Origin: Frankiales bacterium
Lineage (GTDB): Bacteria; Actinomycetota; Actinomycetes; JAWWOW01
Assembly (NCBI GenBank): GCA_033851265.1
Contig: JAWWOW010000025.1
Coordinates: 79,386-143,385, forward strand
Reading direction: 5' to 3'
Length of the DNA stretch: 64,000 nucleotides
Shown here: one piece after another, positions 1-64,000 of the stretch
How the letters are laid out: each line of letters starts with the position of its first letter
Numbering within the stretch: the stretch's first letter is position 1
Notes under the pieces: model-generated
What the model saw: only the letters and a program-made list of their open reading frames with translations
Told to the model about the DNA's origin: nothing
The model's database searches: none
Made by a program: the position numbers and the translations under genes

Positions 1-1
1 G

Positions 2-181
<180 letters not shown>

Positions 182-185
182 CTCC

Positions 186-614
186 CTAGACGACGACCAG
201 CTCGACGTCGACGTTGCCGCGGGTGGCATTGGAGTACGGGCAGACCTGGTGCGCTTCTTCGATCAGCTTCTCTGCGGACGCGCGGTCGGTTGCGTTCGGG
301 ATGGCCACCTCCAGCGTGACCGCAAGTCCGAACCCTTGATCCTGTACGCCGATCCCGACTGCCGCTGTGACCGTCGAGCCTTCGGTGTCGACACCCAGGT
401 TGCGGGCGACGAGCTTCATGGCGCTGTGAAAGCACGCCGCGTAGCCGGCAGCGAACAGCTGCTCCGGGTTGGTGAGATCGCCACCCGGGCCACCCATCTC
501 CTTCGGCACGGCCAGGTTGAAGTCCAGGACATCGTCGTCACTCGTGACACTGCCATTGCGGCCGTCGCCGTACGCCGTCGCGCGTGCTGTGTAGAGAACC
601 TCAGTTGCCGGCAC
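186..614 (-). CDS. ohr: Organic hydroperoxide resistance protein Ohr (OsmC/Ohr family peroxiredoxin)
   Basis: The ORF 186..692 contains VLYTARATAYGDGRNG...NPEQLFAAGYAACF, which are hallmark Ohr/OsmC motifs including the active Cys. A likely GTG start at 614 follows a GAGGGAGAG RBS and gives ~142 aa; the longer ATG at 692 is the alternative. Confidence 0.8.
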   Translation of the reverse strand: MPATEVLYTARATAYGDGRNGSVTSDDDVLDFNLAVPKEMGGPGGDLTNPEQLFAAGYAACFHSAMKLVARNLGVDTEGSTVTAAVGIGVQDQGFGLAVTLEVAIPNATDRASAEKLIEEAHQVCPYSNATRGNVDVELVVV

Positions 615-799
615 GATCTCTCCCTCGGTCGAGTCCTCGGTTATCTTGCTGGGCGGGCCTGCGCGAGCGCTACTGACCTCCCTGCCGAGCATGGTTCACG
701 GGCGGAATCGGGCGCACTCGGCCGAATTTCCTCGATCCGGCTGACAACGGGCGGCCACGCGGGGAGCATCGTCATGACGATGGTCGGGGAGGGGGGCTT

Positions 800-3700
800 G
801 TGCTCGACGCCTCCGCTGTCGCGCGCGAACAACGCTTGCTCGCGCCGTACGTCTCCGAACTCGCCCTCGACTGGGCGCGCGAGACCCCCGAGCTCCGCTT
901 CCGCGAGGTCCCCGGCACGCTTGTCTTCGCCGACATCTCCGGCTTCACCCGGCTGACCGAGCGGCTGGCCAAGAAAGGCCGTTTTGGCGCCGAGGAGATG
1001 TCAGACATCCTCGACGTCGTTCTCAGTCAGCTCCTCGACGCGGCCTACTCCTACGGCGGCTGGTTGGTGAAGTGGGGCGGCGACGCCCTCCTGCTGATCT
1101 TCGAGGGCGATGGCGATGCTCAGCGCGCCTGCGCGGCGTCGGTCGAGATGCACAAGGTCATGAGCGAGATCGGTCACTTGCAGACAACGGCCGGCAGAGT
1201 CCGGCTCCGCATGTCCGTGGGTGTGCACACCGGTGTCACCGATTTCGTGTTCGCCGGACGTCGGCATCGTGAGTTGCTCGTCACCGGGGACGCGGCATCG
1301 GTAACTGCCGATATGGAGGCGACCGCGGATGCCGGCGAGGTCGTCATCAGCTCGGCCACTGCTGCGCGCTTGCCCACCGCGTGCAAAGGCGCGGCCAAGG
1401 GCGCTGGATTCCTGCTCGCGACCCGGCCCGATGTCGCTGCCACCGGGCACCGACCGCCGATCGAGCTCACGACGCCACTGCGTGACCTGCTCACCGAGCA
1501 GGTCACCGGGCACCTGACAGCGGGTGGCGGCAGCGGTGAGCACCGGCAAGTCGCCGTGGCCTTCGTCGAGTTCCGTGGTGTCGGCGCGTTGCGCAGTGCC
1601 CAAGGCCCTGCCGTCGTGGTGCAGGCCATTGAACGACTCGTCGACGTTACGCAGGAGGCGGCACACCGCTATGGCGTGACGTTCCACGAGACCGACATCG
1701 GTCCGGACGGCGGCAAGATCATGCTCGTCGCCGGGGCGCCCAAGGCTCTCGACAACCATGCCGAAGCGATGCTCTGCACGGTTCGCGAGATCGTCGATGA
1801 CGACTCTCCGCTGGCGGTGCGCGCCGGGGTTACCACGGGACGCGTCTTCACCGGTGGCGTTGGCCCGGCGTACCGCCGGTCCTACTCCGTCAAGGGCGAC
1901 GTCGTGAACATGGCCGCGCGCGTCATGGGCAAGTCGAAGCCCGGCCAGGTCTGGGCGATCGACGCAGTCGTGCCGCATTCGCGGACACAGTTCGAGCTCG
2001 AGGCGTTGCCGCCATTCATGGTCAAGGGCAAGACCCAGCCGATCACGGCGTACGCCGTCGGTCAGCCTGTCGGCCGCGGATCGGAGGATGTCGAGCTGAC
2101 CCTGGTCGGCCGGGACCGCGAGCTGCAAACCCTGCGTACCGCAGTCGCGCATGTCCGGCAGGGCCGCGGGCAGGTCGTGGAGCTTGTCGCGGACGCCGGC
2201 ATGGGCAAGACCCGGCTGCTCGCCGAGTGTCGCCGCATCGCGCACGACATGCATGCAGTCACTGTGAGCGGTGAGCCGTTCCGGACGGCAACGCCGTACG
2301 CCGTCCTCCGTGCATTGCTGACCGAGACGTTGGGGCTCGGCGAGGCGGCGCCCGAGGTCATCGGTCGGCGTCTCGTGGCCTGGTGCGCTGCCGTTGCCCC
2401 GCAGCTCGAGCCCTGGCTTCCGGTGCTGGGCCCGGCCCTCGATGTGCGGCTGCCGGAGACCGCTGCGACCCGCGATCTGGACGAGCAGTTCCGCAAGACC
2501 AAACTCGAGGAGACGGTGGCCGAGGCACTGGCCGCAGCGCTGCCGAACCCGACCGTCCTGCTCATCGACGACGCCCACTATGCCGACGACTCCTCCCTCG
2601 ACGCGCTGCGTCACGTCGCTCAGGTGATCACCGAGCGACCATGGCTGCTGGTTCTCGCTCGGCGTACGGACTCCACGCGCGACGCGCTCGTCGGCGACGC
2701 GGCTCATGAGCTCGTGCTGGGTGACCTCGACGACGCGGACGCACGCGCGCTGGTCGAGGACGAAACCGAGGACGCGCCGCTCTCGCCCCATGTGACCGAC
2801 CTCGTCGTCAAACGAGGAGCGGGCAACCCGCTGTTCCTCCGTCGACTGGCTGACGCCGCACACGGCGCAGCGACGGCGGATGAGCTCCCTGACTCGGTCG
2901 AGAACCTGGTGGACGCGCAGATCGACCGGTTGCCACCACGGGACCGCGACGTGCTGCGTGCCGCCGCTGTTGTCGGTAAGACCGTCGGCATCGATCTGCT
3001 GGACCGTCTGCTGGCGGCCGATAGCGGCGCGACCGCGAGCAACTCCGCGCGGTTGGAAGATTTCCTTGACCGTGACGGGTCTGTCCTCACGTTCCGGCAG
3101 GCGGTCATCCAGCAGGCGGCCTACCAGGGCATGCCCTATCGGCGACGTGCCGTGCTGCACGCGCGGTTGGCCGAGCTGCTCGACGCCGAGACCAACGATC
3201 AGGACGAGGACAACTCGGTCCTGTCGTTCCACTACTTCCACGCCGGCGGGTACGCACGGGCGCTCCATCACGCCAAGCGCGCTGCAGAGGGAGCATCCGC
3301 CGCGTATGCCAACGTCGAGGCCGTCGCGCTGTACGAGCGCGCGATTGCCGCCAGCCGACACCTCGACACCAGTTCGAAGAGTGAGGTGGCCGAGCTCCGC
3401 GAGTGCCTCGGCGACATGCACGCGCGACTCGGTGAGTTCGAGGCCGCTGATGCGGCGTACGCCGCGGCCCGCCGCCTGCTCAAAGGCGACGCTGTCGCGG
3501 TCGGCCGGCTGACCCTGAAGTCCGCTCGCAACGCCGAGCATCTCGGCCGGTGGTCGCTGGCTCTCAGCCGACTGAAGCGTGCGGAGGCCATCGCCTCGGC
3601 CGTGACCGGTCCGGACCACGACGACCTGCGCCTGCGGGCCTTGGTACGGCGAGCATTCGTCCGGTTCCAGCAGGGCCGGCTGACCGATGCCCACGCCGCG

Positions 3701-4666
3701 GCCACGGCGGCGCTCGCCCAGGCCGAGTCCCATGCCGGTCCGGCGCTGACGGCCGACGCGCTCCGGCTCCTCGACGCGGCGGAGGTCAACCTCGGATTGG
3801 TCACTGCCCCCGACGCCGCCCAACGTGCGCTGGCGCTCTATGAAGAGGTCGGCGACTTGTCGGGACAGGCGAGGGTGCTGAACCAGCTTGGATACCGGGC
3901 GTATTTCGACGGCCGGTGGGGCGTTGCGTGTGACTGCTATGAGCGGGCGCGGCAACTCGTCGAGCGCACCGGCGACAGCTGGAACGCGGCGGTCGCCGCG
4001 GGGAACATCGCCGAGATCTACGTCGACCAGGGTCGGCTCGACGAAGCCGAACCCATGCTGCGGTCCGCCCTGCGTGTCTGGCGGGCAGCGCAAGCCCGCG
4101 ACCAAGCGGCGTTCGGCGACTGCCTGCTCGGCCGGCTGCTGGCTCGGCAGGGCCGCTACGACGAGGGTCGGGCCTTGATCGCGCGCGCACACGCGGAGTT
4201 CGTCGAACTCGGTGCGCAATCAGCCGTCATCGATGCAGAGACCTACGCCGCGGAGGCTCTGCTCCTCGCCGGAGACCACGTTGCCGCCTTGGCTGCGGCG
4301 CGCGTGACTCTGTCGAAGGCGCAGTCGTTGTCCGAGCTGCCCACGCAGGCTCCGCTCCTTCTTCGCACCATTGCAGCGGCGTTGGACGCTGCCGGGGACC
4401 ACGATGCCGCGGCCGGCGCGTACGCCGAGGCCATCGTCGCCGCGCGACAACGTGAGGCTGCGCATGAGGTGGCGTTTACCGTCGCCGCCCTTATCCGGCG
4501 CGCCCGCGAATTGCACGAGCCGGTTGACCCGACGTGGGTCGCTGAGGCGCAGCAGCTCCATCGGGAGCTCGGCGTTGTTCTCGACCTGGCGGCGCTGGAG
4601 GCAAGCACACCTGATCTCGTTCAGATCGTGCCGAGTCCGCGTGCCGAAACGATCAGAACTCGTTGA
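800..4666 (+). CDS. Large signalling protein: two tandem class III nucleotidyl cyclase domains, a STAND/AAA ATPase and C-terminal TPR-like repeats
   Basis: The GTG start is preceded by a GGGAGGGGGG RBS. The first cyclase domain carries the metal-binding motif FADISGFT. A second cyclase-like domain (VAFVEFRG...GVTTGRVFTGGVG...YSVKGDVVNMAARV) is partly degenerate. Walker A is AGMGKTRLL and Walker B is LLIDDAHY. The C-terminal ~500 aa are Ala/Leu-rich helical repeats. The architecture resembles mycobacterial cyclase-ATPase regulators but lacks the LuxR HTH. Confidence 0.85.
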   Translation: MLDASAVAREQRLLAPYVSELALDWARETPELRFREVPGTLVFADISGFTRLTERLAKKGRFGAEEMSDILDVVLSQLLDAAYSYGGWLVKWGGDALLLIFEGDGDAQRACAASVEMHKVMSEIGHLQTTAGRVRLRMSVGVHTGVTDFVFAGRRHRELLVTGDAASVTADMEATADAGEVVISSATAARLPTACKGAAKGAGFLLATRPDVAATGHRPPIELTTPLRDLLTEQVTGHLTAGGGSGEHRQVAVAFVEFRGVGALRSAQGPAVVVQAIERLVDVTQEAAHRYGVTFHETDIGPDGGKIMLVAGAPKALDNHAEAMLCTVREIVDDDSPLAVRAGVTTGRVFTGGVGPAYRRSYSVKGDVVNMAARVMGKSKPGQVWAIDAVVPHSRTQFELEALPPFMVKGKTQPITAYAVGQPVGRGSEDVELTLVGRDRELQTLRTAVAHVRQGRGQVVELVADAGMGKTRLLAECRRIAHDMHAVTVSGEPFRTATPYAVLRALLTETLGLGEAAPEVIGRRLVAWCAAVAPQLEPWLPVLGPALDVRLPETAATRDLDEQFRKTKLEETVAEALAAALPNPTVLLIDDAHYADDSSLDALRHVAQVITERPWLLVLARRTDSTRDALVGDAAHELVLGDLDDADARALVEDETEDAPLSPHVTDLVVKRGAGNPLFLRRLADAAHGAATADELPDSVENLVDAQIDRLPPRDRDVLRAAAVVGKTVGIDLLDRLLAADSGATASNSARLEDFLDRDGSVLTFRQAVIQQAAYQGMPYRRRAVLHARLAELLDAETNDQDEDNSVLSFHYFHAGGYARALHHAKRAAEGASAAYANVEAVALYERAIAASRHLDTSSKSEVAELRECLGDMHARLGEFEAADAAYAAARRLLKGDAVAVGRLTLKSARNAEHLGRWSLALSRLKRAEAIASAVTGPDHDDLRLRALVRRAFVRFQQGRLTDAHAAATAALAQAESHAGPALTADALRLLDAAEVNLGLVTAPDAAQRALALYEEVGDLSGQARVLNQLGYRAYFDGRWGVACDCYERARQLVERTGDSWNAAVAAGNIAEIYVDQGRLDEAEPMLRSALRVWRAAQARDQAAFGDCLLGRLLARQGRYDEGRALIARAHAEFVELGAQSAVIDAETYAAEALLLAGDHVAALAAARVTLSKAQSLSELPTQAPLLLRTIAAALDAAGDHDAAAGAYAEAIVAARQREAAHEVAFTVAALIRRARELHEPVDPTWVAEAQQLHRELGVVLDLAALEASTPDLVQIVPSPRAETIRTR

Positions 4667-4672
4667 GCAGCT

Positions 4673-5146
4673 TCACGTGGTGGCCAGTTCGGCTAGGTGC
4701 GCCAGCGAGTTGCCGAGATGGTCAGGACGGAACGGGGGAAACTGGAGGTACTCGCGGATGGAGTCCGGGACCGCCGACCAGTCGTAGGTAAGAGTGACTT
4801 TCGTCGTGTGCGGCCCGGCTGGCTCGAGGTCGTAGCGCCAGATCCAGCCGCCGGAGCGCAGGCTGCCGTCGTCGGTGTAGTGGAGCGGCTCCCAGGAGAT
4901 GGCGCTGGGCGGGTCGAAAACCTGCACCCTGTTGGCCATCTGGTAACCCCCGTCCGGGTGGTTCTCGTGGTACATGGCCACGCGGAAAATCTGCCTGGCC
5001 GCGGTCAACGGCTGGCTGTCGAGAGGTTCGCGGACCCGGCCGGTGCCGTCGATCGCGGCGTGCTTGGCTGGGTCGGCAAGTACTCCGAAGATGACGTCCG
5101 CCGGGGCTTCAATCATGGTGGTGGCGCTGACGCTTTCGTCTGCCAT
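4673..5146 (-). CDS. SRPBCC (polyketide cyclase/dehydrase-like, START/Bet v1 fold) family protein
   Basis: The protein starting MADESVSATTMIEAPADVIFGVLADPAKH is typical of SRPBCC proteins. The Arg/Cys-rich N-terminal extension of the maximal ORF (to 5254) was judged non-coding. Confidence 0.6.
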   Translation of the reverse strand: MADESVSATTMIEAPADVIFGVLADPAKHAAIDGTGRVREPLDSQPLTAARQIFRVAMYHENHPDGGYQMANRVQVFDPPSAISWEPLHYTDDGSLRSGGWIWRYDLEPAGPHTTKVTLTYDWSAVPDSIREYLQFPPFRPDHLGNSLAHLAELATT

Positions 5147-5153
5147 GTCGTCC

Positions 5154-5507
5154 CTAAGCGCGTTTGCCTGACAGCACACAGAACTCGTTGCCTTCGGGAT
5201 CTGCGAGCACGACCCAGGACTGCTGTCCTTGACCGACGTCCGCATGCCGAGCACCGAGGCCCAGGAGGCGCGCGACTTCGGCCTGCTGGTCGTCAGGCCG
5301 AAAGTCCAAGTGGAGTCGGTTCTTGCCGCCCTTCGCCGCTCCGACTGGTTCGAACATCAGTCCGGGCAGCCGATCCGCCGTGGGCCGTATCTCGAACTCA
5401 TCGGGCGCGTCATTCAGCACGACCCAGCCGAGCGCGTTCGCCCACCACCGGCCCAACATCACCGGGTCCGCGGCGTCCACGACGACTTGCTCCCATTCCA
5501 TGCCCAT
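5154..5507 (-). CDS. VOC family (glyoxalase/bleomycin-resistance-like) protein
   Basis: A 117 aa ORF with ...RLHLDFRPDD...VVLADPEGNEFCVL, which is the VOC fold signature. Confidence 0.6.
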   Translation of the reverse strand: MGMEWEQVVVDAADPVMLGRWWANALGWVVLNDAPDEFEIRPTADRLPGLMFEPVGAAKGGKNRLHLDFRPDDQQAEVARLLGLGARHADVGQGQQSWVVLADPEGNEFCVLSGKRA

Positions 5508-5561
5508 CCTGGAAATCTACGGCCACCATTGCCTCTGGCGCTCTAGCAACCAAGAGATCGG

Positions 5562-7526
5562 TTAGAGCATGATCCGCGGGTCAGCGGCGCCGGTCCAGAT
5601 GGCGATGAACTCGTCTTTGCCCTTGCTCCACGAGATCTGGACGATGCACGGCCCGGGGTCCTTCTCATGGCACAGGTGCAGGTAGCCCTCGTACCAGTTG
5701 TTGTTGTCAGGGTTTTGTTGGGCTTGCCGGCCGCGCGCCGCCTCGAACGGCTTCGGTGAGCTGAAGCAGATCGCGAAGCGGGCTCGGTTAGGCACAAATG
5801 ACTTGTCGATCTGCATCCTGACCACCTTCGGCTTGTTGCCGGTGACGGTCAGGATCTCCGTGTAGGTGACGTTGGGGTTGTCGCAGCCGAGCAGGGGTGC
5901 GATTCCATCCCCGCCGAATGTCGCCGTGATGATGTCACCGGTCTTGCCCTTGGCCGTGGCAGCGGCATTGTCGGTGGGTGGCGGCGTGATCGTGCAATCG
6001 TCGGACGTGCAGCTCTTTGCCACCTCAGCCACGGTGAAGGGATTCGAGACAGCGGGGAAGTGAGTGCCCGTCCCGGTCGCTCTCAGGCTGTAGTCGAAGC
6101 CCGCCGTGTTGATGACGATCGGCGTGAACGACGCGATGCCCTGCGCGTTGGCTGTCGCAGTCATCGTGTCCTTCGGCACGCCGTTGACGACGAACTTCGC
6201 GCCGGCCGGCGCATCCTGGAACGCGAGCGTCACCTGCTTGCCGGCAAGCGTCGTGTTCGGGGTGGTCGAGGTGGCGTCGGGGAACGAGCGGACGCGGAGC
6301 ACGCGGTTCGTCGTAGCCCCGGGGTCCTTCATGGACGCATTGACCGCGGTGTCGAGCGGGCCGACGGTGAATCGCAGCTCCGGCGCCGAGATGTCGCGCA
6401 CCGTCAGGTCGCTGACCTCATGGACCTCGCCCGCGCTCCCCGTCCCGGCAGTGAAACCGAAGACGAGTTGCTGCGGGATCCCCGTGGTCGAGTTGAGCCA
6501 CGCGCTCGGGATGGCACCGCCTTGCAGCACCGGGCCGCCGGAGGTTCCCGGCAAGGGCTGGACCATCTCCTGCGGGGGGCCGTCGAGCGGGTCGTAGCTG
6601 ACGACGAGCGATCGAGCGGGGACCTGGATGCCCTCGGAGGTCGTGATCACGGTGTTGCGCGGGTTGACCACGACGACAACAGGAACCGCGGGATAGGGGC
6701 CCGTCGCGGGTGCTTCGGCACCCGGCGGCCTGGCTTCCCTGGTCGCTGATCCGAAGAAGGGGGCGTCGAGGACTCCCTCCGGCGCGGCGGCCGCCAGCGT
6801 CTCGCTTGGCGCGGACAGCGTCTGTGCCTGGAGCAGGCAGTAGCCGGTGCCCTGGTTGCCCGGGCCGCGGATCACGACGGACTGCGGAGCGAACGCATGG
6901 TCTTCGATGCACTGTGCACCGGATGCGAGAGGGGTGGCGAAGTTCCCGTAGACGTCCAAGCCGACACCGAGATAGGCGTGCGGGACGCCGGGCACGGCGG
7001 GAGATTCACCATCGGCAGCGATGCCGCTGTAACCGAGGCTTCCGCCTCCGGGGCCGATGTTGTCGAGCGGCAGCGGTCCCTCGTTGGTGGGGTCGACAGC
7101 GGCGAGGAAGAACGCGATGCCATCACCGGCTGAGCCGAACGCGTTGAACTGATAGCTGTTGAACGCGAACTCGAGTGGCTTAATCGTCGACACCGGCACG
7201 CTGTACGCGACGCCGCCCGACTGAGTCAGCCCGTTGTCGGTGAGTTGGAGTCCTGGCACAGCCGAGCTCGACTCGCACGCCGGTATCGGTGTGCTGTCGA
7301 CACCTTCGGTGAGGCAGGCAGGGTTGGACCCGCCGTCGGGCGTCGGGGGCACAGTCCAGTTGTCATCGGTCCCGTACGACGTGAAGGTCTCACCGAACGG
7401 CAGCGTCAGCGCCGTAGTCGCGTGCGCCGCCGATGTCGCCAGACCGAGCGACAGCGGGAGCAAAGCCCCGGTCATCGCAGCGGCGCTGAGCATGCGGACA
7501 ACTACACGTGTTCTGCCTCTGGCCAT
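5562..7526 (-). CDS. Secreted protein with a legume-type (L-type) lectin domain and a C-terminal Ig-like/unknown region
   Basis: There is a signal peptide (MARGRTRVVVRMLSAAAMTGALLPLSLGLATSAAHA). The motifs SAGDGIAFFLAAVDP and GGGSLGYSG match the legume-lectin beta-chain signatures (ADGLAFFLAP / GGYLGL). Confidence 0.6.
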   Translation of the reverse strand: MARGRTRVVVRMLSAAAMTGALLPLSLGLATSAAHATTALTLPFGETFTSYGTDDNWTVPPTPDGGSNPACLTEGVDSTPIPACESSSAVPGLQLTDNGLTQSGGVAYSVPVSTIKPLEFAFNSYQFNAFGSAGDGIAFFLAAVDPTNEGPLPLDNIGPGGGSLGYSGIAADGESPAVPGVPHAYLGVGLDVYGNFATPLASGAQCIEDHAFAPQSVVIRGPGNQGTGYCLLQAQTLSAPSETLAAAAPEGVLDAPFFGSATREARPPGAEAPATGPYPAVPVVVVVNPRNTVITTSEGIQVPARSLVVSYDPLDGPPQEMVQPLPGTSGGPVLQGGAIPSAWLNSTTGIPQQLVFGFTAGTGSAGEVHEVSDLTVRDISAPELRFTVGPLDTAVNASMKDPGATTNRVLRVRSFPDATSTTPNTTLAGKQVTLAFQDAPAGAKFVVNGVPKDTMTATANAQGIASFTPIVINTAGFDYSLRATGTGTHFPAVSNPFTVAEVAKSCTSDDCTITPPPTDNAAATAKGKTGDIITATFGGDGIAPLLGCDNPNVTYTEILTVTGNKPKVVRMQIDKSFVPNRARFAICFSSPKPFEAARGRQAQQNPDNNNWYEGYLHLCHEKDPGPCIVQISWSKGKDEFIAIWTGAADPRIML

Positions 7527-7644
7527 GATTCGGACCCTAGACCGCAACGGCGCCGCTATCAGGGCTTTTGCCAACTCTGTAACGCGCACGACATGAGTCC
7601 GTTTTGCAGACTTCGTGCCGCCTGGGATGAGGGGGTCGGCAGGC

Positions 7645-8652
7645 TCAGCCGAAGGCGATCTCGGCCTCTGCCCAGCGCTCACGGTCGCCGTAGCCCATCG
7701 ACGCGTTCACCGCGAGCATCGAGTCGTTTGTAACGGCGTTCCACGTGCTGAGCAGATGCAGTTCGGGGAACTCCTGCTGCAACCAGAGCGCCATCTCCGT
7801 CTTGACCAGCTTGGCCAGCTTCTTGCCGCGGTAGGCCGACAACACCCCGGTGTCGTGCTGTTCGCCGACCTCGGGCCAGGTGTCCGCGATCTGCACCTGT
7901 GTCAGCGCAACGAGTTCGTGGGCAGTGTCATCGGCAATACAAACGGTGTACTCCGTGAGCTGCTTTGCGCGCAGATCCGCTTCGGAGCGACGCATTCGCT
8001 CCGGGTCCCAGGTGTCGTCGTTCCAGCGCACCTCACCGCCTTGTGGCGCGGTGTTCATCACCTCGGAGAGCCGGCAGAACGAGTCGAGCCATTCCTCCGG
8101 ACAGCCGTCCGACCAGCGGACGACGGAGAAGCCGGGAACCTCGAACGGGGTGACCGTCGCCTCCGGCAGGACCAGCCGACTTCGGAACTCGTCGAGTCCG
8201 AACTTCGCGCCCATCGCCGTCACGAAGTCCAGGCCGGCGGTGTCATGGCGGGCGCCACCGAGCATGCCGGTGCGATTGTCAGCACGTCCTGCCTCGGCTA
8301 CCGCATCCACCAGCGCACGGCCAACACCATGGCGACGCGCGTCCGGGTGGACGTAGACGTCGGCCATGATCCGGTGCGCGTTGGCACCGTCCCACCACCA
8401 GGTTTCCGCCGCGCCGAGCGCGCGTTCGCGATCGTCGTCCCATGCGACGAATACGCGATAGGGCTTAGTCGTGCCCGGGTTCCGAACGCGCTGCGTGTGA
8501 TAGGCCAGCGGAGGGTGCGGTTCATCCGGCCACAATTCGCGGTACGCCGCGACCGCACACTCGTGCCAGGCGGCGACCTCTGCATCAGTCGCCGTCACAG
8601 CGTCGAGCACATCAACCTTCACGAGGGTCTGTTCTAACCCGTCGGAGGGCAT
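7645..8652 (-). CDS. Two-domain GNAT family N-acetyltransferase
   Basis: The 335 aa ORF holds two acetyl-CoA-binding GNAT cores (RRHGVGRALVDAV... and ...YRGKKLAKLV). Its ATG overlaps the stop of the upstream small ORF as ATGA. Confidence 0.7.
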   Translation of the reverse strand: MPSDGLEQTLVKVDVLDAVTATDAEVAAWHECAVAAYRELWPDEPHPPLAYHTQRVRNPGTTKPYRVFVAWDDDRERALGAAETWWWDGANAHRIMADVYVHPDARRHGVGRALVDAVAEAGRADNRTGMLGGARHDTAGLDFVTAMGAKFGLDEFRSRLVLPEATVTPFEVPGFSVVRWSDGCPEEWLDSFCRLSEVMNTAPQGGEVRWNDDTWDPERMRRSEADLRAKQLTEYTVCIADDTAHELVALTQVQIADTWPEVGEQHDTGVLSAYRGKKLAKLVKTEMALWLQQEFPELHLLSTWNAVTNDSMLAVNASMGYGDRERWAEAEIAFG

Positions 8653-8957
8653 CAGCGCGACCCGATTTCCTCACCCTCCCGCGTGATCCGCTCGACGAGC
8701 TCGGCAACCGCGCCGCTCACGTCCACGCCACGGAAGCTGGCTCGCCGCCCATCCACGGACAAGACATAGACATAGTCGGGATGGGAGCCGCCGAAGGGGT
8801 TGCCAAGCAGGAGCCGAGCAATTCCCAGCCCTGGGGCACGGAAGCGCAGCCTGGATCGGTCGATGAGCGCCCGCCAGTCGCCCTCGTCGGCGGGCTCGAG
8901 CTGCCAGCGAAGCGTGTTTCCGGTGAAACCACCGGACCGCTTCAACTCGAGTCGCAT
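8652..8957 (-). CDS. Small conserved hypothetical protein, possibly emfourin-like (metalloprotease-inhibitor family)
   Basis: A 101 aa ORF beginning MRLELKRSGGFTGNTLRWQL. The [KR]SGGFxG N-terminus recalls the emfourin/protealysin-inhibitor family. It is translationally coupled to the GNAT gene. Confidence 0.4.
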   Translation of the reverse strand: MRLELKRSGGFTGNTLRWQLEPADEGDWRALIDRSRLRFRAPGLGIARLLLGNPFGGSHPDYVYVLSVDGRRASFRGVDVSGAVAELVERITREGEEIGSR

Positions 8958-8994
8958 CCACCAACTCTGTCAGCCGGCGGGAGACAATAGGGAG

Positions 8995-9726
8995 GTGAGC
9001 CTCTACCGAGACGAAGGTGTCGTTCTGCGCACCCAAAAGCTCGGCGAGGCGGACCGGATCGTGACACTGCTGACCCGCCGTCATGGTCGGGTGCGGGCGG
9101 TCGCCAAGGGTGTCCGGCGTACGTCGTCGAAGTTCGGTTCGCGGCTGGAGCCGTTCACTCATGTCGACTGCCAGTTCTACGCCGGCCGCGAGCTCGACAT
9201 CGTCACCCAGGCCGAGACCGTCAATGCGTACGGCGGTCACATCGTCGACGACTACCCGAGCTACACCGCAGCGACCGCGATCCTCGAGACCGCCGAACGG
9301 TTGACGAGCGAGGAGCGGGAGCCGTCGCTGCGGCTCTACTTATTGGTTGTCGGAGCGATCCGGTCGATAGCCGAACGGGCGCATGCGCCCAGTCTCGTCC
9401 TCGACGCGTTCGTGCTGCGCGCGCTTGCGGTGATGGGCTGGGAGACATCGTTGGATGCGTGCGCGCGTTGCGGCACCCCGGGTCCGCATCGGTGGTTCTC
9501 GCCGGCAGGTGGTGGGCTGATCTGTGGCGACTGTCGGATCCCGGGCTCGTCAACCGTGACACCTGAAGCGGCCGCGTTGCTCGCCGCATTGGCGAGCGGT
9601 GACTGGCTCGTTGCCGACGCGAGTGATGACCGGGCGCGACGCAACGCATCCGGGCTCGTCACGGCGTATCTGCACTGGCACATCGAGCGGAGTCTTCGTT
9701 CCATGCACCTGGTCGAGAGGGCGTGA
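8995..9726 (+). CDS. recO: DNA repair protein RecO
   Basis: [42 protein letters not shown]...[25 protein letters not shown] shows the RecO OB-fold plus zinc finger. A GTG start at 8995 follows GGGAGG. Confidence 0.85.
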
Positions 9727-10523
9727 GCGCGCGGCGCGCCGAACCCCGTCGTCCGGCGCCGCATCCCTCGGGCGCCAAGCCGCCGCGGATCCCACGCGAC
9801 GAAGTCCCCAAGCACGTGGCCATCGTCATGGACGGCAACGGTCGATGGGCGAAGGCCCGCGGCTGGCCACGCACGAAAGGCCACGAGGCGGGCGAGGCGT
9901 CGCTGCTCGATGTCGTCGAAGGCGCCATCGAGATCGGCGTGGAGTGGATCTCGGCGTACGCCTTCTCGACGGAGAACTGGCGGCGTTCGTCGGATGAAGT
10001 GCGTTTCCTCATGGGCTTCAACCGCGACGTCATCCGTCGCCGGCGCGACTACATGCACGAGCTCGGCGTGCGGGTGCGTTGGGCCGGCCGCCGACCCAAG
10101 CTGTGGAAGAGCGTCATCGACGAGCTGGAGTACGCCGAGCAGCTGACCAAGGACAACCGCACACTGACGCTGACGATGTGCGTCAACTATGGGGGGCGGG
10201 CCGAGATCGCGGACGCCGCGGCTGCGCTGGCACGCGACGCGGTGGCAGGCCGGGTCAACCTGGACAAGGTCACACCCAAGGTCTTCGCGCGTTACCTCGA
10301 CGAGCCGGACATGCCAGACGTTGACCTGTTCATCAGGTCGTCGGGCGAGCAACGCACGTCGAACTTCTTGCCGTGGCAGTCGGCGTACGCCGAGATGGTC
10401 TTCCTCGACACGCTCTGGCCGGACTTCGACCGGCGCGACTTGTGGCGCGCCATTCAGTTGTACGTCGACCGCGACCGGCGGTACGGCGGCGCGAAGCCGA
10501 ACCCCGGGTCGGCGAAGTCTTAG
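9723..10523 (+). CDS. uppS: Isoprenyl transferase (undecaprenyl/decaprenyl diphosphate synthase, cis-prenyltransferase)
   Basis: [13 protein letters not shown]...[13 protein letters not shown]...[20 protein letters not shown] are the canonical UppS motifs. The start overlaps the recO stop, and recO-uppS is the conserved order. Confidence 0.9.
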
Positions 10524-11914
10524 CTGACTTTGAAGGTCTGCAACATGTCGTTGAAGTCGTGCCGTGCCTTTGAGCTGCCGCCGGTGCCGAGGACGATGAC
10601 ATAGAGCCGGGTGGGTGAGGGCAGCCAGACCAACTCACCTTGGTGGCCGTCGACCGTCAGCTGCATGGTGACGATGTCACCAGCCGGGATGTGCTGTTCC
10701 TCGGGAGCGGAGTGACCGAAGTTGGCGTCGCTCGGGAGCGCGTTGTCGAAGTCACCGGCGACGATGCGCCGGACCAACGTGTTTGTGGTGGTGGCACCAC
10801 CGGGGTTCGGCAACGACATCACGAGCAACGTGGCATGGGACGGGCCTTGCAACGCAGCAAATCCGGTGCCCTCCGGCACGCTGTCACTTGCCTCGTGCCA
10901 TCCGCTTGGCGCTTTGAAGGTCAGTCCGTTCATCGTGACGGAATGACCCGGTGTCAACGCAAGGAAGGTTGCGATGACGGTGAGTACGCCGTTGAACGAC
11001 GCATGCGCCGCCATTGAGCAGACGAGACCGCGCTTCCAGTAGAGCAAACCAAAGAGTGCGCCCATCAATGCGTAGTAGCGCAACGCGGACGGGTTGAGAT
11101 GCCAGGCGGAGAAGGCCAGCGCCGACACCCAGATAGCGGTGGCCATCCCCTTCGGCCGCAATGACTCAGCAAGCAGGCCGCGGAAAAGCGTCTCCTCGAC
11201 CAGTGGCGCGGCGACCATAGTGATGAGAATCGTTGCCAGGATGTAGCCGGCGGCGCCCTCACTGACCAATAGCGTCGCGTTGGGGTCAGTGGCGAGATGA
11301 CCGCTGATCGCGCTGTTGATGCCAATGGCCAACAGGCCCAGGGTCAGACCAACACCGAGGCCAGTTGCGATTCCGAGCACCGGGTTTCCGTCGGACCAGT
11401 ACAACCGCACACCACCGGCGTGCAGCCGTTGCAAGACGATGACGGAGACGACCGCGTAGAACGCGATGGTCGCCACGATTGCGTAGCGCACGAATGCCTC
11501 GGCCTCGATCGTGCCGCGCTTCGTGACGGCGTACATGACTAGCTGCATGATCGCGCCGAGCACGATCGCGCCGGTCACGGTGGCGCCGGTCGAGCCCCAC
11601 CCCCATGCACCGAGGTGTCCGGTGCGGGGCGGCTCGACAGGTGCCGTCGCGGGTGGTGCGGCAGGAGACCATGCCGGTTGGTGAGCGCCGGGTCGATGAA
11701 GCTGTTGGGGAATCGGTGCGGGGGCGCCCTGGCTATCCGGCGCGGGTGCGAGGCCCCAGCGGTTGGGCGCTACCGGTGTGTCGCCCTGCGCCGGGACGGA
11801 TGCACTCACAGCCACGCTCGCTGGCGGGGCCGCGGCGGTGAGGCGCTGGTAGCACTGGCCGCACCACTCGGCGGTCGCGGGCGCGCTGGCACCACACGAC
11901 GGGCAGGACGTCAC
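10520..11914 (-). CDS. CPBP family intramembrane metalloprotease (CAAX-protease-like) with an N-terminal zinc ribbon and a C-terminal extracytoplasmic domain
   Basis: The N-terminus is CPSCG...CGQCY (zinc ribbon), followed by a Pro-rich linker and several TM helices. The CPBP motifs EETLFRGLL and FSAWH are present. The stop overlaps the uppS end. Confidence 0.7.
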
Positions 11915-11984
11915 GCGGCTGTATCGACGCGGAAGGCAAGGTCCCTGAGCGGCAACCGGCTCAAATTGGACAACGCGCTGCGAG

Positions 11985-12383
11985 TCACTTCCCGAACGTG
12001 ATCACGCCTGCGGCGATGACGATTCCCACAGCAACGATCCGGAGCACGCGGGCCGGCGGGGTGAGCGCAGGCCAGGAGAAATAGGCCAGCCAGGCTAGAA
12101 ACGCGGCGACCACGAACCACGCCACGCCGCCGGCGGGTCCGGAGATGAAGATGGCGACGAGGGCCAGCGCGAGCATCACGACGAAGGGCAAGAACCGCGG
12201 CAGGCGCGTCAGATACGCCAGATGGACGGCGCTTCGCCGCTCGACCTTGGCGCGGGCTGATCCCGGCCGCGGCGGCGGCGGCGTCCGTGTCCCAGGAGCA
12301 CGACCGGCCGCCCGACCCTGCGGACCGGCTGGGGGGCGGCCACCGCGCTTGCTTCCCGACGGACGTCGGCGAGCAGGTGGCAC
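11985..12383 (-). CDS. Small membrane protein (basic N-terminus, ~3 TM helices); start uncertain
   Basis: The hydrophobic C-terminal half (FLPFVVMLALALVAIFISGPAGGVAWFVVAAFLAWLAYF...) argues for a real gene. The overlapping ORF 11911..12441 is Arg-rich junk. Confidence 0.4.
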   Translation of the reverse strand: MPPARRRPSGSKRGGRPPAGPQGRAAGRAPGTRTPPPPRPGSARAKVERRSAVHLAYLTRLPRFLPFVVMLALALVAIFISGPAGGVAWFVVAAFLAWLAYFSWPALTPPARVLRIVAVGIVIAAGVITFGK

Positions 12384-12467
12384 CAGGTGACTCCTCGGTC
12401 CAGGTGAGCGGTCGGCTCGATCTGACTACGGTGATATCCATTCATCTTCGCCTACCCCGGAGCAACG

Positions 12468-12827
12468 ATGCTCGTCGCACTCCGCTTCACTGTCGTCGAG
12501 GGTGACGAAGCAACATTTCGTCGCCGTGCCGAGACAGCGATGACCGCGCTGTCTGCCCGGCCTGGGTTTCGACGAGGTGGATTGTCGCGCGCGATCGACG
12601 ATGTCGGCGCGTGGTTGTTGCTCACCGAGTGGGACAGCGTCGGCTCGTGGCGACGCGCGTTGTCGTCGTACGACGTCAAGATGTCGGCCGTGCCGCTGCT
12701 CAGCCAGGCTGTCGATGAACCGTCGGCCTACGAAACGCTCGTCGTTGACGACGGCGGTGGCGCCGGTTTGCACGTCATCGCGAGTGACCGCGCAGCAGAC
12801 GCTGACACGACAGGCCCGCTACGCTGA
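12468..12827 (+). CDS. ABM-domain (antibiotic biosynthesis monooxygenase / Dabb-like) protein
   Basis: MLVALRFTVVEGDEATFRRRAETAMTALSARPGF...AWLLLTEWDSVGSWRRALSSYDV is an ABM fold pattern, followed by an acidic tail. Confidence 0.5.
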   Translation: MLVALRFTVVEGDEATFRRRAETAMTALSARPGFRRGGLSRAIDDVGAWLLLTEWDSVGSWRRALSSYDVKMSAVPLLSQAVDEPSAYETLVVDDGGGAGLHVIASDRAADADTTGPLR

Positions 12828-12878
12828 ATCAAACCGCAGCACATGATCCGCCGACCGCCAGCCGGATGGAGAGCCGAA

Positions 12879-14249
12879 ATGGCAGGCAAGTCGCCCGACC
12901 GCATGGACACCATCGTCAATCTGAGCAAACGGCGCGGTTTCGTCTTTCCGAGTAGCGAGATCTATGGCGGCTTGCGGGCGTCGTGGGACTACGGGCCGCT
13001 GGGCGTCGAGCTGAAGAACAACGTCAAGCGGCAATGGTGGAAATCCGTTGTCCAAGGCCGTGATGACGTGGTCGGCCTGGACTCGAGCGTGATCCTCGCG
13101 CGTGAGGTCTGGGAGACGTCAGGGCACGTGACGGCGTTCGTCGATCCACTGACCGAGTGCCAGAACTGCCACAAGCGCTATCGCGCCGACCACTTGTCCG
13201 AGGAGCGAAACGGCAAGCCACTTGCAGACATTGCTTGCCCCTCCTGCGGGACGAAGGGCGCATGGACTGAGCCTCGGATGTTCAACGGATTGCTGCGCAC
13301 CTACATCGGACCGGTCGAGGATGAGAGCGGGCTCGCCTATCTGCGGCCCGAGACGGCGCAGGGCATCTTCATCAACTTCCTGAACGTCCAGCAGTCGTCA
13401 CGTAAGAAGATCCCGTTCGGCATCGGCCAGATCGGCAAGTCGTTCCGCAACGAGATCACACCCGGCAACTTCATCTTCCGCACCCGTGAGTTCGAGCAGA
13501 TGGAGATGGAGTTCTTCGTCGAGCCGGGCACCGACGAGGAATGGCACCAGTTCTGGATCGACGAGCGCACCCGTTGGTTCGTCGACCTGGGGGTTCGCCC
13601 GGAGAACCTCAGGCACTACGAGCACCCGGCCGAGAAGCTCTCGCATTACTCGAAGCGAACCGTCGACATCGAGTACAAGTTCGACTTCGCCGGTACCGAG
13701 TGGGGCGAGCTCGAAGGCATCGCCAACCGCACCGACTACGACCTAACGGTGCACTCCAAGGCGTCCGGGGTCGACCTTTCCTACTTCGACCAAGAGCGCA
13801 ACGAGCGCTATGTCCCCTACGTCGTCGAGCCCGCTCTGGGCGTTGACCGCGCGACGCTGGTGTTCATGCTTGATGCGTACGCCGAGGACGAGGCACCCAA
13901 CACCAAGGGTGGTGTCGACAAGCGGGTGGTGATGCGGCTCGACCCGCGGCTTGCACCGGTCAAGGCGGCGGTGCTACCGCTGTCGCGCGGCGAGCGCTTG
14001 TCACCGGTGGCCCGTGACCTAGCCACCGAGCTGCGTCGGCAGTGGACCGTCGAATTCGACGACGCGGGTGCGATCGGCCGGCGGTATCGCCGTCAGGACG
14101 AGATCGGTACGCCGTACTGCATCACGGTCGACTTCGAGTCGCTGGACGACCAAGCCGTGACGGTCCGCGAGCGTGACTCCATGACCCAGGAGCGCGTGGC
14201 GCTGGCGCAGATCACGCCCTATCTCAACGAGCGTCTCCCCGCCTGCTGA
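12879..14249 (+). CDS. glyQS: Glycine--tRNA ligase (dimeric class II GlyRS)
   Basis: [54 protein letters not shown]... is a highly conserved GlyQS N-terminus; the full length is ~456 aa. Confidence 0.9.
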
Positions 14250-14273
14250 TCGCTGCGCCCTCGCGCCAGCGAT
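14249..14273 (+). terminator. Imperfect GC-rich hairpin overlapping the glyQS stop (possible intrinsic terminator; no T-tract)
   Basis: atcgctgcgccctcgcgccagcgat forms a ~10 bp stem with one bulge. Confidence 0.3.
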
Positions 14274-14377
14274 AGAGCAGTGTGGCTCGGGGGTGGGTTC
14301 ACCTCCGTGGCTACAGACGGTCACGCTGGGTATTCTGGGCGAGACGGACATTTCACTTCTGAGCGTGAAGGCGGGGC

Positions 14378-15253
14378 ATGCGAAGAGTCGTCGCAATCCT
14401 GTTGGCTGCTGCCTTTGGCGGTGCCGCCGTGCTCGCTGCCCCATCAGCCGGGGCGGCTGACCCGGTCACGTTCACGACGATCGAGAAGCTCTATGGACCG
14501 AAGCCGGATCTGCAGAAGCTGACCGTCTACGTTCCAGACGCGCCAGGTGACAAGAAGCCAGCGATCCTTTTCGTGCACGGTGGCTGCTGGTCGCGCGGTT
14601 ACCTCAACAGCGCTGAGACCGCACTCGCCCAGGAGCTGGTCAAGCGCACGGGATACGTCGTCGCCACGATGACCTATCGCCAGGCCAACCCGAAGTACGC
14701 GTATCAGCCCGCCGATGTCGTGAGCGCGCTGAAGGCCTTGCAGAGCTCGCCGGAGCTGAAGGTCGACAGCACACGCACGGCACTCTGGGGCGAGTCCGCC
14801 GGCGCGCAGCTCTCGTTGCTCACGGCTTACCGAAGCACCGGCAAACCGGGATATGGCCGCCCCGCCGCAGTGGTGTCCATCAGCGGCGTGGCCAACATGC
14901 TGTCCGCCTACGCCAGCGCGCTCGCCACGTGCGTGGCGGACTTCGAGGGTGGCCCACCATCGACGCTGGTCCGCGTGAAGCGTTACCAGGAGACGTCAGC
15001 CACTAAGTACGTCGATGGCGCCGATCCCGCGACCTTCCTCGCCCATGCGGTCGGCGACGTCTCTGCGCCGTACTCGCAGAGCGCCAACCTGGCCCAGATG
15101 CTCAACGCAAAGGGTGTACCGAACACGTTCGTCTCGGTCGCCAATAACCACCATGCGACGCCACTGGAGTATGACGTTCCGACGGGCATGAGCGACCGTG
15201 TCTACGTGCTTGCGCTCCACTTCCTCATCGCCCGGTTCGCTCAGCCCGCTTAG
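14378..15253 (+). CDS. Secreted alpha/beta hydrolase (esterase/lipase-like)
   Basis: Signal peptide MRRVVAILLAAAFGGAAVLAAPSAGAA, an oxyanion-hole region HGGCW, and the nucleophile elbow GESAGA (GxSxG). Confidence 0.7.
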   Translation: MRRVVAILLAAAFGGAAVLAAPSAGAADPVTFTTIEKLYGPKPDLQKLTVYVPDAPGDKKPAILFVHGGCWSRGYLNSAETALAQELVKRTGYVVATMTYRQANPKYAYQPADVVSALKALQSSPELKVDSTRTALWGESAGAQLSLLTAYRSTGKPGYGRPAAVVSISGVANMLSAYASALATCVADFEGGPPSTLVRVKRYQETSATKYVDGADPATFLAHAVGDVSAPYSQSANLAQMLNAKGVPNTFVSVANNHHATPLEYDVPTGMSDRVYVLALHFLIARFAQPA

Positions 15254-15310
15254 CAATCCGCTGCGCAGGTAGCCTTCGGGGTGATCTCGTCCGCGAAGGA
15301 GCCCCCCGTC

Positions 15311-17998
15311 ATGCCCAAGCTCGTTTATGACTTCAATGAAGGCAGCAGGGACATGAAGGACCTGCTGGGCGGCAAGGGCGCAAACCTCGCCGAGATGACA
15401 AACCTCGGCCTGCCGGTCCCGCCCGGCTTCGTCATCACCACCGAGGCCTGCAAGGTCTACCTCGAGCAGGGGCAGGAGCCACCAGAGCTCGCTGCCGAGG
15501 TGAGCGAACACCTCGAGGCCCTCGAGCAAAGCATGGGCAAGACCCTTGGGCAGGCCGACGACCCGCTGCTCGTCTCGGTCCGGTCCGGCGCCAAGTTCTC
15601 CATGCCCGGGATGATGGACACCGTCCTCAACATCGGTCTCAACGACGAGTCCGTGCAGGGCCTCGCCAAGCAGTCCGGCACCGACCGCTTCGCCTGGGAC
15701 TCCTACCGCCGCCTCATCCAGATGTTCGGTAAGACCGTGCTCGGTGTTTCGCCCGAGCATTTCGACGACGTCTTTGACGCGGCGAAGGAAGCCAAGGGCA
15801 CCAAGGACGACCTCGACCTCGACGACGCCGATCTCCGCGAGATCGTGGAGAAGTACAAGGGCGTGATCCGCACCCACGCCGGTCGTGACTTCCCCCAGAA
15901 TCCACGCGAGCAGCTCGACCTCGCGGTCAAGGCCGTCTTCGACTCGTGGAACTCCGACCGCGCCAAGCTCTACCGTCGCCAGGAGCGCATCCCCGCCGAC
16001 CTCGGCACCGCCGTCAACGTGTGCTCGATGGTCTTTGGCAACCTCGGCATGGACTCCGGCACGGGCGTCGCGTTCACGCGCGACCCCGGCTCCGGTGACA
16101 AGGGTGTCTACGGCGACTACCTGCAGAACGCCCAGGGCGAGGACGTCGTCGCGGGGATCCGCAATACGGTCCCGCTCGCTGATCTCGAGAACATCGACAA
16201 GCCGGCGTACGACGAGCTTATGGCAATCATGTCGAAGCTCGAGCAGCACTACCGCGACATCTGTGACATCGAGTTTACGATCGAGCGCCACAAGCTGTGG
16301 ATGCTGCAGACCCGCGTCGGCAAGCGCACGGCGGGTGCCGCGTTCAAGATTGCGCTGCAGTTCGTGGACGAAGGCCTCATCGACATGAACGAGGCGCTGT
16401 CGCGGGTGACCGGCGCGCAACTGGCGATGCTGATGTTCCCGCGGTTCGACGACGCGGCTGACAAGAAGCAGATTGCCAAGGGCATCAGCGCGTCACCGGG
16501 CGCAGCGGTTGGCAAGGTCGTTTTCGACTCGGTGCGTGCAGCGGAGGAGGCGGACAAGGGCGAGGACGTCATCTTGGTGCGCCGGGAGACGAACCCCGAC
16601 GATCTGCCGGGCATGATCGCGGCGCAGGGGATCCTCACGAGTCGCGGTGGCAAGACCAGTCACGCGGCCGTCGTCGCGCGTGGGATGGGCAAGACGTGTG
16701 TGTCCGGTGCCGACGACCTAGAGATCGATGTAAAGGCGCTGAAGTTCGAAGCGCCGGGTGGCGTCGTCGTCAAGGAAGGCGATGTCATCTCTATCGACGG
16801 CACGAGCGGCGCGGTCTACCTCGGCGAGGTGCCTGTCGTCCCCAGCCCCGTCGTGGAGTACTTCGAGGGCAATCTCAAGGCGGACGCCGATGCGCTCGTC
16901 GCGGCCGTCGACCGGCTGATCCGACATGCTGACGGGCTGCGTCGGCTCGGCGTACGCGCCAACTCCGACACTCCTGAGGACTCCGAGCGGGCCCGTCGCT
17001 TCGGCGCAGAAGGTATTGGGCTGTGTCGCACCGAGCACATGTTCCTCGGCGACCGTCGCAAGAACGTCGAGCGCCTGATCCTCGCCGACGATCCGGCGGA
17101 GCAGGACGCCGCGTTGCAGGAGTTGTTACCACTGCAGCGGGAGGATTTCGTCGGGATCTTCAGCGCGATGGACGGGCTGCCCGTGACGATCCGCTTGCTG
17201 GACCCGCCGCTGCATGAGTTCCTGCCCGACATGACAGAGCTCTCCATCAAGGTCGCCCTTGCTGAGCGCGACGGCAAGGTCGACGACAAGGACGTGCAGC
17301 TACTCGCCGCCGTGCGCCGGTTGCACGAGCAGAATCCGATGCTCGGCTTGCGCGGTGTTCGTCTCGGTCTCGTGATCCCTGGCTTGTACGCGCTTCAGGT
17401 GCGCGCGATCGCGGAGGCGGCCGCGCAGTGCAAGAAGGACGGCAAGAACCCGAAACCCGAGATCATGATCCCGCTCGTCGGCGCGGTGCAGGAGCTCGAG
17501 GTCATCAAGGAAGAAGCCGAGCGGGTGTTGGCTGATGTCGCGAAGGAGAGTGGCGTCGCAGTCGACTACCTCATCGGCACGATGATCGAAGTGCCGCGGG
17601 CAGCGCTGACCGCGGGGCAGATCGCGGAGGCCGCGGAATTCTTCTCCTTCGGCACCAACGACCTGACACAGATGGGTTGGGGGTTTTCGCGCGACGACGT
17701 CGAGGGCGCGTTCTTCGGCGACTACATCGACCTCGGCATCTTCGGGGTTTCGCCGTTCGAGACCTTGGACGCCGAAGGCATCGGACGGCTGGTGCAGATT
17801 GCCACCGACGAAGGCCGGGCGGCCCGGCCCGGACTCAAGGTCGGGGTCTGCGGAGAGCACGGCGGTGACCCCGAGTCGGTCCACTTCTTCCACGCGGTGG
17901 GGCTCGACTATGTGTCCTGTTCGCCGTTCCGCGTGCCGGTTGCCCGGCTGGAGGCGGGCCGAGCCGCGAACGAGAGTGAGGGCAGTGACAGCAGGTGA
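15311..17998 (+). CDS. ppdK: Pyruvate, phosphate dikinase
   Basis: MPKLVYDFNEGSRDMKDLLGGKGANLAEMTNLGLPVPPGFVITTEAC...; the catalytic His region GGKTSHAAVVARGMG; the C-terminal PEP-utilising TIM barrel; ~895 aa. Confidence 0.9.
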   Translation: MPKLVYDFNEGSRDMKDLLGGKGANLAEMTNLGLPVPPGFVITTEACKVYLEQGQEPPELAAEVSEHLEALEQSMGKTLGQADDPLLVSVRSGAKFSMPGMMDTVLNIGLNDESVQGLAKQSGTDRFAWDSYRRLIQMFGKTVLGVSPEHFDDVFDAAKEAKGTKDDLDLDDADLREIVEKYKGVIRTHAGRDFPQNPREQLDLAVKAVFDSWNSDRAKLYRRQERIPADLGTAVNVCSMVFGNLGMDSGTGVAFTRDPGSGDKGVYGDYLQNAQGEDVVAGIRNTVPLADLENIDKPAYDELMAIMSKLEQHYRDICDIEFTIERHKLWMLQTRVGKRTAGAAFKIALQFVDEGLIDMNEALSRVTGAQLAMLMFPRFDDAADKKQIAKGISASPGAAVGKVVFDSVRAAEEADKGEDVILVRRETNPDDLPGMIAAQGILTSRGGKTSHAAVVARGMGKTCVSGADDLEIDVKALKFEAPGGVVVKEGDVISIDGTSGAVYLGEVPVVPSPVVEYFEGNLKADADALVAAVDRLIRHADGLRRLGVRANSDTPEDSERARRFGAEGIGLCRTEHMFLGDRRKNVERLILADDPAEQDAALQELLPLQREDFVGIFSAMDGLPVTIRLLDPPLHEFLPDMTELSIKVALAERDGKVDDKDVQLLAAVRRLHEQNPMLGLRGVRLGLVIPGLYALQVRAIAEAAAQCKKDGKNPKPEIMIPLVGAVQELEVIKEEAERVLADVAKESGVAVDYLIGTMIEVPRAALTAGQIAEAAEFFSFGTNDLTQMGWGFSRDDVEGAFFGDYIDLGIFGVSPFETLDAEGIGRLVQIATDEGRAARPGLKVGVCGEHGGDPESVHFFHAVGLDYVSCSPFRVPVARLEAGRAANESEGSDSR

Positions 17999-18130
17999 CC
18001 AGTTCACCTGACCGTAACGCGTAGGGGGCAGGTGTTCGGGGGCTAGACGGCGAAGGTCACAATGCAGCCAGGACCCATGGTCGCGCGCTCGGTCGCATCC
18101 CGGCCGCCCCCCCGTACGAGGAGATCCCTC

Positions 18131-19807
18131 ATGTCCCGCCGAAAGCTCGGACTCGCCGCGGCTGCTGTCGCCGCGATCAGCATCCCCTTCGCGCTGCTCG
18201 CACCGGGCGCCACCGCTGCGCCCGGCCTGGCGGGAGTCTCGCTGGCCGGCCCGGGTGACTCGACCCCGCCGTACGGCCCCTTCGGTTTCACCACCAAGGG
18301 ATTGGGCGCTACCGATAACTACGGCGAACCGTCGCTGTCGGTTGCACCCGACGGCGTGCACCTCGTGGCATCGACGCCGGGCTCGACTCCCGATGGCGGC
18401 GGTGTGCAGTACTGGCACACCGCGAACCGTGGCAAGACATGGAAGACGACCTTCTCGACGTCCCCGCAGGGTGGTGGTGACTCCGAGCTCGAGTACATGC
18501 CCGACGGGTCGATCATCTCGGCGGACCTCGAGGTCACGGACTCCTACATCCACCGCTCGACCGACCACGGCAAGACGTGGGCCGCAGTGGGGAAGGCAGG
18601 CGTCGAGCAGGACCGGCAGTGGTTCGCGCATTCACCCGACGGCAAGACCGCCTATCTCGTCTACCACGACTTCGTGCTCGAGGCGGAGATGTTCGCCCGC
18701 AGCAGCGACGGCGGCAAGACGTGGCCGGTGTCCGACGGAGCGAACCAGATCACGTCCGTCGACCAGATCACTGCACCAGGTATCGCCAAGACACAGCTGA
18801 ACGGCACGCCGGCGTCGCTGCTTGACCAGGGGGTCAACACGTTCAGCGGTCCGATGCTGGTCGACAACAACGGCAAGGATCTCTACGTCGTCTACTCCAT
18901 CTCCGACTTGCAGAGCAACATCGACCCGAACGCCGGCGTTCCGCCTTTCGGTGGGACCCGTGGCCTTGTAGTCATGCATTCCGACCAGGCGGGCGCTGCC
19001 GGTTCGTGGACCAGTCACTACGCAGTGACTGTGCCCAAGAACATTCAGGGTTCGCAGGAGTACCAAACCGCGACGCTGTTCCCCTGGGGGATGATCGACG
19101 CCAAGGGCACGGTCTACGTCGTGTTCAACTCGACGGTTGGCGCGCCGGATGACCACTTCCACCAGTACTACGTGTACTCCACGGACAAGGGCAAGACGTT
19201 CAGCAAGCCAGTAAAGCTCGACAAGCTGCCGCTCGGGACCGGCTCGGCGACCTTTGCGGCTGGCGCGGCTGGAGCGCCGGGCGTCATCGACGTGGCGTGG
19301 TACGAGAGCCCGACCGGTGTACCAAGCGATGACAACTCGACGTGGTACGTGCACTTCGCTCAGGTCGTCGGCGCTGACACACCCAAGCCGAAGGTGACCG
19401 AGCAGGCTGTCACGACGATCCCGAACCACACCGGCGGCCAGTGCTTGCAGGGCATCCTGTGCGGCATCGGGCCAGGCAGCTCGGACCGGAGCCTGCTCGA
19501 CTTCTTCGAAGTCGTCATCAACCCGAAGACGGGTATGGCGGGCATTGCGTACGCCGACAACCATCGGCTCGGCCTCGACGCACAGGAGAACAAGATCGGC
19601 GAGGTCGTGTACGCCGCGCAGACCACGGGTCGGAGTGCGCTCACACCGATCCCGGTTGAGCCGCCCGCCAAGCCGCCCGCCAAGCCTCCCGTCAACGCCG
19701 GTCCCAACCTCGCGGCCACGGGCATGGCGCCGATGATGACGATCACGGCGTTGCTGCTGCTCACGGTCGGCTTGTTGATCCGGCGTCGCGTACGCCGAAC
19801 CACCTGA
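18131..19807 (+). CDS. Secreted BNR/Asp-box repeat protein (sialidase/glycosyl-hydrolase-like beta-propeller) with a C-terminal LAATG sortase sorting signal
   Basis: Signal peptide MSRRKLGLAAAAVAAISIPFALLAPGATAAPG. Four Asp-boxes are present (TANRGKTW, STDHGKTW, SSDGGKTW, STDKGKTF). The C-terminus reads LAATG, then a hydrophobic stretch, then RRRVRR, which is a class E sortase-type anchor. Confidence 0.7.
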   Translation: MSRRKLGLAAAAVAAISIPFALLAPGATAAPGLAGVSLAGPGDSTPPYGPFGFTTKGLGATDNYGEPSLSVAPDGVHLVASTPGSTPDGGGVQYWHTANRGKTWKTTFSTSPQGGGDSELEYMPDGSIISADLEVTDSYIHRSTDHGKTWAAVGKAGVEQDRQWFAHSPDGKTAYLVYHDFVLEAEMFARSSDGGKTWPVSDGANQITSVDQITAPGIAKTQLNGTPASLLDQGVNTFSGPMLVDNNGKDLYVVYSISDLQSNIDPNAGVPPFGGTRGLVVMHSDQAGAAGSWTSHYAVTVPKNIQGSQEYQTATLFPWGMIDAKGTVYVVFNSTVGAPDDHFHQYYVYSTDKGKTFSKPVKLDKLPLGTGSATFAAGAAGAPGVIDVAWYESPTGVPSDDNSTWYVHFAQVVGADTPKPKVTEQAVTTIPNHTGGQCLQGILCGIGPGSSDRSLLDFFEVVINPKTGMAGIAYADNHRLGLDAQENKIGEVVYAAQTTGRSALTPIPVEPPAKPPAKPPVNAGPNLAATGMAPMMTITALLLLTVGLLIRRRVRRTT

Positions 19808-19837
19808 CCGGCGCTCTTGTCGGGCTAGCCTCGACGG

Positions 19838-21058
19838 GTGAGCGAGCGGGCGTCATACGACGAGTACGACGCCGCTCGGCGTGGGCACGAAGCGGCGAAA
19901 GGTGCCGGCCTGCCGCGGTCGGCGTACGAACGCGACCGTGCCCGGGTGCTGCACAGCTCCGCACTGCGGCGGCTGGCGGCGAAGACGCAGGTGGTCGGTG
20001 TCGGCGTCGATGACTTCCCCCGGACGCGGCTGACGCATTCGCTCGAGTGTGCGCAGATCGGTCGCGAGCTCGGCGCGGCTCTTGGTGCGGATCCGGACAT
20101 CGTCGAAGCAGCGTGTCTCGCGCACGATCTCGGTCATCCGCCGTTCGGGCACACGGGGGAGGAGGCGCTGGCCGAGGCGTTGGCCGGCAGCGGTGGGTTC
20201 GAGGGGAACGCACAGAGCTTTCGCATCCTGACCAGGCTCGAGGCGAAGGCCTACGACGAGCAGCTCGGCAGCGTCGGGCTGAACCTCACCCGTGCCGTGC
20301 TCGACGCGTCGATCAAGTACCCGTGGACACGGCGCGAGGGAACACCGAAGTTTGGTGTGTACGCCGACGACGTCGATGCCTTCGAGTGGGTGCGAGGTGC
20401 GCGATTGGCGGATGACGGGGCGCGCTCGCTCGAGACGCAGGTGATGGACTGGGCCGACGACATCGCCTACTCGGTGCATGACCTCGAGGACGGCATTCAC
20501 GCGGGGCACATCAATTCAGCGCTGCTCGAGGATGCCGATGAGTGTGCAGCGCTGTTTGCGTTGACCGAGGAGACCTATCCCGGCTGTGATCGGGCCGAGT
20601 TGGAGCAGGCGTTGTACGGGCTACGCGCGGCGCCCTGGTGGGTGCGCGAGTACGACGCGAGCTACCGGTCGCTCGTTGGGCTGAAGCGGATGACGAGTGA
20701 GCTGATCGCGCGCTTCTGCGCTGCCGCCTTCGATGCAACGCGTGCGGCGTACGCCGGTCCGTTGCATCGGTACGACGCGGATCTGCTCGTTCCGGCGCGC
20801 GCGCGCGCGGAATGCGCCGTACTCAAGGGAGTTGCCGCGCGCTACGTGATGGCACGCGCAGGCGTCAAGGAGAAGCAAGCGCGTCAGCGCGAACTCGTCC
20901 ACGCGATCGTTGCCGCACTTCGCGAGCGGGCTCCCGATGCGCTGGACCCGTGGCTGCGTTCGACGTGGGAGAACGCACCCGACGATGCCGCACGCATGCG
21001 CGTGATTGCCGATCAGGTTGCGTCCCTGACTGATACGTCGGCGTTGGCTTGGCTGTGA
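19838..21058 (+). CDS. dgt: dGTP triphosphohydrolase-like HD-domain protein
   Basis: HD motif LAHDLGHPPFGH and the dGTPase N-terminal pattern RDRARVLHSSALRRLAAKTQV. It lies upstream of dnaG as in mycobacteria. Confidence 0.85.
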   Translation: MSERASYDEYDAARRGHEAAKGAGLPRSAYERDRARVLHSSALRRLAAKTQVVGVGVDDFPRTRLTHSLECAQIGRELGAALGADPDIVEAACLAHDLGHPPFGHTGEEALAEALAGSGGFEGNAQSFRILTRLEAKAYDEQLGSVGLNLTRAVLDASIKYPWTRREGTPKFGVYADDVDAFEWVRGARLADDGARSLETQVMDWADDIAYSVHDLEDGIHAGHINSALLEDADECAALFALTEETYPGCDRAELEQALYGLRAAPWWVREYDASYRSLVGLKRMTSELIARFCAAAFDATRAAYAGPLHRYDADLLVPARARAECAVLKGVAARYVMARAGVKEKQARQRELVHAIVAALRERAPDALDPWLRSTWENAPDDAARMRVIADQVASLTDTSALAWL

Positions 21059-21495
21059 TCCGCCGCGTCGAGGCTGCCGTCATCCGGCCGCTGCGCCGCG
21101 AGATTCTGCGGCCGACTCGGCCGCCGGACGCGTCCGTCTACGACCAGGACGACAACCCCCAGACGGTGCATCTCGCGGCGTACGACGACAGCGGTGCTCT
21201 GGTCGGCTGCGTGACGGTCTTCCCGGAGCCGTACGACGACGATGCGGATGCCTGGCGCCTGCGCGGCATGGCGACCGTTGCTGAGGTCCGCGGCTCCGGT
21301 GTCGGCGCGGCGCTGCTTCAAGCGGCCATCGACGCGGCCATCGCTGCCGGCGCGCCACTGCTCTGGTGCAACGCGCGGGAGGCCGCCGAGGGGTTCTACG
21401 CGAAGTACGGGTTCGTCGGCGTCGGGGAGCTGTTCGACCTACCCGTCATCGGCCTGCACCGGCGCATGCACCTCGGCCTCCGACCGAGCGCCTGA
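21049..21495 (+). CDS. GNAT family N-acetyltransferase
   Basis: RGSGVGAALLQAAIDAA...AKYGFVGVGE is a GNAT A/B motif. The start overlaps the dgt stop. Confidence 0.65.
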   Translation: MAVIRRVEAAVIRPLRREILRPTRPPDASVYDQDDNPQTVHLAAYDDSGALVGCVTVFPEPYDDDADAWRLRGMATVAEVRGSGVGAALLQAAIDAAIAAGAPLLWCNAREAAEGFYAKYGFVGVGELFDLPVIGLHRRMHLGLRPSA

Positions 21496-22698
21496 CCGGA
21501 AGGCTGGGCCGGCGGCCAGGAACGCGAAGAAGAGCAGGCCGACAACGGTGGCGCGGCCCCACACGCCGACGACCAATGCCTGCTTGGCCAGACCGAAGTC
21601 GATGTCGCGGTACTGGACGTCGTAGTACCAGCGGAACAGGCCGAAGTAGAGCAGCAGGTCCATCGCGAAGAACGACAACCACCAACCCCAGCGCACTCGA
21701 ATGAGGACGAGGAACGGCGCGATCCACAGCGCGTACTGCGGTGAGAACACCTTCCCCAACAGCACGAACGCCAGCACCATCGCACCGCAGACCTGCACGA
21801 ACGGGTACTCGCCGTCGCGCTCCGCCCGCCACCACCCCACCGCAAGAGCCACCGCGAACGCCAGCCCGATCAGCGCCGGCGTCAGCGTGTTCAGGTCGGC
21901 TCGCGTCAACTGCGATGCGCCCCAGACCCAGATGCTGTTGCTGGTCAGGTCCGCGTTGCGGAGGCGTTGGAAGTCGTATGGCGCCCACCATGCCGAGGGG
22001 TTCGCGATGAGGAATGGCACGTTGACGGCGGCGAATGTGCCCACTCCGATCGCCACCGTCCGCGCGGCACCACGCCGATCCCCAGCAGCGAGCCGGTGCA
22101 GCACTAACGGCGCGAGGAAGAACAGTGGGAACAGCTTCAGGCAGCCTCCGATCGCGAGCCAGAACGCTGCCCATCCATAGCGCTCGCGCCACCACGCATA
22201 GATGCCGCCGACCATCGCCGCGACGACGAGCAGATCCCAGTTGTGAAACGCGTACAAGACGATGGACGGGGCGCCCGCAAACAACAATGCGCGCCATCCG
22301 GTCATTCGCTGCAACAGGTACGCCGCAAGCAGACCGAACGGAGCGAGGAGTACAGCGGACACGACGAGGTAACCATCCGGGCCGTCCACGAAGAGTCCGG
22401 CGAACCACGTGAACACGGCGGTGAGCACGGGATACTCGATCGCGCCGCCCACCAACGCCGTCGCGTCGTTGGTCGCGTTGTGGACGAGCTTCCCGTGGAC
22501 GGGGAAGACATGCTCGGAGATGCCGCGTTGGTCGTACAGGAACTGGATGTCGTTGTAGCAACCGGCGGAGAACTGCTGGCCGTGCCAATCGTCGTAGGGG
22601 ATGCACGGTGACTTGAAGAAGAAGCCCGCAAGAAGCATCACGCCCATGACCAGGAGAACTGCTCCTGTCGCGGAGATGGCTACCCGGCGCGGTGTCAT
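21439..22698 (-). CDS. Polytopic membrane protein, DUF2029/GT87-like (putative mannosyl/glycosyltransferase)
   Basis: ~10 TM helices, Trp-rich, with conserved periplasmic loops; resembles GT87 family proteins of actinobacteria. Confidence 0.5.
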   Translation of the reverse strand: MTPRRVAISATGAVLLVMGVMLLAGFFFKSPCIPYDDWHGQQFSAGCYNDIQFLYDQRGISEHVFPVHGKLVHNATNDATALVGGAIEYPVLTAVFTWFAGLFVDGPDGYLVVSAVLLAPFGLLAAYLLQRMTGWRALLFAGAPSIVLYAFHNWDLLVVAAMVGGIYAWWRERYGWAAFWLAIGGCLKLFPLFFLAPLVLHRLAAGDRRGAARTVAIGVGTFAAVNVPFLIANPSAWWAPYDFQRLRNADLTSNSIWVWGASQLTRADLNTLTPALIGLAFAVALAVGWWRAERDGEYPFVQVCGAMVLAFVLLGKVFSPQYALWIAPFLVLIRVRWGWWLSFFAMDLLLYFGLFRWYYDVQYRDIDFGLAKQALVVGVWGRATVVGLLFFAFLAAGPAFRSGARSEAEVHAPVQADDG

Positions 22699-22701
22699 GC
22701 G

Positions 22702-23451
22702 TCAGCAGTACGACGTGCAGCTCGGCGTGTCACCCTGACGGCGGTGCTCAGCGGCAACGGCCGCAGCAGGTGATCGGTTGCCACCGGCCTTCCACGAGTC
22801 GAGATAGGGCCAGGGGTAGACCTCGCCCCGGCGTACCCACCACACGCCCGGGCCGGTCGGCCACGACAGGCCGAAGTGCAGGTGGGTTCCGGTGCCGCGA
22901 GCCGAACCCGAGTCACCGACGTACCCCAGCAGTTGGCCGACCGTGACGCGCACCCCCGGTCGGATCCCGGACGCGACCTTTTGCAAGTGCGAGCCGTAGT
23001 AGCGGACGCCGTCGCTGCCGACGATCGAGACCGACCGACCGCCGCGGTCCGCGCCCTTGTTGGTCGAGGAGTTCCAGTTGTCGGTGTAGCTGACCTCGTC
23101 GACGACGCCGTTGGTCGGCGCCACGAAGCGACAGTTGCGCGCGGCGAAGATGTCGGTTGCCGGGTAGTCGTGGTGGGAGTGGCCGTACGACGTCGAACAT
23201 CCCGCGATGGGGAAGTCGTAGGTGCCGCCCGACGCCACGTGCACTGGAGCCTTGGTGGCGCTTCTCTTGGGCGTCGGCTTCGGTGTCGCCGACGTGGTCG
23301 GGCTCGGACGCGGTGAGGGTGTGGCGCTCGGCGTCGGCGACGTCGTGACCGTCGGCTCGGGCGTCGGGGCGGCATTGTGTTTCGGCGTACTGCCACAGGC
23401 GGACGCCACCAACGCGCAGGTGATCATGAGCAGGGGGAGTCGCCGAAGCAC
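22702..23451 (-). CDS. M23 family metallopeptidase lipoprotein
   Basis: Lipobox LVASAC, a Pro/Thr-rich linker, and the M23 motifs HHDYPATD and GTHLHFG. Confidence 0.75.
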   Translation of the reverse strand: MLRRLPLLMITCALVASACGSTPKHNAAPTPEPTVTTSPTPSATPSPRPSPTTSATPKPTPKRSATKAPVHVASGGTYDFPIAGCSTSYGHSHHDYPATDIFAARNCRFVAPTNGVVDEVSYTDNWNSSTNKGADRGGRSVSIVGSDGVRYYGSHLQKVASGIRPGVRVTVGQLLGYVGDSGSARGTGTHLHFGLSWPTGPGVWWVRRGEVYPWPYLDSWKAGGNRSPAAAVAAEHRRQGDTPSCTSYC

Positions 23452-23485
23452 CGAGCCAGGCTACGTGCCACCCCCGCCTGCGCCG

Positions 23486-23549
23486 CGCCGATCTTGAGGT
23501 TTGGCACCCTGGAAACGCTGATTAGACGTTGCAAAGCTCAAGATCGGCG
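23486..23549. promoter_or_regulatory. Perfect 13-bp inverted repeat (CGCCGATCTTGAG / CTCAAGATCGGCG) with a 38-nt spacer, in the divergent M23-dnaG intergenic region
   Basis: Read directly from the sequence: the repeat arms are at 23486-23498 and 23537-23549. It is either a long stem-loop in a 5' UTR or paired operator half-sites. Confidence 0.4.
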
Positions 23550-23642
23550 GAGGGTGACGGTGGCCCTCGTTAGACTCGGCCTGTCCGACGGCGGTCACCT
23601 TCCCCGACCCCAAGCGGTTTGCGTACGACGGAGGGAGGTGCC

Positions 23643-25493
23643 ATGGCTGGACGCATCAGTGATGTCGACATCGCGCGGGTGCGCGAGGAGTCGCCGATCG
23701 CCGACATCGTCGGTGAGCACCTTCAGTTGCGTAACGCCGGCGGTGGCTCGCTGAAGGGGCTGTGCCCCTTCCACGACGAGAAGACGCCGTCCTTCCACGT
23801 CACGCCCGCCAGAGGTTATTTCCACTGCTTCGGCTGCCAAGTCGGCGGCGATGTCATCTCATTCGTGCAGCAGATCGACCACCTGACGTTCACCGAGGCC
23901 ATCGAGCGGCTCGCCGCGCGCGCGGGTGTCGAGCTTCACTACGAGCAAGGCGGTTCCGCTGCACGCCCGCAGCAGGGTGATCGGCAGCGGCTGGTTCTTG
24001 CACATGCGGCGGCAGCCGAGTTCTACTCCGAGCAGTTGACGACACCCGGCGCGCTCGTCGGGCGAGAGTTTCTCGACCAGCGCGGCTTCGATCAAGCCGC
24101 CGCCGAGCAGTTCAGCGTCGGTTTCGCGCCCGACGACTGGGATCAACTTGTCGTCCATCTCCGTGGCCGCGGCTTCACCGACAAAGAGCTCCTCGTCGGT
24201 GGCCTCGCACGCGAGGGTCAGCGTGGCCCGATCGACCGGTTCCGTGGCCGGTTGCTGTGGCCGATCCGCGACATCACCGGCGACGTCATCGGGTTCGGTG
24301 CCCGCCGCCTGCTGGACAGCGACCCGGTGCAGGCGAAGTACCTCAACACTCCCGATACGCCGCTCTACAAGAAGAGCACCGTCTTGTACGGCGTCGACCT
24401 CGCCAAGCGCGACATCGCCCGCCAGATGCGTGCCGTTGTCGTCGAGGGCTACACCGACGTGATGGCGTGTCACCTCGCCGGCGTACCGACCGCCGTTGCA
24501 TCGTGCGGCACGGCCTTCGGCAGTGACCACATCAAGGTGCTCCGCCGGCTGCTCATGGACCAGGACGAGTTCCGCGGCGAGGTCATCTTCACCTTCGACG
24601 GGGACGAGGCCGGTCGCAAGGCCGCGTTGCGTGCCTTCCAGGACGACCAGCAGTTCGTCGCGCAGACCTTCGTGGCCGTTCAGCCGGACGGGCTCGACCC
24701 GTGCGACCTGCGCTTGAAGCATGGTGACCTGGCGGTTCGCGACCTTGTCGCCAACCGCAAGCCGATGTTCGAGTTCGCCATTCGGTCGGTGCTCGACTCC
24801 TATGACCTCGAATCGGCGGAGGGGCGCACCGCCGCGCGCCGCGCCACGATGAACATCGTGCGTGACATTCGCGCGGTCGATCTCCGCAAGGAATACGCCC
24901 GCCGTCTCGCGGGCTGGCTCGGCGTCTCCGACCCCAACGAGATGGTCGCCGAGGCACGTGGTGACGTGATCGACGTACGCCGGTCCACCCGCTCGCCCGT
25001 CGCAGCGCGGCCGGACCCACGCGATCCCGGGCTGCAGATCGAGCGGGAGGCCGCCAAGCTGGCCGTCCAACGGCCCGCCCTCGTCGGACCGGTGTTCGAC
25101 GCAGTTGACGCCGAGGTGTTCACGGCTCCGGCGTACGCGATGATCCGCACCGCGGTCGCCGCGGCTGGTGGCACGACGAGTGCGACCGGCGGCGAGGCGT
25201 GGGTGACCGCGTTGCTCGAGCACGCGCCCGATGACACTGCGCGGAGCTTGATCACCGAGCTCGCGGTGGAGCCGCTGCGGGCTACTACAGATGATGATCC
25301 GCGCTACGCCGGTGCAGTGCTTGCTCGATTACGCGAGTTGCAGGCAACGCGTCTGATCGCAGAGCTCAAAGGTCGTCTCCAGCGCGTCAATCCGGTCGAA
25401 GAGGCCGAGAACTACAACAGGATGTTCGGTGAATTGGTTGCACTGGAGCAACATCGGCGCGGTCTTAGAGAGCAAGGTCTCGCCGAACTCTGA
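23643..25493 (+). CDS. dnaG: DNA primase
   Basis: Zinc-binding region CPFHDEKTPSFHV...YFHCFGCQVGGDVISF; the TOPRIM motifs EGYTDVMA; ~616 aa. Confidence 0.9.
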   Translation: MAGRISDVDIARVREESPIADIVGEHLQLRNAGGGSLKGLCPFHDEKTPSFHVTPARGYFHCFGCQVGGDVISFVQQIDHLTFTEAIERLAARAGVELHYEQGGSAARPQQGDRQRLVLAHAAAAEFYSEQLTTPGALVGREFLDQRGFDQAAAEQFSVGFAPDDWDQLVVHLRGRGFTDKELLVGGLAREGQRGPIDRFRGRLLWPIRDITGDVIGFGARRLLDSDPVQAKYLNTPDTPLYKKSTVLYGVDLAKRDIARQMRAVVVEGYTDVMACHLAGVPTAVASCGTAFGSDHIKVLRRLLMDQDEFRGEVIFTFDGDEAGRKAALRAFQDDQQFVAQTFVAVQPDGLDPCDLRLKHGDLAVRDLVANRKPMFEFAIRSVLDSYDLESAEGRTAARRATMNIVRDIRAVDLRKEYARRLAGWLGVSDPNEMVAEARGDVIDVRRSTRSPVAARPDPRDPGLQIEREAAKLAVQRPALVGPVFDAVDAEVFTAPAYAMIRTAVAAAGGTTSATGGEAWVTALLEHAPDDTARSLITELAVEPLRATTDDDPRYAGAVLARLRELQATRLIAELKGRLQRVNPVEEAENYNRMFGELVALEQHRRGLREQGLAEL

Positions 25494-25590
25494 GCACGGT
25501 TAGGCCGGTTATGCGGTGAGGGGTACGGTTTTGCTCACCGGGATGCCGGAGCGACCGAGGTAACGACATGGCGCGGACGTTGAGCAGTGA

Positions 25591-26775
25591 GTGGGTACGT
25601 CGGTGAGCCACCCGACACTGCCGCGCCCAACGCTGGAGCTCGCGCTTCCCGATGAGATTCGTGACCTGATTTCGAAGGGCCGCGGCGCCGGTTTTCTGAC
25701 CTCCGAAGACATCGGCGCTGCGCTGGGCGCGGCCGAGCTTCCTCCGGAAGCAACCGACTCGGTGTTGCAATCGATCATTGACCAAGGCATTGAGATCGTT
25801 GACGCGGCGTTCGAAGACGACGAGCCCCAGCCGGCACCGGTAGAAGAGGATTCGGCGATCCGGGTGCCGACCTCGGACCCGGTGCGGATGTATCTGAAGG
25901 AGATCGGGCGCGTCCAGCTGCTGACAGCGGTGGAAGAAGTCGACCTGGCAACGCGCATCGAGGCCGGCTTGTTTGCATCGGAGAAGCTGACGCTCGACCC
26001 AACGGTCGGCGACGTTCTGCAACGCGAGCTCGAAGCCATTGAACGCGATGGGCAGATCGCGAAGAAGCGGCTGGTCGAAGCGAACCTCCGCCTTGTCGTG
26101 TCCATCGCCAAGCGGTACGTCGGTCGCGGCATGCTTTTCCTCGACCTGATCCAGGAAGGCAATCTCGGCCTGATCCGCGCGGTCGAGAAGTTCGACTACA
26201 CCAAGGGCTACAAGTTCTCGACGTACGCAACATGGTGGATCCGGCAGGCGATCACGCGTGCGATCGCTGACCAAGCACGGACTATTCGCATTCCGGTGCA
26301 CATGGTCGAGACCATCAACAAACTCGTGCGGATCCAGCGTCAGCTGTTGCAGGATCTCGGCCGCGAACCCACGCCCCAGGAGATCGGCAAGGAGATGGAT
26401 CTCCCGGCGGACAAGGTGCTGGAGATCCAAAAGATCAGTCAGGAGCCGGTGTCGTTACAGACACCGATCGGTGAGGAAGAAGACTCGAGTCTCGGCGACT
26501 TCATCGAAGACAACGACGCGATCGTGCCGATCGACGCGGCCAGCTTCATCATGTTGCAAGAGCAGCTCGACTCGATCCTGCACACCCTGTCCGAACGCGA
26601 GACGAAGGTCATCCAACTGCGGTTCGGCTTGGCCGATGGACATCCGCGCACGCTCGAAGAAGTCGGCCGAGAGTTCGGCGTCACGCGCGAACGCATCCGC
26701 CAGATCGAGTCCAAGACGCTGTCGAAGCTGCGGCACCCGAGCCGCTCGCAGCAGCTCCGCGACTACCTGGATTAG
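25591..26775 (+). CDS. RNA polymerase sigma-70 factor, group 1/2 (RpoD/SigA/SigB-like), immediately downstream of dnaG
   Basis: Regions 1.2 ([23 protein letters not shown]), 2 ([40 protein letters not shown]), 3 and 4 (HTH: [26 protein letters not shown]) are all present. Confidence 0.85.
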
Positions 26776-27149
26776 GAAAGTCAACCCAACGGTTGCTCCG
26801 TTCGGCCGATGCCAAATTGCCCAGCGTCGGCCAATCTGATCAAGCCACCGCCGGGGAGGGTGGCGGGGGACGTGTTGATCCGGGTGGTCCCCACCGACTG
26901 CGGGCCTACTGCCCTGTCCGTCCGCAGCACGGAGACGTTCGGTCGCCAGACCACCCGAGGAGCGAGTGGCGAGACCGACCCAGTTCCGGGAAGCCGGGTG
27001 TTCCATGCCCGGCCGGGGTGAGCGTGACCGGTCCGCACTGGGGGAGACCGCGCATCGCTGACCGACCCGGCGCAGCGCACGGGGGACTGCGACGGTGTCG
27101 CTCACCACGGCCGGGCACGGGATGCCCTCCACGAAACTGGAGGCATTGG
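26776..27149 (+). promoter_or_regulatory. Long (~375 nt) GC-rich, potentially structured leader or intergenic region upstream of the small secreted protein gene
   Basis: No credible ORF is present. Multiple local inverted repeats occur (e.g. gggtggtccccacc, ccgggaagccgg). The downstream ATG is preceded by CTGGAGG. Confidence 0.25.
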
Positions 27150-27620
27150 ATGCAGGGAAACGTACGACGCAAGGTCCTGGCTTTTGCTGCAGCGGCAACG
27201 CTCGGCATCGGTGGGCCGATCGCTCTGGGCGCAGTCTCATGGGAGGCCGTCGCAGGGGATCACAGCAATGGAACCAGCGGTACGAGTGGTGACCCAAGTC
27301 AGCCACAGCCGCTGAGCAATGCCGACCAGAACAGCGGTGGTGCGAACGGGCAGTGCCCGGGCGCTACCTATTGTTCGACCCGCGATGGGTCGGCGTCGCA
27401 GAATGGCAACGGCAACGGGAACGCCAATGGCAAGCCGTGTGCTGGCTGTGTTGGCAAGGCAGACAACAAGAACCCTCCGGGTCAGGAGAAGCAGGACCCG
27501 GCTGGGACGTTCCCGAACAACGGTTATGAGTGCGACAACAACAACGGGGTCGGCAAGACCAACCCGGCTCACACCGGGTGCGCTTCGGCGTCGCCGTCAC
27601 CGGAGCCCAACCCGTACTAA
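27150..27620 (+). CDS. Small secreted Gly/Asn/Cys-rich protein of unknown function
   Basis: ATG at 27150 with RBS CTGGAGG; signal peptide MQGNVRRKVLAFAAAATLGIGGPIALGA. The mature region carries GNGNGNANG repeats and 6 Cys (CPGATYC, CAGC, C...C). Confidence 0.5.
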   Translation: MQGNVRRKVLAFAAAATLGIGGPIALGAVSWEAVAGDHSNGTSGTSGDPSQPQPLSNADQNSGGANGQCPGATYCSTRDGSASQNGNGNGNANGKPCAGCVGKADNKNPPGQEKQDPAGTFPNNGYECDNNNGVGKTNPAHTGCASASPSPEPNPY

Positions 27621-27690
27621 ACCGCTAGGCGATTCGCGCGAAGCGGCCGGCAACCCCACGTTGCTGGCCGCTTTCGTGTGAACTAGGGGT

Positions 27691-28221
27691 GTGGCCCGCC
27701 TGCGTAACCTCCTCATCCGCCTGCGTGGTGGCGAGCCGTTGCCCGCTGGCGTGACCATGCCGCTGGAACGCCGGGAACGCATTTTGACCTGGGGTCGTGT
27801 CCGCGGCGGGGCCATCGCCGCCGCAACCGATGTCGGGCTGCGGATCGTCGGACCTGATCATGTGCCCACGCTGCATCGGTGGCACGAGATCGCTCGTGCT
27901 GTTTGGGACGACGGCGCACTCGAGGTGGAGGGCACCGACCGCACGGTCGTGAGGTACCGGATGCCGGAGCCGCGCGGCGTTCCGGCCGCGGTTCGCGAGC
28001 ACGTCACAGCGACCGTTGTGGTGAGCGTTCGCCATGAGATCGGCGCAGGGGTTGGCATCCGCGCGGTCGCGCGGCGCAACCTGTCGACCGGTGAACTCGT
28101 CTGGTCCGCCGTACCCGACCGGGGGCTCGACCCGGGTGACCCGCAGATCCGCGCACAGGGCGAGGCGCTCGTCGAGCGAGTACGCCGACGGTATGCCGGC
28201 GAGCGCGGTCAGATGATCTGA
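27691..28221 (+). CDS. Hypothetical protein (possible bacterial PH-like domain)
   Basis: A 176 aa ORF with coding-like composition; no recognisable motif. Confidence 0.4.
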   Translation: MARLRNLLIRLRGGEPLPAGVTMPLERRERILTWGRVRGGAIAAATDVGLRIVGPDHVPTLHRWHEIARAVWDDGALEVEGTDRTVVRYRMPEPRGVPAAVREHVTATVVVSVRHEIGAGVGIRAVARRNLSTGELVWSAVPDRGLDPGDPQIRAQGEALVERVRRRYAGERGQMI

Positions 28222-28236
28222 CGCAATCAGCCCGGT

Positions 28237-28677
28237 CTAGCCGGTGCCCTCGGTGCCGCTCGTCGTCCCGAGGATCTGGTCGGCCCGGGTGCCGAACCCA
28301 CAGACCTGGGCGAGGGGAACGGCTTGCTGACGCAGCAACCCCTCATTAGCGGTGGCACGCAGGGCATCGCGCTTTTCGAGTGCTGCGACGTACGCCGTGG
28401 CGCTGCCGGCCAAGGCTCGTGCCGGCTCCGCCACCTCGGTGGTGGCCGACGCCGCCGCGGACTCGAGCGTCTCAGCCGCCGTCTTGTTGCGTTCGAGATC
28501 CTCGGGAGTCGCCTTGCGCGGGTCGACGAGGACGACCTGACGGGCGGCCGCGGTCACGGCTGCGCAGTCGCGTTCGCTGTCAGTCAGCTTGATGTCACTG
28601 CTACCGCCGCACGCGGCCGCGAGGCCCAGGGCGAGGATGGGAACGAGCCGCACGAGCTGGTTCTGGGCGCGTCGCAT
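28237..28677 (-). CDS. Lipoprotein of unknown function, downstream of the S8 peptidase gene
   Basis: Signal/lipobox MRRAQNQLVRLVPILALGLAAAC-GGSS. The upstream part of the maximal ORF (to 29187) runs out of frame over the S8 gene and was rejected. Confidence 0.55.
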   Translation of the reverse strand: MRRAQNQLVRLVPILALGLAAACGGSSDIKLTDSERDCAAVTAAARQVVLVDPRKATPEDLERNKTAAETLESAAASATTEVAEPARALAGSATAYVAALEKRDALRATANEGLLRQQAVPLAQVCGFGTRADQILGTTSGTEGTG

Positions 28678-28712
28678 TTGCGCAGCGTAGCCAGCAGCCG
28701 GGTCTCGTGGGG

Positions 28713-29966
28713 CTAGCCCTGCCCCGAGCCGGCCCGGACGACGGAGACCATCCCAGCACCGAGTCCGGCGAGACAGGCCACGGCAACAGCCATCAAGCCG
28801 AGCGGAACGCCGCCGTCGTGGTGGGCGGGCGCAGACCGTAGGTCGTTGCTCGGGCTCGGTGACAGCGCGGCGGGTGGCGAGGTCATGCGGGGCAGCGGGC
28901 TGATCGTCTTGACCGCATTCGAGGCCGGAGGCTTGCTTGCTGCCGTCGCCTTGTGGGTGGGTGCCGCCGACTTCGTCGGTTTTGCTGTCGTGAATTTCAC
29001 GCCGAGTGCGGCCGCCGCGTCGATGCGACCGGACCCGCCCCCGGACACCGGGTGCGCAGTCCCGGTGATGCGGCTGACAACGTCGGAGGAGCTGTAGCCC
29101 TTGCCGAGCAGCAACGCCGCGAGACCCGAAACGTGCGGCGCAGCCATGGAGGTGCCGGCGAGCGCGGCGTACCCGCCGCCCTTCCACGCCGCGATGATGC
29201 AGTCGTGGCCGTCTGACGCGCAGTCCGCGCCACGCGTGTCACCACCAGGTGCGGCGATTGTCACGCCCTGGCCGCGCTGGCTGTACGACGCGAGGCTGCC
29301 GCTCGGTGCCGTCGCCGCAACGATGAGCGCTTTGCCGCCGTAGTTGTCGCCCACCGGCCGGTTGTCGTTGCCAGCGGCGAACACCACGATGATCCCGCGC
29401 GCCACCGCAGCCTGGACGGCTTGCGTCACGACGCCGTGGTTCTGCTGAGTGTCCGCGTCCTCGGGTGCCAGCGACAGGTTGATGACCTCCGCGCCGTGGC
29501 CCGTGGCCCACCTGATGCCCGCCGCGACATCGGCCGTCGACCCCGTGCAGTCATGACCGTCGTACTTGAGCACGCGCACGGGCAAGATCGTGGCTCTCGG
29601 CGCGATGCCCCACTCCTTGCCGGCGGCCGTCCCAGCCACGTGCGTGCCGTGCCCGCAGGCGTCACGGCTCTTGGATGTGGTCCGGCTGCACGCACCCCCG
29701 ATGCAGTCCGCACCGGTCATCACCCGCCCACTGAGTTCGGGGTGGCCCGCCTCGACCCAGGTGTCGACTATCGCGACGACGACACCTGAGCCTCCCCGGC
29801 CGGCGTTCTGGACGGAGGTGTTGAGGTGAACTTGGTGGAAGTTCCACGACCCCTGGCCGGTGCTCGGCGGCTGGCCGGCGAGCGCAGTGCCCGGCGTACC
29901 CCCGATGAGCAAGCCGAGGACCGCAACGAGCAAGGGCAAGAACACACGCCCCGGCTGTCGGGTCAT
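28713..29966 (-). CDS. S8 family (subtilisin-like) serine peptidase with a C-terminal transmembrane anchor (mycosin-like topology)
   Basis: Signal peptide; catalytic Asp (VVAIVDTWVEAGH), His (HGTHVAG) and Ser (GTSMAAPHVSG) motifs; a C-terminal Pro/Ala-rich linker followed by the TM helix LGLMAVAVACLAGLGAGMV. Confidence 0.8.
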   Translation of the reverse strand: MTRQPGRVFLPLLVAVLGLLIGGTPGTALAGQPPSTGQGSWNFHQVHLNTSVQNAGRGGSGVVVAIVDTWVEAGHPELSGRVMTGADCIGGACSRTTSKSRDACGHGTHVAGTAAGKEWGIAPRATILPVRVLKYDGHDCTGSTADVAAGIRWATGHGAEVINLSLAPEDADTQQNHGVVTQAVQAAVARGIIVVFAAGNDNRPVGDNYGGKALIVAATAPSGSLASYSQRGQGVTIAAPGGDTRGADCASDGHDCIIAAWKGGGYAALAGTSMAAPHVSGLAALLLGKGYSSSDVVSRITGTAHPVSGGGSGRIDAAAALGVKFTTAKPTKSAAPTHKATAASKPPASNAVKTISPLPRMTSPPAALSPSPSNDLRSAPAHHDGGVPLGLMAVAVACLAGLGAGMVSVVRAGSGQG

Positions 29967-30178
29967 CCAGGGCGCTCCTCTGCGAGATGCAGTGTGCGTA
30001 CTTCGCGTGCGAGGCCACCGCGCTCCGCGCCCACATCGTGGACGCAGACGTTATTGGTTGGTGTTTGGTGCCGCACTATGGGTCGGCGACGAGGCGACTG
30101 ACGCGCTCGTCCGGGTCCTCAGGGTACGGCGTTCCGCGCGGATTCGCAGCCCCCGGCGTGTCGGTCAGCCAGGGCTGT

Positions 30179-30475
30179 TTACGGGCCGCCGTCGCCGTTG
30201 TGGCTGCGCACCACGTCGGACAGGCCGCCGGTGAGTCGCGTTGAACCATGACCGCGGTGCGTGAGACCGCTAACCGAGTCGATGACAACGCGCCGCGCAT
30301 CGTCGACGAATCCGGCCGCTTGTGCCTGCAGCACACCGGCCGTTTCCTGCACCGCGGGGTTCTCCATGAGCTTGCGGGTGCCACGCGCAATCGCCTCGTA
30401 CCGCTCCCGTCCCGCCCGCGCACCGAGCACGTATCCGCCGGCGAAACCGATGATGAACGTGGCCTTGTAGCGCAT
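30179..30475 (-). CDS. Small hypothetical protein
   Basis: A 98 aa ORF starting MRYKATFIIGFAGGYVLGARAGRERYEA with an N-terminal hydrophobic helix. Confidence 0.4.
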   Translation of the reverse strand: MRYKATFIIGFAGGYVLGARAGRERYEAIARGTRKLMENPAVQETAGVLQAQAAGFVDDARRVVIDSVSGLTHRGHGSTRLTGGLSDVVRSHNGDGGP

Positions 30476-30629
30476 GGTGCCTCCGGGGCTGCTCTAGCGG
30501 ATCAACAGTGGCGTGGAACCGGCGTACCCCACCGGTCCCGACCGCACCCTACGGCTGTCTCAAGTCGGTCGCCGGACGTGGCGATTGAGGTAGCGTTTGA
30601 TCGCCCGCTGAGCGCGGGTTGCTGAGCAT

Positions 30630-30705
30630 TCCCGCGTAGCTCAATTGGCAGAGCATTCGACTGTTAATCGAAGGGTTCCTGGTTCGAGTCCAGGCGCGGG
30701 AGCCA
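30630..30705 (+). tRNA. tRNA-Asn (anticodon GTT)
   Basis: Manual cloverleaf: acceptor TCCCGCG/CGCGGGA, D-arm GCTC-AATTGGCA-GAGC, anticodon arm TTCGA-CTGTTAA-TCGAA, T-arm CCTGG-TTCGAGT-CCAGG, discriminator G plus an encoded CCA. Confidence 0.9.
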
Positions 30706-30711
30706 AAACTC

Positions 30712-30990
30712 TCAGCCGACGGCGCTCTCGTCCAGCTGCGCTTGGTAGGCCTGGTCGGCCACCCAGAAGCGTTGCCGCGCGGTCTCGGTCCGGGCCTCCG
30801 CAGCGACCAGCGCAGCGGGGTCGACCCGCCCTGGATCGCTCTCGAGCAGCCGGCGGAGTCGGTGCAGCTCGCTCGCGGCCACGTCGAAGTCGGCCAGGGC
30901 GGCGGCCCGCTGGGCTCGGGCGGCAAGCATGGGCGCGGGCAGCGTCGGCAGCGTCGGTGCAGCCACACTCCGGTCACGGAAACGCATCAC
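30712..30990 (-). CDS. Small hypothetical protein (weak call)
   Basis: A 92 aa Ala/Arg-rich ORF between the tRNA-Asn and the M36 gene. Confidence 0.25.
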   Translation of the reverse strand: MMRFRDRSVAAPTLPTLPAPMLAARAQRAAALADFDVAASELHRLRRLLESDPGRVDPAALVAAEARTETARQRFWVADQAYQAQLDESAVG

Positions 30991-31094
30991 GCGCGCACTC
31001 TAAGTCAACATGGGTGGTACGCCGACGCGGCACGCCGTACCTGAAACGACCGGTCACCCGCGGCCGGGTGCCGCGGGTGACCGTCGCGGTGCGT

Positions 31095-33992
31095 TTAGTG
31101 CGGCGAGCCGTAGACCTCGATCTCCGACATGTCCATGAACTGGCAGCCGGAGAAGTCGCCGGGGTCAGGAGCGTCCGGTCCGCACCGTTGCGGGACACCG
31201 CCGTCGCCACAGTCCGCCGGCCCCGTGCACGCGTCGCCGCTGAACGGCACCTGTGGGGTGATCATCGTGAAGCGGAGGTAGCGCACGTTGGTCACCGCGG
31301 TGGCCTTGAGCGCCACGCTGTTCAGGTGCCCGCGGTTGCCGGCGTAGAAGATGCCGGAACTGAGGTCCTTGAACAGCCCGACACCGGTTGTCGACACCTC
31401 GATGCGGTAGCGCCGCGTTGAGGCACTCCCGCCGTCACCACACGTAGCGGCCGGGTCCACGGCAACCTCGGAGATGTCGATCGCCGTCGGCAGCTTGATG
31501 GTGATGTGCTTCGGCACCGCCGTGCCGTCGGGCTGGTCGGTTGCACCGGTGTCGCTGCCCCAACCGGAGCCGAGGTTCTGGTCGATCGCACCGTTCGGGC
31601 CGCAGCCGAAGTTGGAGTAGTCAGGCGGGTCGAACTTCGTGACATCAGCACCGCCGAAGATCGATGCCCAGTCGCGGCGCAGCTGGAAGTTCTTCGTCTT
31701 CGAGGGTGTGCTGATCGTCATGCTCGGCACGACGTTGATGTCGAAGCCCGCCCCGATCGCGAAGACCTTCGGGTAGGTCCCATAGGTGATCCCGTTGATC
31801 GTGTAGTTGCCGGCGGCGTTGGTCGTCGCCGCCAGGTCGGCCCCGAAGCCGGAGTCGTGTCCAGCGAACGCAACCGTGATCCCCGGGATGGGGCTGCCGG
31901 TTTCTTGGTTGGTCACCAGGCCCTTCAAGGTGCCGGTCGGCGTGCCAGGCGCCGGCGGCAGGCTGAAGTCTTCTGCTGGTGTCACGTCACCGCCGTCGAT
32001 CGCGCCGGCGAAGTAACCCATGCCGCGATGAGCGAAGACGGTCCAGACGGTCTTGCTCCAGCGGCCGTCACCGACTGCGTCCGCCTGCAGGATTGCGTTG
32101 CGCATGTCGAGCATCGTGGGGTCCGCGGGCGAGAGCTCCATCGCGCGGGTGACGAGACGCTCAGCGGTGAACGAGCCGACCGCGGTGCGGAGGTCCCACA
32201 AGGTCTCCGCCCAAATCTCGCCCTCCGCGTGGACCTCGGGGAAGCCGATGACCTTGCCGTAGTCGCCGTAGGTGTAGCCGCCGGGGCCGGTGTCGGCGCC
32301 GCCCGGGCACGCGTCGTCGGTGCTGCCGACCGGGCAGTCGAGGGGTTGCGTCCGGAACAGGCTCTGGCCACCCGCGGTGTACAGGCCGATGGCCATCTCG
32401 CCCGGCGCCGAGGTGTCGGTCATCAAGCCTTGCCGGCCCAGGAAGTCGAGGGCATACCAGTCACTCCAACCCTCACCCATCGAAGCCGCCTGGATGCTGG
32501 CGATGGTCGAGTTGCCGTCCGAGTCAACGACGAGCCGGTTCGAGAGCCCGTGCGTGTTCTCGTGGTAGACGATCGAAGCCTCATCCGAGCTGTTGCCGGC
32601 AATGAACGGGTCTTCGTCGGGATAGGACAGGCCCGGCTCATGGAACAGGTACATCTGCATACGTCCCGGCGTACCGTCCGGCGGTGTCGAGAAGTTGGCG
32701 TTGTCGGTGTGGAAGAAGTCGGGGAAGCCATCGCCATTGACGTTGGCGCCGTCGATGTTCTCCCCGTTGACCGCGTCGGAGCCTTGGAAGTTCCCGGCGG
32801 CAGGGGTGAATCCGATCGGGTCCTTCGCCAGATGGTCGTGGAACTTGTTGATGAAGTAGAACAGCTGCGTGGCGCTCTGCGCTCGGTTGGTCTTCCAGGA
32901 GAACGCCTTGTCAGGGTTCCACGAGCAGGGATATCCCGGCGGGCATGCGGGGCCCTGGAACTCCGTGAACGGGTAGTTGAAGTTGCTCGTGTTGTCCTTC
33001 GTCGTCTCCTCGTTGGCGGACGACGTATTGGAGTCGTTGACGTCGCTGTAGACGTGGGCGTTGGGACCACTCAACGTGGTGGCGCCTTGGTTGAGCCACT
33101 GGTCCAGTGTCACGCGATGGCGCGTGCCACCCAACGGCGCGTTCGGGTAGTTCTCGAGCACGTCCGCTGTGTCGTTGTTGACCAGGCTCCGGCGGTAGAG
33201 CAGCCGGCTGTCGGTTGCGTCGATGACGGAGAGGAACATCTCGCTGCCCGAGCCGACGATCGTCTGGTAGGCGAGACGGGTGCCCTCGACCGTGCGGAAG
33301 TAGACCTGCTTGGTCGCGCTACCGCCGGACACGGCTGCGTCGCGGCGTGCGGCAGCGATGGCTTGCGATGCGCTGATGCGTGCTGTTGACGTGGCGCGGT
33401 CGAAGTTGGCGAGTGGCGAGCCGACAACGTTGACCAGCCGGCCATCCTTGGTGACAGCGGCCTTCAAACCATTCCCGAACACCGGAACGCCCGCGATCCG
33501 CTGCTGGAAGAACAGGTGATGTGTGCCCTCGATGTCGGCGTAGTCACGGACGAGGTTCAACGCCTGGACGGCTTGAGTGGTGAGACCTAGCGCGGTCGCG
33601 TTCGTCGTGACATAGCCGAGCGCGATCGCCTGCGGTGTTGCCTTGCTCGGGCTGGTCAGGAATCCGTCCGTGCGACCGATCATGCGGACGGTGCCGGTCA
33701 GTGGGTCGATTGACAGCAGACCCTGATTACCGAGCTTGCTTCGGAGTGCCGCGGCCGCCGCCGCCGCGGAGGCAGCGCGCTGTGGGGCGAGGGCGCGAAG
33801 CGCCTTCTGCGCTGCTGGCGTCTTCCGGGCGTCGTACAGCGCCTTCTTGGCGTGCGGCTGGGACGCTTGCCCGCGGCTGCCCTCGGCCCGGTCGGTGACG
33901 GCTCGCGCAGCCGGTGCACCGGCCGCGACGGACGCGACCATTCCCGCGATGACGATGACGCGTAGCGAGCGACGAGCGATTGGCTTGCGCAT
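31095..33992 (-). CDS. Secreted M36 (fungalysin-like) zinc metallopeptidase with an FTP propeptide, a carboxypeptidase-regulatory-like domain and an F5/8-type-C (discoidin) domain
   Basis: Signal peptide MRKPIARRSLRVIVIAGMVASVAAGAPAARA. The zinc motif YHENTHGLSNRL (HExxH) plus GEGWSDWYALDF match the M36 signatures HEYTHG / GEGWSD. The C-terminus has a GNYTINGITYGTY beta-sandwich and a discoidin-like domain. Confidence 0.8.
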   Translation of the reverse strand: MRKPIARRSLRVIVIAGMVASVAAGAPAARAVTDRAEGSRGQASQPHAKKALYDARKTPAAQKALRALAPQRAASAAAAAAALRSKLGNQGLLSIDPLTGTVRMIGRTDGFLTSPSKATPQAIALGYVTTNATALGLTTQAVQALNLVRDYADIEGTHHLFFQQRIAGVPVFGNGLKAAVTKDGRLVNVVGSPLANFDRATSTARISASQAIAAARRDAAVSGGSATKQVYFRTVEGTRLAYQTIVGSGSEMFLSVIDATDSRLLYRRSLVNNDTADVLENYPNAPLGGTRHRVTLDQWLNQGATTLSGPNAHVYSDVNDSNTSSANEETTKDNTSNFNYPFTEFQGPACPPGYPCSWNPDKAFSWKTNRAQSATQLFYFINKFHDHLAKDPIGFTPAAGNFQGSDAVNGENIDGANVNGDGFPDFFHTDNANFSTPPDGTPGRMQMYLFHEPGLSYPDEDPFIAGNSSDEASIVYHENTHGLSNRLVVDSDGNSTIASIQAASMGEGWSDWYALDFLGRQGLMTDTSAPGEMAIGLYTAGGQSLFRTQPLDCPVGSTDDACPGGADTGPGGYTYGDYGKVIGFPEVHAEGEIWAETLWDLRTAVGSFTAERLVTRAMELSPADPTMLDMRNAILQADAVGDGRWSKTVWTVFAHRGMGYFAGAIDGGDVTPAEDFSLPPAPGTPTGTLKGLVTNQETGSPIPGITVAFAGHDSGFGADLAATTNAAGNYTINGITYGTYPKVFAIGAGFDINVVPSMTISTPSKTKNFQLRRDWASIFGGADVTKFDPPDYSNFGCGPNGAIDQNLGSGWGSDTGATDQPDGTAVPKHITIKLPTAIDISEVAVDPAATCGDGGSASTRRYRIEVSTTGVGLFKDLSSGIFYAGNRGHLNSVALKATAVTNVRYLRFTMITPQVPFSGDACTGPADCGDGGVPQRCGPDAPDPGDFSGCQFMDMSEIEVYGSPH

Positions 33993-34134
33993 AACCCAGC
34001 CCCCCCGATCGGCAGATGCCAGCGGGCAGGATCCTGTACCCATTTGGGATGGTTCGTCCAGAGGTTGGCGTGGACATGGGTCCCGTGAGGCGATTGTGCT
34101 CGTCGTAGAGTCGCGGCTCGCGGGTCATCCCGCC

Positions 34135-34208
34135 GGGGCAGTAGCTCAGCCGGTTAGAGCAGGGGACTCATAATCCCTGGGTCGCAGGTTCGAGTCCTGC
34201 CTGCCCCA
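34135..34208 (+). tRNA. tRNA-Met (anticodon CAT), elongator type; CCA not encoded
   Basis: Cloverleaf: acceptor GGGGCAG/CTGCCCC, D-arm GCTC-AGCCGGTTA-GAGC, anticodon arm GGGGA-CTCATAA-TCCCT, T-arm GCAGG-TTCGAGT-CCTGC, discriminator A. The 1:72 pair is G:C, and the anticodon-stem pair adjacent to the loop is A:T, so it is not an initiator. Confidence 0.9.
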
Positions 34209-34240
34209 CTAAGTGCCTGCCCCACTAAGCCCCCACCAAG
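34198..34240 (+). repeat. Tandem duplication (16 bp x ~2.7) of the tRNA-Met 3' end; att-like integration scar
   Basis: TGCCTGCCCCACTAAG occurs at 34198-34213 (overlapping the tRNA T-stem and acceptor 3' half) and is repeated exactly at 34214-34229, then partially (CCCCCACCAAG) at 34230-34240. Confidence 0.8.
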
Positions 34241-34593
34241 CGTTTCCGGGCGCTCGCCCACGGCGAGCCACTGACAACTCAGCAAATCGTTGAGCAGCTC
34301 CTACGGTCTCCATCGAGACCGTCCGTCGGAAGCTGGCCTCGCTGCCAGCGGTCAATGTCAGGCCAGGGGTGAGAGCCGTCGACGCTTCTCCCGCACACAT
34401 CGGGCGCGATAGCGCCTCTACGGCGCTGCCGCCTGCGCCCTGACGCGGCAAGGCAGTGTGTTGTTGGGTCCCGAAATTTAGGAGGTCAGGCGAGGTACCC
34501 GCCTGTTCGTCAGAGTTGACGGGGTGCTATCGGCGTGATCGCACCCTGATAATCGAACGGTCAAAGATTGCGCGTTCGTAGGGAGACTCGTAG

Positions 34594-35328
34594 ATGCTTG
34601 CAAGCCTGTTGCCCGGCCTGCGGGATATCCGGACTCCACTAACGGTTGGGTACCTCTACCTGCTACTCGGCTGGATTTGGTTCGCGGATGACATCCCACG
34701 GGCGAGGCCGAATGGCGATGGGCTAATTGCACGCCTCTTCGACCTTGGTGACGCTCTCGGCAGGCCGGCGGCGCTAGCAGCGCTGAGTTTCGTCGCTTAT
34801 GTACTGGGAGCGCTCCTGACAATCTCCTCGGAACGCGGGTTCGGCCGCTTAGTGCTCGACACACGGACACCTGCGATTGGCATCGACGCCAGACAGACTC
34901 GTTTTGAGATGTTCGAACGGCTTAGGGAGACTCACGGACGAATACTTGAGCACGCGAGTGGGTGGTCGCCCGAGCAGATGAGCCGATTGGATGATGAAAT
35001 CGGTCGTGCGCAAAACGCCAATGCCGCCGACCTGAGGACCCGACTTCTGGTTGCGAATCAGGAGCTCTATAGCGAGTACGACCGACTTGCGGCTGAAGCT
35101 GAGTTTCGACTGAACCTTGTTCTCCCGCTGCTAATGACCGGCATCACCGCATCCGCCGAGTTGTCGCTGTGGTACCTCCCCGCCTCAGCCGCCGTCGTAC
35201 TGCTACTTGCATTTCAAGGTTTGGCCCGCAGAGCTGAAGCGCAATCAGTGATTTCTCGTGCAGTCCTCTCGGGAACTATTCGACATCCGATGGAGACACT
35301 CCTGGCGCGCTTTGATGACGCCTCTTAG
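34594..35328 (+). CDS. Hypothetical membrane protein (TM helices at both ends), first gene of the lower-GC block
   Basis: A 244 aa ORF preceded by GGGAGA. There are hydrophobic segments at the N- and C-termini and a helical middle region. Confidence 0.45.
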   Translation: MLASLLPGLRDIRTPLTVGYLYLLLGWIWFADDIPRARPNGDGLIARLFDLGDALGRPAALAALSFVAYVLGALLTISSERGFGRLVLDTRTPAIGIDARQTRFEMFERLRETHGRILEHASGWSPEQMSRLDDEIGRAQNANAADLRTRLLVANQELYSEYDRLAAEAEFRLNLVLPLLMTGITASAELSLWYLPASAAVVLLLAFQGLARRAEAQSVISRAVLSGTIRHPMETLLARFDDAS

Positions 35329-35336
35329 AAGTGGCG

Positions 35337-36635
35337 TTAGTCCCAGTTCGGCGCGTGGTCATCGACGAACGCCTGTTCGCCCCAAACCGGGTCCTCGCCG
35401 GGAAAGCCCCGAGGCGGTTCAGGTCCATCGAACAGCCATTGATCAGGCGTAGGGCCAGCCGCACCAATGGCGAAGCACCAACCCGTGATCGTTCGTCGCC
35501 ATCCAAACCAAGCTTGACCACCCGTGCGTACCAGCATCTCCACGCCGTGCGGCTCGCTCAATCCGGAGGAACTGAAGTCCAACACCATCGCCAAGTCGGC
35601 CTTGTAGCGACCATCGTTGTTGTGCCGGCCCATTTGACAAACAGCTAGCCATCTCAGCGCCGCCTGCGTCTGAGTGAACTCGCGCCGATCAAGTTGTCGC
35701 CCTTGATCGTCTGTGCCTTGCACACGCGCAAGGTCACGAAGTCGGTTTGCGGCTGCGGTAGCGGCGTCTATCTCCTGCACTTGATGCTTGCGGAACGCCT
35801 TCACAACGCCGAGCGCGGCTCGGAGGGAATCCGTCTGCGCAACTTGGTACAGCCACGACCCGGCGAACGCTGACACCTTCCGTATCCGAAAACGCAGTCC
35901 CAGAACGACTGCGAGCTTCGCGCGGAGCCTCTGTGGTCGCGAGTCGTTACGGAACCCAATGCGCATAAATAGCTGCTCGTAGGCCGCGTAGAGACTGAAC
36001 GCATAGACGTATGGGATGACAGAAACGACCAACCAAACGGGCAGAGCTAGCTCTCGCAGGCTTTCGTGCTTGTCGAGCTCATGCCAATGCCGGGCAACAT
36101 GACTTGTGACATAGGCGAACAGGAGAAGTCCGGTCAGGGCTAGTAAGAAGTCTGCCACCCGCGCGACCAGGAGCGTCTCTTTGGTCCTGGCAGCGACCAC
36201 GCCAAGCAGGGTCACGAAGACCAGGATGGGCAGTAGAAGAAGTTCTGCTACCCGAGAAAGCACAACGAAGTTGAGGTAAAAGTCCAGCAACGCGGATACC
36301 TGCACGGCTCGGATCAGAGTTCGGCGAAAGTAATGTTCTTCTTTCATCGCCCTGTCGAGATTGACGAGGAACGTCAGCCCTGGGACGACGAACCAAAAGG
36401 CTGTGTCGGTCGCTTGGTTTAGGTCCCAAAGGTCGAGGGAGCGGGCAGCTAAGACCGCCCCTCCAACATTCGCGGCTAGCAACAACACCGGCACGATGAT
36501 CGTCGCGTTCGCTGTGATGCTTACAAACGAACGGATGGATGCTCGACCACTACGTGTTGTCATTACGCCAGCGACGACGACCAACAACCAGATCAGGAGC
36601 GCCTGCTGCCGATTGTTCGGCATGTCCCGTTGCAC
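35337..36635 (-). CDS. Polytopic membrane protein (~7 TM) with a ~150 aa C-terminal soluble domain; last gene of the putative nuclease operon
   Basis: A 432 aa ORF with strong TM periodicity in the N-terminal 280 aa and a Trp-rich C-terminal domain. It lies 93 bp downstream of the nuclease gene on the same strand. Confidence 0.5.
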   Translation of the reverse strand: MQRDMPNNRQQALLIWLLVVVAGVMTTRSGRASIRSFVSITANATIIVPVLLLAANVGGAVLAARSLDLWDLNQATDTAFWFVVPGLTFLVNLDRAMKEEHYFRRTLIRAVQVSALLDFYLNFVVLSRVAELLLLPILVFVTLLGVVAARTKETLLVARVADFLLALTGLLLFAYVTSHVARHWHELDKHESLRELALPVWLVVSVIPYVYAFSLYAAYEQLFMRIGFRNDSRPQRLRAKLAVVLGLRFRIRKVSAFAGSWLYQVAQTDSLRAALGVVKAFRKHQVQEIDAATAAANRLRDLARVQGTDDQGRQLDRREFTQTQAALRWLAVCQMGRHNNDGRYKADLAMVLDFSSSGLSEPHGVEMLVRTGGQAWFGWRRTITGWCFAIGAAGPTPDQWLFDGPEPPRGFPGEDPVWGEQAFVDDHAPNWD

Positions 36636-36728
36636 CCCCGGTAATTCATCAAAGGGCTGTTGCTGAAAAGGCTGTAGCGGAGCACTGACAGTTCCCCGGC
36701 ATCTCGCAAGGGAGATGCCTTGTGTGCG

Positions 36729-38452
36729 CTACGGACTTCCGAGCACCTCTTCGCCAGCGGTTGGGCCGTCGGTAGTACCAGACACCGCTGCCGCGTCGTC
36801 CTGTGATGACAATGCGGTGGAGACAAGCTCATTGGGGATGTTTGGCTCCGTGAGCTGTCCCGGCTCAGGCTGGCGCAGTTTGGGCGGTGCGGGTGACCAT
36901 CCCTTTACCGACTGGACAACGCCCTTGTAGAAGGAATCGAGCAGGTCCAGCACGGAACCCACGAATGACCCTTTGCCCTGTCCGCGCTTGCTGCCACTCG
37001 ACTTGGAAAGCGTGAGGGTGAAGGAACGTATCTCCCGCTTCTGCTCGTCCAGCAACAGCGACGGGTCCTCACGGACCTTGCGCAACAGGTCGGACCTGCT
37101 TGTTCCGCGCGACCAAGGTGTGAACGCGTCGATACGCAGATCATCAGGGGCGTCTTTCAACTGGCGCAGCAACCAGTTGATACGCGTTAGCGGTCGTCCC
37201 TCTTTGGGAGCGTCCACCGACAGTGACGCCGAGACCTGTCCGGCCCGCAGATCGGCGGTCAGCACGACAGGACCAACGGTGTTGGGAACTCGTAGAGAGC
37301 CCGTGAGCGTGCCCTTGCTCACCAGCGATGTCATCTGTTCTTGCATCCGCGAACCCGGATTTGCTAGGTCACGGCGTGACAGCGCAGGCAGCACCTCGAT
37401 GCCCAGTTGGCGTCCGAGACGCATCCCCGCGTAGCGCACGAGCTGCTCCCACTTCGCAGCAACTTCGGTAACGCCCTTGTCGGTCGCACGGACAGTTCCC
37501 GCACTGATGGCGTCGCGCACGGTCACCCACGACGTGCCCATGTCATCGAAATCGACAAGCCCGGACTTCGGATGTTCCAGATACCGGATGAATTCGGAAA
37601 GGATGTATGCCTGGTCAGGATCGCTCACCGAACTGTTGACCTTGTGCATAATCGCTTCGGTGTGAATCTGACTCCACGACAAATGATGCAGCGCAACCTT
37701 GCGCAGCTTCCGCTTGTCCACCGCCGTGGGATGCACACCGCTGGCCGTTGGTATCTCATTGGATATTGAGAGCAGCGCATTGAACCCCTGCTCGCGTGCC
37801 ACGTCGAGGTAGCACTCCAATTGCTCAGCACGGAGGTCGTTCTTTCCGGTCTTCACCTCAACCAGCGCAACCCATGAACGCTGGCCGCGCGTTACGCGGA
37901 TAAGGCCGTCTGGGTAGACCCGCTTGCCGTTCAGATCGAACGGCACCTCGATGAACGTCTCGATAGTCCCGGCAGGGGCATCCAGGCGTGCGGTCACCGA
38001 CTTGCCGAACTCCCGAACCGCGCTCAGCACGGCCAGTAGCGCCGACGTGCCGCGTCTCTCCTGCTCATCAGCGCCCGAGATGCCCGTGGTCGGGATCAGG
38101 CGTGCTGCGTGCCAACTTTCCTCTGCCACCGCGTCTCCCCGTGCTGCCAGTCCGTCGCGTAACGGCGACCGTAGACCGAAAGGTCTCCATTGAGCACGTG
38201 GGCAGGTCAGCCAGTCCGTCTGCAACGTCGCGTACGTTCCGTTCGGGTCGAGCCGACGAAAGCCGACTCGGTGCCGATCTGGCGGATCACCCACTGCGCG
38301 ACTGTTGCGGCGACTGGCATATCGCTGGTCGAAGACATTGAAGCCGACAGCTACGAGCGGGAAGGCAGCTGGCAGTTGCTGGTCATCTGGCAGTGCGTGG
38401 TCAATCGGCCACGCATGGTCGTTGTGCGCAGGTTGCCGATGAACGTGCATGT
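36729..38452 (-). CDS. RecB/Cas4-like PD-(D/E)xK nuclease-domain protein (~574 aa) with extra N- and C-terminal domains; start uncertain
   Basis: A complete RecB-family motif set is present: motif I E (TIETFIEVPFD), motif II D (YPDGLIRV), motif III ExK (WVALVEVKTGKN) and a QxxxY motif (RAEQLECY). The conserved N-terminal segment is WHAARLIPTTGISGADEQERRGTSALLAVL. The ATG at 38452 was chosen; the maximal ORF extends to 38603. Confidence 0.6.
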
Positions 38453-38572
38453 GGAACGGCGGTGTGCGTGAGCGAAACACCGAAACGCACGCCTGAGAGC
38501 GCCAGTTCGCCTCCGCGTCGGTCTGTTCGCGGCGAGACCATAAGGAGTAGTCGTCGCTGCCTTGAACGCGTG

Positions 38573-39514
38573 CTACTCGCCCGTGTGACGGGACGCAACC
38601 CACCCGGCCCCAGCGGCTGCCAGTAGGGCAAGCATCGCGGGCGCGAACTCTCGTGCTGCTAGTAAGACGATGCCGATTAGCAGCATGACGAATAGCAGGT
38701 ACCGCGCACGCCCTCCAATCACCGCCCCCGCTTCATCGTCAACCGACCTGCTGGCCACGGCTGCCGGGACCAGCACTTGCGCTGACGCCGGGACAGCCGT
38801 CTGACGCTCCCGTGTTGACGATTTAGATGCCTGACCTCCTGGTCGATTGAGCATCAGCACGAGAACAACAGCCCAGGACCACAACATCAATAGCGCAGTC
38901 GCCGCACACCAAACGGCGGTCGTCGTGCTGCTTTCCAGTTCTGAGACCGTTGGTGGCAACGAGTTATCGCCGCCAGGGATGTGAGAAAACGCTTGCAGGA
39001 TCACGACGACGATGTAGAGGACCCACCAACCATTGAGCAAGGCGCGTCGAAGCCCGCGCACTCGACCCGACTCTGATTCCCACAACTCGATCATCGCTCG
39101 CCGAGCCATCGCATAGCCGTACACCGGAATGAAGGGCGAGCGGGCAAGGCGACGTTGTGACTTCGGAGCACGTGCTGCTCCTTGTGACACGTACAACCAA
39201 CGGAAGAATAGAAGCAGGGAGACGAACGAAAGCAAGCCAGCGATGTCGAGAAAGTCACTTGCGACGACCAGCGCGTGGGGCTTAGGAACTCCGCCGTACT
39301 CGGAGTTGTTGCAGAGAATGGTCAGCACAGCGTCCGGGTTCTGACATGCCTCACTGATGGGTCCTATTCGTGAGCGGCCATCCAGTGCGTCGAGGTCATG
39401 GAGACCAGCCACGCCATTGGCGGCACTGACCAGGTAGCAAACAGCACACCCGACCAGACAAACCCATAAGACGAGGGGCAATCGTGAACGCCCTTGGCTC
39501 GCCATGACACCCAT
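38573..39514 (-). CDS. Membrane protein (4-5 TM), first gene of the putative nuclease operon
   Basis: A 313 aa ORF with hydrophobic helices (LPLVLWVCLVGCAVCYLV..., WWVLYIVVVILQAF..., AVWCAATALLMLWSWAVVLVLML..., YLLFVMLLIGIVLLAA...). It lies ~120 bp upstream of the nuclease gene on the same strand. Confidence 0.5.
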   Translation of the reverse strand: MGVMASQGRSRLPLVLWVCLVGCAVCYLVSAANGVAGLHDLDALDGRSRIGPISEACQNPDAVLTILCNNSEYGGVPKPHALVVASDFLDIAGLLSFVSLLLFFRWLYVSQGAARAPKSQRRLARSPFIPVYGYAMARRAMIELWESESGRVRGLRRALLNGWWVLYIVVVILQAFSHIPGGDNSLPPTVSELESSTTTAVWCAATALLMLWSWAVVLVLMLNRPGGQASKSSTRERQTAVPASAQVLVPAAVASRSVDDEAGAVIGGRARYLLFVMLLIGIVLLAAREFAPAMLALLAAAGAGWVASRHTGE

Positions 39515-39537
39515 GATGGTGGGAAGGTGAGTGGTTT

Positions 39538-40203
39538 ATGAAGCTTGATCAGAAGGCTGCTGATCGCCTGGTCGCCATGCTCGCGAAGGCGGACGACCTG
39601 CTGAAGACGTACAAGAGCCCTCCTTCGAACTTCATTGGATTCGAGGGGTGGGTAGATAGCGAGTTGTTCGCTGAGTGGCGAGCGCAGAGTCTCGTTCTGC
39701 TTCGCCAGTCACTCGGCCGAGAGCATCAGTACACGCGGTCCTTTCAAGAGGGAACGGAGAAGGAGAGCGTGCCGAGCTCAGTCCGGCACGGAATAGGGAT
39801 ACTCCGAGCAGCTTCGGAGGACCTGTCCAACGGCTATCTGTTCGAAGCCCGATCCCTCATCGAGGCTGAGGTCTTCGATGACTTCTTGCAGATGGCGCAA
39901 CATCTCAACCAGCAGGGATACAAGGATCCGGCCGCATCCTTGGCAGGAGCAGTACTCGAGGACGGCCTTCGCCGCATCGCCACAGGCCACGAAGTGCCAT
40001 TCTCAAAGTCAGACGGCCTTGACGCGTTGAACAAGGCGATTGCCAGCCATGGGATTTATAACAAGCTGACCCAGTCGAAGGTGGACTCGTGGAGAGTCAT
40101 CCGCAATGCGGCTGATCATGGCAACTTCGGGGAATACGGCACCGAGGACGTGACCGCCCTTATCGAAGGAGTCGTCGACCTGCTTGGCCGCCATCTAGTG
40201 TGA
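39538..40203 (+). CDS. HEPN-motif protein (DUF4145/Abi-like, predicted RNase), divergent from the nuclease operon
   Basis: A 221 aa soluble helical protein, preceded by GGAAGG, carrying the Rx4-6H HEPN motif near the C-terminus (WRVIRNAADHG). Its local GC of ~60% (counted over 39538-39600) is lower than the backbone. Confidence 0.5.
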   Translation: MKLDQKAADRLVAMLAKADDLLKTYKSPPSNFIGFEGWVDSELFAEWRAQSLVLLRQSLGREHQYTRSFQEGTEKESVPSSVRHGIGILRAASEDLSNGYLFEARSLIEAEVFDDFLQMAQHLNQQGYKDPAASLAGAVLEDGLRRIATGHEVPFSKSDGLDALNKAIASHGIYNKLTQSKVDSWRVIRNAADHGNFGEYGTEDVTALIEGVVDLLGRHLV

Positions 40204-40310
40204 CGGACGTCGCCTGCGCACCATTCGGCGGCGCCGACTGCTTGAACTGCCCGCCGTCGGCGCTTTCAACTGTTGTTTGAACTGCAACGCGCGTCACTAC
40301 GATTGGCACC

Positions 40311-40958
40311 ATGACCGAGTCCGGCGCCTGGTCCGAACCACTGGCGGTCGGGACGTTTGTTCTCGCGCTAGCCACTCTGCTGTTGGTCCTAGTCACGGGT
40401 ATCCAGCTGCGCCTGGCGCGCCGCACAGCAAATCTGGCCATACGACCGCTGCTCGGGGAGGTACCCGAGCCGTTGGAGGCCGCCGACATCGAGAGCGTCA
40501 GCTTTGGCGCACCCGGGCGGAACCGCGAGGAATTGCGGGTCGGTGAATTTTTTCTCCGCCGCGGCGAAGACAGCGACGTCTTTCAGGTGTCTGTTTCTTT
40601 CCGCAACGTTGGCTCAGGCCCGGCAGTGATTCTGGGTGCTGGCACGGATCCGGCCGTCACCGCCAGTTGCAAGGTGTCCCGGATGTATGTGCCCACAGGA
40701 GAGAACGTACGCGTCAACGTTTCCGCACTCGTGACGGCCGGTGCTGAGGGCGCGAGGCATCTTGCAGACTGGCGTACAGAGGGCGGGGCGAACTTTACGA
40801 TTTTCATTACCTACGCCGATGTCGACGGATCTCAAACGATGACAACAAGGGCAGTGGTCCGCGAATACGCCGTCCATACTCCCTTCGTGGAACGTGTCGA
40901 AATCTGGCGGCCGGGCGCAAAGGAGCCGTACTTGGCCTCAGGTGAGTGGGGCGGCTAG
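40311..40958 (+). CDS. Membrane-anchored hypothetical protein (N-terminal TM plus a beta-rich extracytoplasmic domain)
   Basis: A 215 aa ORF with the TM helix VGTFVLALATLLLVLVTGIQL. Confidence 0.4.
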   Translation: MTESGAWSEPLAVGTFVLALATLLLVLVTGIQLRLARRTANLAIRPLLGEVPEPLEAADIESVSFGAPGRNREELRVGEFFLRRGEDSDVFQVSVSFRNVGSGPAVILGAGTDPAVTASCKVSRMYVPTGENVRVNVSALVTAGAEGARHLADWRTEGGANFTIFITYADVDGSQTMTTRAVVREYAVHTPFVERVEIWRPGAKEPYLASGEWGG

Positions 40959-41054
40959 CCGGCATATAAGTGGCGATAGCGAGCGTGCGTTCCGGCAATA
41001 TCGTGCGTTCCGTGATCCTGATTCGGAGCGCCGCCTGCCGCGCGGATGTAAGTC

Positions 41055-41339
41055 GTGACGAATCCATATCTCACTACGCTGTCCGGCGTGGGTCGCCTGA
41101 GCCGCGCCGACTGGGGCTGGATCATTGGCTCGCTCGGGCTCGGTCTCGTGATGACGATCTGGACGGGGGACTGGGGCATATGGCTGGAACCGCATTGGTG
41201 GATCGGTGCCGCTGTTACCTCCCTGCTTGGAGGTGTTCTCGCTTCTCTGCTACTCGTGCGTAAGGCGCGACGACGGGCGAAGCGACCATCCGCGCCGCCT
41301 GTTCCTCTGGCCGCGCCCCGTTGGCAGCGGCGCCGCTAA
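41055..41339 (+). CDS. Small membrane protein (2 TM, Trp-rich, basic C-terminal tail)
   Basis: A 94 aa ORF containing WGWIIGSLGLGLVMTIW...WWIGAAVTSLLGGVLASLLLV. Confidence 0.35.
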   Translation: MTNPYLTTLSGVGRLSRADWGWIIGSLGLGLVMTIWTGDWGIWLEPHWWIGAAVTSLLGGVLASLLLVRKARRRAKRPSAPPVPLAAPRWQRRR

Positions 41340-41773
41340 CCCGATGCAGTTTCGGTCCAGAAGTGGCGCTCTCACACGTGGGTCCCGGTGTTATCGAGCG
41401 GATTACCGCTCCCGTCGCGCGTGGCGGAGCATCGTGAAGGCAAGGGCAGCGAAGCCGCCGCTGAACAACGCACCGAGACCAGCTATCTCAGCTTGCTCCT
41501 AGTCTGTCCGGAGGACACCAATCAACGCCGCGACTAGCAAGAAGATGGCGAACGGGCCAGTCCACAACCATGACCATCGGAAGAGCCCTACCTGAAAGCG
41601 GACCGCAGCTTGCATTGCTCCGGTCAGTCGCGCCATGCCGCCCTGCTCCCGATTGATCGCAAGATCCTTGCATGACTTTCGTAAAGCGACCGCACGGTAA
41701 CTGCCGATCTGCGCGAGGGGACCGTTGTTAGGGACGGGGCTCAGCGAGTTCTTGCTCAGGGGAGAATCACAGC

Positions 41774-42049
41774 GTGAGTATGTCCGACTGGCTGGATCAT
41801 CGCCGGGGCAGGGTTGGCTTAGCAGCAAGCGTCTTCGGCGCTGGCATCGGCATTTTCGCCTCTGGCAATCGGCTACTGGGAACTCCGCTCATCGTTATGG
41901 GAGCGATCGGCACCCCCGTTGCCATTGGCAGCTACGTGCGTCACGCCCGCCGCGACGAAACCGATGAATCCAACGTGTTGTTTGGAGTCCCGGCGCCGAA
42001 TGCGACCAACACGGAGGACCCTCCGAGCCACGTAAGGCGGATTGATTAG
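41774..42049 (+). CDS. Small membrane protein (2 TM)
   Basis: A 91 aa ORF with hydrophobic segments LAASVFGAGIGIFA and LIVMGAIGTPVAIG. Confidence 0.3.
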   Translation: MSMSDWLDHRRGRVGLAASVFGAGIGIFASGNRLLGTPLIVMGAIGTPVAIGSYVRHARRDETDESNVLFGVPAPNATNTEDPPSHVRRID

Positions 42050-42465
42050 CCAGTCGCGAAGTGCCACTCCCGAGCACGGCGTCCGGCGGCCCCTTGCGGC
42101 CTGATTGCGTACCGTGGATCCCGTGTCAGGGTGGAACAGCGGCAACAAGAGGTTCTGGACGCGCCACCGTCGAAGTGTCCGCACCAGTCGGCAGCTCGCT
42201 CAGGAAGCCGTCGATCGGTTAGCGAAGGTCAAAGAGGACCTCACGGGGGACCCCCACGACGACACGGCACGTGACGTGCCCTACTTGAGGCAGACGATTG
42301 AGTCGGCCTCCGACCCTCAAGTGCAGCAGCAGGACCAAGCCCGCCGCACCCATGCGGGACAGCGGGAGCGCCGGATGGGACGCCTACGGGCGCGGAATCA
42401 GCGCGACCGGTAGGTGGCGTGAGCGTGCGAAGAGTGACTGACAAAACCACGCGTAGGCTTGCCGC

Positions 42466-43020
42466 GTGCGGGGGTGGCTGAGCGTGGCGTTGGTCACCGC
42501 TGTGCTCGTTAGCGGCTGCGCGAGCGACGGACATTCCACGTTGGCGATTCCCCGGCCCACACTGCCCGTGGGGTTACCGACGCCAGCCGTGACGCTGCCC
42601 AGCGGAACGCCGACCGTGCTCCCCACCAGCCGTCCGACGATCACCGTCACGCGGCCCAAGTATCACGTCAGCCTGGCGACCTTCGCGGGCGGCTGGACGG
42701 CTCACACACGTTTCCTTCGCATCAGTCGGGCCGGTGTCGGCAAAGAGTGGGTGGATGACGGGTGCTGCCACCACGAGTTCCACCTCACCTTTGAGCTCTC
42801 GCGGGTCTGGGGGTCACCAGACAACGCGATCGCCGAGTTTGTGATCACAGCGTTCACGCCTGGTGAGCCGGGCTACTTCGACGCCCAACACCCTGCTCCA
42901 CGCGTCGGGCAGAAGGGGCAACTCCGGGTGCGCGAGCACACCATCGTGGAAACGGCCACGGACACACGGTTCTGCTCAGACGGGCACGCGTTACCCCAGC
43001 CAAACGTCTGCGGCGTCTAA
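42466..43020 (+). CDS. Lipoprotein of unknown function
   Basis: Lipobox LVSGC followed by a Pro/Thr-rich linker and a Cys-containing beta domain. Confidence 0.5.
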   Translation: MRGWLSVALVTAVLVSGCASDGHSTLAIPRPTLPVGLPTPAVTLPSGTPTVLPTSRPTITVTRPKYHVSLATFAGGWTAHTRFLRISRAGVGKEWVDDGCCHHEFHLTFELSRVWGSPDNAIAEFVITAFTPGEPGYFDAQHPAPRVGQKGQLRVREHTIVETATDTRFCSDGHALPQPNVCGV

Positions 43021-43154
43021 CTGGCGTGTGATGCAGGAGGGGTCGGCCGATTTATAGGTGATGCTCCCGCACATGGGTTGCGGTGTTATCGATCGGGTCT
43101 TGCCGGCGAATTCGCCACCTGCATTGGGATCCCACCGTTATGAGTCGAGCAGGG

Positions 43155-43200
43155 CTCATTAATTGACGCGTTAATCCGTCATCCGTTAGTGACAATGGCC
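43155..43200 (+). promoter_or_regulatory. AT-rich promoter/operator-like element immediately upstream of a probably leaderless GTG start
   Basis: CTCATTAATTGACGCGTTAATCCGTCATCCGTTAGTGACAATGG is a local AT-rich island in ~70% GC DNA containing a near-palindrome around ACGCGT. A -10-like GACAAT lies ~7 bp before the GTG at 43203. Confidence 0.3.
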
Positions 43201-43202
43201 GT

Positions 43203-43796
43203 GTGCAGGACCCGCTAGCTCCTTACTGGGACCCGATGCCCGACGTCTTGTCTTCGCGCGGTATTCCGATCCCCGGGGGTCCACCTTGGTGGCGAGGCCA
43301 GCTGCCCGACCCTGCCGAGTACTTGCGCGGAAGTTGGGCGGAACGTAATTGGCGCAATGTGCCAGGTCCGCTCTACGGGGCCATGACCGACACGTGCTGG
43401 GCTTCTCGGCAGTTTGCGCCGCATCACATTTCCTACGAGAACGAGACCGGTCAGGAGTTCTTGTACAGGCAGCCACGGTCGCGTGGCGAGGTGCTTGGAG
43501 TGCTACTGGGAGCTCGGAACGATCCGTATGACGGATGGAGCTCAGACGGTGATGAGCATTGGACACCCGAACTAGTCCGGTCCTGGTGGCGGGATCGCGG
43601 TCGCCTTGTTGAATGGATCGAGAGAGATCTTCAGGTGTGGTCGGCGGGTAACGGAGAGGAACGGGACGCCGCCGCAGGCCTGGTCGAGTACGCCGCCTAC
43701 CTCGACGGTGAACTCGAGACGCACCTGCGCGGATACGTCTTCTGGCTAATGGAGCGCCGAACGCCGCGCGCAGACGACAAACTGCCAGGCCTCTAG
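43203..43796 (+). CDS. Trp-rich hypothetical protein
   Basis: A 197 aa ORF with a GTG start; no recognisable catalytic motif. Confidence 0.45.
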   Translation: MQDPLAPYWDPMPDVLSSRGIPIPGGPPWWRGQLPDPAEYLRGSWAERNWRNVPGPLYGAMTDTCWASRQFAPHHISYENETGQEFLYRQPRSRGEVLGVLLGARNDPYDGWSSDGDEHWTPELVRSWWRDRGRLVEWIERDLQVWSAGNGEERDAAAGLVEYAAYLDGELETHLRGYVFWLMERRTPRADDKLPGL

Positions 43797-43942
43797 TCGA
43801 TGGGGCTCACAAACCGCGGCGGCGTTCTATGACGTGCTGAAGTGCCGTTCCAGTTCGCTGATAATTGCGTGATTCCCGATGACTCCCCGGCGTTCTCGAG
43901 CGCACGATTCGGTATTCTGACCGTCAGTGAAAGCATGCGGAA

Positions 43943-44446
43943 GTGCCAAAGCTCGGCCTGTGCATCTCGTCCGCAGTTCTCATCGGGTCCCTGTCCGGAT
44001 GTAGCGGGGGCACTGTCGCGGACGATTCCACCAGCGTGCCCTCCGGGGCGATCTGTGAACTCATCAAGACAGCACGAGTCGCCAGCAGTCTCAAGGTTCC
44101 GGTGTCGAGAGTGGGTTCGTGCCTCGAGACCGATGTGACACCAGATCGATCAGGTCGTTGGCCGATTCAGGCCCCGCCCTTTGAGCTGGCGCTGGTCTCG
44201 GTGAATCCCGACCCAACCCGTCATAGGTACTACGACAACGTGGACAAGCATTCGTCGGATTACAAGAGCGTATTGGTCAGCGGCACCTCGTGTGCCCAAC
44301 AGGTCGATCGCGGACACAACCTCTACTGCTACGACGAGAAGACGAAGATGACGGTGCATGTGCAGGTGGTGGGAGATGCAGACGTTTCTGCCATGACCCT
44401 CGCGCTGGCATCTGCGGCTCTTCCCGTGGTTCTGCCGGGAGCCTAG
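43943..44446 (+). CDS. Lipoprotein of unknown function
   Basis: Lipobox LSGC-SGG; 4 additional Cys. Confidence 0.5.
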   Translation: MPKLGLCISSAVLIGSLSGCSGGTVADDSTSVPSGAICELIKTARVASSLKVPVSRVGSCLETDVTPDRSGRWPIQAPPFELALVSVNPDPTRHRYYDNVDKHSSDYKSVLVSGTSCAQQVDRGHNLYCYDEKTKMTVHVQVVGDADVSAMTLALASAALPVVLPGA

Positions 44447-44467
44447 GGCGGTTGCGCTCGGACCCGC

Positions 44468-44896
44468 TCAGGGATGATCCGGGACAACGACAGGGCGACC
44501 CCACGTCCGGCACCGGTCAGAAGCAATGTCCAGCCCGGCGTGGAGGGAGTCGGTCTCATTGCCGATGCTCGTCCCCCCCTCCTTCAGGACGTTGCTGATG
44601 TCACGCACGTCAGCAACCAATCGGGTCAACGCCTCAGTGAGATCGCCCGTCGAGTTCGTCGCATCCTTTTGGAATTCGTCCGCGATGCTGCCGAAGCCGA
44701 GCCCGAGAATGAACGCCGCGTACTTGCCTGACTTCACCAGTCGGTACTGGTCGTCGATGCCCTCCATGTGCGTAGCCAGCCGCGCGCACGCTGCCTGGTT
44801 GAGCCGCACGTCTGCCGGGTTCTTAGTTGGGGATGGTGTCCCCGCTGGCGAGGATGAGCCACACGCCGCGGCTGTTGTGACGAGTAGACCAATCAC
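44468..44896 (-). CDS. Lipoprotein of unknown function
   Basis: Lipobox TAAAC-GSS; 142 aa, helical. Confidence 0.5.
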   Translation of the reverse strand: MIGLLVTTAAACGSSSPAGTPSPTKNPADVRLNQAACARLATHMEGIDDQYRLVKSGKYAAFILGLGFGSIADEFQKDATNSTGDLTEALTRLVADVRDISNVLKEGGTSIGNETDSLHAGLDIASDRCRTWGRPVVVPDHP

Positions 44897-44971
44897 GCAT
44901 CCACGAGCGATGTGCCACCCAGCGGCAGACGCTACGCCCCCAAGGGGGCGGCCGACAGGCGGGAAACGCGT

Positions 44972-46420
44972 TCAGGTGGTGCGGCTGCAGGACGTAACGA
45001 GCTGCCGCAACGTGCGCTGTATCGAGGGACTGTGAAGTGTGGCTCTAGTCGATCCGAGCAGCGTTGGTGTTGGCAACGACCGGACCAGACCGGTGGCGGC
45101 GCACCGGGCGACGGCGGGTGCGGTGCCGTCCACGATCAGTTCGGCTCCGGCTGTGGAGCGCAGCGCCGGCAGGGCCAGCAGGTCACCATCGCTGGAGCGG
45201 GGGTCAGCCGTCGGGGCATCGCACGACTCAAAATGAACCCCTTCGGAATACGCGCTGATCTTGGCGGTCGCAGCGGGGACGGCCCGCCGCCACCGTTCCA
45301 GCGCGGTCTCAATCGCACGCGTGTTCGCGGGAGTGTCTCCGGCAAGCGTCATCCGCGCGCAGGTCGCTTCATCACGCTTGAAGACCTCGAAGGTGTCGCC
45401 GCCCCACCCGTCTGCGGCCTGAAACGCCTGCTTGGCATCGATGCGCTGCCCAAGCATCAGATAGAGCATCAGCGCACCGAAGTCAGCACGCTGCCCGGGA
45501 ATCGGGACGTCGTTTTCCTCAAACGCGACGGGTTCGATGTAGGACGCGCCCTCATCATCCAGATAACGCCAAGGATCGAAAATCTGCGCGTGGGTTCGTG
45601 GTGGGTTGCGCAACACGCCGTCTCGCCCGATCTCAGGCTTCCCTGTGGCGACGATTTCGATCAGCGGGGGGCCGAGGACATAGGGACTGTCGAATAGCGA
45701 CTCCAGGACGGCGGGCACGGTCGGTTGCGCGTCTCGGTTGCTGTTGTCGTCGTCCGTGACAGCTTGTTGCTCCGATTCACTGAGCGTTCCGAGGTATGCG
45801 CGTTCGACGAGTGTGGCGTCGCCCTCAAGTACGGCCGTAAGGCCCGCGATCTGTCCGTTCGTCGCGTCCTCGTCTAGCCCGTCACCTGTGGGGTGCTGGT
45901 CCTGCCAGACGTGCGTCAACTCATGAACGAGCGTCACGCGCACACCCGGTGTCAGGAACCTGCCGCGTAAACGGACGCGGTTGTCCCGAGGGGCGTAGTA
46001 CCCGACTAAGCCTTCGCCATAAAGGATCCTCAACTGACTCTGCAGGTCCTCACGCATCAGTCCGAGCGCTTGGAAGACCGCCGCAGTTCGTTCCAGTTCT
46101 TCCTGCTCGTGACTCCCGCGTTCCGGGAGGAACGCGTTGCGGGCCTGCTTGCGGAAATCACCGTCGCTGAGCAGGTCAACGTGGACGGGGCGGATGAACT
46201 TGCCGTGCTTCTGCTGTTCCACGAACGCCACCAACGGCGCAATCCGGGCGTCCCACTTGTCGGGGAATCTGCCCTCCGGCCATTTGACAACGATGACCAC
46301 GACGCTTGTGCAGAGCAGCGCGATTACCAGCGCGAAGCGCACGATGCGCCGTCGTCCTGATCGGCGCGCAGCGGAATCGACCGAGGCGAGAAGCTCCGAC
46401 CAAGCTTCGGACACGGCTAC
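44972..46420 (-). CDS. Membrane-anchored putative zinc metallopeptidase (HExxH) of unknown family
   Basis: An N-terminal TM (IVRFALVIALLCTSVVVIVV) is followed by an extracytoplasmic domain with VTLVHELTHVWQDQH (HExxH). The start was set near 46414-46420, coupled to the upstream small gene; the maximal ORF reaches 46534. Confidence 0.55.
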   Translation of the reverse strand, partial: VAVSEAWSELLASVDSAARRSGRRRIVRFALVIALLCTSVVVIVVKWPEGRFPDKWDARIAPLVAFVEQQKHGKFIRPVHVDLLSDGDFRKQARNAFLPERGSHEQEELERTAAVFQALGLMREDLQSQLRILYGEGLVGYYAPRDNRVRLRGRFLTPGVRVTLVHELTHVWQDQHPTGDGLDEDATNGQIAGLTAVLEGDATLVERAYLGTLSESEQQAVTDDDNSNRDAQPTVPAVLESLFDSPYVLGPPLIEIVATGKPEIGRDGVLRNPPRTHAQIFDPWRYLDDEGASYIEPVAFEENDVPIPGQRADFGALMLYLMLGQRIDAKQAFQAADGWGGDTFEVFKRDEATCARMTLAGDTPANTRAIETALERWRRAVPAATAKISAYSEGVHFESCDAPTADPRSSDGDLLALPALRSTAGAELIVDGTAPAVARCAATGLVRSLPTPTLLGSTRATLHSPSIQRTLRQLVTSCSRTT

Positions 46421-46752
46421 CGGGAGTCCCTTTCGATTCGGCGAGCCTCTTGCTCCGCCTCCTCCACCTCCGGTGACCTCAGCACCGCCTCGAAACCCTC
46501 TCTGGTCGCCATGTTCACCGGCTGGCCGAGCCACGCGTACGCGGCAATGAACGCGACTGTCGAGTCAAGAACGGCGAGCGCGTAGATGAGCCGCCAATGG
46601 TCCGCGCGTAAGGCGAACACCCACAGTCCGACGTTCATGGTAAGCAAGATCGTCACGATCAGGAGCCGACGTCTCAATCCGGGAGCCCATTCCCCTCGCA
46701 CGCAGCAAGTATCTCGCCAAGTGCGCAGGGCTTCGACCACACCAGCAATCAT
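46417..46752 (-). CDS. Small membrane protein (2 TM plus a cytoplasmic tail), translationally coupled to the HExxH protein gene
   Basis: A 111 aa ORF containing LLIVTILLTMNVGLWVFAL...LIYALAVLDSTVAFIAAYAWL. Confidence 0.45.
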   Translation of the reverse strand: MIAGVVEALRTWRDTCCVRGEWAPGLRRRLLIVTILLTMNVGLWVFALRADHWRLIYALAVLDSTVAFIAAYAWLGQPVNMATREGFEAVLRSPEVEEAEQEARRIERDSR

Positions 46753-46987
46753 GTCGAGGTCAAGGCACGAGAACGCCGGTCACCGCATGCGGCTGATGTT
46801 TGACGTTGGGCCTTCGGCTGAATTCTTGACGCTCCCTCGGCTGCCTGGACGCAACTTTTGGCTTCGCAGCGGGTCCAGAGCAGAGGACTGGAGAAGGGGC
46901 AGGGACGGCGAGGGGTCCGGAGTCAGGAGGAACCAAAGTCGCGATGACGAACCTCTTCATGACGTAGCGCGTCAGAGAGGGGACCCC

Positions 46988-48241
46988 ATGCGAACCGTCC
47001 GAGTGCTCATCGCTGCCGCGTTGGTTGCGCTGCTGGCGTCGTCGGCAGCGGCCAACCCTTACGGGACGGCGAGGACGCCGCGACCGACCGTGCCAATCGG
47101 TTTCGCCGTGAGCACCGCGACCGTCGTCGACGCTCCAACGTCGCTGGCGTTCGCGCCTGACGGCCGCACGCTCTACGTCGCCACTGCGATCAGCGAAGTA
47201 TGGGCGTTCCCCGTCATCGCCGGCGGACGTGCGCTCGGTGCGCCACGCGTCTTCCTGGGCAACCTCGACCAGCCGTTAGGTGTGCTCGCCACATCGCAGG
47301 GCGTGTTCGTTTCGGAGCACATGACTGACTCTGACCCGGCGCTGGGTCAGGTCCTCCGAGCTGTTGACCGTGACGGCAACGGAAAGGCCGACTCGGTCAC
47401 CACTGTGCTGAGCCATCTGCCGGTCGGCATCCACGCAACCAACGGGTTGGCGCTGGGCCGGGACGGCATGCTCTACATCGCGAACGGCAGCTCGAATTAC
47501 ACCGGCTTTGGCGCCGAGGGCGGCCCGCCGATGACCCGGCCGTACTCCGGCAGCATCCTGCGCGTCCCACCGTCGGCATCCAATCTCCGACCGACGCCGA
47601 GCATGGTGGTGGCGACCGGGTTCCGGAACCCGTACGACATTGCCTTCTTCCCGCGCAACCATCCTGCGGTGAACCCAGGCCAGGACCTGGCCGCCGTGAC
47701 GATGAACGGACCCGACGGCGGCACGTACGACGGCCACTACCGGCCGCTCGGTGAGGACACGCTCAGCGTCTTCGACGTCGCGAACGCCCCCAACGGACCA
47801 GGTCCCGTCGAGCATTTCGGTTTTCCGTTCTGCCTCTACGACCGGGCGAAGGGCGGCCTGAGCGGTTTCACTCAGGCGCCCGAACGCGGACCGTGCAACC
47901 CGCTACCGACCAAGGCGTACGCCGGTATCCCCGGCCCTGCAGTGCAGGCGAAGCCGTCCGTCCTGTTCGGCATGAATGTCAGCTCCGACGGGCTGGCCTT
48001 CAACAACGGTAAGAACTTCCCTCGCGCTTACGACAATGACTTGTTCGTCGCGGAGTGGGGAACAGCCGGCACGCGCGGGCACAAGGTCGTGCGCGTCCGG
48101 TATGACAAGGCGGGCACGGTCGCATCCGTCAACGACTTCATGTCCGGCGTACTCCCGCTCGATCTCACGTTCGCGCCCGACGGCGCGCTGTGGGTCGCGG
48201 ACATGGCCGGTCAGATCTACCGGGTCGCCACGATCCGCTAG
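46988..48241 (+). CDS. Secreted beta-propeller protein, PQQ-dependent sugar dehydrogenase (SGDH)-like
   Basis: Signal peptide MRTVRVLIAAALVALLASSAAA, plus repeated propeller blades (LAFAPDGRTLYVA, GLALGRDGMLYIANG, LTFAPDGALWVADMAGQIYRV). Confidence 0.6.
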   Translation: MRTVRVLIAAALVALLASSAAANPYGTARTPRPTVPIGFAVSTATVVDAPTSLAFAPDGRTLYVATAISEVWAFPVIAGGRALGAPRVFLGNLDQPLGVLATSQGVFVSEHMTDSDPALGQVLRAVDRDGNGKADSVTTVLSHLPVGIHATNGLALGRDGMLYIANGSSNYTGFGAEGGPPMTRPYSGSILRVPPSASNLRPTPSMVVATGFRNPYDIAFFPRNHPAVNPGQDLAAVTMNGPDGGTYDGHYRPLGEDTLSVFDVANAPNGPGPVEHFGFPFCLYDRAKGGLSGFTQAPERGPCNPLPTKAYAGIPGPAVQAKPSVLFGMNVSSDGLAFNNGKNFPRAYDNDLFVAEWGTAGTRGHKVVRVRYDKAGTVASVNDFMSGVLPLDLTFAPDGALWVADMAGQIYRVATIR

Positions 48242-48242
48242 C

Positions 48243-49130
48243 TCAGCTCTCGGGGACCTCGGTGTCCAAGCAGGCGATGAGCGTGTCGATCGCGGCCGTC
48301 TTACAGAACGCGACCTTCGCGACATCGCCGGTGAACTGATCGGTGTTGTACCGCTGTCCAGGTAACGGGTACTTGTTCGCGACGCTGAGGTATTGCGACG
48401 ACGTCATCGAGCCGGGACGTGTGATGAGGAACGTGTTCACCGTCGTCACGTTGCCGTTGACCGCGTCGAGCTTCGTGGTCTGAAGCGTGAGCGTCGCCTG
48501 GCCCGTCAGCGGGTCCGGACCCTTGAAGCACTTCACGGCGTACGTCGCGCCGTTGACCAGCGCCTGAGTCCCACGCTTGGGCAGGTCGGAGTTTGTCGAG
48601 TTGGCGCCGACCATGCGGCACTCGGTGAACACCGCAGTCTTACTGCCGGCACAGCTGGACAGTTGCATCTTCAACTGGGTGAGCCCGCTACCGAACCGGC
48701 CGATCTGCGCAACGTTGTGGGAGTCGCCGAAGCAAGCGCCACTGGTCGGAGCTTCATAGCGGAACTTGACCGCGCCACCGACGGCGTCGCTTGCCGCAGC
48801 GGACAGCGTCGGACCGCTCGCGGGCTTCGCGAAGGCGACCGATCGTTTGGAGACCTTGTCGCCGATGAAGTGCACGCCGACGGTCGATGGCGCCCAGGCG
48901 CCGAAGAGACTGAGACGTACGGCGCTGTTCGCTTCGGCGCCGTTGGCCACCGGTGTGGTGGTGACGCCGGTGAGGTCGTAGCTATAGACGCTGCCCACGG
49001 TGGGCGCCGCCGAACTTGATCCCGCTAAGAACGGAACGAGCGGGGAAACGGAAACGAGGGCGACGATGACGGCTCCGCGTCGCAGTCGTACTGCTCGCTG
49101 AGCCACGACCATCACCCCCGTTTTCCGCAC
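48243..49130 (-). CDS. Secreted hypothetical protein (Cys-containing beta-rich domain)
   Basis: A signal peptide (…VIVALVSVSPLVPFLAGSSSAAP) is followed by a Thr/Gly-rich domain with 6 Cys. Confidence 0.5.
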   Translation of the reverse strand: MRKTGVMVVAQRAVRLRRGAVIVALVSVSPLVPFLAGSSSAAPTVGSVYSYDLTGVTTTPVANGAEANSAVRLSLFGAWAPSTVGVHFIGDKVSKRSVAFAKPASGPTLSAAASDAVGGAVKFRYEAPTSGACFGDSHNVAQIGRFGSGLTQLKMQLSSCAGSKTAVFTECRMVGANSTNSDLPKRGTQALVNGATYAVKCFKGPDPLTGQATLTLQTTKLDAVNGNVTTVNTFLITRPGSMTSSQYLSVANKYPLPGQRYNTDQFTGDVAKVAFCKTAAIDTLIACLDTEVPES

Positions 49131-49322
49131 CGTATCTGGTTGCTGCGGGTGGAGTTGGCCAATCAGATAATCGGCCCTGTTGTTGGCAGAGTGATTGGTG
49201 GGACATTCTTCTCGACCGCCTTGATGGTGCGGTTCACGTTCTGGCCCAATGGCACGTCCGATGCCTCACCGCCGTTCCCCGTCTTGCCGTGCGCGAAGTT
49301 AGCGCCACCTAGGATCGAATTG

Positions 49323-50150
49323 ATGTCGAGTGACCGCCACGGCTTGCAACGGCGCCGCCGTAGGACCGCGACCGGGACGATCCTTGCCGTCCTCGCTGTC
49401 ATCGCTGCGTTGGTGCTGTCCTATGTGATCGTCGGGCACGGCAAGCCGAAGAGCGGTGTGCCGCGAGCGGCAGCGCCGGCGTCAGTGGTGTCGGCAGTGA
49501 CCGGCGTACCGGTCTCGGCGCTCGACTCCATCGGAGCCGGCAAGGCCGAGGCCGACCCCGCCGATCTCACCGGGCAGAACCTGCCGTCCGGGGGTAAGCC
49601 GCAAGTGCTCTACATCGGCGCCGAGTGGTGCCCGTTCTGCGCGGCTGAGCGGTGGCCGATGGTGATCGCACTGGCGCGCTTCGGGTCCTTCTCCGGTCTT
49701 GCCACGACGGAGTCGAGCCCGAGCGACAGCTATCCACGTACGCCGACGTTCACCTTCTACGGCGCGACGTACACGAGTCAGTACCTCGATTTCGTCGCGC
49801 GCGAGGCGTACTCGAACCAAGTCGTGAACGGTCAGTACGCGTTGCTCGACCGGTTGACCTCGACCGAGAAGTCGTTGTTCGCCAAGGGCGGTGGGGGCTT
49901 CCCCTATCTGAACGTCGGGGGCAAGTATCGCGTCGGAGTGCAGTACTCGCCCGACGTCCTCAAGGGCAAGACGCTCGAGCAAATTGCGGCCGCGCTGTCC
50001 GACCCTGCGAATCCGATCGCCAAAGCGATTGACGGGTCGGCCAACATCCTGACCGCGGCGCTGTGCGCAATAACCGGTGAACAGCCGGCGGCTGTCTGCA
50101 GCAGTCCAACGATCACAGGTCTGAAGAAACGCGTCGGTGCCAAGAACTGA
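49323..50150 (+). CDS. DUF929-like membrane-anchored thioredoxin-fold protein (DsbA-like partner of VKOR)
   Basis: An N-terminal TM (ILAVLAVIAALVLSYVIV) is followed by the thioredoxin-like active site EWCPFCAAERW (CxxC). Confidence 0.7.
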   Translation: MSSDRHGLQRRRRRTATGTILAVLAVIAALVLSYVIVGHGKPKSGVPRAAAPASVVSAVTGVPVSALDSIGAGKAEADPADLTGQNLPSGGKPQVLYIGAEWCPFCAAERWPMVIALARFGSFSGLATTESSPSDSYPRTPTFTFYGATYTSQYLDFVAREAYSNQVVNGQYALLDRLTSTEKSLFAKGGGGFPYLNVGGKYRVGVQYSPDVLKGKTLEQIAAALSDPANPIAKAIDGSANILTAALCAITGEQPAAVCSSPTITGLKKRVGAKN

Positions 50151-50625
50151 CGCCCACGTCCACCAGGTCTGGCCGCCGCGATGGGCGATGGTCACCAGCC
50201 TCGCGCTCAGCGTCGTCGGGCTCGGCGTTGCGGCGTACCTCACGTATGCGCACTACGGGGACAGTGGCGTGCTCGCATGCCCGGACAGCGGCACCGTCAA
50301 CTGCGCGAAGGTGATGACGAGCACCCAGTCGGAGTTGTTCGGTGTATTGCCCGTGGCAGTGCTCGGGCTCGCGTACTTCGTCGTGATGCTCGCGTTGTGC
50401 CTGCCGATCGCGTGGCGGAGCGCTGTCGCGCTGACTCATCGGCTGCGAATCGCGGGTGCCCTCGTCGGGGTCGGATTGGTCAGCTACCTGCTGTACGCCG
50501 AGTTGTTCCAGATCAAGGCGATCTGCCTCTACTGCACCGCTGTCCACGTCGTCACCGTGCTGCTATTCGTCGTCATCGTGGCCGCTGACGTCGGTCGGGG
50601 TCTGACGGCCCCCTCGTCGGGGTAG
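50137..50625 (+). CDS. Vitamin K epoxide reductase (VKOR) family protein
   Basis: A 4-TM protein with a loop Cys pair (ACPDSG...NCAKV) and the active-site CLYC motif (KAICLYCTAVH). Its start overlaps the end of the DUF929 gene. Confidence 0.75.
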   Translation: MPRTDAHVHQVWPPRWAMVTSLALSVVGLGVAAYLTYAHYGDSGVLACPDSGTVNCAKVMTSTQSELFGVLPVAVLGLAYFVVMLALCLPIAWRSAVALTHRLRIAGALVGVGLVSYLLYAELFQIKAICLYCTAVHVVTVLLFVVIVAADVGRGLTAPSSG

Positions 50626-50634
50626 TGGGCTGTC

Positions 50635-50925
50635 ATGGAACTCACGCTCCGGTTCACGTTCGACGATCCGACGGCCAAGCGGCAGCGCACCTTCACGCTT
50701 GACGTCGACCGCCCCTATCCCGGCATCCCACGCGTCGGCGAGGCCGTCGTGCCCGACAAGGCCGGCCAGCTGGCGCCGCGACGAGTCAGTCGGGTCGTCT
50801 ACAACCCGGACGGCACGCTGATCCTCGATCTCGACCTCGACGCACCCGCGGACAACCCGGAGGCGCAGGTCATGGCCCTCGAGACTGTCGGCTTCGAAGA
50901 GCAAGACCCGATCAAGCTCCTCTGA
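50635..50925 (+). CDS. Small hypothetical protein
   Basis: A 96 aa ORF immediately after the VKOR gene. Confidence 0.35.
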   Translation: MELTLRFTFDDPTAKRQRTFTLDVDRPYPGIPRVGEAVVPDKAGQLAPRRVSRVVYNPDGTLILDLDLDAPADNPEAQVMALETVGFEEQDPIKLL

Positions 50926-51036
50926 CCGCGTCGGGCCTCACGTTGCCACCGGCCGCGTCGCTTTCGGAGCAAAAACCGACGCCGTAGATGTCAACGCGGA
51001 GCCAAGCCCCTCTTCGCTGCTGCATTTGCCTTTGAC

Positions 51037-52152
51037 TTAGGGGGCGACGGACATCAAGTCGGCGAAGCCGGTCGGATCGTGGCGTCCGACAGAGGCGTGT
51101 TCGAACAATCCCCAGCCTTCGGAACCATTGATCCGCGCGCGAGCGACGTGGTCGCTGACACCGAACGGAATTCGGCCGGCGACAGCGGGGTCGGTCAGAT
51201 CGAAGACCTTGCCTTCCGCCCAGTTGCGACCCATCCATTGACCGTGTGCCCACTCCGGGTCGCCGCCGTACCCGCATCCGACGTGCAGCGCGATAGACCC
51301 GAGTGTGTCGATCTCGATCGTCAGCGGCTTGCCGTCGGGCTCGGTCAGGTGAATGCGCGCGTGCTCCGGGTGCCGAGTGCCTGAGCGGTAGTCGAAGTCC
51401 ACCCGCGGCCAGCCGAGCTGCTCGATGCGCCCGTCAGGCCAGATGCGCGTCGCGTCGTTGAGCGTGCGGAAGCCGTCAGCGAGCTCTTGCACGATGAGAA
51501 CGATCGCGAAGTCGTCGAAGCGCAACGGCACGTAGAGCCACCAGAACCCGATCGTCGGGTCGTCCGGCGGACGTCCGGGCGGCTCGGCGTCACCGGTCGG
51601 GCGGATGCCCCACGATCGGTCGCGCGAGCCCAGCCAGGTGTCGGGGGTGACCGCGATCGAGTCGCCATCGACGCGCAGTTCACCGGTCCATGAGCCGAGC
51701 TGCGCGAACCGCGACGTGTTGAGGATCGACCGCGTCGGACCTTGCCGGATGTAGTGACGCTGCTCATCGACCGCCGGGAATGACCCGTCCCAGGTCAGGT
51801 CGAACCCGATCCCGTGGTCATCGGCCTCGCAAACGATGCGTACGCGCTGTAGCGGTTCGAGGATCTCGACGCGATAGGGGCCCACGTGCTGGTTCAGCCG
51901 GTCGTCCTTGTCCGTGTCATAGGCGTCGGAGAGTCGGACGACCCACTGCCGATCGCCGCGCTTGACAGTCGCGTAGGCGTCGCGCACGCCGTAGTGCGGA
52001 TAGAAGCCCATGCCGGAGATGAAAAAGATGTCACCCGTGCGGTCGTGTGCGTTGAAGTAGTTGCGGTCATAGAAGTTGCGGTCGCTCGTCCCGACGTACC
52101 GCATCGAGAGCGGCGTCTGGTGAATCGGGAACTCATCCAAGGGCACGGGCAT
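51037..52152 (-). CDS. Conserved hypothetical protein (~371 aa)
   Basis: Starts MPVPLDEFPIHQTPLSMRYVGTSDRNFYDRNYFN; coding-like composition; overlaps the upstream phosphotransferase gene by 8 nt. Confidence 0.5.
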   Translation of the reverse strand: MPVPLDEFPIHQTPLSMRYVGTSDRNFYDRNYFNAHDRTGDIFFISGMGFYPHYGVRDAYATVKRGDRQWVVRLSDAYDTDKDDRLNQHVGPYRVEILEPLQRVRIVCEADDHGIGFDLTWDGSFPAVDEQRHYIRQGPTRSILNTSRFAQLGSWTGELRVDGDSIAVTPDTWLGSRDRSWGIRPTGDAEPPGRPPDDPTIGFWWLYVPLRFDDFAIVLIVQELADGFRTLNDATRIWPDGRIEQLGWPRVDFDYRSGTRHPEHARIHLTEPDGKPLTIEIDTLGSIALHVGCGYGGDPEWAHGQWMGRNWAEGKVFDLTDPAVAGRIPFGVSDHVARARINGSEGWGLFEHASVGRHDPTGFADLMSVAP

Positions 52153-52159
52153 GACGACC

Positions 52160-53317
52160 TCAGTCCCAGTAGGTGCCGGCGAGCATCCGCTCGAGCGGCG
52201 CACGATTCATGATCAGCTCATCGATGTCGTCGGGCGCTTCCCGCTCACCAAAATGAATCGAGCGAGCACCCGTTCGCAGGAAGACAATCGCGTACGCCAC
52301 GGCGGCATACGCCATGTAGAACTGCAAGTCGCGCGGCGCATAGCCGGTCAGCTTCTCGTACGTCGTCGCAACGTCTTCCGGTCGCAAGAAGTCCGGCATA
52401 CCGGGGAGCCCGTAGCCGTTGGCGATGTCCTCGAAGACGCGGTGACCGTAAAGGAGCCACGACACATCGAGCTCGCGCGGACCGATGCCGACCATCTCCC
52501 AGTCCAGGATGGCGACCGGGCCGAAGTCGCGGTACATCGCGTTACCGATGCGCGAGTCGCCCCAACTGATGACCGGGTCGCCCTCGTCGGACGGCCAGTG
52601 CTCGTCCAACCAGTCAAACGCCTGCTCTACGAGCGGTGACCGACCTCCGCTTGCGGCCACGTAGTCGTACCAGGCGCGGCGATTTGCGACGTGACGCCGC
52701 AACGCGGTGTCACCGGGCACGTCGTACTGCAGAAATGCGAACCGCTCGTCTGTTGCGTCGAGCGTGTGCAACTCGGCGAGCACCGACACCGTGTTGTCCT
52801 GCAATCGGCGCTGGTCCTCCGCCGAGGCTGTGTAGAACCAGTTATCGCCGCCGAAGTTGTACGGCATCACGTCCGGCGGCACCTCGCCGTCCACGCGGTC
52901 CATGACGAAGAACGGCGTACCGATCGCATCGGGTGTCGTCTCCAGCCAGCGCACCCGCGGCACTGGCACTGAGGTGAGCTCACCGACCAACTTGATGATG
53001 TTGAACTGCGTCTCCATCTCGTACGACGGAAACACGGGTACGTCGGCAGCGTCGGGAGCGAGCCGGGCAACGAGCCGCTCGTCGTGCTTGGTGTCGTCCT
53101 CAGTCCAGGCTGCCGTCAACAACACCGTCTCACTCGACATACCGGTCGCCGTCGTCGCACCGATGTCGGACACCGTCGCATCCGAGCCGACGCGTGCACT
53201 CAGCCATGACTCGAGCCGCTGACGCAGCGCTTCGGGGTCACGACTGGTGCGATGCATCTCCGGCATCTCCGGCGGCCCAGTGTCACCAGGCGTAGCGCCA
53301 CCATCCTGCGTTGTCAT
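52160..53317 (-). CDS. Phosphotransferase family protein (APH/ChoK-like kinase fold)
   Basis: Brenner/APH-like motifs VISWGDSRIGNAMYRD and LDWEMVGIGPRELDVSW. The start at MTTQDGG overlaps the PPOX stop (ATGA). Confidence 0.7.
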   Translation of the reverse strand: MTTQDGGATPGDTGPPEMPEMHRTSRDPEALRQRLESWLSARVGSDATVSDIGATTATGMSSETVLLTAAWTEDDTKHDERLVARLAPDAADVPVFPSYEMETQFNIIKLVGELTSVPVPRVRWLETTPDAIGTPFFVMDRVDGEVPPDVMPYNFGGDNWFYTASAEDQRRLQDNTVSVLAELHTLDATDERFAFLQYDVPGDTALRRHVANRRAWYDYVAASGGRSPLVEQAFDWLDEHWPSDEGDPVISWGDSRIGNAMYRDFGPVAILDWEMVGIGPRELDVSWLLYGHRVFEDIANGYGLPGMPDFLRPEDVATTYEKLTGYAPRDLQFYMAYAAVAYAIVFLRTGARSIHFGEREAPDDIDELIMNRAPLERMLAGTYWD

Positions 53318-53838
53318 CACGCCTCCGGAGGCCGCATCGGCGGCAGGCCTAACTTGCGGTGGTCCCACGAGATCGTCCGCTCGGGATGCACCTTAATGAC
53401 AACCCGCTTGTGCAGCATCGTCTCCACGAAGGGCTTCAGCTCTTCGGAGTACGGGCCGTTGTAGCGCTCGAACAAGTTCACGCCGAGCTCCCACATGCGA
53501 TCAGGATCCTCGACGATCTCGGCCTTACCTTCGATGGAAACACCGCGCAGCTCGTCGTAGTAGTCGCCGTCCTCAGCGATGACGGTGATGTGCGGGTCGC
53601 GGCGGAGGTTCACTACTTTCTGCGCCTTCGCCTTGCTCTCCAGCCCGATGCAGCCTTCGAGGAAGCCGTACCACATGCCGACCGCATGGATGGCTCCGTC
53701 GGGCCGCACGGTGCACATCACGCAGGGGCGACGGGCCGCGAGGAACTCATCGATTTCGTCCGGGGTCATGGTGATCTGCGACCGTTGGTTCTGGCCATGC
53801 CCCATGGCCTTTCCTGCCTGATCGGCCGGTTCTGCCAT
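53317..53838 (-). CDS. PPOX-class (pyridoxamine 5'-phosphate oxidase-like) probable F420-dependent oxidoreductase; start uncertain
   Basis: MTPDEIDEFLAARRPCVMCTVRPDGAIHAVGMWYGF...KRVVIKVHPERTISWD is the typical PPOX split-barrel pattern. Confidence 0.65.
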   Translation of the reverse strand: MAEPADQAGKAMGHGQNQRSQITMTPDEIDEFLAARRPCVMCTVRPDGAIHAVGMWYGFLEGCIGLESKAKAQKVVNLRRDPHITVIAEDGDYYDELRGVSIEGKAEIVEDPDRMWELGVNLFERYNGPYSEELKPFVETMLHKRVVIKVHPERTISWDHRKLGLPPMRPPEA

Positions 53839-53893
53839 CGACGCCCGTCCCTCCCGTGGTTGCCGCCCCCGCCGGAGAGGGTACGAGGCGGCC

Positions 53894-54952
53894 GTGCCCC
53901 GGCTTCGTCGTGTGGACTGCGCCGGCCCCGGACTCGCACGTGTGCGCCGTGGCCGTGGGTTCAGCTATGTCGACGAGGACGGTCGGCCGGTCAAGGACCC
54001 GGACGTCCTTCAGCGCATCAAGGCCCTCGCCATCCCGCCCGCCTGGAACGACGTCTGGATCTGCTCGGCGCCCAACGGCCATATCCAGGCGATTGGGACC
54101 GACGCCGCGGGGCGTCGTCAATATCGCTACCACGACCAGTGGCGGGTCCAGCGCGACGCCGCGAAGCACGACCGGGTGCTGGAGTTCGCTGCTCGGCTCA
54201 CGGACGCGCGCGAGGACTCCGCCGCCCACCTCTCGCTCGACGGCATGCCTCGGGAACGGGCGTTGGCGACGGCCTTCCACCTGCTGGACATCGGGTTCTT
54301 CCGGATCGGCGGGGAGGAGTACGCCGAGAAGAACGAGACGTTCGGGCTCGCGACGATCCGCCGCGATCACGTGACCGTGTCACGCGACGGTGTCATCACG
54401 TTCGACTTCGTCGCCAAACACAACAAGCAGACGGTGCGCACGATCGCGCAGCCGGAGGTTTGTGAGGCGGTCCGCGTGCTGAAGCGTCGCCGCGGCGGGG
54501 GAGACGAGCTGCTCGCCTACCGGGGCCCGAAGGGCTGGGTCGACATCAAGAGCACCGACATCAATGAGTACCTCCGCGAGCTGCTCGGCCCGGACATCGA
54601 GGCATCGGCCAAGGACTTCCGGACCTGGCACGCCACCGTGCTCATGGCGGTGGGGCTGGCCGTGTCCACATCGGCGCCCACGTCGACGACCGCGCGCCGG
54701 CGCGCGGTCAACCGGGCGCTTGGCGAGGTTGCGCACTATCTCGGCAACACTCCAGCGATCTGCCGATCGTCGTACGTCGATCCCCGGGTCATCGACTACT
54801 ACGACGGCGGCGTCACCATCGCCGCGGCCCTCGGCAAACTCGGTGCCGACCTCGACATCGGACAACCCGCCACCCGGGGCGCTGCCGAAACGGCGGTTCT
54901 GCAGATGCTTCGGGGAGGCGCCTCATCGGCACAGCGCCGTCGCGCCAGTTGA
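53894..54952 (+). CDS. Type IB DNA topoisomerase (poxvirus-like TopIB)
   Basis: The N-terminal domain (RRGRGFSYVDEDGRPVKDPDVLQRIKALAIPPAWNDVWIC) and the catalytic region with RTWHAT and active-site Tyr context (CRSSYVDPRV) match bacterial TopIB. The start is GTG. Confidence 0.8.
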   Translation: MPRLRRVDCAGPGLARVRRGRGFSYVDEDGRPVKDPDVLQRIKALAIPPAWNDVWICSAPNGHIQAIGTDAAGRRQYRYHDQWRVQRDAAKHDRVLEFAARLTDAREDSAAHLSLDGMPRERALATAFHLLDIGFFRIGGEEYAEKNETFGLATIRRDHVTVSRDGVITFDFVAKHNKQTVRTIAQPEVCEAVRVLKRRRGGGDELLAYRGPKGWVDIKSTDINEYLRELLGPDIEASAKDFRTWHATVLMAVGLAVSTSAPTSTTARRRAVNRALGEVAHYLGNTPAICRSSYVDPRVIDYYDGGVTIAAALGKLGADLDIGQPATRGAAETAVLQMLRGGASSAQRRRAS

Positions 54953-55066
54953 TGTCCGAATTGAGGTTTGAGACACCCCCGTTGACAGCGAGCGCCGTGC
55001 GCGGTCGGGTGGCCCTGATACCGGATCAGGTCGGGGTCCGGTCAACCTCTGGAGGCGACGGGGCGG

Positions 55067-55840
55067 ATGGCTAACCCTGCGGGAGCCGTCCTCCGCGAGA
55101 CTGGCAGTTTCGCGGCAATGTCGCTCGACACCTTCCGAGCGATGTTCAAGTGGCCGTTCCAGTGGCGGGAGTTCCTCCAGCAATGCTGGTTCGTCGCCAG
55201 CGTCTCGATCCTGCCGACGACGCTCGTCGCGATCCCGTTCGGCGCGATCATCGCGCTGCAGGTCGGTGGGTTGGTGCGCCAACTCGGCGCGCAGTCGCTC
55301 AACGGCGGCGCTTCTGTCATCGCGGTCGTCCGCGAGGCCGGTCCGATCGTCACCGCGCTGCTGATTGCGGGCGCTGCCGGCTCGGCGATCTGCGCTGATC
55401 TGGGTGCGCGCAAGATCCGTGACGAGATCGACGCGATGGAGGTCCTCGGCATCAACGCGCTGCACCGGCTCGTAGTGCCCCGCGTGCTCGCGACGATGGT
55501 CGTCTCGGTGCTGCTCAACGGCCTCGTCTCGGTGGTCGGCGTCGCCGGCGGCTACTTCTTCTCGGTGGTGGTTCAACATGGATCACCAGGGCCTTACCTT
55601 GCGTCGTTCACACAGCTGGCGCAGTTACCCGACCTCATACAGGCGGAGATCAAGGCCGTGATCTTCGGTCTGGTGGCGGGTCTCGTCGCGTCGTACAAGG
55701 GACTGACCGCCGGAGGTGGCCCGAAGGGCGTCGGCGATGCGGTCAACCAGTCGGTCGTCTTCACGTTCATGCTGCTGTTCGTCATCAACTTCGTGGCCAG
55801 CTCGGTGTACGCCGCGGTCGTGCCTCAGAAGGGCATCTAA
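55067..55840 (+). CDS. yrbEA: Mce-associated ABC permease YrbE/MlaE family (YrbEA)
   Basis: A 257 aa permease with ~5 TM; first gene of the mce operon. Confidence 0.85.
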   Translation: MANPAGAVLRETGSFAAMSLDTFRAMFKWPFQWREFLQQCWFVASVSILPTTLVAIPFGAIIALQVGGLVRQLGAQSLNGGASVIAVVREAGPIVTALLIAGAAGSAICADLGARKIRDEIDAMEVLGINALHRLVVPRVLATMVVSVLLNGLVSVVGVAGGYFFSVVVQHGSPGPYLASFTQLAQLPDLIQAEIKAVIFGLVAGLVASYKGLTAGGGPKGVGDAVNQSVVFTFMLLFVINFVASSVYAAVVPQKGI

Positions 55841-56721
55841 TGGCTCGGCACGCGATCGAGTCACCGGGGATCGGCGTGCGCCTGGCCGCACCGTTGCGGT
55901 TCTTGTTCGGTTTGTTCCAACGAGTTGTCGACCTGCTTGACGAGGTCGGGCACCAGCTCGCGTTCTACGCGCGCAGTTTCACATCGATTCCCCGGGTCTT
56001 CCGCCTCTATAAGAAAGAAGTGCTCCGCCTGCTGTCGGAGGTGGCTTTCGGCACCGGCGCACTCGCGGTCATCGGTGGGACGGTCGTCATCGTCTCGTTC
56101 ATGACGTTCTTCACCGGGCTCGAAGTCGGCCAGCAGGGCTACCACTCACTGAACGCCTTGGGCGCGTCGGTCTACACCGGCTTTGTCTCTGCGTACTTCA
56201 ACACCCGCGAGCTCGCCCCGCTGATCGCAGCGATCGCGCTGTCGGCCACAGTTGGCTGCGGGTTCACAGCTCAGCTCGGCGCCATGCGCATCAACGAAGA
56301 GATCGACGCGCTCGAGGCGATCGCGGTACGACCCGTTCCCTACCTCGTCACCACGCGGCTCATCGCGGGCTTCACGGCGGTCATCCCGCTCTACGTGATG
56401 GGCCTGCTCGCGTCGTACGTCGCAACGCAGTTGATCACGACGCTGCTGTTCCACCAGTCGACCGGGACCTACAGCCACTACTTCAACACGCTGCTCTTGC
56501 CGCAAGACGTGCTCTGGTCATTCGGCAAGGCGCTCGTGTTCGCGACCATCATCATCCTGGCGCACTGTCACTACGGCTTCCAGGCGTCCGGCGGCCCGGC
56601 GGGCGTCGGGCAGGCCGTGGGGCGCGCCGTGCGCATGAGCATCACCACCGTCGTCATTGTTGACCTCTTCCTCGACCTAGCGATCTACGGATCGTCGGTC
56701 ACGGTCCGGATCGCCGGATAG
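55840..56721 (+). CDS. yrbEB: Mce-associated ABC permease YrbE/MlaE family (YrbEB)
   Basis: A 293 aa permease whose start overlaps the YrbEA stop. Confidence 0.85.
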   Translation: MARHAIESPGIGVRLAAPLRFLFGLFQRVVDLLDEVGHQLAFYARSFTSIPRVFRLYKKEVLRLLSEVAFGTGALAVIGGTVVIVSFMTFFTGLEVGQQGYHSLNALGASVYTGFVSAYFNTRELAPLIAAIALSATVGCGFTAQLGAMRINEEIDALEAIAVRPVPYLVTTRLIAGFTAVIPLYVMGLLASYVATQLITTLLFHQSTGTYSHYFNTLLLPQDVLWSFGKALVFATIIILAHCHYGFQASGGPAGVGQAVGRAVRMSITTVVIVDLFLDLAIYGSSVTVRIAG

Positions 56722-56727
56722 CAGGCC

Positions 56728-58062
56728 ATGTACGACACGTTTTGGACCAGGCAGGGGTATCGACTCCTCGGCTTGGTCTTTTTCACCATCGTCGGCAGCC
56801 TCATCGCGCTGTCGCTCCAGGCCTACAGCAAGGCGTTCACGCCCATCACCAAGGTCGACCTAGAGGTCAGTGGGTCTGGTCAGCTGCTGCTGCCGGGATC
56901 CGACGTCAAGGTGCGTGGTCTTCTCGTCGGTGAAGTCCGCTCGATCGACTCGAACGGGCAGCACGCGACGATCCACATGGCGTTGCATCCGGCCGATGCC
57001 CACAAGCTGCCCGCGAATGTCACCGCACGCATCACGCCAAAGACCGTCTTCGGCGAGAAGTACGTCGATCTGATGATGCCGAGCGACCCGGTCGAGCAGT
57101 CGCTTGCCGAAGCGCCGCGGGGGGCGGGCAACGTACCGACGATCGGTCTGGACCGGTCCAAGCCTGCGCTCGAGATCAGCCGAGTGCTGAGTGACGTGCT
57201 CCCGCTGCTGCGCAGCATCAACCCGCAGCAGCTGAGCCTCACGCTCACGGCGGTCGCGTCCGCACTGGAAGGGCGCGGGGAGAAGCTCGGGGAGACGATG
57301 GAGCTGCTCGACAGCTACCTGATCGGGTTCAACCCTCAGATCGACGTGCTCAAGCAGGACATCACGAAGCTGGCCGACGTCGCGACGACGTACGACGCAG
57401 CGGCGCCCGATCTGCTTCGCATCCTGAACAACCTCATCGTCACGAGCCGCACGGTGGTCGCCGAGAAGGAGACCATCGCAACTTTCCTCAGCGACGTGAC
57501 ACAGACTGCAAACAAGACGAACAGCCTGTTGACGCGCTCGGCCACGAACCTGATCCAGGTCAACAAGGTCAACAAGGACCTGCTGGCCCTGCTCGCGAGG
57601 TACTCCCCGGAGTTCCCTTGCTTCTTCGAGGGATACGCCAAGCTCGGCCCACAGGTGCGGGACTCTCTCGGTACGACGCGCGAAACGCTCAAGAGCGCAC
57701 ATATCGTCATTGAGTTCGGCAGGGCGGTGCCGGAGTACCAATACCCGATCGACCTGCCGGAGTACAACGACAATCGCGGGCCCAACTGCTACGGCTTGCC
57801 CAACCCGCAGGTCCCCCTCCCGCAGATCCATCTCAACGACGGCACCGAGGACGACCCGCGCTTTAACCCCCCCACGAACGCTCAGTTCTCCGGCACCAGC
57901 GCTGGTCCGGCATCGACCGGCGGCCCTGGGTCGGCCGCCGAGCGCAGCATGGTCGACGCGCTGCTGGCGCCGGTATTGCAGACCAACTCCGTCAGCGTCC
58001 CTGACATCGCCGATCTGCTGTGGGGCCCGATGGCGCGGGGACAGCAGGTGAGCCTGCGATGA
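56728..58062 (+). CDS. mceA: Mce family protein MceA (MlaD-domain substrate-binding protein)
   Basis: An N-terminal TM, then an MlaD/Mce domain (VGEVRSIDSNG...), a helical domain and a Pro-rich tail. Confidence 0.85.
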   Translation: MYDTFWTRQGYRLLGLVFFTIVGSLIALSLQAYSKAFTPITKVDLEVSGSGQLLLPGSDVKVRGLLVGEVRSIDSNGQHATIHMALHPADAHKLPANVTARITPKTVFGEKYVDLMMPSDPVEQSLAEAPRGAGNVPTIGLDRSKPALEISRVLSDVLPLLRSINPQQLSLTLTAVASALEGRGEKLGETMELLDSYLIGFNPQIDVLKQDITKLADVATTYDAAAPDLLRILNNLIVTSRTVVAEKETIATFLSDVTQTANKTNSLLTRSATNLIQVNKVNKDLLALLARYSPEFPCFFEGYAKLGPQVRDSLGTTRETLKSAHIVIEFGRAVPEYQYPIDLPEYNDNRGPNCYGLPNPQVPLPQIHLNDGTEDDPRFNPPTNAQFSGTSAGPASTGGPGSAAERSMVDALLAPVLQTNSVSVPDIADLLWGPMARGQQVSLR

Positions 58063-59087
58063 CCGACACCATCCGCACCGGCCCGGCCGCGATCAAGTTC
58101 GGCATCTTCACGGTCGTCACATTGTTCGCTACCGCGATACTCGGCATGACCGTCGCCAACATGCAGTTCAAGGCGACCCACGGCTACAAGGCGATATTCA
58201 GCGACGCGACGTTCCTCCACCACGGTGACGACGTGCGACTCGCCGGTGTGCGGGTCGGCACGATCGGCTCGATCAAGCTGCACGAGGGGACGCTGGCGGA
58301 GGTCTCCTTCACCGTCGAGAAGGCCGTCCCCATCACGCCCAACACCCGCGCCGAGATTCGTTATCGCAACCTCATCGGACAGCGTTACCTGGCCTTGGTC
58401 GACACCGCGGGGAGGGGCGAGCGAGTCCGTCCTGGCTACACGATTCCGCTGGAGCGCACCGTTCCTGCGCTCAACCTGACGCAGCTGTTCAACGGCTTCC
58501 GGCCGTTGCTGCAGGGGCTGACGCCCGATGACGTCAACAAGCTGTCCTACGGGATCATCCGGGTCCTGCAGGGCGAAGGCGGCACCGTCGATGCACTGCT
58601 GTCGCAGACCGCGTCGCTGAGCAGCACGCTCGCCGACCGCGACCAGCTCATCGGCCAGGTGATCAACAACCTGAATGCTGTGCTCGGGCCGGTCGCCCAG
58701 CGCGAAGGTGACCTGACCGACCTCGTCGTACAGCTGCAGCGGCTGGTGACAGGCCTGTCGGGGGACCGCACGGCGATCGGCAACGCCCTTGTCGGGATCA
58801 ACGACCTGACCTCGACGACGTCGGACCTCCTTCGTGATGCACGGCCGTCACTGAAGGTCGACATCACCGAGCTCGGCAAGCTGACCAAGGCGCTCGACAC
58901 ACCTTCGGGCCGGCATGAGATCGACAAGTACCTGAAGGAGCTGCCTGACCGCCTGCGTCTGACCGGTCCCGTCGTGGCGTACGGCTCGTGGATCAACTTC
59001 TACCTGTGCGCCGTCAACTTCAAGGTGGGCCCGAATGTCACTGACGTGACGGCGGTTCACTACAACGAAGCGGCGAGGTGCTTCTGA
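58059..59087 (+). CDS. mceB: Mce family protein MceB
   Basis: MTDTIRTGPAAIKFGIFTVVTLFA plus an Mce domain (VRLAGVRVGTIGSI). There is an ATGA overlap with mceA. Confidence 0.85.
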   Translation: MTDTIRTGPAAIKFGIFTVVTLFATAILGMTVANMQFKATHGYKAIFSDATFLHHGDDVRLAGVRVGTIGSIKLHEGTLAEVSFTVEKAVPITPNTRAEIRYRNLIGQRYLALVDTAGRGERVRPGYTIPLERTVPALNLTQLFNGFRPLLQGLTPDDVNKLSYGIIRVLQGEGGTVDALLSQTASLSSTLADRDQLIGQVINNLNAVLGPVAQREGDLTDLVVQLQRLVTGLSGDRTAIGNALVGINDLTSTTSDLLRDARPSLKVDITELGKLTKALDTPSGRHEIDKYLKELPDRLRLTGPVVAYGSWINFYLCAVNFKVGPNVTDVTAVHYNEAARCF

Positions 59088-60136
59088 TGAAGCGCCCGAG
59101 CTGGCTTCCCAGGATCCCGGCCTTCCGGGAGATGAACCCTCAGCCGATCGGCGCTGCCTTCATCGCCGTGGTGCTCGTCCTGATGTACGTCGCGTTCAAC
59201 ATCACCTCGCTGCCGCTCTTCGGCGGCGGCACGAAATACTCCGCGCAGTTCTCCGAGGCGGCCGGGCTGCGCAAAGGCGACGACGTCCGCGTTGCCGGCG
59301 TCGAGGTCGGCACGGTGACCGGTGTGCGACTCGAGGGCTCGCATGTCCGGGTGGACTTCACGGTGGGCAAGGGCGCCAAGGTCGGTGCCGATCCCAAGCT
59401 GTCGATCGAGATCGCGACGTTGCTCGGCAACAAGTACATCCTGCTCGAGCCAGGGTTCCCCGGCGAGTGGGATCACCTCAAGGAGCTGCCGCTCGAGCGG
59501 ACCAGGGCCCCCTACGACGTCACGGCGGCGTTCGGCGACTTGTCGGAGACGGTCGGTGCCATCAACACCGACCAGCTCGCCGAAGCCCTGAACACCGTGT
59601 CCGCGACGTTCAAGAACAGTCCGCCGCAGGTCAAGGCAGCCCTCGACGGTCTGAGCCGCCTCTCGCGCACCATCTCCGCACGCGACACGCAGATCGGACA
59701 GCTGCTGAGAAACGCCGAGTCGGTCAGTGGCGTGCTCGATCGCAACCGGCAACAGATCGTTGCGCTGCTAGGCGATGGAGACAAGCTGCTGCAAGAGATC
59801 CACGCGCGACGCGAAGTCATTCATGAGCTGCTCCTCAGCACGGCGTCGTTGGCGACCGAGCTGCGCGGCCTAGTGCGGGACAACCAGGCGGCGATCACAC
59901 CTGCGTTGCAGCACCTCAAGAGCGTGCTCGACGTGCTCGTGTCCAACCAGAACAACCTCGACCAGATCCTCCAACTGATCTTCCCGTGGACCCGCACCCT
60001 CATCGACTCGGTGGGCACCGGGCCATGGTTCGACGCGATCGTGCAGAACCTGCCGCTGCCGCTGCTGACAGGAACCGCCCCGGCGAACGCTCCGGCGAAC
60101 CGCAGCCTCCAAGACATGCTCGGGCTGGGGGGGTGA
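59087..60136 (+). CDS. mceC: Mce family protein MceC
   Basis: An Mce domain ([14 protein letters not shown]); ATGA overlap with mceB. Confidence 0.8.
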
Positions 60137-60140
60137 CGGC

Positions 60141-61289
60141 GTGCGCGGACTGATGGCGACGCGGCTCGTACGCATCGGTGTCCCCGTCGTACTGGCTGCG
60201 GTGCTGATCGCCTACGTGGTGCGTGTGGTGACGAGCGGCAGCGATGCACACGTGACCGCGTACTTCCCGCGCGCGGTGCATCTCTACAAGGGCTCCGACG
60301 TCGACATCCTCGGCATCAAGGTCGGCACCGTCACCAAGATCACACCCGAGGGCGACCGGGTTCGCGTCGAGATGACGTACGACAAGAAGTACAAGCTCCC
60401 CGCCGACGTGCACGCCGTCATCGTCATGCCGACCGTCGTCGCCGACCGCTACGTGCAGTTCGTGCCGGCGTATGAGAGCGGCCCGGTGCTAGCGGATAAG
60501 GCGACGCTAGACCTAGAGAAGAACCGGGTCCCGGTGGAGCTGGACCAGGTATACGAGCAGCTGATCCGGTTGTCCACCTCGCTCGGACCGAACGGAGCCA
60601 ACAAGGACGGCTCGCTCTCCCGTGCGGTGACCGTGCTCGCGAACAACCTGCGTGGGCAGGGCGCAAAGGCCAACACCACGATCAAAGGTATTGCTGACCT
60701 GACTGGCACCCTGGGTGACAACCGCGACGCGCTGTTCGGCACCGTGCGCAACCTGCAGGGGTTCACCACGTCGCTAGCGGCCAATGACAGCACGGTGCGT
60801 TCGTTCACCGAGCTGCTCGCTCGCGTCTCCGGTCAGCTCGACGCGGAGCGGGAAGAGCTTGCCGGGGCCTTGCACAACTTGACCCTCGCGCTGCCGGAGG
60901 TCACGTCGTTCATCCGGGACAACCGGTCGCTCGTAGCAGCGAACATCGCTCAGCTGCAGCGGGTCGCCAAGGTTCTCGACAAGGAAAAAAAGAACATCAA
61001 TGACGTCCTGAAGATCGCCCCACTGGGTCTGCACAACTTCACTCACCTCTACAACGCGCAGTTGGCTGGGGAGAACGGCCGGATCAACTTCACCGACAAG
61101 ACGGAAAACCCGAGCATCTTCATCTGTTCGTCGTTGGTCTCGTTGACGGCGCAGACGCAGCTGCAGTTCGATCAGCTGAACGCAACCTGCGATTCGTTGT
61201 TCGGTAACAGCATCAACGTCATGCCGTTCGTCAACAGCATTCCCGACCCCACCCTGGCCGGTGTCCTTCCGGGGCGGGCTGCCGGATGA
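60141..61289 (+). CDS. mceD: Mce family protein MceD
   Basis: An Mce domain ([14 protein letters not shown]). Confidence 0.8.
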
Positions 61290-62458
61290 TGCGCCCCCGC
61301 CTCCGGCTCGCAGCCTCCGTACTCGGCACGCTCGTGGTGCTGTCGGGGTGCTCCTTCAACGGCGTTTACTCCCTGCCGTTGCCCGGAGCCGTCGCCAACC
61401 GCGGGGCGACGTACACCGTCACTGTGGAGTTCCGCGACGCGCTCGACCTCGTGCCCTACTCGGCCGTGAAGGTCAACGACGCGATCGTCGGCCACGTGCA
61501 CGCCGTGCGCTGGAAGATCGGCCCCGACGGTCCCTTTGCCGAGGTCGACTGTCGCCTCAAGCAAAGCGTGAAGCTCCCTCGCAACGCATCCGCCACCATC
61601 GCTGAGACGAGCCTGCTGGGCGAGAAGTACGTTGCCCTCGCCGCCCCGAGCACCGTGAAGGCAACCGGCCTGCTCGCGAACAACGACAGGGTCGGTTTGG
61701 AGAGCACCGATCGGGCGGCCACCGTGGAAGAGGTGCTGTCATCACTCTCGCTGTTGCTCAACGGCGGCGGCCTCGCCCAGGTGAAGGTCATCGCTGCCGA
61801 GCTCAACAACGCGTTCTCCGGCCGGGAGCCGGCGATTCGCGACTCGCTCGAGCGGCTGCGCACCGTGGTCACGGGCCTGAACGGTCAACGCAGTGAGATC
61901 GTGCGTGCGCTGGAGAACGTCAACAAGCTGGCGTCGACGCTGCGCCAGCAGGAAGGCGTGATCACCACCGCCCTCGAGACCATGCCACCCGCGCTTGGTG
62001 TGCTGAACGGTCAGCGCGAGCAGCTGACCACCATGCTCGAGGCGGTCGACAAGCTCGGTCGGACTGCGGGGTCAGTCATCCGCGCCAGTCGCGATGATCT
62101 GCTGGCGAACCTCAAGGCCCTGGAACCGACGCTGACCAAGTTGGCCGAGGCGGGCAAGTACATCCCGCCCGCGCTCGACATGTTCCTCAACTACCCGTTC
62201 GCCACTGGCAGCGACAAGGTCTTCCACGGCGACTACGGCAACGTCTTCTTGACGATCGACCTGTACGGGCCGCAGCTCCTCCACAACTTCCAGACTCTGA
62301 ACACGCCGGCACCGAAGGCGAACGCCCCAGCCGCGCCGTCGCCGTCGAAGCCGAAGGCACGCCCCCTGCCAACGCCGGTCCCGTTGCCTCAGCTGCCCGG
62401 TCCGCTGAATGACGGCCAAACGACGATCGACCGGTTGCTCTTGGGGGTGCTCCGATGA
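61286..62458 (+). CDS. mceE: Mce family lipoprotein MceE
   Basis: Lipobox VVLSGC plus an Mce domain ([11 protein letters not shown]); the start overlaps the mceD stop. Confidence 0.8.
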
Positions 62459-63717
62459 TCCGACGGAGCGTCATCGTCAAGGTCGTCATCTTCGCCGTCG
62501 TCACCGTGCTCGGCGTCAGCTACACGGCGGTGAAGTACGTCCGAATCGGTGATGGGCTGCTGAACTCGTCGAAAACGGTGTACGTCGACATGGACGCGGC
62601 AGGCGGCATCTTCCCCAACAGCGAGGTGACTTACCGGGGCGTGCCCGTCGGACGGGTGACATCGGTCAAGGCGCGCGACAACTATTCAGGCGTACGCATG
62701 GGCTTGCTCATCAACAGTGGGCCCGAAGTGCCCAACGACTTGGATGTCGTCATCGCCAACGGATCGGCCATCGGCGAGCAGTACGTCGACCTGCAGCCGA
62801 GGCGGCGGACCGGGCCGTACCTCAAGGACGGCGAGCTGATCAAGGATGACAAGCCGACGTTGCCGATCGAGACAGCGACGTTGCTGATGAATCTCGACCA
62901 GTTGGTCAACTCCGTCCCCAAGGACGACCTACAGACCGTCATCTCCGAGTTGGGCACGGCGTTCGCGAAAACTGGGCCCGATTTGCAACGCATCATCGAC
63001 GCCAGCCATGCCCTGCTCACCGAGGCGTCGGCGGCTCTGCCGCAGACGATCGCGCTGCTGCGCGATGGCCGCACGGTGCTCGACACTCAGAACGACCAAG
63101 CCAGTGCCATAGCGGAGTTCGCCAAGCACTTGGCGTCGTTCACTGCTCAACTGCGCGCGAGCGACTCCGACCTCCGAGGCGCGCTGGAGCTCGGTATCCC
63201 CGCGGCGGCTCAGCTGACTGGTCTCGTCGATTCCGTCAGTGCAACCTTGCCGATGCTGCTCGGCAACCTGGTCAATGTCGGCCAGGTTGCAGCACTGCAC
63301 GTCAACGACATCAAGCAGGTGCTCATCGTCTACCCCTACCTCGTGGCGGCATCGTTCACGACGTTCCCCGGCAACGGCACCACCGTCTTCGGCGTCCCGA
63401 TGAACCAGAACGGGATGCCGCCGGCGTGCACGCAGGGCTACCCGCCGCCGTCGACACAGCGGGTGCCGGAAGACACCACCCAGCGCACCCCTTATCCGTA
63501 CAACGCTTTCTGTCAGGCGCCCGGCGACTCACCGGATGGAACGAGCGTGCGCGGCACACGCAATGCCCCCGGCAACCGGTCCAACGCGACCATCAACAAC
63601 ACCGCCGTGACGACCAACAACTACCGGGTAGCCTCCACCGGAGGTCAGCAACGGATCATGGGAGACAACTCGTGGCAGTGGCTTCTGGCCGGTCCGATGG
63701 GGGCCGGCTCCGACTAG
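62455..63717 (+). CDS. mceF: Mce family protein MceF
   Basis: An N-terminal TM, an Mce domain (VTYRGVPVGRVTSV) and a C-terminal Pro/Asn-rich tail. Confidence 0.8.
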   Translation: MIRRSVIVKVVIFAVVTVLGVSYTAVKYVRIGDGLLNSSKTVYVDMDAAGGIFPNSEVTYRGVPVGRVTSVKARDNYSGVRMGLLINSGPEVPNDLDVVIANGSAIGEQYVDLQPRRRTGPYLKDGELIKDDKPTLPIETATLLMNLDQLVNSVPKDDLQTVISELGTAFAKTGPDLQRIIDASHALLTEASAALPQTIALLRDGRTVLDTQNDQASAIAEFAKHLASFTAQLRASDSDLRGALELGIPAAAQLTGLVDSVSATLPMLLGNLVNVGQVAALHVNDIKQVLIVYPYLVAASFTTFPGNGTTVFGVPMNQNGMPPACTQGYPPPSTQRVPEDTTQRTPYPYNAFCQAPGDSPDGTSVRGTRNAPGNRSNATINNTAVTTNNYRVASTGGQQRIMGDNSWQWLLAGPMGAGSD

Positions 63718-63725
63718 TCGCCACG

Positions 63726-64000
63726 GTGCTGCTCAGTCTGTTGCTCGCTGCGCTGCTCGCATTCGGTGCGCTGGTCTACGTGAAATACCGTGACGAGGGC
63801 GACAAGCAGGACGTGCGCACGGCTGCCATGGCCGCGGCCCGCCTCGAGGCGTTGAACCTCACGACGATCGACTACAAGGACACCGATGCTGCGGTCGACC
63901 GCATTCTGTCGTTGGCGACCGGAACGTTGTCGACGCAATTCAAGACGCAGCGCGGCCAGCTCGGTCCGTTGCTCGCCGGCACCAAGTCGGTCTCCGTCGG
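63726..64000 (+). CDS. Mce-associated membrane protein (Mas-like), N-terminal fragment running off the window
   Basis: A GTG start gives VLLSLLLAALLAFGALVYVKYRDEGDKQDVRTAAMAAARLEALNLTTIDYKDTDAAVDRIL, the typical Mas N-terminal TM plus conserved region. Confidence 0.45.
   Translation, partial: MLLSLLLAALLAFGALVYVKYRDEGDKQDVRTAAMAAARLEALNLTTIDYKDTDAAVDRILSLATGTLSTQFKTQRGQLGPLLAGTKSVSV

Follow-up and report, generated by a model that had tools for sequence, protein, structure and literature searches.

The 64-kb window analyzed here derives from a metagenome contig of an uncultured Frankiales bacterium. A tRNA-Met gene (positions 34135–34208, forward strand) of the elongator type with a CAT anticodon was identified by ARAGORN and by the Rfam tRNA model (73.6 bits), and forms the left edge of a low-GC stretch of 12.4 kb (34230–46585), hereafter the island. 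The GC content is 0.668 at positions 1–34134, 0.618 within the island, and 0.652 at 46586–64000. The original prediction described a fall from ~70% to ~60% and was confirmed as an observation except in the size of this contrast: the drop is real, but is about half of that claimed. Composition and codon usage are not uniform along the window. GC3 values of the island ORFs are 0.61–0.72 compared with 0.79–0.88 for convincing genes outside (Mann-Whitney p = 0.001), the exceptions being a lipoprotein gene at 42466–43020 (0.80) and an ORF at 42105–42413 (0.78). The segment 34230–46585 displays the atypical composition and codon usage that serve as a criterion for genomic islands. The left edge is abrupt: GC3 falls from 0.85 in the M36 peptidase gene to 0.61 in the next gene beyond the tRNA, a change that spans ~550 bp exactly at the tRNA-Met 3′ end. 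The right edge is diffuse with GC3 values of 0.72 followed by 0.79. Internally the island is heterogeneous, with GC contents of 0.607 at 34230–42100, 0.660 at 42100–43020 and 0.629 at 43021–46585, and the host-like patch at 42.1–43.0 kb suggests that more than one event was involved in its formation.

The tRNA-Met 3′ end is tandemly duplicated as predicted originally. Direct reading and a repeat search located two exact tandem copies of the 16-mer TGCCTGCCCCACTAAG (34198–34213 and 34214–34229, forward strand), the first of which spans the 3′ acceptor strand of the tRNA and 5 nt beyond. The duplication is present at 100% identity in an independent Logan assembly (contig L002). Integration at a tRNA gene classically leaves a direct repeat at the distal end of the inserted element. 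No distal copy of TGCCTGCCCCACTAAG within three mismatches was detected in the 64 kb, nor was any longer tRNA-derived repeat. Thus, the right boundary has no second att copy, as had been noted, and the interpretation of the tandem duplication as the classic footprint did not hold. The reported absence of integrase, excisionase and transposase genes was borne out for the island ORFs by searches against Pfam, NCBIfam and PHROGs. Six-frame translations of the intergenic DNA similarly revealed no integrase, excisionase, transposase, rep or tra gene and no remnant of one, and the flanking genes within the window produced no Phage_integrase, rve or Recombinase match. Replication and DNA-transfer genes (Rep, FtsK/TraB-like, type IV secretion) were absent from the island according to Pfam, PHROGs and NCBIfam. 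Overall, none of three hallmarks of an integrative element, namely a recombinase gene, an attL/attR pair, and replication or transfer genes, was found in the island.

The island comprises 15–16 ORFs, among which seven products have predicted transmembrane (TM) segments, three have lipoboxes, and one possesses a HELTH motif. The gene closest to the tRNA (34594–35328, forward strand, GC3 0.61) encodes a 244-aa protein with two predicted TM segments and no family assignment; its distant homologs are encoded by solitary hypothetical genes of Streptomyces plasmids. A 428-aa protein (35337–36623, reverse strand, GC3 0.66) is multi-TM in its N-terminal half and soluble in the remainder, and belongs to an uncharacterized family of 3162 cluster representatives (E ≤ 1e-3, full-length matches) that lacks a Pfam model and includes plasmid homologs in Haladaptatus and Arcobacter. 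Also on the reverse strand are the genes for a 466-aa predicted PD-(D/E)xK nuclease (36729–38129) and for a DUF4328 membrane protein (38573–39328; Pfam PF14219, E 3.4e-8, and TM scan) of 251 aa in the JGI call, whose ORF reaches position 39514 to give 313 aa. The forward strand then specifies a 221-aa lone HEPN-domain protein (39538–40203), a 215-aa protein with a single TM segment at its N terminus and no family assignment (40311–40958), small membrane ORFs of 94 aa (41055–41339, called in the Logan assembly only) and 91 aa (41774–42049, supported by gene calls and TM scan), the 102-aa ORF (42105–42413) and 184-aa predicted lipoprotein (42466–43020) with host-like GC3, a 197-aa soluble protein (43203–43796), and a 167-aa predicted lipoprotein with a lipobox (43943–44446). 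Homologs of the 197-aa protein with 44–47% identity are located on Streptomyces, Embleya and Kitasatospora plasmids. The reverse strand encodes a 142-aa predicted lipoprotein (44468–44896; gene call and lipobox) and a 480-aa membrane-anchored putative metallopeptidase (44972–46414) with HELTH at residue 164.

The 480-aa protein is a DUF6782/DUF8575, Hvo_1808-like protein (Pfam PF20573, E 1.1e-8) with homologs on haloarchaeal plasmids. It resembles the Hvo_1808 surface protein in the HExxH motif, the N-terminal membrane anchor and the above-threshold DUF6782 match, but differs in that its NCBIfam Hvo_1808_fam score of 79 bits is far below the cut-off of 200 and the haloarchaeal members are only 26–27% identical. 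Apart from this below-cutoff match and one of the 428-aa protein at chance level, searches with PHROGs and NCBIfam produced no match to any island protein. The initial inventory of a RecB-like nuclease, a HEPN-motif protein, six or seven membrane proteins, three lipoproteins and a HExxH protein was roughly correct, and the folds of the nuclease and HEPN proteins were confirmed. The accompanying statement that the ORFs have no recognizable family was too strong in view of the DUF4328 and DUF6782/Hvo_1808-like matches, although most of the ORFs tested do belong to sizeable families that are uncharacterized.

An intergenic repeat of 45–54 nt that is specific to the island occurs in four copies, each 3′ of a gene. 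Copies on the forward strand begin 2 nt past the stop codon of the 215-aa gene (40960–41013), 14 nt past that of the 94-aa ORF (41353–41406), and 28 nt past that of the 184-aa lipoprotein gene (43048–43101). The fourth copy (38473–38515, reverse strand; nhmmer E 7e-8) lies 58 nt past the stop codon of the DUF4328 gene, with which it shares the strand. Single folds of the repeat gave z-scores between +0.4 and +0.6, the consensus structure (−4 kcal/mol) lacked covariation support, and no copy was found beyond the island. An integron-like cassette array was considered and rejected as there are neither attC-type imperfect hairpins nor an IntI integrase.

The 466-aa protein is organized as an N-terminal PD-(D/E)xK domain, a helical middle section and a YbjN/T3SS-chaperone-like C-terminal domain. 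The original designation as a RecB-like nuclease stands as regards the PD-(D/E)xK domain, to which the YbjN-like domain is now added. The restriction-endonuclease-like alpha-beta-beta-beta-alpha-beta core is present. Residues P73-D74, E91-V92-K93 and Q103xxxY107 do not vary among 25 sequences and map to model strands 75–81 and 84–92 and to helix 101–114. With this complete active site, the protein is a predicted DNA endonuclease that would depend on Mg2+. The family produced >3900 matches, mostly actinobacterial, the best 120 of which are 59–73% identical to the 466-aa protein and include different actinobacterial classes. No Pfam model covers the module and no experimental characterization was found. 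The nearest homologs (70–72%) have lower GC than their host loci, whereas more distant homologs in housekeeping-like contexts have host-like GC3 (0.81–0.96). As several family members lie among housekeeping-like genes and have host-like composition, the family is not strictly mobile or defensive. Other members adjoin a short pAgo/SIR2-APAZ system or type II CBASS, and some are labeled ‘stress response protein.’ No relative of the nuclease was found among IMG/VR viral contigs.

Plasmid paralogs of the 466-aa protein carry an N-terminal TerD domain at residues 1–172. Over ~420 residues the protein is 37–43% identical to the non-TerD part of the ~680-aa actinobacterial ‘TerD family protein’ specified by Rhodococcus and Streptomyces plasmids, and shares the architecture of PD-(D/E)xK and C-terminal domains with these TerD-fused ‘stress response’ proteins. 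In contrast to the latter, the 466-aa protein and its >3900 closest relatives are wholly devoid of TerD and no ter operon genes are nearby. A 624-aa extended ORF provided no Pfam match to TerD (PF02342), and displays no similarity upstream of its residue 161. The TerD-fused paralog had no PADLOC match at E ≤ 0.01. Ter-dependent stress and anti-phage systems have been described (Anantharaman et al., 2012, as cited in PMC3710099 and PMC7159879). The TerD sensor domain that is fused in the plasmid paralogs presumably gates the nuclease, and is missing here.

The 221-aa protein contains the motif R189-N-A-A-D-H194 (Rx4H), in which R189, A192, D193 and H194, along with the adjacent G195, are invariant in 31 homologs. 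Its AF2 model has a pLDDT of 91.8, and the top Foldseek matches are HepT and HEPN-domain toxins with probabilities of ~1.0 but E-values of only 0.07–1. The protein itself has no Pfam match at E ≤ 0.1, whereas 20 of the 31 homologs match HEPN (PF05168, best E 8e-9) and three match DUF4145 (PF13643). The fold and invariant motif substantiate the earlier description as a HEPN-motif protein. The four-helix fold, the Rx4H motif and the occurrence of homologs on plasmids or integrative elements are shared with HEPN toxins such as HepT of MntA-HepT and the DUF4145-like clade (Anantharaman et al., 2013; PMC3710099). However, in contrast to MntA-HepT, an MNT antitoxin gene or other partner is not adjacent, the neighbors being the DUF4328 and 215-aa TM protein genes, and an extra N-terminal helical domain of ~100 aa is present. 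The MNT gene is likewise absent from the homologous loci. HEPN homologs with 60–70% identity reside inside elements with integrase, Replic_Relax, TrwB and HTH_17 excisionase-like genes, and the homolog at locus L044 has lower GC than its host locus. No relative was found among IMG/VR viral contigs. The 221-aa protein carries this Rx4H RNase motif and is a predicted RNase toxin or abortive-infection-type effector.

The two proteins are plausible single-gene defense or stress nucleases. It is conceivable, although tentative, that the 466-aa protein is a self-contained DNA endonuclease triggered by stress or phage, of which the TerD-fused proteins would be a ligand- or Ca2+-gated form and the TerD-less proteins a mobile single-gene effector, with the HEPN protein acting as a second, independent effector. 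The presence of relatives of the 466-aa protein beside pAgo/SIR2-APAZ and CBASS in other genomes fits this proposal. The value of the island lies in pointing to a nuclease family, very large and highly conserved, that has no Pfam model or known function and is tied to TerD stress and anti-phage biology by domain fusion, and to pAgo and CBASS loci by neighborhood, as well as to a lone HEPN family that rides integrative elements. Either protein could provide an inexpensive single-gene candidate for screens of defense or stress functions with Streptomyces or Mycobacterium as host.

The region at 34.2–46.6 kb is probably a decayed, mosaic, horizontally acquired segment at a tRNA-Met hot spot. One or more AICE-like (actinomycete) or plasmid-type integrative elements would have inserted at the tRNA-Met 3′ end and subsequently shed the distal att site together with the genes for integrase, replication and transfer. 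What remained would be the present cargo. Its genes are singletons without a functional relationship to each other, and in other genomes they likewise move individually: the two predicted nucleases, multi- and single-pass membrane proteins, the three lipoproteins and the membrane-anchored HExxH metallopeptidase. Because there is no distal att repeat, it is composition and location that point to this integration history. AICEs of Frankia integrate at tRNA 3′ ends, including that of tRNA-Met, and AICE remnants have been documented (Ghinet et al., 2011; PMC3218068). Like these remnants and other tRNA islands, the region is situated directly 3′ of tRNA-Met, has atypical composition and carries hypothetical cargo, and close homologs of its HEPN gene lie inside integrase/Replic_Relax/TrwB elements. 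It differs from AICEs in the absence of integrase, excisionase, replication or transfer genes and an attL/attR pair, the sole repeat at the tRNA end being the 16-bp tandem. Homologs of five island genes (nuclease, HEPN, 428-aa, 244-aa and 197-aa) are found on actinobacterial or other plasmids. The original interpretation is supported in part: a decayed or domesticated element with cargo is favored by the composition break at the tRNA and by the mobile homologs, but the classic integration footprint and the novel system are not.

Patches of foreign, uncharacterized genes adjacent to tRNAs are common in actinobacteria, and the island as such is an ordinary feature of this kind rather than a coherent new system. 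It is highly improbable that the island, or a core of the 428-aa, nuclease, DUF4328, HEPN and 215-aa genes, constitutes a multi-gene anti-phage system, perhaps co-regulated through the repeat. The nuclease, HEPN RNase and membrane proteins are all within 5 kb, a copy of the island-specific repeat lies downstream of each of four genes, DUF4145-type HEPN genes occasionally are coupled to TerD-dependent systems (PMC3710099), and the nuclease family is itself linked to TerD. However, when all island proteins were compared by tblastn with every fetched homolog locus, only the query gene was matched at each locus and the annotated neighbors differed everywhere: a second island gene never co-occurred in 11 distinct neighborhoods of nuclease, HEPN, 428-aa and 244-aa homologs. 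Mixed strands, convergent and divergent arrangements, and gaps of 93–443 bp also argue against a single system, as does a repeat that is unstructured and seen nowhere else. The PADLOC search proposed originally (PADLOC-DB v2, E ≤ 0.01) returned no match for the 10 island proteins tested. The multi-gene system is largely refuted by this absence of gene linkage, and the proposal that the island is a home for a novel system fails with it. The island consists instead of independent single-gene cargo in which the envelope genes do not combine with the nucleases into an operon-like system.

Acquisition of this cargo by horizontal transfer was weighed against the alternative that the genes are native, vertically inherited, weakly expressed and fast-evolving envelope or accessory genes in which low GC3 reflects relaxed codon selection and the position at the tRNA is coincidental. 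The absence of a mobility gene, remnant or distal att site and of viral relatives of the nuclease or HEPN protein in IMG/VR tells against acquisition, as do the modest GC shift of ~5 points and its gradual fading into a diffuse right boundary; many products also are membrane or secreted proteins, as the native alternative would have it. The flank genes for M36, GSDH and DUF929-VKOR, whose best homologs (DUF929, M36, GSDH) have neighbors that differ from those in the window, are equally without conserved neighbors in their nearest relatives, and therefore the whole neighborhood is fluid; no syntenic relative of the region was found in genome, metagenome and protein collections. Nevertheless, native descent is rather unlikely given the sharp GC3 step at the tRNA 3′ end and the low-GC mobile-element cargo in other lineages that is the closest kin of the nuclease and HEPN genes. 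Moreover, the best non-self matches of island genes (73–74%) are at least as close as those of flank genes (M36 62%, DUF929 57% and GSDH 68%, full length). A mis-joined contig, in which the left flank with the M36 peptidase is not truly adjacent to the island and right flank, is very unlikely. In the independent Logan assembly (SRR24887414), the sequence is broken at 34165–34170 inside tRNA-Met and also inside tRNA-Asn, and the junction is spanned by only one long contig, but such breaks at both tRNAs are expected from k-mers common to several genomes, and both flanks have the same GC3 (0.79–0.88). Starting at the tRNA, the Logan contig crosses the island without a break and at 100% identity, and continues into right-flank DNA of host-like composition. 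Thus, the low-GC block is bounded by tRNA-Met and host-like DNA whichever left join is correct, and a mis-join would alter the left neighbor and not the nature of the island.

The stretch between tRNA-Met and the GSDH-like gene (~34.2-46.6 kb), referred to here as the island, has a GC content of 0.618 (34230-46585) compared to 0.668 on its left (1-34134) and 0.652 on its right (46586-64000). Thus, the decrease in GC content that was predicted originally is real, but is ~5 percentage points and not the ~10 that had been estimated. The contrast is clearer at third codon positions: convincing genes outside the island have GC3 values of 0.79-0.88 vs. 0.61-0.72 for the island ORFs, two ORFs at 42105-43020 being exceptions (0.78-0.80). 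The left edge is sharp as GC3 is 0.85 in the M36 peptidase gene and 0.61 in the first gene beyond the tRNA, and compositional change at the right edge is gradual. As a host-like patch is located in the middle of the island, the pattern suggests a mosaic rather than a single insert. A second, smaller GC dip occurs at 26800-28700 (0.623 at 26-27 kb) between the sigma-70 and S8 peptidase genes; it includes three small ORFs (27150-27620, 27691-28221, and 28237-28677) without Pfam matches.

The tRNA-Met(CAT) gene was positioned at 34135-34208 by ARAGORN and Rfam. The last 11 nt of the tRNA and the next 5 nt, TGCCTGCCCCACTAAG, are present as two head-to-tail copies at 34198-34213 and 34214-34229. 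The tandem duplication was read directly, was recovered in a repeat search, and is present in a Logan contig from an independent assembly, which matches the window at 100% identity over 34165-50203. Sequence searches that permitted ≤3 mismatches detected no further copy of the 16-mer in the 64 kb, and a general search for direct and inverted repeats revealed no other tRNA-derived repeat, in agreement with the failure to locate a distal att copy earlier. Integration classically leaves as its footprint a repeat at the distal end of the element. As this repeat is absent, the description of the duplication as such a footprint is not sustained. Moreover, to our knowledge, integrase-mediated excision cannot yield a tandem duplication with zero spacing. 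The duplication may have originated by replication slippage or an illegitimate event, and is ambiguous as evidence for integration. When the 22-mer at the tRNA-Met 3′ end was compared with viral contigs, the sole match was in a phage tRNA array (L131) and was judged to be irrelevant; at 1247-1380 of that contig, an insert splits the tRNA-like sequence that matches the 22-mer, and ARAGORN makes no call for this sequence.

The island comprises 15-16 ORFs, among which seven possess predicted transmembrane segments, three have lipoboxes, and one specifies a HELTH protein, broadly matching the inventory compiled from the sequence. Searches of the ten larger ORFs with Pfam, NCBIfam, PHROGs, and PADLOC produced matches only to DUF4328, to a DUF6782 metallopeptidase, and, below cutoff, to Hvo_1808; none was returned by PADLOC. 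Mobility genes are absent, as first proposed: none was found among these ORFs, Pfam searches were empty when all intergenic DNA of the island was translated in six frames, so that no recognizable integrase or transposase pseudogene is left, and the flanking genes are ordinary. Scans with promoter and terminator consensus sequences detected nothing that exceeded shuffled expectation. A repeat of 45-54 nt is present in four copies, at 38473-38515 on the minus strand and at 40960-41013, 41353-41406, and 43048-43101 on the plus strand, each following a same-strand gene, 2-58 nt past its stop codon. No copy occurs elsewhere in the window or in any fetched locus. A structured RNA was rejected as the repeat matches nothing in Rfam, does not fold significantly, and lacks covariation, and a coding sequence was rejected as the copies do not differ preferentially at third codon positions. 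The repeat is not hairpin-like, which excludes an attC site as well as an intrinsic terminator.

The gene for the predicted PD-(D/E)xK nuclease is located at 36729-38129 on the minus strand and specifies a protein of 466 aa, instead of the 624 aa of an extended ORF. The latter traverses a 443-bp upstream gap (38130-38572) which is without a convincing gene and holds one repeat copy; the extension lacks homologue support. More than 3900 homologues were retrieved. The best 120 are 58-73% identical and include proteins from Acidimicrobiia, Jiangella, Mycobacteriales, and Frankiaceae; all of these 120 lack Pfam domains, and some carry the label ‘stress response protein’. Residues P73-D74, E91-V-K93, and Q103xxxY107 are invariant in an alignment of 25 sequences, and are placed on the canonical strands and helix in an AlphaFold model (pLDDT 82.9), which is consistent with the predicted RecB-like nuclease fold. 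The most informative lead came from tblastn searches of plasmids: Rhodococcus and Streptomyces plasmids encode a ~680-aa ‘TerD family protein’ in which residues 1-172 form a TerD domain and the other 420 residues align with the 466-aa protein at 37-43% identity. As these plasmid paralogues share the non-TerD part, the 466-aa protein represents the version of a TerD-linked nuclease module that lacks TerD. The possibility that a TerD remnant precedes the gene was discounted as the extended ORF has no TerD similarity.

The 221-aa protein specified at 39538-40203 has 412 homologues in several phyla among which the R189-N-A-A-D-H194 motif is invariant. Although the 221-aa protein itself matches nothing in Pfam, 20 of 31 homologues match HEPN and three match DUF4145. 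An AlphaFold model (pLDDT 91.8) most closely resembles HepT/HEPN toxins. No MNT partner gene is present at the locus. Homologues with 60-70% identity are lone genes inside elements that carry an integrase, Replic_Relax, TrwB, and an HTH_17 excisionase-like gene. Judged on fold, motifs, fusions, and some neighborhoods, the two enzymes most likely are single-gene effectors: the 466-aa protein would be a stand-alone Mg2+-dependent DNA endonuclease with a role in stress or defense, and the 221-aa protein a stand-alone HEPN RNase acting similarly in stress or defense. It is conceivable, if rather unlikely, that the TerD-linked family constitutes an unrecognized and widespread single-gene defense or stress nuclease.

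Linkage was surveyed in eleven distinct homologue neighborhoods, eight of which involve the nuclease family. The nuclease homologues are situated among housekeeping-like genes on the Jiangella mangrovi chromosome; on a soil contig found in many samples (L039), flanked by a short pAgo/SIR2-APAZ system on one side and a ParE/PhD pair on the other, in the vicinity of transposases; beside an intein-bearing ribonucleotide reductase; beside Pnkp-Hen1; between ECF sigma factor genes; among acetyltransferase genes and trpD in a Frankiaceae MAG; on Rhodococcus plasmid pRZP3 (L132), at a distance of 1 kb from a type II CBASS whose effector is NucC; and on a Streptomyces plasmid. The 428-aa membrane protein family (3162 cluster representatives) occurs alone on Haladaptatus and Arcobacter plasmids, and Streptomyces plasmids carry lone homologues of the 244-aa and 197-aa proteins. 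In tblastn searches with every island protein, a second island gene was never found at any fetched homologue locus. As the genes do not co-occur at these loci, are on mixed strands, and are separated by sizeable gaps, the island is a collection of singletons and not a conserved multi-gene system. Accordingly, the proposal that the island is home to a coherent novel system is not supported. On the soil contig (230-3568 and 8001-9380), the nuclease-like homologue and the pAgo plus SIR2-APAZ system are a few kb apart, and the CBASS near the plasmid homologue (6251-13148) includes cyclase, E1-E2, JAB, and NucC. Genes for a RES toxin and a ParE/PhD pair also were noted near nuclease homologues at these two loci.

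The closest nuclease homologues (70-72% identity) have GC3 values of 0.69-0.73 vs. 0.70 for the window copy and are lower in GC than the host locus in two of three cases; copies in housekeeping-like contexts have host-like GC3 values (0.81-0.96). A HEPN homologue has a GC content of 0.58 vs. 0.69 for its locus (L044). The nuclease and HEPN genes thus move between soil actinobacteria as low-GC cargo. Neither protein has relatives in IMG/VR viral contigs, which speaks against a phage origin for the two families and makes a plasmid or integrative element a likelier source than a prophage. Thus, the island likely is horizontally acquired cargo, and plausibly is the remnant of an integrative element. 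AICEs in Frankia integrate at tRNA 3′ ends, including that of tRNA-Met, and AICE remnants without tra or rep are on record (PMC3218068).

No syntenic locus was found in a genome scan, a metagenome scan, or a search of 5.8 billion proteins. Relatives of the DUF929 flank protein in genome contigs are ≤57% identical and have only the DUF929-VKOR pair in common. Metagenome relatives of the M36 peptidase (≤62% identity) have unshared neighbors and no adjoining tRNA-Met, and the best full-length match to the GSDH-like protein (68%) is on a 2.9-kb contig with unrelated neighbors. The Logan contigs, assembled independently from SRR24887414, end inside tRNA-Asn (30648; L047) and tRNA-Met (34165-34170; L002), and otherwise are 100% identical to the window. 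Assembly breaks at tRNAs are an expected product of shared tRNA k-mers. As the tRNA-Asn break displays the same effect, the tRNA-Met break is uninformative on polymorphism and was dismissed as evidence for an island-free variant. Joins across both tRNAs are provided by one long contig only, and there is a small chance that this contig is mis-joined at tRNA-Met. In that event, the neighbor on the left would be a different one, whereas the island would be unaffected.

The window belongs to a 192-kb metagenome contig (JGI 3300044720 Ga0467035_0000054), and NCBI copies of its proteins are designated ‘MAG: Frankiales bacterium’ with locus tags QOG53_36xx. Within the species-representative set, Jatrophihabitans MAGs come closest, although their flank proteins are just 48-57% identical. 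The flanks include dnaG, a sigma-70 factor, S8 and M36 peptidases, a DUF7133/GSDH-like protein, DUF929-VKOR, a type IB topoisomerase, and an mce operon. The bacterial type IB topoisomerase gene (53894-54952) is followed by the yrbE/mce operon (MlaE/MlaD, Mce4_CUP1; 55067-63717) of at least eight genes, four of which were scanned against Pfam. Of the right flank, just the DUF929-VKOR pair (49140-50625) is common to other genomes (loci L014, L015, L021-L026, and L032). Homologues of the pair with 39-44% identity are present in MAGs labelled Micrarchaeota, Saccharibacteria, Bacillota, and Sulfolobus, a distribution which suggests either that the pair has spread horizontally or that contigs were mis-binned.

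Follow-up and report, generated by a model that had tools for sequence, protein, structure and literature searches.

A tRNA-Met gene in the window (the whole 64,000-nucleotide stretch of Frankiales DNA that we analysed) is followed by two extra, partial copies of its own 3' end. We conclude, with a probability of about 0.6, that these copies are two local microduplications at a decayed tRNA-Met att junction and not products of site-specific recombination. The sequence-only reading of this stretch had taken the array as an att-like scar of integrase-mediated insertion. It was right about the site, since integration does occur at the 3' end of tRNA-Met in this lineage, but the integrase mechanism fails on the length of the copies, on the spacer between them and on the crossover region. 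The array is most likely an ordinary feature, one more case of phenomena already known, here from an uncultured actinomycete.

The tRNA-Met (anticodon CAT) occupies 34135-34208 of the plus strand, as called by ARAGORN and by Rfam (RF00005, 73.6 bits). The gene is intact, does not encode CCA and is not an initiator because of its G1:C72 pair. The repeat unit, TGCCTGCCCCACTAAG, takes in the final 3 nt of the T-stem, all 7 nt of the acceptor 3' strand and the discriminator A, and continues into 5 nt of trailer (CTAAG). Unit 1 (34198-34213, plus strand) completes the tRNA-Met with its first 11 nt, and unit 2 (34214-34229, plus strand) is an exact copy of it, which bears out the 16-bp head-to-tail duplication originally reported, the copies being 100% identical. 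The degenerate third copy (34230-34240, plus strand) is real as well. It reads CCCCCACCAAG and matches at 9 of 11 positions, or at 10 of 11 in the register CCCCACYAAGC at 34220-34241, where Tandem Repeats Finder (TRF) returns a period of 11 and 2.0 copies; it has CCCCA-CCA where units 1 and 2 have CCCCA-CTA. Only 11 and 6 nt of the tRNA are found in the adjacent copies, with a spacer of 0 nt.

Unit 1 leaves the tRNA-Met intact, and the extra copies belong to the 3' trailer that maturation removes. In the predicted minimum-free-energy fold the 5' acceptor strand pairs with copy 2, which is only a hint that tRNA-Met maturation might be affected. The tRNA-Asn gene at 30630-30702 (plus strand), the conserved partner of the tRNA-Met at this locus in relatives and in Micromonospora, encodes its CCA (…GCGGGAG-CCA; 30700-30705), where the functional tRNA-Met copy has CTA (34209-34211); among the copies of the tRNA-Met end, CCA is present only in the degenerate third unit.

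The tandem repeat is not due to chance. The window contains two exact tandem duplications with a period of at least 12, compared with 0.017 expected from Markov-1 simulations, and among its TRF arrays with a score of at least 50 the TGCCTGCCCCACTAAG array is the only one with 100% identity. Among 58 tRNAs in 2.5 Mb of fetched loci, this tRNA-Met is the only one with a copy of its own 3' end just downstream. The other exact duplication lies at 19659-19700, where 3.4 copies of a 12-nt unit, AGCCGCCCGCCA, stand in tandem, the first two of them exact, indicating that microduplication is not unique to the tRNA locus. Neither duplication has flanking microhomology, and the TGCCTGCCCCACTAAG repeat cannot be extended by even 1 nt on either side (34197 is c and 34213 is g; 34230 is c and 34214 is t). 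The duplicated segments share almost one right end, at +5 and +6 past the end of the tRNA, and the two duplication events fall within one 30-nt stretch. An exact search of genome and metagenome contig collections with a 27-mer (tRNA 3' end plus CTAAG) gave 0 matches, the source contig itself included. Among viral contigs, a 22-mer matched one unrelated AT-rich phage tRNA array, and matches to the 16-mer lacked a tRNA context.

Exact-protein look-ups of the window genes returned only the window's own strain. A search with the housekeeping sigma-70 gene yielded one useful relative (89% identical; contigs L175 and L176), which is collinear with 16196-31007 of the window at 71-84% nucleotide identity; the same gene likens the window's organism to Mycobacteriales/Frankiaceae-like metagenome-assembled genomes. 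Synteny at the tRNA-Met is absent from the more distant sigma-70 relatives L182 and L183. In the window an M36 fungalysin-type peptidase gene (31095-33992, minus strand) lies between tRNA-Asn and tRNA-Met, in an interval (31008-34099) in place of which the nearest relative has just 72 nt. Its best homologues are 62-64% identical and labelled Gaiellaceae, and its GC3 of 0.86 is host-like; the gene may be a separate gain, or may have been lost in the relative. We tried it as a synteny anchor in genome contigs, metagenome contigs and a set of 5.8 billion proteins, and discarded it: the best matches were again those at 62-64%, and a tRNA-Met lay beside the gene in none of the 26 best genome loci scanned. 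A strong GC-rich palindrome at 31047-31086, between the stop codon of the M36 gene and an adjoining 91-aa ORF, gave spurious sub-threshold Rfam microRNA matches on both strands and is probably a bidirectional terminator.

The relative identifies the integrase that uses this site. On L175, tRNA-Asn and tRNA-Met are 400 nt apart and the tRNA-Met ends in …GAGTCCTGCCTGCCCCACTAAGCGTTTCCGCAGGTCA, in one copy; in both the attL and the attP of the relative the tRNA end reads …CCCCACTAAGCGTTTCCG…, again in a single copy, and units 2 and 3 of the window are missing. On L175 and L176 a tyrosine integrase gene on the opposite strand has its stop codon 17 nt past the tRNA-Met, the final TCA being the stop. 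It is followed on L175 by a 190-aa ORF, an HTH_17 (Xis-like) gene, Phage_zn_bind_3 and a 512-aa protein with a winged-helix domain, and the contigs of the relative end 5.2 kb into this element, which is its own and different. A further contig (L186) carries an identical integrase in the attP configuration, with only the 3' 50 nt of the tRNA and then different DNA, the far arm of the element. It matches the tRNA from GGACTCAT, in the anticodon loop, onwards. In the window, the 50 nt at 34164-34213 (plus strand) start in the anticodon stem/loop, take in the rest of the tRNA and CTAAG, and match L186 4004-4053 at 100% by blastn; they correspond to the att identity segment. This comparison bears on the expectation that an empty site in related strains would carry a single copy: the one relative found does have a single copy, but its site is occupied and not empty.

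Integrase homologues of ~60% identity adjoin tRNA-Met in one metagenomic AICE (L177) and in the Micromonospora genomes L178-L181, in elements that carry Xis, RepSA, FtsK/SpoIIIE and GntR modules, the pSAM2-type AICE architecture. Together with the integrase of L175/L176 and the attP of L186, these homologues establish tRNA-Met as the attB of an identifiable integrase family, in agreement with the site proposed at the outset. Integrase relatives in IMG/VR target another tRNA. One Micromonospora genome (L178; GCA_049847265.1; 405-517, 2106-2488 and 11117-11225) has a full tRNA-Met and two partial copies that run from the anticodon loop to the 3' end, the copies lying 8.7 and 2 kb apart, with a 120-aa integrase remnant beside one partial copy. 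This genome is an example of accretion and decay of AICEs at the conserved tRNA-Asn/tRNA-Met locus. No tandem copy is present at the outgroup att sites, namely the three tRNA-Met copies of L178 and the tRNA-Arg sites of two family members that target that tRNA (L187, L188). Because none of the other att sites examined has a tandem copy, we take the single copy to be ancestral.

The sequence just past the array also resembles the relative's element. The 13 nt past the tRNA (CTAAG…CGTTTCCG) match the int-proximal arm of the element, and homology with the element ends with GCGTTTCCG (34240-34248, plus strand), the first 9 nt of the 17-nt motif GCGTTTCCGCAGGTCAG. The full motif is a direct repeat on both attP arms of L186, once directly after the tRNA-like part and once 63 nt upstream of the core; on the reverse complement of L186, in tRNA orientation, the two lie at 1443 and 1556. 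It is also found at L175 15756. The GCGTTTCCGCAGGTCAG repeats are candidate arm-type integrase or Xis binding sites. Sequences related to the motif are present in the trailers and far arms of L178 (GCCGTTTCCCCAGCTCA; GTGTTTCCGCTGGT), and the tRNA-Arg-targeting members have GCGAAACCGCAGGTCAG in the matching position. The 9 of 17 nt of the motif present after the array may also belong to an identity segment shared by attB and attP.

Directly after the repeat array, at the 3' junction of the tRNA-Met, a compositional break begins. The foreign block (34249-46900) spans ~10-12.6 kb and is clearest, by GC and GC3, from 34.25 to 44.4 kb. Its GC content is 0.611 over 34249-44400, compared with 0.651-0.675 in all other 10-kb segments. 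Nine of the ten block genes have a GC3 of 0.61-0.74, mostly 0.61-0.71, and the tenth has 0.80, compared with 0.80-0.86 in flanking genes. Deviant composition starting from a tRNA 3' end is what is expected of a tRNA-linked island. The ORFs of the block are mostly orphans, with Pfam matches to DUF4328 and DUF6782/DUF8575 only, and PADLOC and PHROGs scans of the ten block proteins gave no matches; nor did blastn of the block against a plasmid database. A 624-aa protein (36729-38603, minus strand) has an EVK motif and a sub-threshold match to VRR_NUC (E = 0.09), which suggests a PD-(D/E)XK nuclease fold. A 221-aa protein (39538-40203, plus strand), with no Pfam, PADLOC or PHROGs match, has an R-x4-H motif (RNAADH) reminiscent of HEPN domains.

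Comparison of the block with the relative's element by tblastx and tblastn gave only noise, with no protein similarity. The two do have in common an intergenic motif of ~45 nt (…ATAAGTGGCG…GGGTCCCGGTGTTATCGAGCGG), present in three plus-strand copies in the block, each upstream of a plus-strand ORF (40964-41007, 41357-41401 and 43052-43096), and once in the far arm of L186 (5455-5505); the second copy includes a 20-nt exact match to L186 5485-5504. The motif has no Rfam match and could be an operator or promoter common to mobile elements of the community.

No integrase is found among the JGI Pfam calls, which cover ~21-58 kb of the window, and no Xis, Rep or Tra genes are present in the window. 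An integrase remnant was likewise not found: tblastn of the proteins of the relative's element against the window gave E values of at least 0.09, and a family HMM built from 80 homologues, which detected the 120-aa remnant in L178 as a positive control, gave a best E of 1.4 over all six frames of the 64 kb. Neither pattern search nor local alignment found a second copy of the tRNA 3' end in the 64 kb that could serve as attR, and the best local alignments of a 58-nt att segment, which would mark a displaced tRNA fragment at the far end, stayed within the shuffled null. The copy marking attR that the sequence-only reading had proposed to look for elsewhere in the window was thus not found.

Downstream of the array, the exact hairpin already described at 34303-34322 (plus strand; ACGGTCTC-CATC-GAGACCGT, 8-bp stem) was recovered. 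We rejected it as a terminator, as it has no T tract and no match in a consensus scan, and by our own estimate (~0.08) an exact 8-bp stem in the 385-nt spacer is only mildly unexpected. A further exact hairpin with a 7-bp stem, not previously described, lies at 34252-34268 (plus strand; GCTCGCC-CAC-GGCGAGC) and also lacks a T tract. Logan contigs of the window's strain break at 30648, in the tRNA-Asn, and at 34165-34170, in the anticodon loop of the tRNA-Met. We considered att heterogeneity as the cause and rejected it, as both tRNAs are affected; the breaks probably reflect tRNA k-mers common to genomes in the metagenome.

Taken together, the window reads …GAGTCC, then TGCCTGCCCCACTAAG twice, CCCCCACCAAG and CGTTTCCG, followed by GGCG, compared with …GAGTCCTGCCTGCCCCACTAAGCGTTTCCGCAGGTCA in the relative. 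The 16 + 11 = 27 extra nt sit between CTAAG and CGTTTCCG, and both parts copy the sequence immediately upstream. Under the microduplication reading, and most parsimoniously, an 11-bp tandem duplication of CCCCACTAAGC would have come first, followed by one T-to-C change in the distal 11-bp copy and by a recent 16-bp duplication that is still exact; both this order and the molecular mechanism are inferred. The extra copies would have arisen by a replication or repair error, either polymerase template switching or slippage, or fill-in and end joining of a staggered break. Trivial slippage sits poorly with the absence of microhomology, the near-identical right boundary and the CCA in place of CTA in unit 3. 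Consistent with microduplication, the copies are head-to-tail without a spacer and the homologous site is single-copy, in one close relative whose site is occupied; the lack of flanking microhomology is atypical of simple slippage. Defining features of att repeats are absent: the copies begin in the T-stem or acceptor stem and do not contain an identity segment of at least ~45 nt with the crossover region, they do not flank an element, and no integrase adjoins the tRNA.

[quoted passage not shown] We lean modestly towards such a fossil attL over an attB that was never occupied, because of the arm match, the presence of GCGTTTCCG on a non-chromosomal arm, the compositional break at this point and the ~45-nt motif in common with L186. 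If the flank is a fossil attL, CTAAGCGTTTCCG is element-derived; a native trailer reading CCAAGCGTTTCCGGGCGCTCG… would instead make unit 3 and the sequence downstream native. Unit 3 could also be a displaced native tRNA end instead of a mutated duplicate, and the match of 13 nt past the tRNA may simply lie within the identity segment that attB and attP normally share. The shared right boundary and the occurrence of two events in 30 nt hint at a site-specific cause. We nevertheless regard it as distinctly improbable that the microduplications are footprints of aberrant att activity, in which failed integrase or excisionase reactions make fixed breaks 5-6 nt past the tRNA that are then repaired by fill-in, or that they were selected. 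In the selection version, the 27-nt insert shifts the arm-type motif ~2.5 helical turns from the core and could immobilise the island or block further integration. If the footprint or the selection version were true, att-site microduplication would be a recognisable domestication step of tRNA-linked elements.

The alternative closest to the original claim is that units 2 and 3 are remains of separate att copies, either attR or inter-element att sites, from successive integrations at the tRNA-Met, fused when later deletions took out the elements and the greater part of every att copy. The tRNA-Met is a real integration site at which partial tRNA arrays do form, as in L178 with its three copies and integrase remnant, an island lies immediately downstream, a motif of 20-45 nt is common to this island and the far arm of the relative's element, and the CCA of unit 3 against the CTA of units 1 and 2 is what one would expect of a displaced native 3' end. 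However, at least two illegitimate deletions would be needed, each confined at both ends to ~20 nt of the att repeats and with left ends that almost coincide, at junctions without microhomology. The fragments also lack the anticodon-loop crossover region that the integrase family duplicates, units 1 and 2 do not differ at any position, trailer included, and no element DNA lies between the units. The claim that an integrase duplicates exactly this part of the tRNA does not fit the family itself, in which att identity extends from the anticodon loop over at least 50 nt, compared with units of 16 and 11 nt. Repeated integration and excision, invoked to explain adjacent copies, does not account for them either: proper excision leaves one copy, the relative has single copies at both attL and attP, and the window has neither integrase nor attR. 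We therefore consider fused att remnants unlikely. A somewhat better case, though still a doubtful one, can be made for a native attB that was never occupied, with CTAAG…CGTTTCCG as chromosomal sequence, plain slippage as the source of the copies and the low-GC block acquired by an unrelated route. The att identity segment of pSAM2 is reportedly 58 bp. [quoted passage not shown] The window shows neither an attR nor any trace of an integrase, and the island has no protein similarity to the relative's element. Against this, GCGTTTCCG begins a motif found on both attP arms, one of which is never chromosomal, family members with another target tRNA have related motifs, and the compositional break starts exactly at the tRNA junction.

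Two further explanations carry little weight. The array would be the excision footprint of a transposon or casposon-like element with a 16-nt stagger, or a filled-in staggered break joined by Ku/LigD-type end joining, and fill-in of a 5' overhang would, by inference from target-site duplication mechanisms, yield an exact head-to-tail copy without microhomology. We see no terminal inverted repeats and, among the Pfam-annotated genes of ~21-58 kb, no transposase or Cas1; 16-bp target duplications are unusual, and the 11-nt second unit needs another such event, making this origin very unlikely. An assembly or sequencing artefact is almost certainly not the cause. The DNA comes from a metagenome assembly, and one library may underlie both assemblies in which we find the array, but the same 32-nt array is present in contigs of two different pipelines (the JGI metagenome contig Ga0467035_0000054, which includes the window, and one Logan contig, both of the window's strain), and reads and typical k-mers are far longer than the repeat.

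The wider significance of two microduplications at a decayed att junction is small, and lies in a well-delimited example of the decay of a tRNA-linked integration site in an uncultured actinomycete. The tRNA-Met att site is available for comparison in three states: occupied (attL), free (attP) and, with no integrase, as a likely fossil that has undergone microduplication. The three come from samples that appear, from their accession numbering, to belong to one study. The example also advises caution, in that a short repeat of a tRNA 3' end beside an island does not in itself qualify as an att repeat; what is diagnostic is the crossover region, in this case the anticodon loop, together with element DNA between the copies.

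Among known systems, simple duplications by slippage, template switching or end joining resemble the array in their exact head-to-tail copies and in the single copy of related sequences, with the 12-nt repeat at 19659 as an example from the same window; they differ in that the array lacks microhomology and that its two events nearly share a right boundary at an att junction. Tandem accretion, as in AICESav3728/3708 of S. avermitilis (PMC2440964) and in L178, likewise places several tRNA 3' copies after one tRNA, and the integrase can be lost or truncated. The copies there are at least 44-80 nt long, start at the anticodon loop, keep their arms and lie 2-9 kb apart, compared with 16 and 11 nt and no spacer in the window. 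Like the tRNA-linked islands catalogued by Islander (PMC4383910), the window has a block of foreign composition starting from the 3' end of a tRNA gene, whereas those islands have a regenerated tRNA, a displaced tRNA fragment at the far end and an encoded integrase, of which the displaced fragment and the integrase are missing here. With respect to AICE/pSAM2-type att sites, the window lacks an integrase, Xis, Rep, Tra and attR, and its repeat comprises 11 nt of tRNA in abutting copies, whereas att copies flank kilobases of element DNA. The likeness to these sites lies in the tRNA-Met itself, which carries an integrase of this family in the nearest relative and RepSA/FtsK-type AICEs in Micromonospora, in the position of the repeated sequence inside the 50-nt attP-identical stretch, and in the fragment of the arm motif after the array. 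Overall, the locus works like an AICE/pSAM2-type tRNA att site and probably descends from one.

Follow-up and report, generated by a model that had tools for sequence, protein, structure and literature searches.

The window, by which we mean the whole stretch of 64,000 nucleotides that was analysed, contains on its forward strand a complete ATG-initiated open reading frame of 221 amino acids, present as described in an earlier note on this DNA. The translation is an exact match to the NCBI hypothetical protein QOG53_3615 from a Frankiales MAG. The features of the gene and its product are as follows.

39521 to 39531, forward strand: Shine-Dalgarno-like element GGAAGGTGA, 7-14 nt upstream of the ATG (the interval = GGGAAGGTGAG), read from the sequence, putative in function.
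39538 to 40203, forward strand: complete two-domain gene, N-terminal domain (NTD) plus HEPN, 221 codons and a stop, from the open reading frame list and the sequence.
39538 to 39837, forward strand: NTD, residues 1-100, a four-helix bundle in the AlphaFold (AF2) model and a proposed sensor or regulatory module.
39838 to 39867, forward strand: flexible interdomain linker, residues about 101-110, where the pLDDT drops to 57 (pTM 0.56 for the full-length model vs 0.84 for the NTD).
39844 to 40200, forward strand: HEPN domain, residues about 103-221, from homolog profile matches, the AF2 model and Foldseek.
39958 to 39972, forward strand: acidic motif Ex3[KR], E141-D-G-L-R145, on HEPN helix 2, from conservation (n=48).
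40102 to 40119, forward strand: predicted catalytic motif Rx4H, R189-N-A-A-D-H194, at the end of HEPN helix 3, from conservation (n=48).

The start of the gene is well supported, since the homologs (412 clusters, with lengths of about 217-221 aa) align from residue 1 and the Shine-Dalgarno-like element lies upstream. The description of the product as a soluble, helical protein also holds. The AF2 model is all-helical with nine helices, the protein contains no cysteine and its peak hydropathy over 19 residues is 0.79. A gene for a DUF4328 membrane protein is divergently transcribed from a first possible start at 39514. The spacer (39515-39537) is 23 bp, and the 24 bp previously given corresponds to the difference between the two starts. 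No sigma-70 promoter was found in a scan of the locus, the sigma-70 model being ill-suited to Actinobacteria. A terminator scan was likewise negative, and a hairpin rich in GC (40231-40263), with a U-rich tract after it, is no better than shuffled sequences (z -1.16). Downstream of the HEPN gene is a membrane-anchored ORFan of 215 aa with no homolog in the other loci. On the far side of the DUF4328 gene the open reading frame taken for a 624-aa nuclease proved to be over-extended: the real gene encodes 466 aa, with its start at 38129. As this start leaves a gap of 443 bp before the membrane-protein gene, even the existence of a "nuclease operon" is doubtful. The 466-aa protein contains a PD-(D/E)xK-like "PDG...EVK" stretch and shows a weak match to VRR_NUC (E 0.093).

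The key residues of the HEPN domain are found in the segment WRVIRNAADHG (residues 185-195). The bare Rx4-6H pattern occurs four times in the protein (R56, R145, R146 and R189), which is no more than expected by chance, and it is taken as real at R189 because only R189...H194 is invariant amongst the 48 homologs. A192, D193, G195 and F197 are also invariant, while N190, the polar residue that follows the arginine, is shared by at least 90% of the sequences and replaced by an aspartate in a few. E141 and R145 are both invariant in the same 48 sequences and lie within the helix formed by residues 129-150. In the full-length AF2 model (pLDDT 92, pTM 0.56) helices 103-125, 129-150, 176-193 and 202-219 form a four-helix up-down bundle, with an inserted helix (161-170) between the second and the third. 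The R189-H194 motif spans the junction between the C-terminus of helix 176-193 and the loop that follows. All four hallmarks described for HEPN domains (PMC3710099), which besides the bundle include an Rx4-6H motif ending helix 3, a polar residue (N, D or H) after its arginine and an Ex3[KR] motif on helix 2, are therefore seen here in sequence and structure.

Profile and fold searches of the family gave a consistent picture. The Pfam HEPN model PF05168 is matched by 33/48 homologs, several of which score over the curated gathering cut-off of 22 bits (P0073, 36.1 bits; P0042, 31.8; P0083, 29.1), with homolog residues about 113-215 aligning to positions 10-112 of the 117 in the model. The target protein itself has no Pfam match at E<=1 and nothing significant in Pfam, NCBIfam or PADLOC, and searches of PDB sequences with the single sequence or a profile returned noise only. 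With no significant profile match to its own sequence, the membership of the target in the HEPN group rests on its homologs, the motif and the fold. The top 14 Foldseek matches are all HEPN proteins, with probabilities of 0.91-1.0 though E-values of only 0.04-0.8, and the model resembles the HEPN toxins HepT, AF_0298 and TM0613; superposition on 2hsb gives a TM score of 0.74 and an rmsd of 2.6 Å over 118 columns. Matches to other HEPN models were poorer. PF13643 (DUF4145) is matched below threshold by 3/48 members (best E 0.0024, 18.3 bits vs a cut-off of 23.1), the AbiJ HEPN model of NCBIfam (STM4504/CBY_0614) by 11/48 (best E 0.001), with 11.6 bits for the target against a cut-off of 150, and Abi_C of Pfam by none of the 48. 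RefSeq already labels homologs automatically as "HEPN domain-containing" and some as "DUF4145 domain-containing". The earlier note had recognised a good match to the HEPN catalytic motif from the letters alone, and had named a lack of HEPN matches, a different fold and an unconserved motif as grounds for giving it up; we find PF05168 matches, the HEPN fold and an invariant motif. We conclude that the product is a true HEPN protein and a predicted RNase.

The N-terminal domain is a four-helix bundle (helices 3-22, 41-59, 64-72 and 79-97), in which the first helix is followed by a short beta bridge. Modelled alone, the domain reaches a pLDDT of 92.4 and a pTM of 0.84. No Pfam model matches it even at E<=10, those for DpnII, DUF3644 and AbiJ_NTD included, and a fold search of the PDB returned generic helical bundles only. 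A degenerate second HEPN domain was considered as its origin and rejected (hhalign probability 0.4%, with no HEPN protein in the fold search of the NTD alone). A profile of the domain, on the other hand, matches 1112 representative clusters. Amongst the 89 non-fragment representatives the NTD is joined to a HEPN domain in 67 and to other C-termini in 22. The partners include TIR (P0247, P0299), Ymh-HEPN (P0298, P0329), TCAD2 (P0357), a Cap12-like domain (P0267 vs 9lmq, E 8.8e-07) and an AgaN-like nuclease (P0258, E 9e-04), and three representatives carry transmembrane tails. At least seven effector classes are counted with the NTD in this way: PF05168-HEPN, Ymh-HEPN, TIR, Cap12-like TIR, AgaN-like PD-(D/E)xK nuclease, TCAD2 and membrane tails. 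The NTD is an interchangeable module attached to many different immune effectors and, as in the AbiJ-like architecture, is common to effector domains unrelated to each other.

The composition of the surrounding DNA sets the gene apart. Its GC content is 58% and its GC3 0.70, compared with a GC3 of 0.79-0.85 for the flanking core genes, and it lies in a stretch from 34.2 to 42 kb with 60.6% GC vs 66.0% elsewhere. The stretch starts at a tRNA-Met whose 3' end is duplicated; no distal att repeat for a tRNA-Met island was found. The HEPN gene, in this lower-GC stretch next to the tRNA-Met, was probably acquired horizontally. The family as a whole is patchily distributed over many phyla, being present in 222 of about 185,000 species genomes (about 0.1%). 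It is also carried by 27 plasmids, mostly small mobilizable plasmids of Acinetobacter, where the homolog (WP_005065062.1 is an example) sits between RelE and BrnT/BrnA modules. Close homologs adjoin transposases, an integrase and a relaxase, and homologs from culturable hosts and plasmids come from Acinetobacter, Hymenobacter and Pedobacter. The family is absent from the phage and viral collections INPHARED and IMG/VR, an absence that is neutral with regard to a defence role.

Taken together, we favour, with reasonable though not high confidence, the reading that this is a single-gene, horizontally acquired conflict protein of the abortive-infection type, in which the NTD is combined with a predicted HEPN RNase and for which there is no local partner. 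The complete signature, Ex3R on helix 2 and RNxxxH closing helix 3, makes it most likely that the HEPN domain would act as a metal-independent endoribonuclease, with a composite active site formed in a dimer. The NTD would then control the effector, an arrangement with parallels in AbiJ-type proteins and RAZR, either by sensing a trigger derived from infection or by driving oligomerisation. It might conceivably also keep the RNase silent until it is needed. A solo RNase toxin left without control ought to be harmful, a consideration that counts against the main reading. It is possible, and we propose it only tentatively, that the NTD represents an uncatalogued domain for infection sensing or trigger-dependent oligomerisation serving at least seven effector classes. 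The proteins that carry it would then constitute a new family of single-chain immune receptors, in which some HEPN copies act as back-up effectors in type I restriction-modification (R-M) operons.

This last association is the only recurrent one in the genomic surroundings of the family. The gene is embedded in a type I R-M operon in 15/80 genome loci, drawn from at least seven different phylum-level lineages. There are several gene orders, that of L014 being hsdM-HEPN-hsdS-AAA_13-hsdR; the genes are co-directional with gaps often of 0-15 bp, and HsdM, HsdS and HsdR are the only recurrent neighbours of the HEPN gene. The family could therefore consist of PrrC-like guards, accessory RNases associated with a type I R-M enzyme and unleashed when a phage anti-restriction protein disables it, with the R-M enzyme encoded elsewhere in the present genome. 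Such a guard logic is documented for PrrC, and the clustering of PF05168-type HEPN genes with R-M has been noted (PMC3710099). For the window gene, however, this explanation seems unlikely. There is no Hsd homolog anywhere in the 64 kb, so the gene is not in an R-M operon; the remaining 65/80 loci and all three close homologs are without R-M neighbours, an ATPase domain of the PrrC/RloC kind is absent, and the NTD is common to effectors in settings other than R-M. The likeness to DUF4145/Abi-type HEPN proteins at restriction loci that had been suggested is thus borne out at the level of the family but not for the copy in the window.

The 65/80 loci just mentioned show no defence neighbours, and many of the nearest neighbours are housekeeping genes, including translation and RNA genes such as those for a pseudouridine synthase, GluRS, TyrRS, LepA and RimP. 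This raises the question of whether the protein is a toxin at all, rather than an enzyme of housekeeping RNA processing or a HEPN protein without catalytic activity that binds a nucleotide or another ligand. Some HEPN domains are indeed inactive or ligand-binding (PMC3710099, PMC13064643), and in AbiA a HEPN domain with an intact motif is inactive or serves for dimerisation only (PMC13064643); the self-tolerance of a solo toxin would also need explaining. Against this, the full catalytic signature is invariant, the housekeeping neighbours come mostly from one Dehalococcoidia lineage, and the NTD is common to TIR, Cap12, nuclease and TCAD2 immune effectors. Rarity, at about 0.1% of species genomes, and scatter over many phyla and plasmids are not the pattern of a housekeeping gene. 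We consider a role of this kind improbable.

Since the HepT toxins of HEPN-MNT pairs are the best structural matches, the gene might have been expected to form a toxin-antitoxin pair with an adjacent antitoxin, of type VII with a minimal nucleotidyltransferase (MNT), type II with a small protein or type III with a repeat RNA, and a toxin module was amongst the possibilities raised in the earlier note, together with a search for the antitoxin in homologous loci. In that search no MNT (NTP_transf_2) gene was found amongst the 134 nearest neighbours of the 80 loci, in the close-homolog loci or beside the window gene, and no small open reading frame recurs amongst the same 134; the genes flanking the HEPN gene represent 116 different Pfam families. 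Nor were suitable tandem-repeat arrays, of the kind that serves type III HEPN toxins (AbiV/AbiF-like) as antitoxin RNA, present within 400 bp of the gene, either here or at 83 homologous loci. In 6 loci a DUF433 gene does follow downstream, and the homolog on the Acinetobacter plasmids is placed among toxin-antitoxin modules with a 133-aa open reading frame 51 bp upstream. This reading frame was rejected as a partner, being absent from all other loci. In the window itself there are only 23 bp upstream of the gene, and the 215-aa ORFan downstream has no homolog in the other loci. The HEPN gene is solo, without a recurrent partner gene, and the synteny census largely refutes the paired arrangement, which we regard as very unlikely.

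Co-regulation of a HEPN effector or toxin with the divergent DUF4328 gene and the nuclease-like gene in one multi-gene defence locus, the model first put forward for this region, is very improbable: the 23 bp between the divergent genes, the PD-(D/E)xK-like stretch with its weak VRR_NUC match and the low-GC stretch shared by the three genes speak for it, but the 443-bp gap speaks against it, a survey of 83 homologous loci found no homolog of any of the nine window neighbours inside 3.5 kb of the HEPN gene, and none of six genes of the locus gave a PADLOC match. Beside the closest homologs (58-70% identity) the neighbouring genes are all different from those seen here. Approached from the other direction, the 466-aa protein has more than 5000 homologs throughout the Actinobacteria, some named "stress response protein", whose neighbours are unrelated to this locus and which, in three sampled genomes, never adjoin HEPN or DUF4328 genes. 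Linkage of the HEPN gene to the DUF4328 gene, the 466-aa gene or its other neighbours was accordingly rejected from both sides, and with it the proposed functional tie to a nuclease operon.

Returning to the single-gene reading, the result taken alone is an ordinary one, adding one more HEPN protein. For the locus it leads to a revised picture, in that there is no HEPN-plus-nuclease system, a neighbouring reading frame had been mis-extended and the stretch looks like an island adjacent to a tRNA-Met. It also draws attention to a domain of about 100 aa, covered by no model; about 1100 representative clusters contain it, and it has been exchanged between classical immune effectors. If the NTD were a trigger sensor, the family would offer a compact single-gene system for learning how small sensors gate HEPN, TIR and nuclease effectors, and might also help to explain the integration of some copies into type I R-M operons.

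No experimental study of the family was found in the literature. PADLOC, run on the 48 homologs, gave three isolated weak matches only, and the family fits no known defence-system model. The best profile and structure matches are to the minimal HEPN proteins of the HEPN-T/PF05168 type, including HepT (5yep, 6m6w, 7ae8, 2hsb and 1o3u), with which the C-terminal domain shares its fold. Clustering with R-M, noted for PF05168-type HEPN proteins (PMC3710099), is also seen in the present family. The present protein is, however, about 100 residues longer than the minimal PF05168 proteins through the addition of the NTD, the target falls below the Pfam threshold, and the MNT partner of HepT is found nowhere in the family. 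DUF4145 (PF13643), PrrC and RloC are HEPN effectors inserted between hsd genes, as in 15/80 of the present loci, but the three of 48 members that touch PF13643 all do so below threshold. The 221-aa protein lacks the ABC-type ATPase domain of PrrC and RloC, though in L014 a separate AAA_13 protein is encoded alongside, and the window copy lies outside any R-M operon.

The two-domain plan is reminiscent of the single-chain AbiJ-type proteins, which join a variable AbiJ-NTD to a HEPN domain and in which an NTD of about 100 aa likewise recurs on effectors of other kinds (TIR, REase-fold and further HEPN proteins). The published description of AbiJ-NTD2 is of an alpha-helical domain of about 100 aa with a beta strand by helix 1, which is found joined to REase and TIR domains (Anantharaman et al, 2013; PMC3710099), and the present NTD fits this description. 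The HEPN domain itself is not of the AbiJ type, scoring far under the 150-bit cut-off and having no Abi_C match. In RAZR (ring-activated zinc-finger RNase) a small sensor domain is combined with a HEPN RNase that is activated by phage proteins, leading to abortive infection, and catalysis depends on the arginine and histidine of the motif (PMC13017515). RAZR differs in having a Cys4 zinc ribbon and a DUF4145-type HEPN domain, whereas the present protein has no cysteine, a four-helix NTD, a PF05168-type HEPN domain and no PADLOC match. Both are nonetheless small single chains in which an N-terminal domain is followed by a linker, a conserved one in RAZR, and a C-terminal HEPN domain, and a sensing role would be presumed here by analogy. 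Of the systems with experimental backing, RAZR offers the best guide to how the present protein may work.

The C-terminal half of the 221-residue protein is a HEPN domain. The target sequence alone gave no significant match in Pfam, PADLOC, NCBIfam or PDB sequence searches, and as the bare Rx4-6H pattern occurs four times within it, the pattern is uninformative; only R189...H194 is conserved. From the 412 clusters of same-length homologs, 48 homologs with 41-74% identity were aligned. R189, A192, D193, H194, G195 and F197 are invariant, with N190 nearly so, and E141, G143, L144 and R145 are likewise invariant. Pfam PF05168 (HEPN) is matched individually by 33 of the 48, several above the gathering score of 22 bits (36.1, 31.8 and 29.1), with matches spanning profile positions 10-112 of 117, equivalent to residues 113-215 or thereabouts. 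The best PDB fold matches of the AlphaFold2 model are HEPN proteins throughout (probability about 1.0), the HepT toxins 5yep, 6m6w and 7bxo ranking first, followed by AF_0298/2hsb (TM 0.74, rmsd 2.6 Å), TM0613 and 7ae8; the E-values are modest because only half of the model aligns. The HEPN features described by Anantharaman et al (2013, PMC3710099), Rx4-6H ending helix 3, with a polar residue following its arginine, Ex3[KR] within helix 2, and a variable insert separating helices 2 and 3, are all found in the target. Fold, motifs and transitive profile evidence place the domain in the PF05168/HEPN-T type, bearing out the HEPN call of the earlier note. Weak matches to NCBIfam TIGR03329 ('putative aminophosphonate oxidoreductase') came from 28 of the 48 aligned members (best E 1.8e-06), and this model may contain a HEPN-like helical segment.

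The gene and its divergent neighbour are placed as follows.

38573-39514, divergent to the HEPN gene: membrane-protein ORF, DUF4328
39538-40203, + strand: HEPN gene, ATG start, 221 codons, WRVIRNAADHG at residues 185-195

The ORF is exactly as first described, and its product is identical to hypothetical protein QOG53_3615 of a Frankiales metagenome-assembled genome. The start is sound, since homologs align from the first residue onwards and the ATG follows a GGAAGGTGA element; 23 bp separate the gene from the first possible start of the DUF4328 ORF. The product was also rightly described as soluble and helical: it lacks cysteine and hydrophobic segments, is all-helical by prediction and has nine helices in the AlphaFold2 model (pLDDT 92). 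At 40231-40263, starting 28 nt past the stop codon, is a GC-rich inverted repeat (GGCGCCGAC...GTCGGCGCC-like) with a TTTCAACTGTTGTTTG tract behind it. It is a possible terminator, but its score does not exceed that of shuffled sequence (z -1.16), and the terminator scan left it uncalled.

Residues 1-100, the N-terminal domain (NTD), give a confident four-helix bundle when modelled alone (pLDDT 92.4, pTM 0.84), in which helix 1 is followed by a short beta bridge, and are joined to the HEPN domain by a low-confidence linker. No Pfam model matches the NTD, even at E<=10. A second, degenerate HEPN was ruled out, with hhalign giving 0.4% probability against the C-terminal half and the fold search returning only generic bundles. 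An exhaustive profile search found the NTD in 1112 representative clusters; among the best 146 representatives, 57 are fragments, 67 have the HEPN domain of the family and 22 another C-terminus. The partners include the following.

TIR: P0247, P0299
Ymh-type HEPN: P0298, P0329
TCAD2: P0357
Cap12-like TIR-like domain: P0267 (against PDB 9lmq, E 8.8e-07)
PD-(D/E)xK nuclease resembling AgaN: P0258 (E 9e-04)
Transmembrane tails: among the best 146 representatives

As it is found with HEPN, TIR, TCAD2, nuclease and other C-termini, the NTD is a portable module at the N-terminus of effectors from conflict systems. Uncatalogued and widely shuffled, it is the more interesting part of the result. P0298, P0329 and P0357 are three-domain variants, with an extra segment of ~100 aa, by eye like a winged-helix domain, N-terminal to the bundle and the Ymh-HEPN or TCAD2 after it.

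We take as established that the fold is HEPN, that the catalytic signature is complete and invariant, that the NTD is modular and that the gene is a solo, and likewise the association of the family with R-M, plasmids and mobile elements. From what is established about HEPN enzymes (PMC3710099; RAZR study, PMC13017515), the target would be a metal-independent endoRNase working as a dimer or as a higher oligomer, which the NTD may gate by sensing a trigger or by driving assembly; such gating would give abortive-infection-type growth arrest. We consider such a trigger- or assembly-gated HEPN endoRNase moderately probable.

The family occurs in 222 genomes (one genome per species) dispersed among many phyla, and it has no member in phage genomes or viral contigs. 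When flanking ORFs in 80 loci were clustered and verified with Pfam, type I R-M subunits were the only recurrent neighbours, with HsdM, HsdS or HsdR no more than 3.5 kb from the HEPN gene in 15 loci, co-directional and often abutting. Examples of the arrangement are the following.

L014, 3442-10651: hsdM-HEPN-hsdS-AAA_13-hsdR, the AAA_13 ATPase (774 aa) of PrrC/RloC-like size
L059 (1176-8950), L045, L053 and L068, in Latescibacterota and Nitrospinota: Fic-DUF2806-hsdS-HEPN-hsdR

Each of these operons carries more than one hitchhiker gene. No Hsd gene is present within the 64-kb window, and it seems unlikely that the target guards an unlinked R-M enzyme, encoded elsewhere, in the manner of PrrC. 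We think it quite unlikely that it has an RNA-processing or ligand-binding role and is no toxin. A toxin neutralised by an antitoxin encoded nearby is very improbable: among the 134 nearest neighbours Pfam distinguished 116 different families, none of them a nucleotidyltransferase, the MNT antitoxin that the earlier note had advised looking for in homologous loci, and no tandem-repeat RNA candidates flank the gene. The family is also carried by 27 plasmids, the majority of them small, mobilizable and from Acinetobacter, where homologs labelled "HEPN domain-containing" or "DUF4145 domain-containing" sit between RelE/HTH and BrnT/BrnA modules. At L089 (3470-4597, Acinetobacter pittii pOCUAc17-3) and L090 a 133-aa hypothetical gene lies 51 bp upstream of homolog WP_005065062.1; it recurs in no other locus of the family.

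The earlier note had tied the gene to a divergent "nuclease operon", whose nuclease ORF proved over-extended.

36729-38603, - strand: over-extended 624-aa "nuclease" ORF
36729-38129, - strand: true 466-aa gene (NCBI QOG53_3613), GTG start at 38129, defined by NCBI and >5000 homologs

A co-regulated multi-gene locus is hardly credible, as homologs of the nine window neighbours are missing from the 3.5 kb around the HEPN gene in all 83 loci and, with the GTG start, 443 bp separate the 466-aa and DUF4328 genes. The link fails equally at the three homologs that are closest among those with context (58-70% identity), whose neighbours are unrelated to those of the window: transposases, integrase, relaxase, an HTH-M78 regulator, a SNIPE/T5orf172 nuclease and a Ser/Thr kinase. 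PADLOC models matched none of the six local genes. The 466-aa protein has a PD-(D/E)xK-like stretch, 'YPDG...LVEVK', and no more than a weak match to VRR_NUC (E 0.093). Its family, called 'stress response protein' by some sources, is Actinobacteria-wide (>5000 clusters, 58-73% identical among those listed), is without a Pfam model and has neighbours that differ between genomes; in three genomes examined they were neither HEPN nor DUF4328 genes.

The surroundings of the gene include the following.

28713-29966: S8 subtilase gene
30630-30705: tRNA-Asn
31095-34043: M36 fungalysin gene with FTP, CarboxypepD_reg and F5/8 type C domains
34135-34209: tRNA-Met (CAT)
34198-34213 and 34214-34229: TGCCTGCCCCACTAAG, the last 16 nt of tRNA-Met, in exact tandem duplication

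The HEPN gene has 58% GC and a GC3 of 0.70, its neighbours 0.61-0.72 against 0.79-0.85 for flanking core genes, and the stretch 34210-42000, beginning directly after tRNA-Met, has 60.6% GC against 66.0% elsewhere. Low GC and GC3, with a start at a tRNA whose end is duplicated, suggest horizontal acquisition, although neither an integrase nor a distal repeat turned up; this stretch is probably an acquired island containing the HEPN gene. The duplication resembles a scar left by integration or excision, and the window contains no third copy. The island is rich in ORFan-like membrane proteins (244, 432, 313 and 215 aa), and the two large secreted-peptidase genes lie just upstream (28713-34043).

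Literature searches found no experimental study of the family. The HEPN domain is of an already known kind, and the NTD is uncatalogued. The target falls outside the HEPN-MNT pairs, having no MNT, outside PrrC/RloC, having no ATPase, outside the type III TA toxins, having no repeats, and outside RAZR, having no zinc ribbon; matches of the family to DUF4145 and AbiJ are sub-threshold, so it is not a member of either. AbiJ-NTD domains follow the same portable-module logic (PMC3710099), and the NTD resembles AbiJ-NTD2 in size, secondary-structure description and fusion repertoire, a likeness of description. In its working, the target would be most like the AbiJ-type proteins and RAZR.
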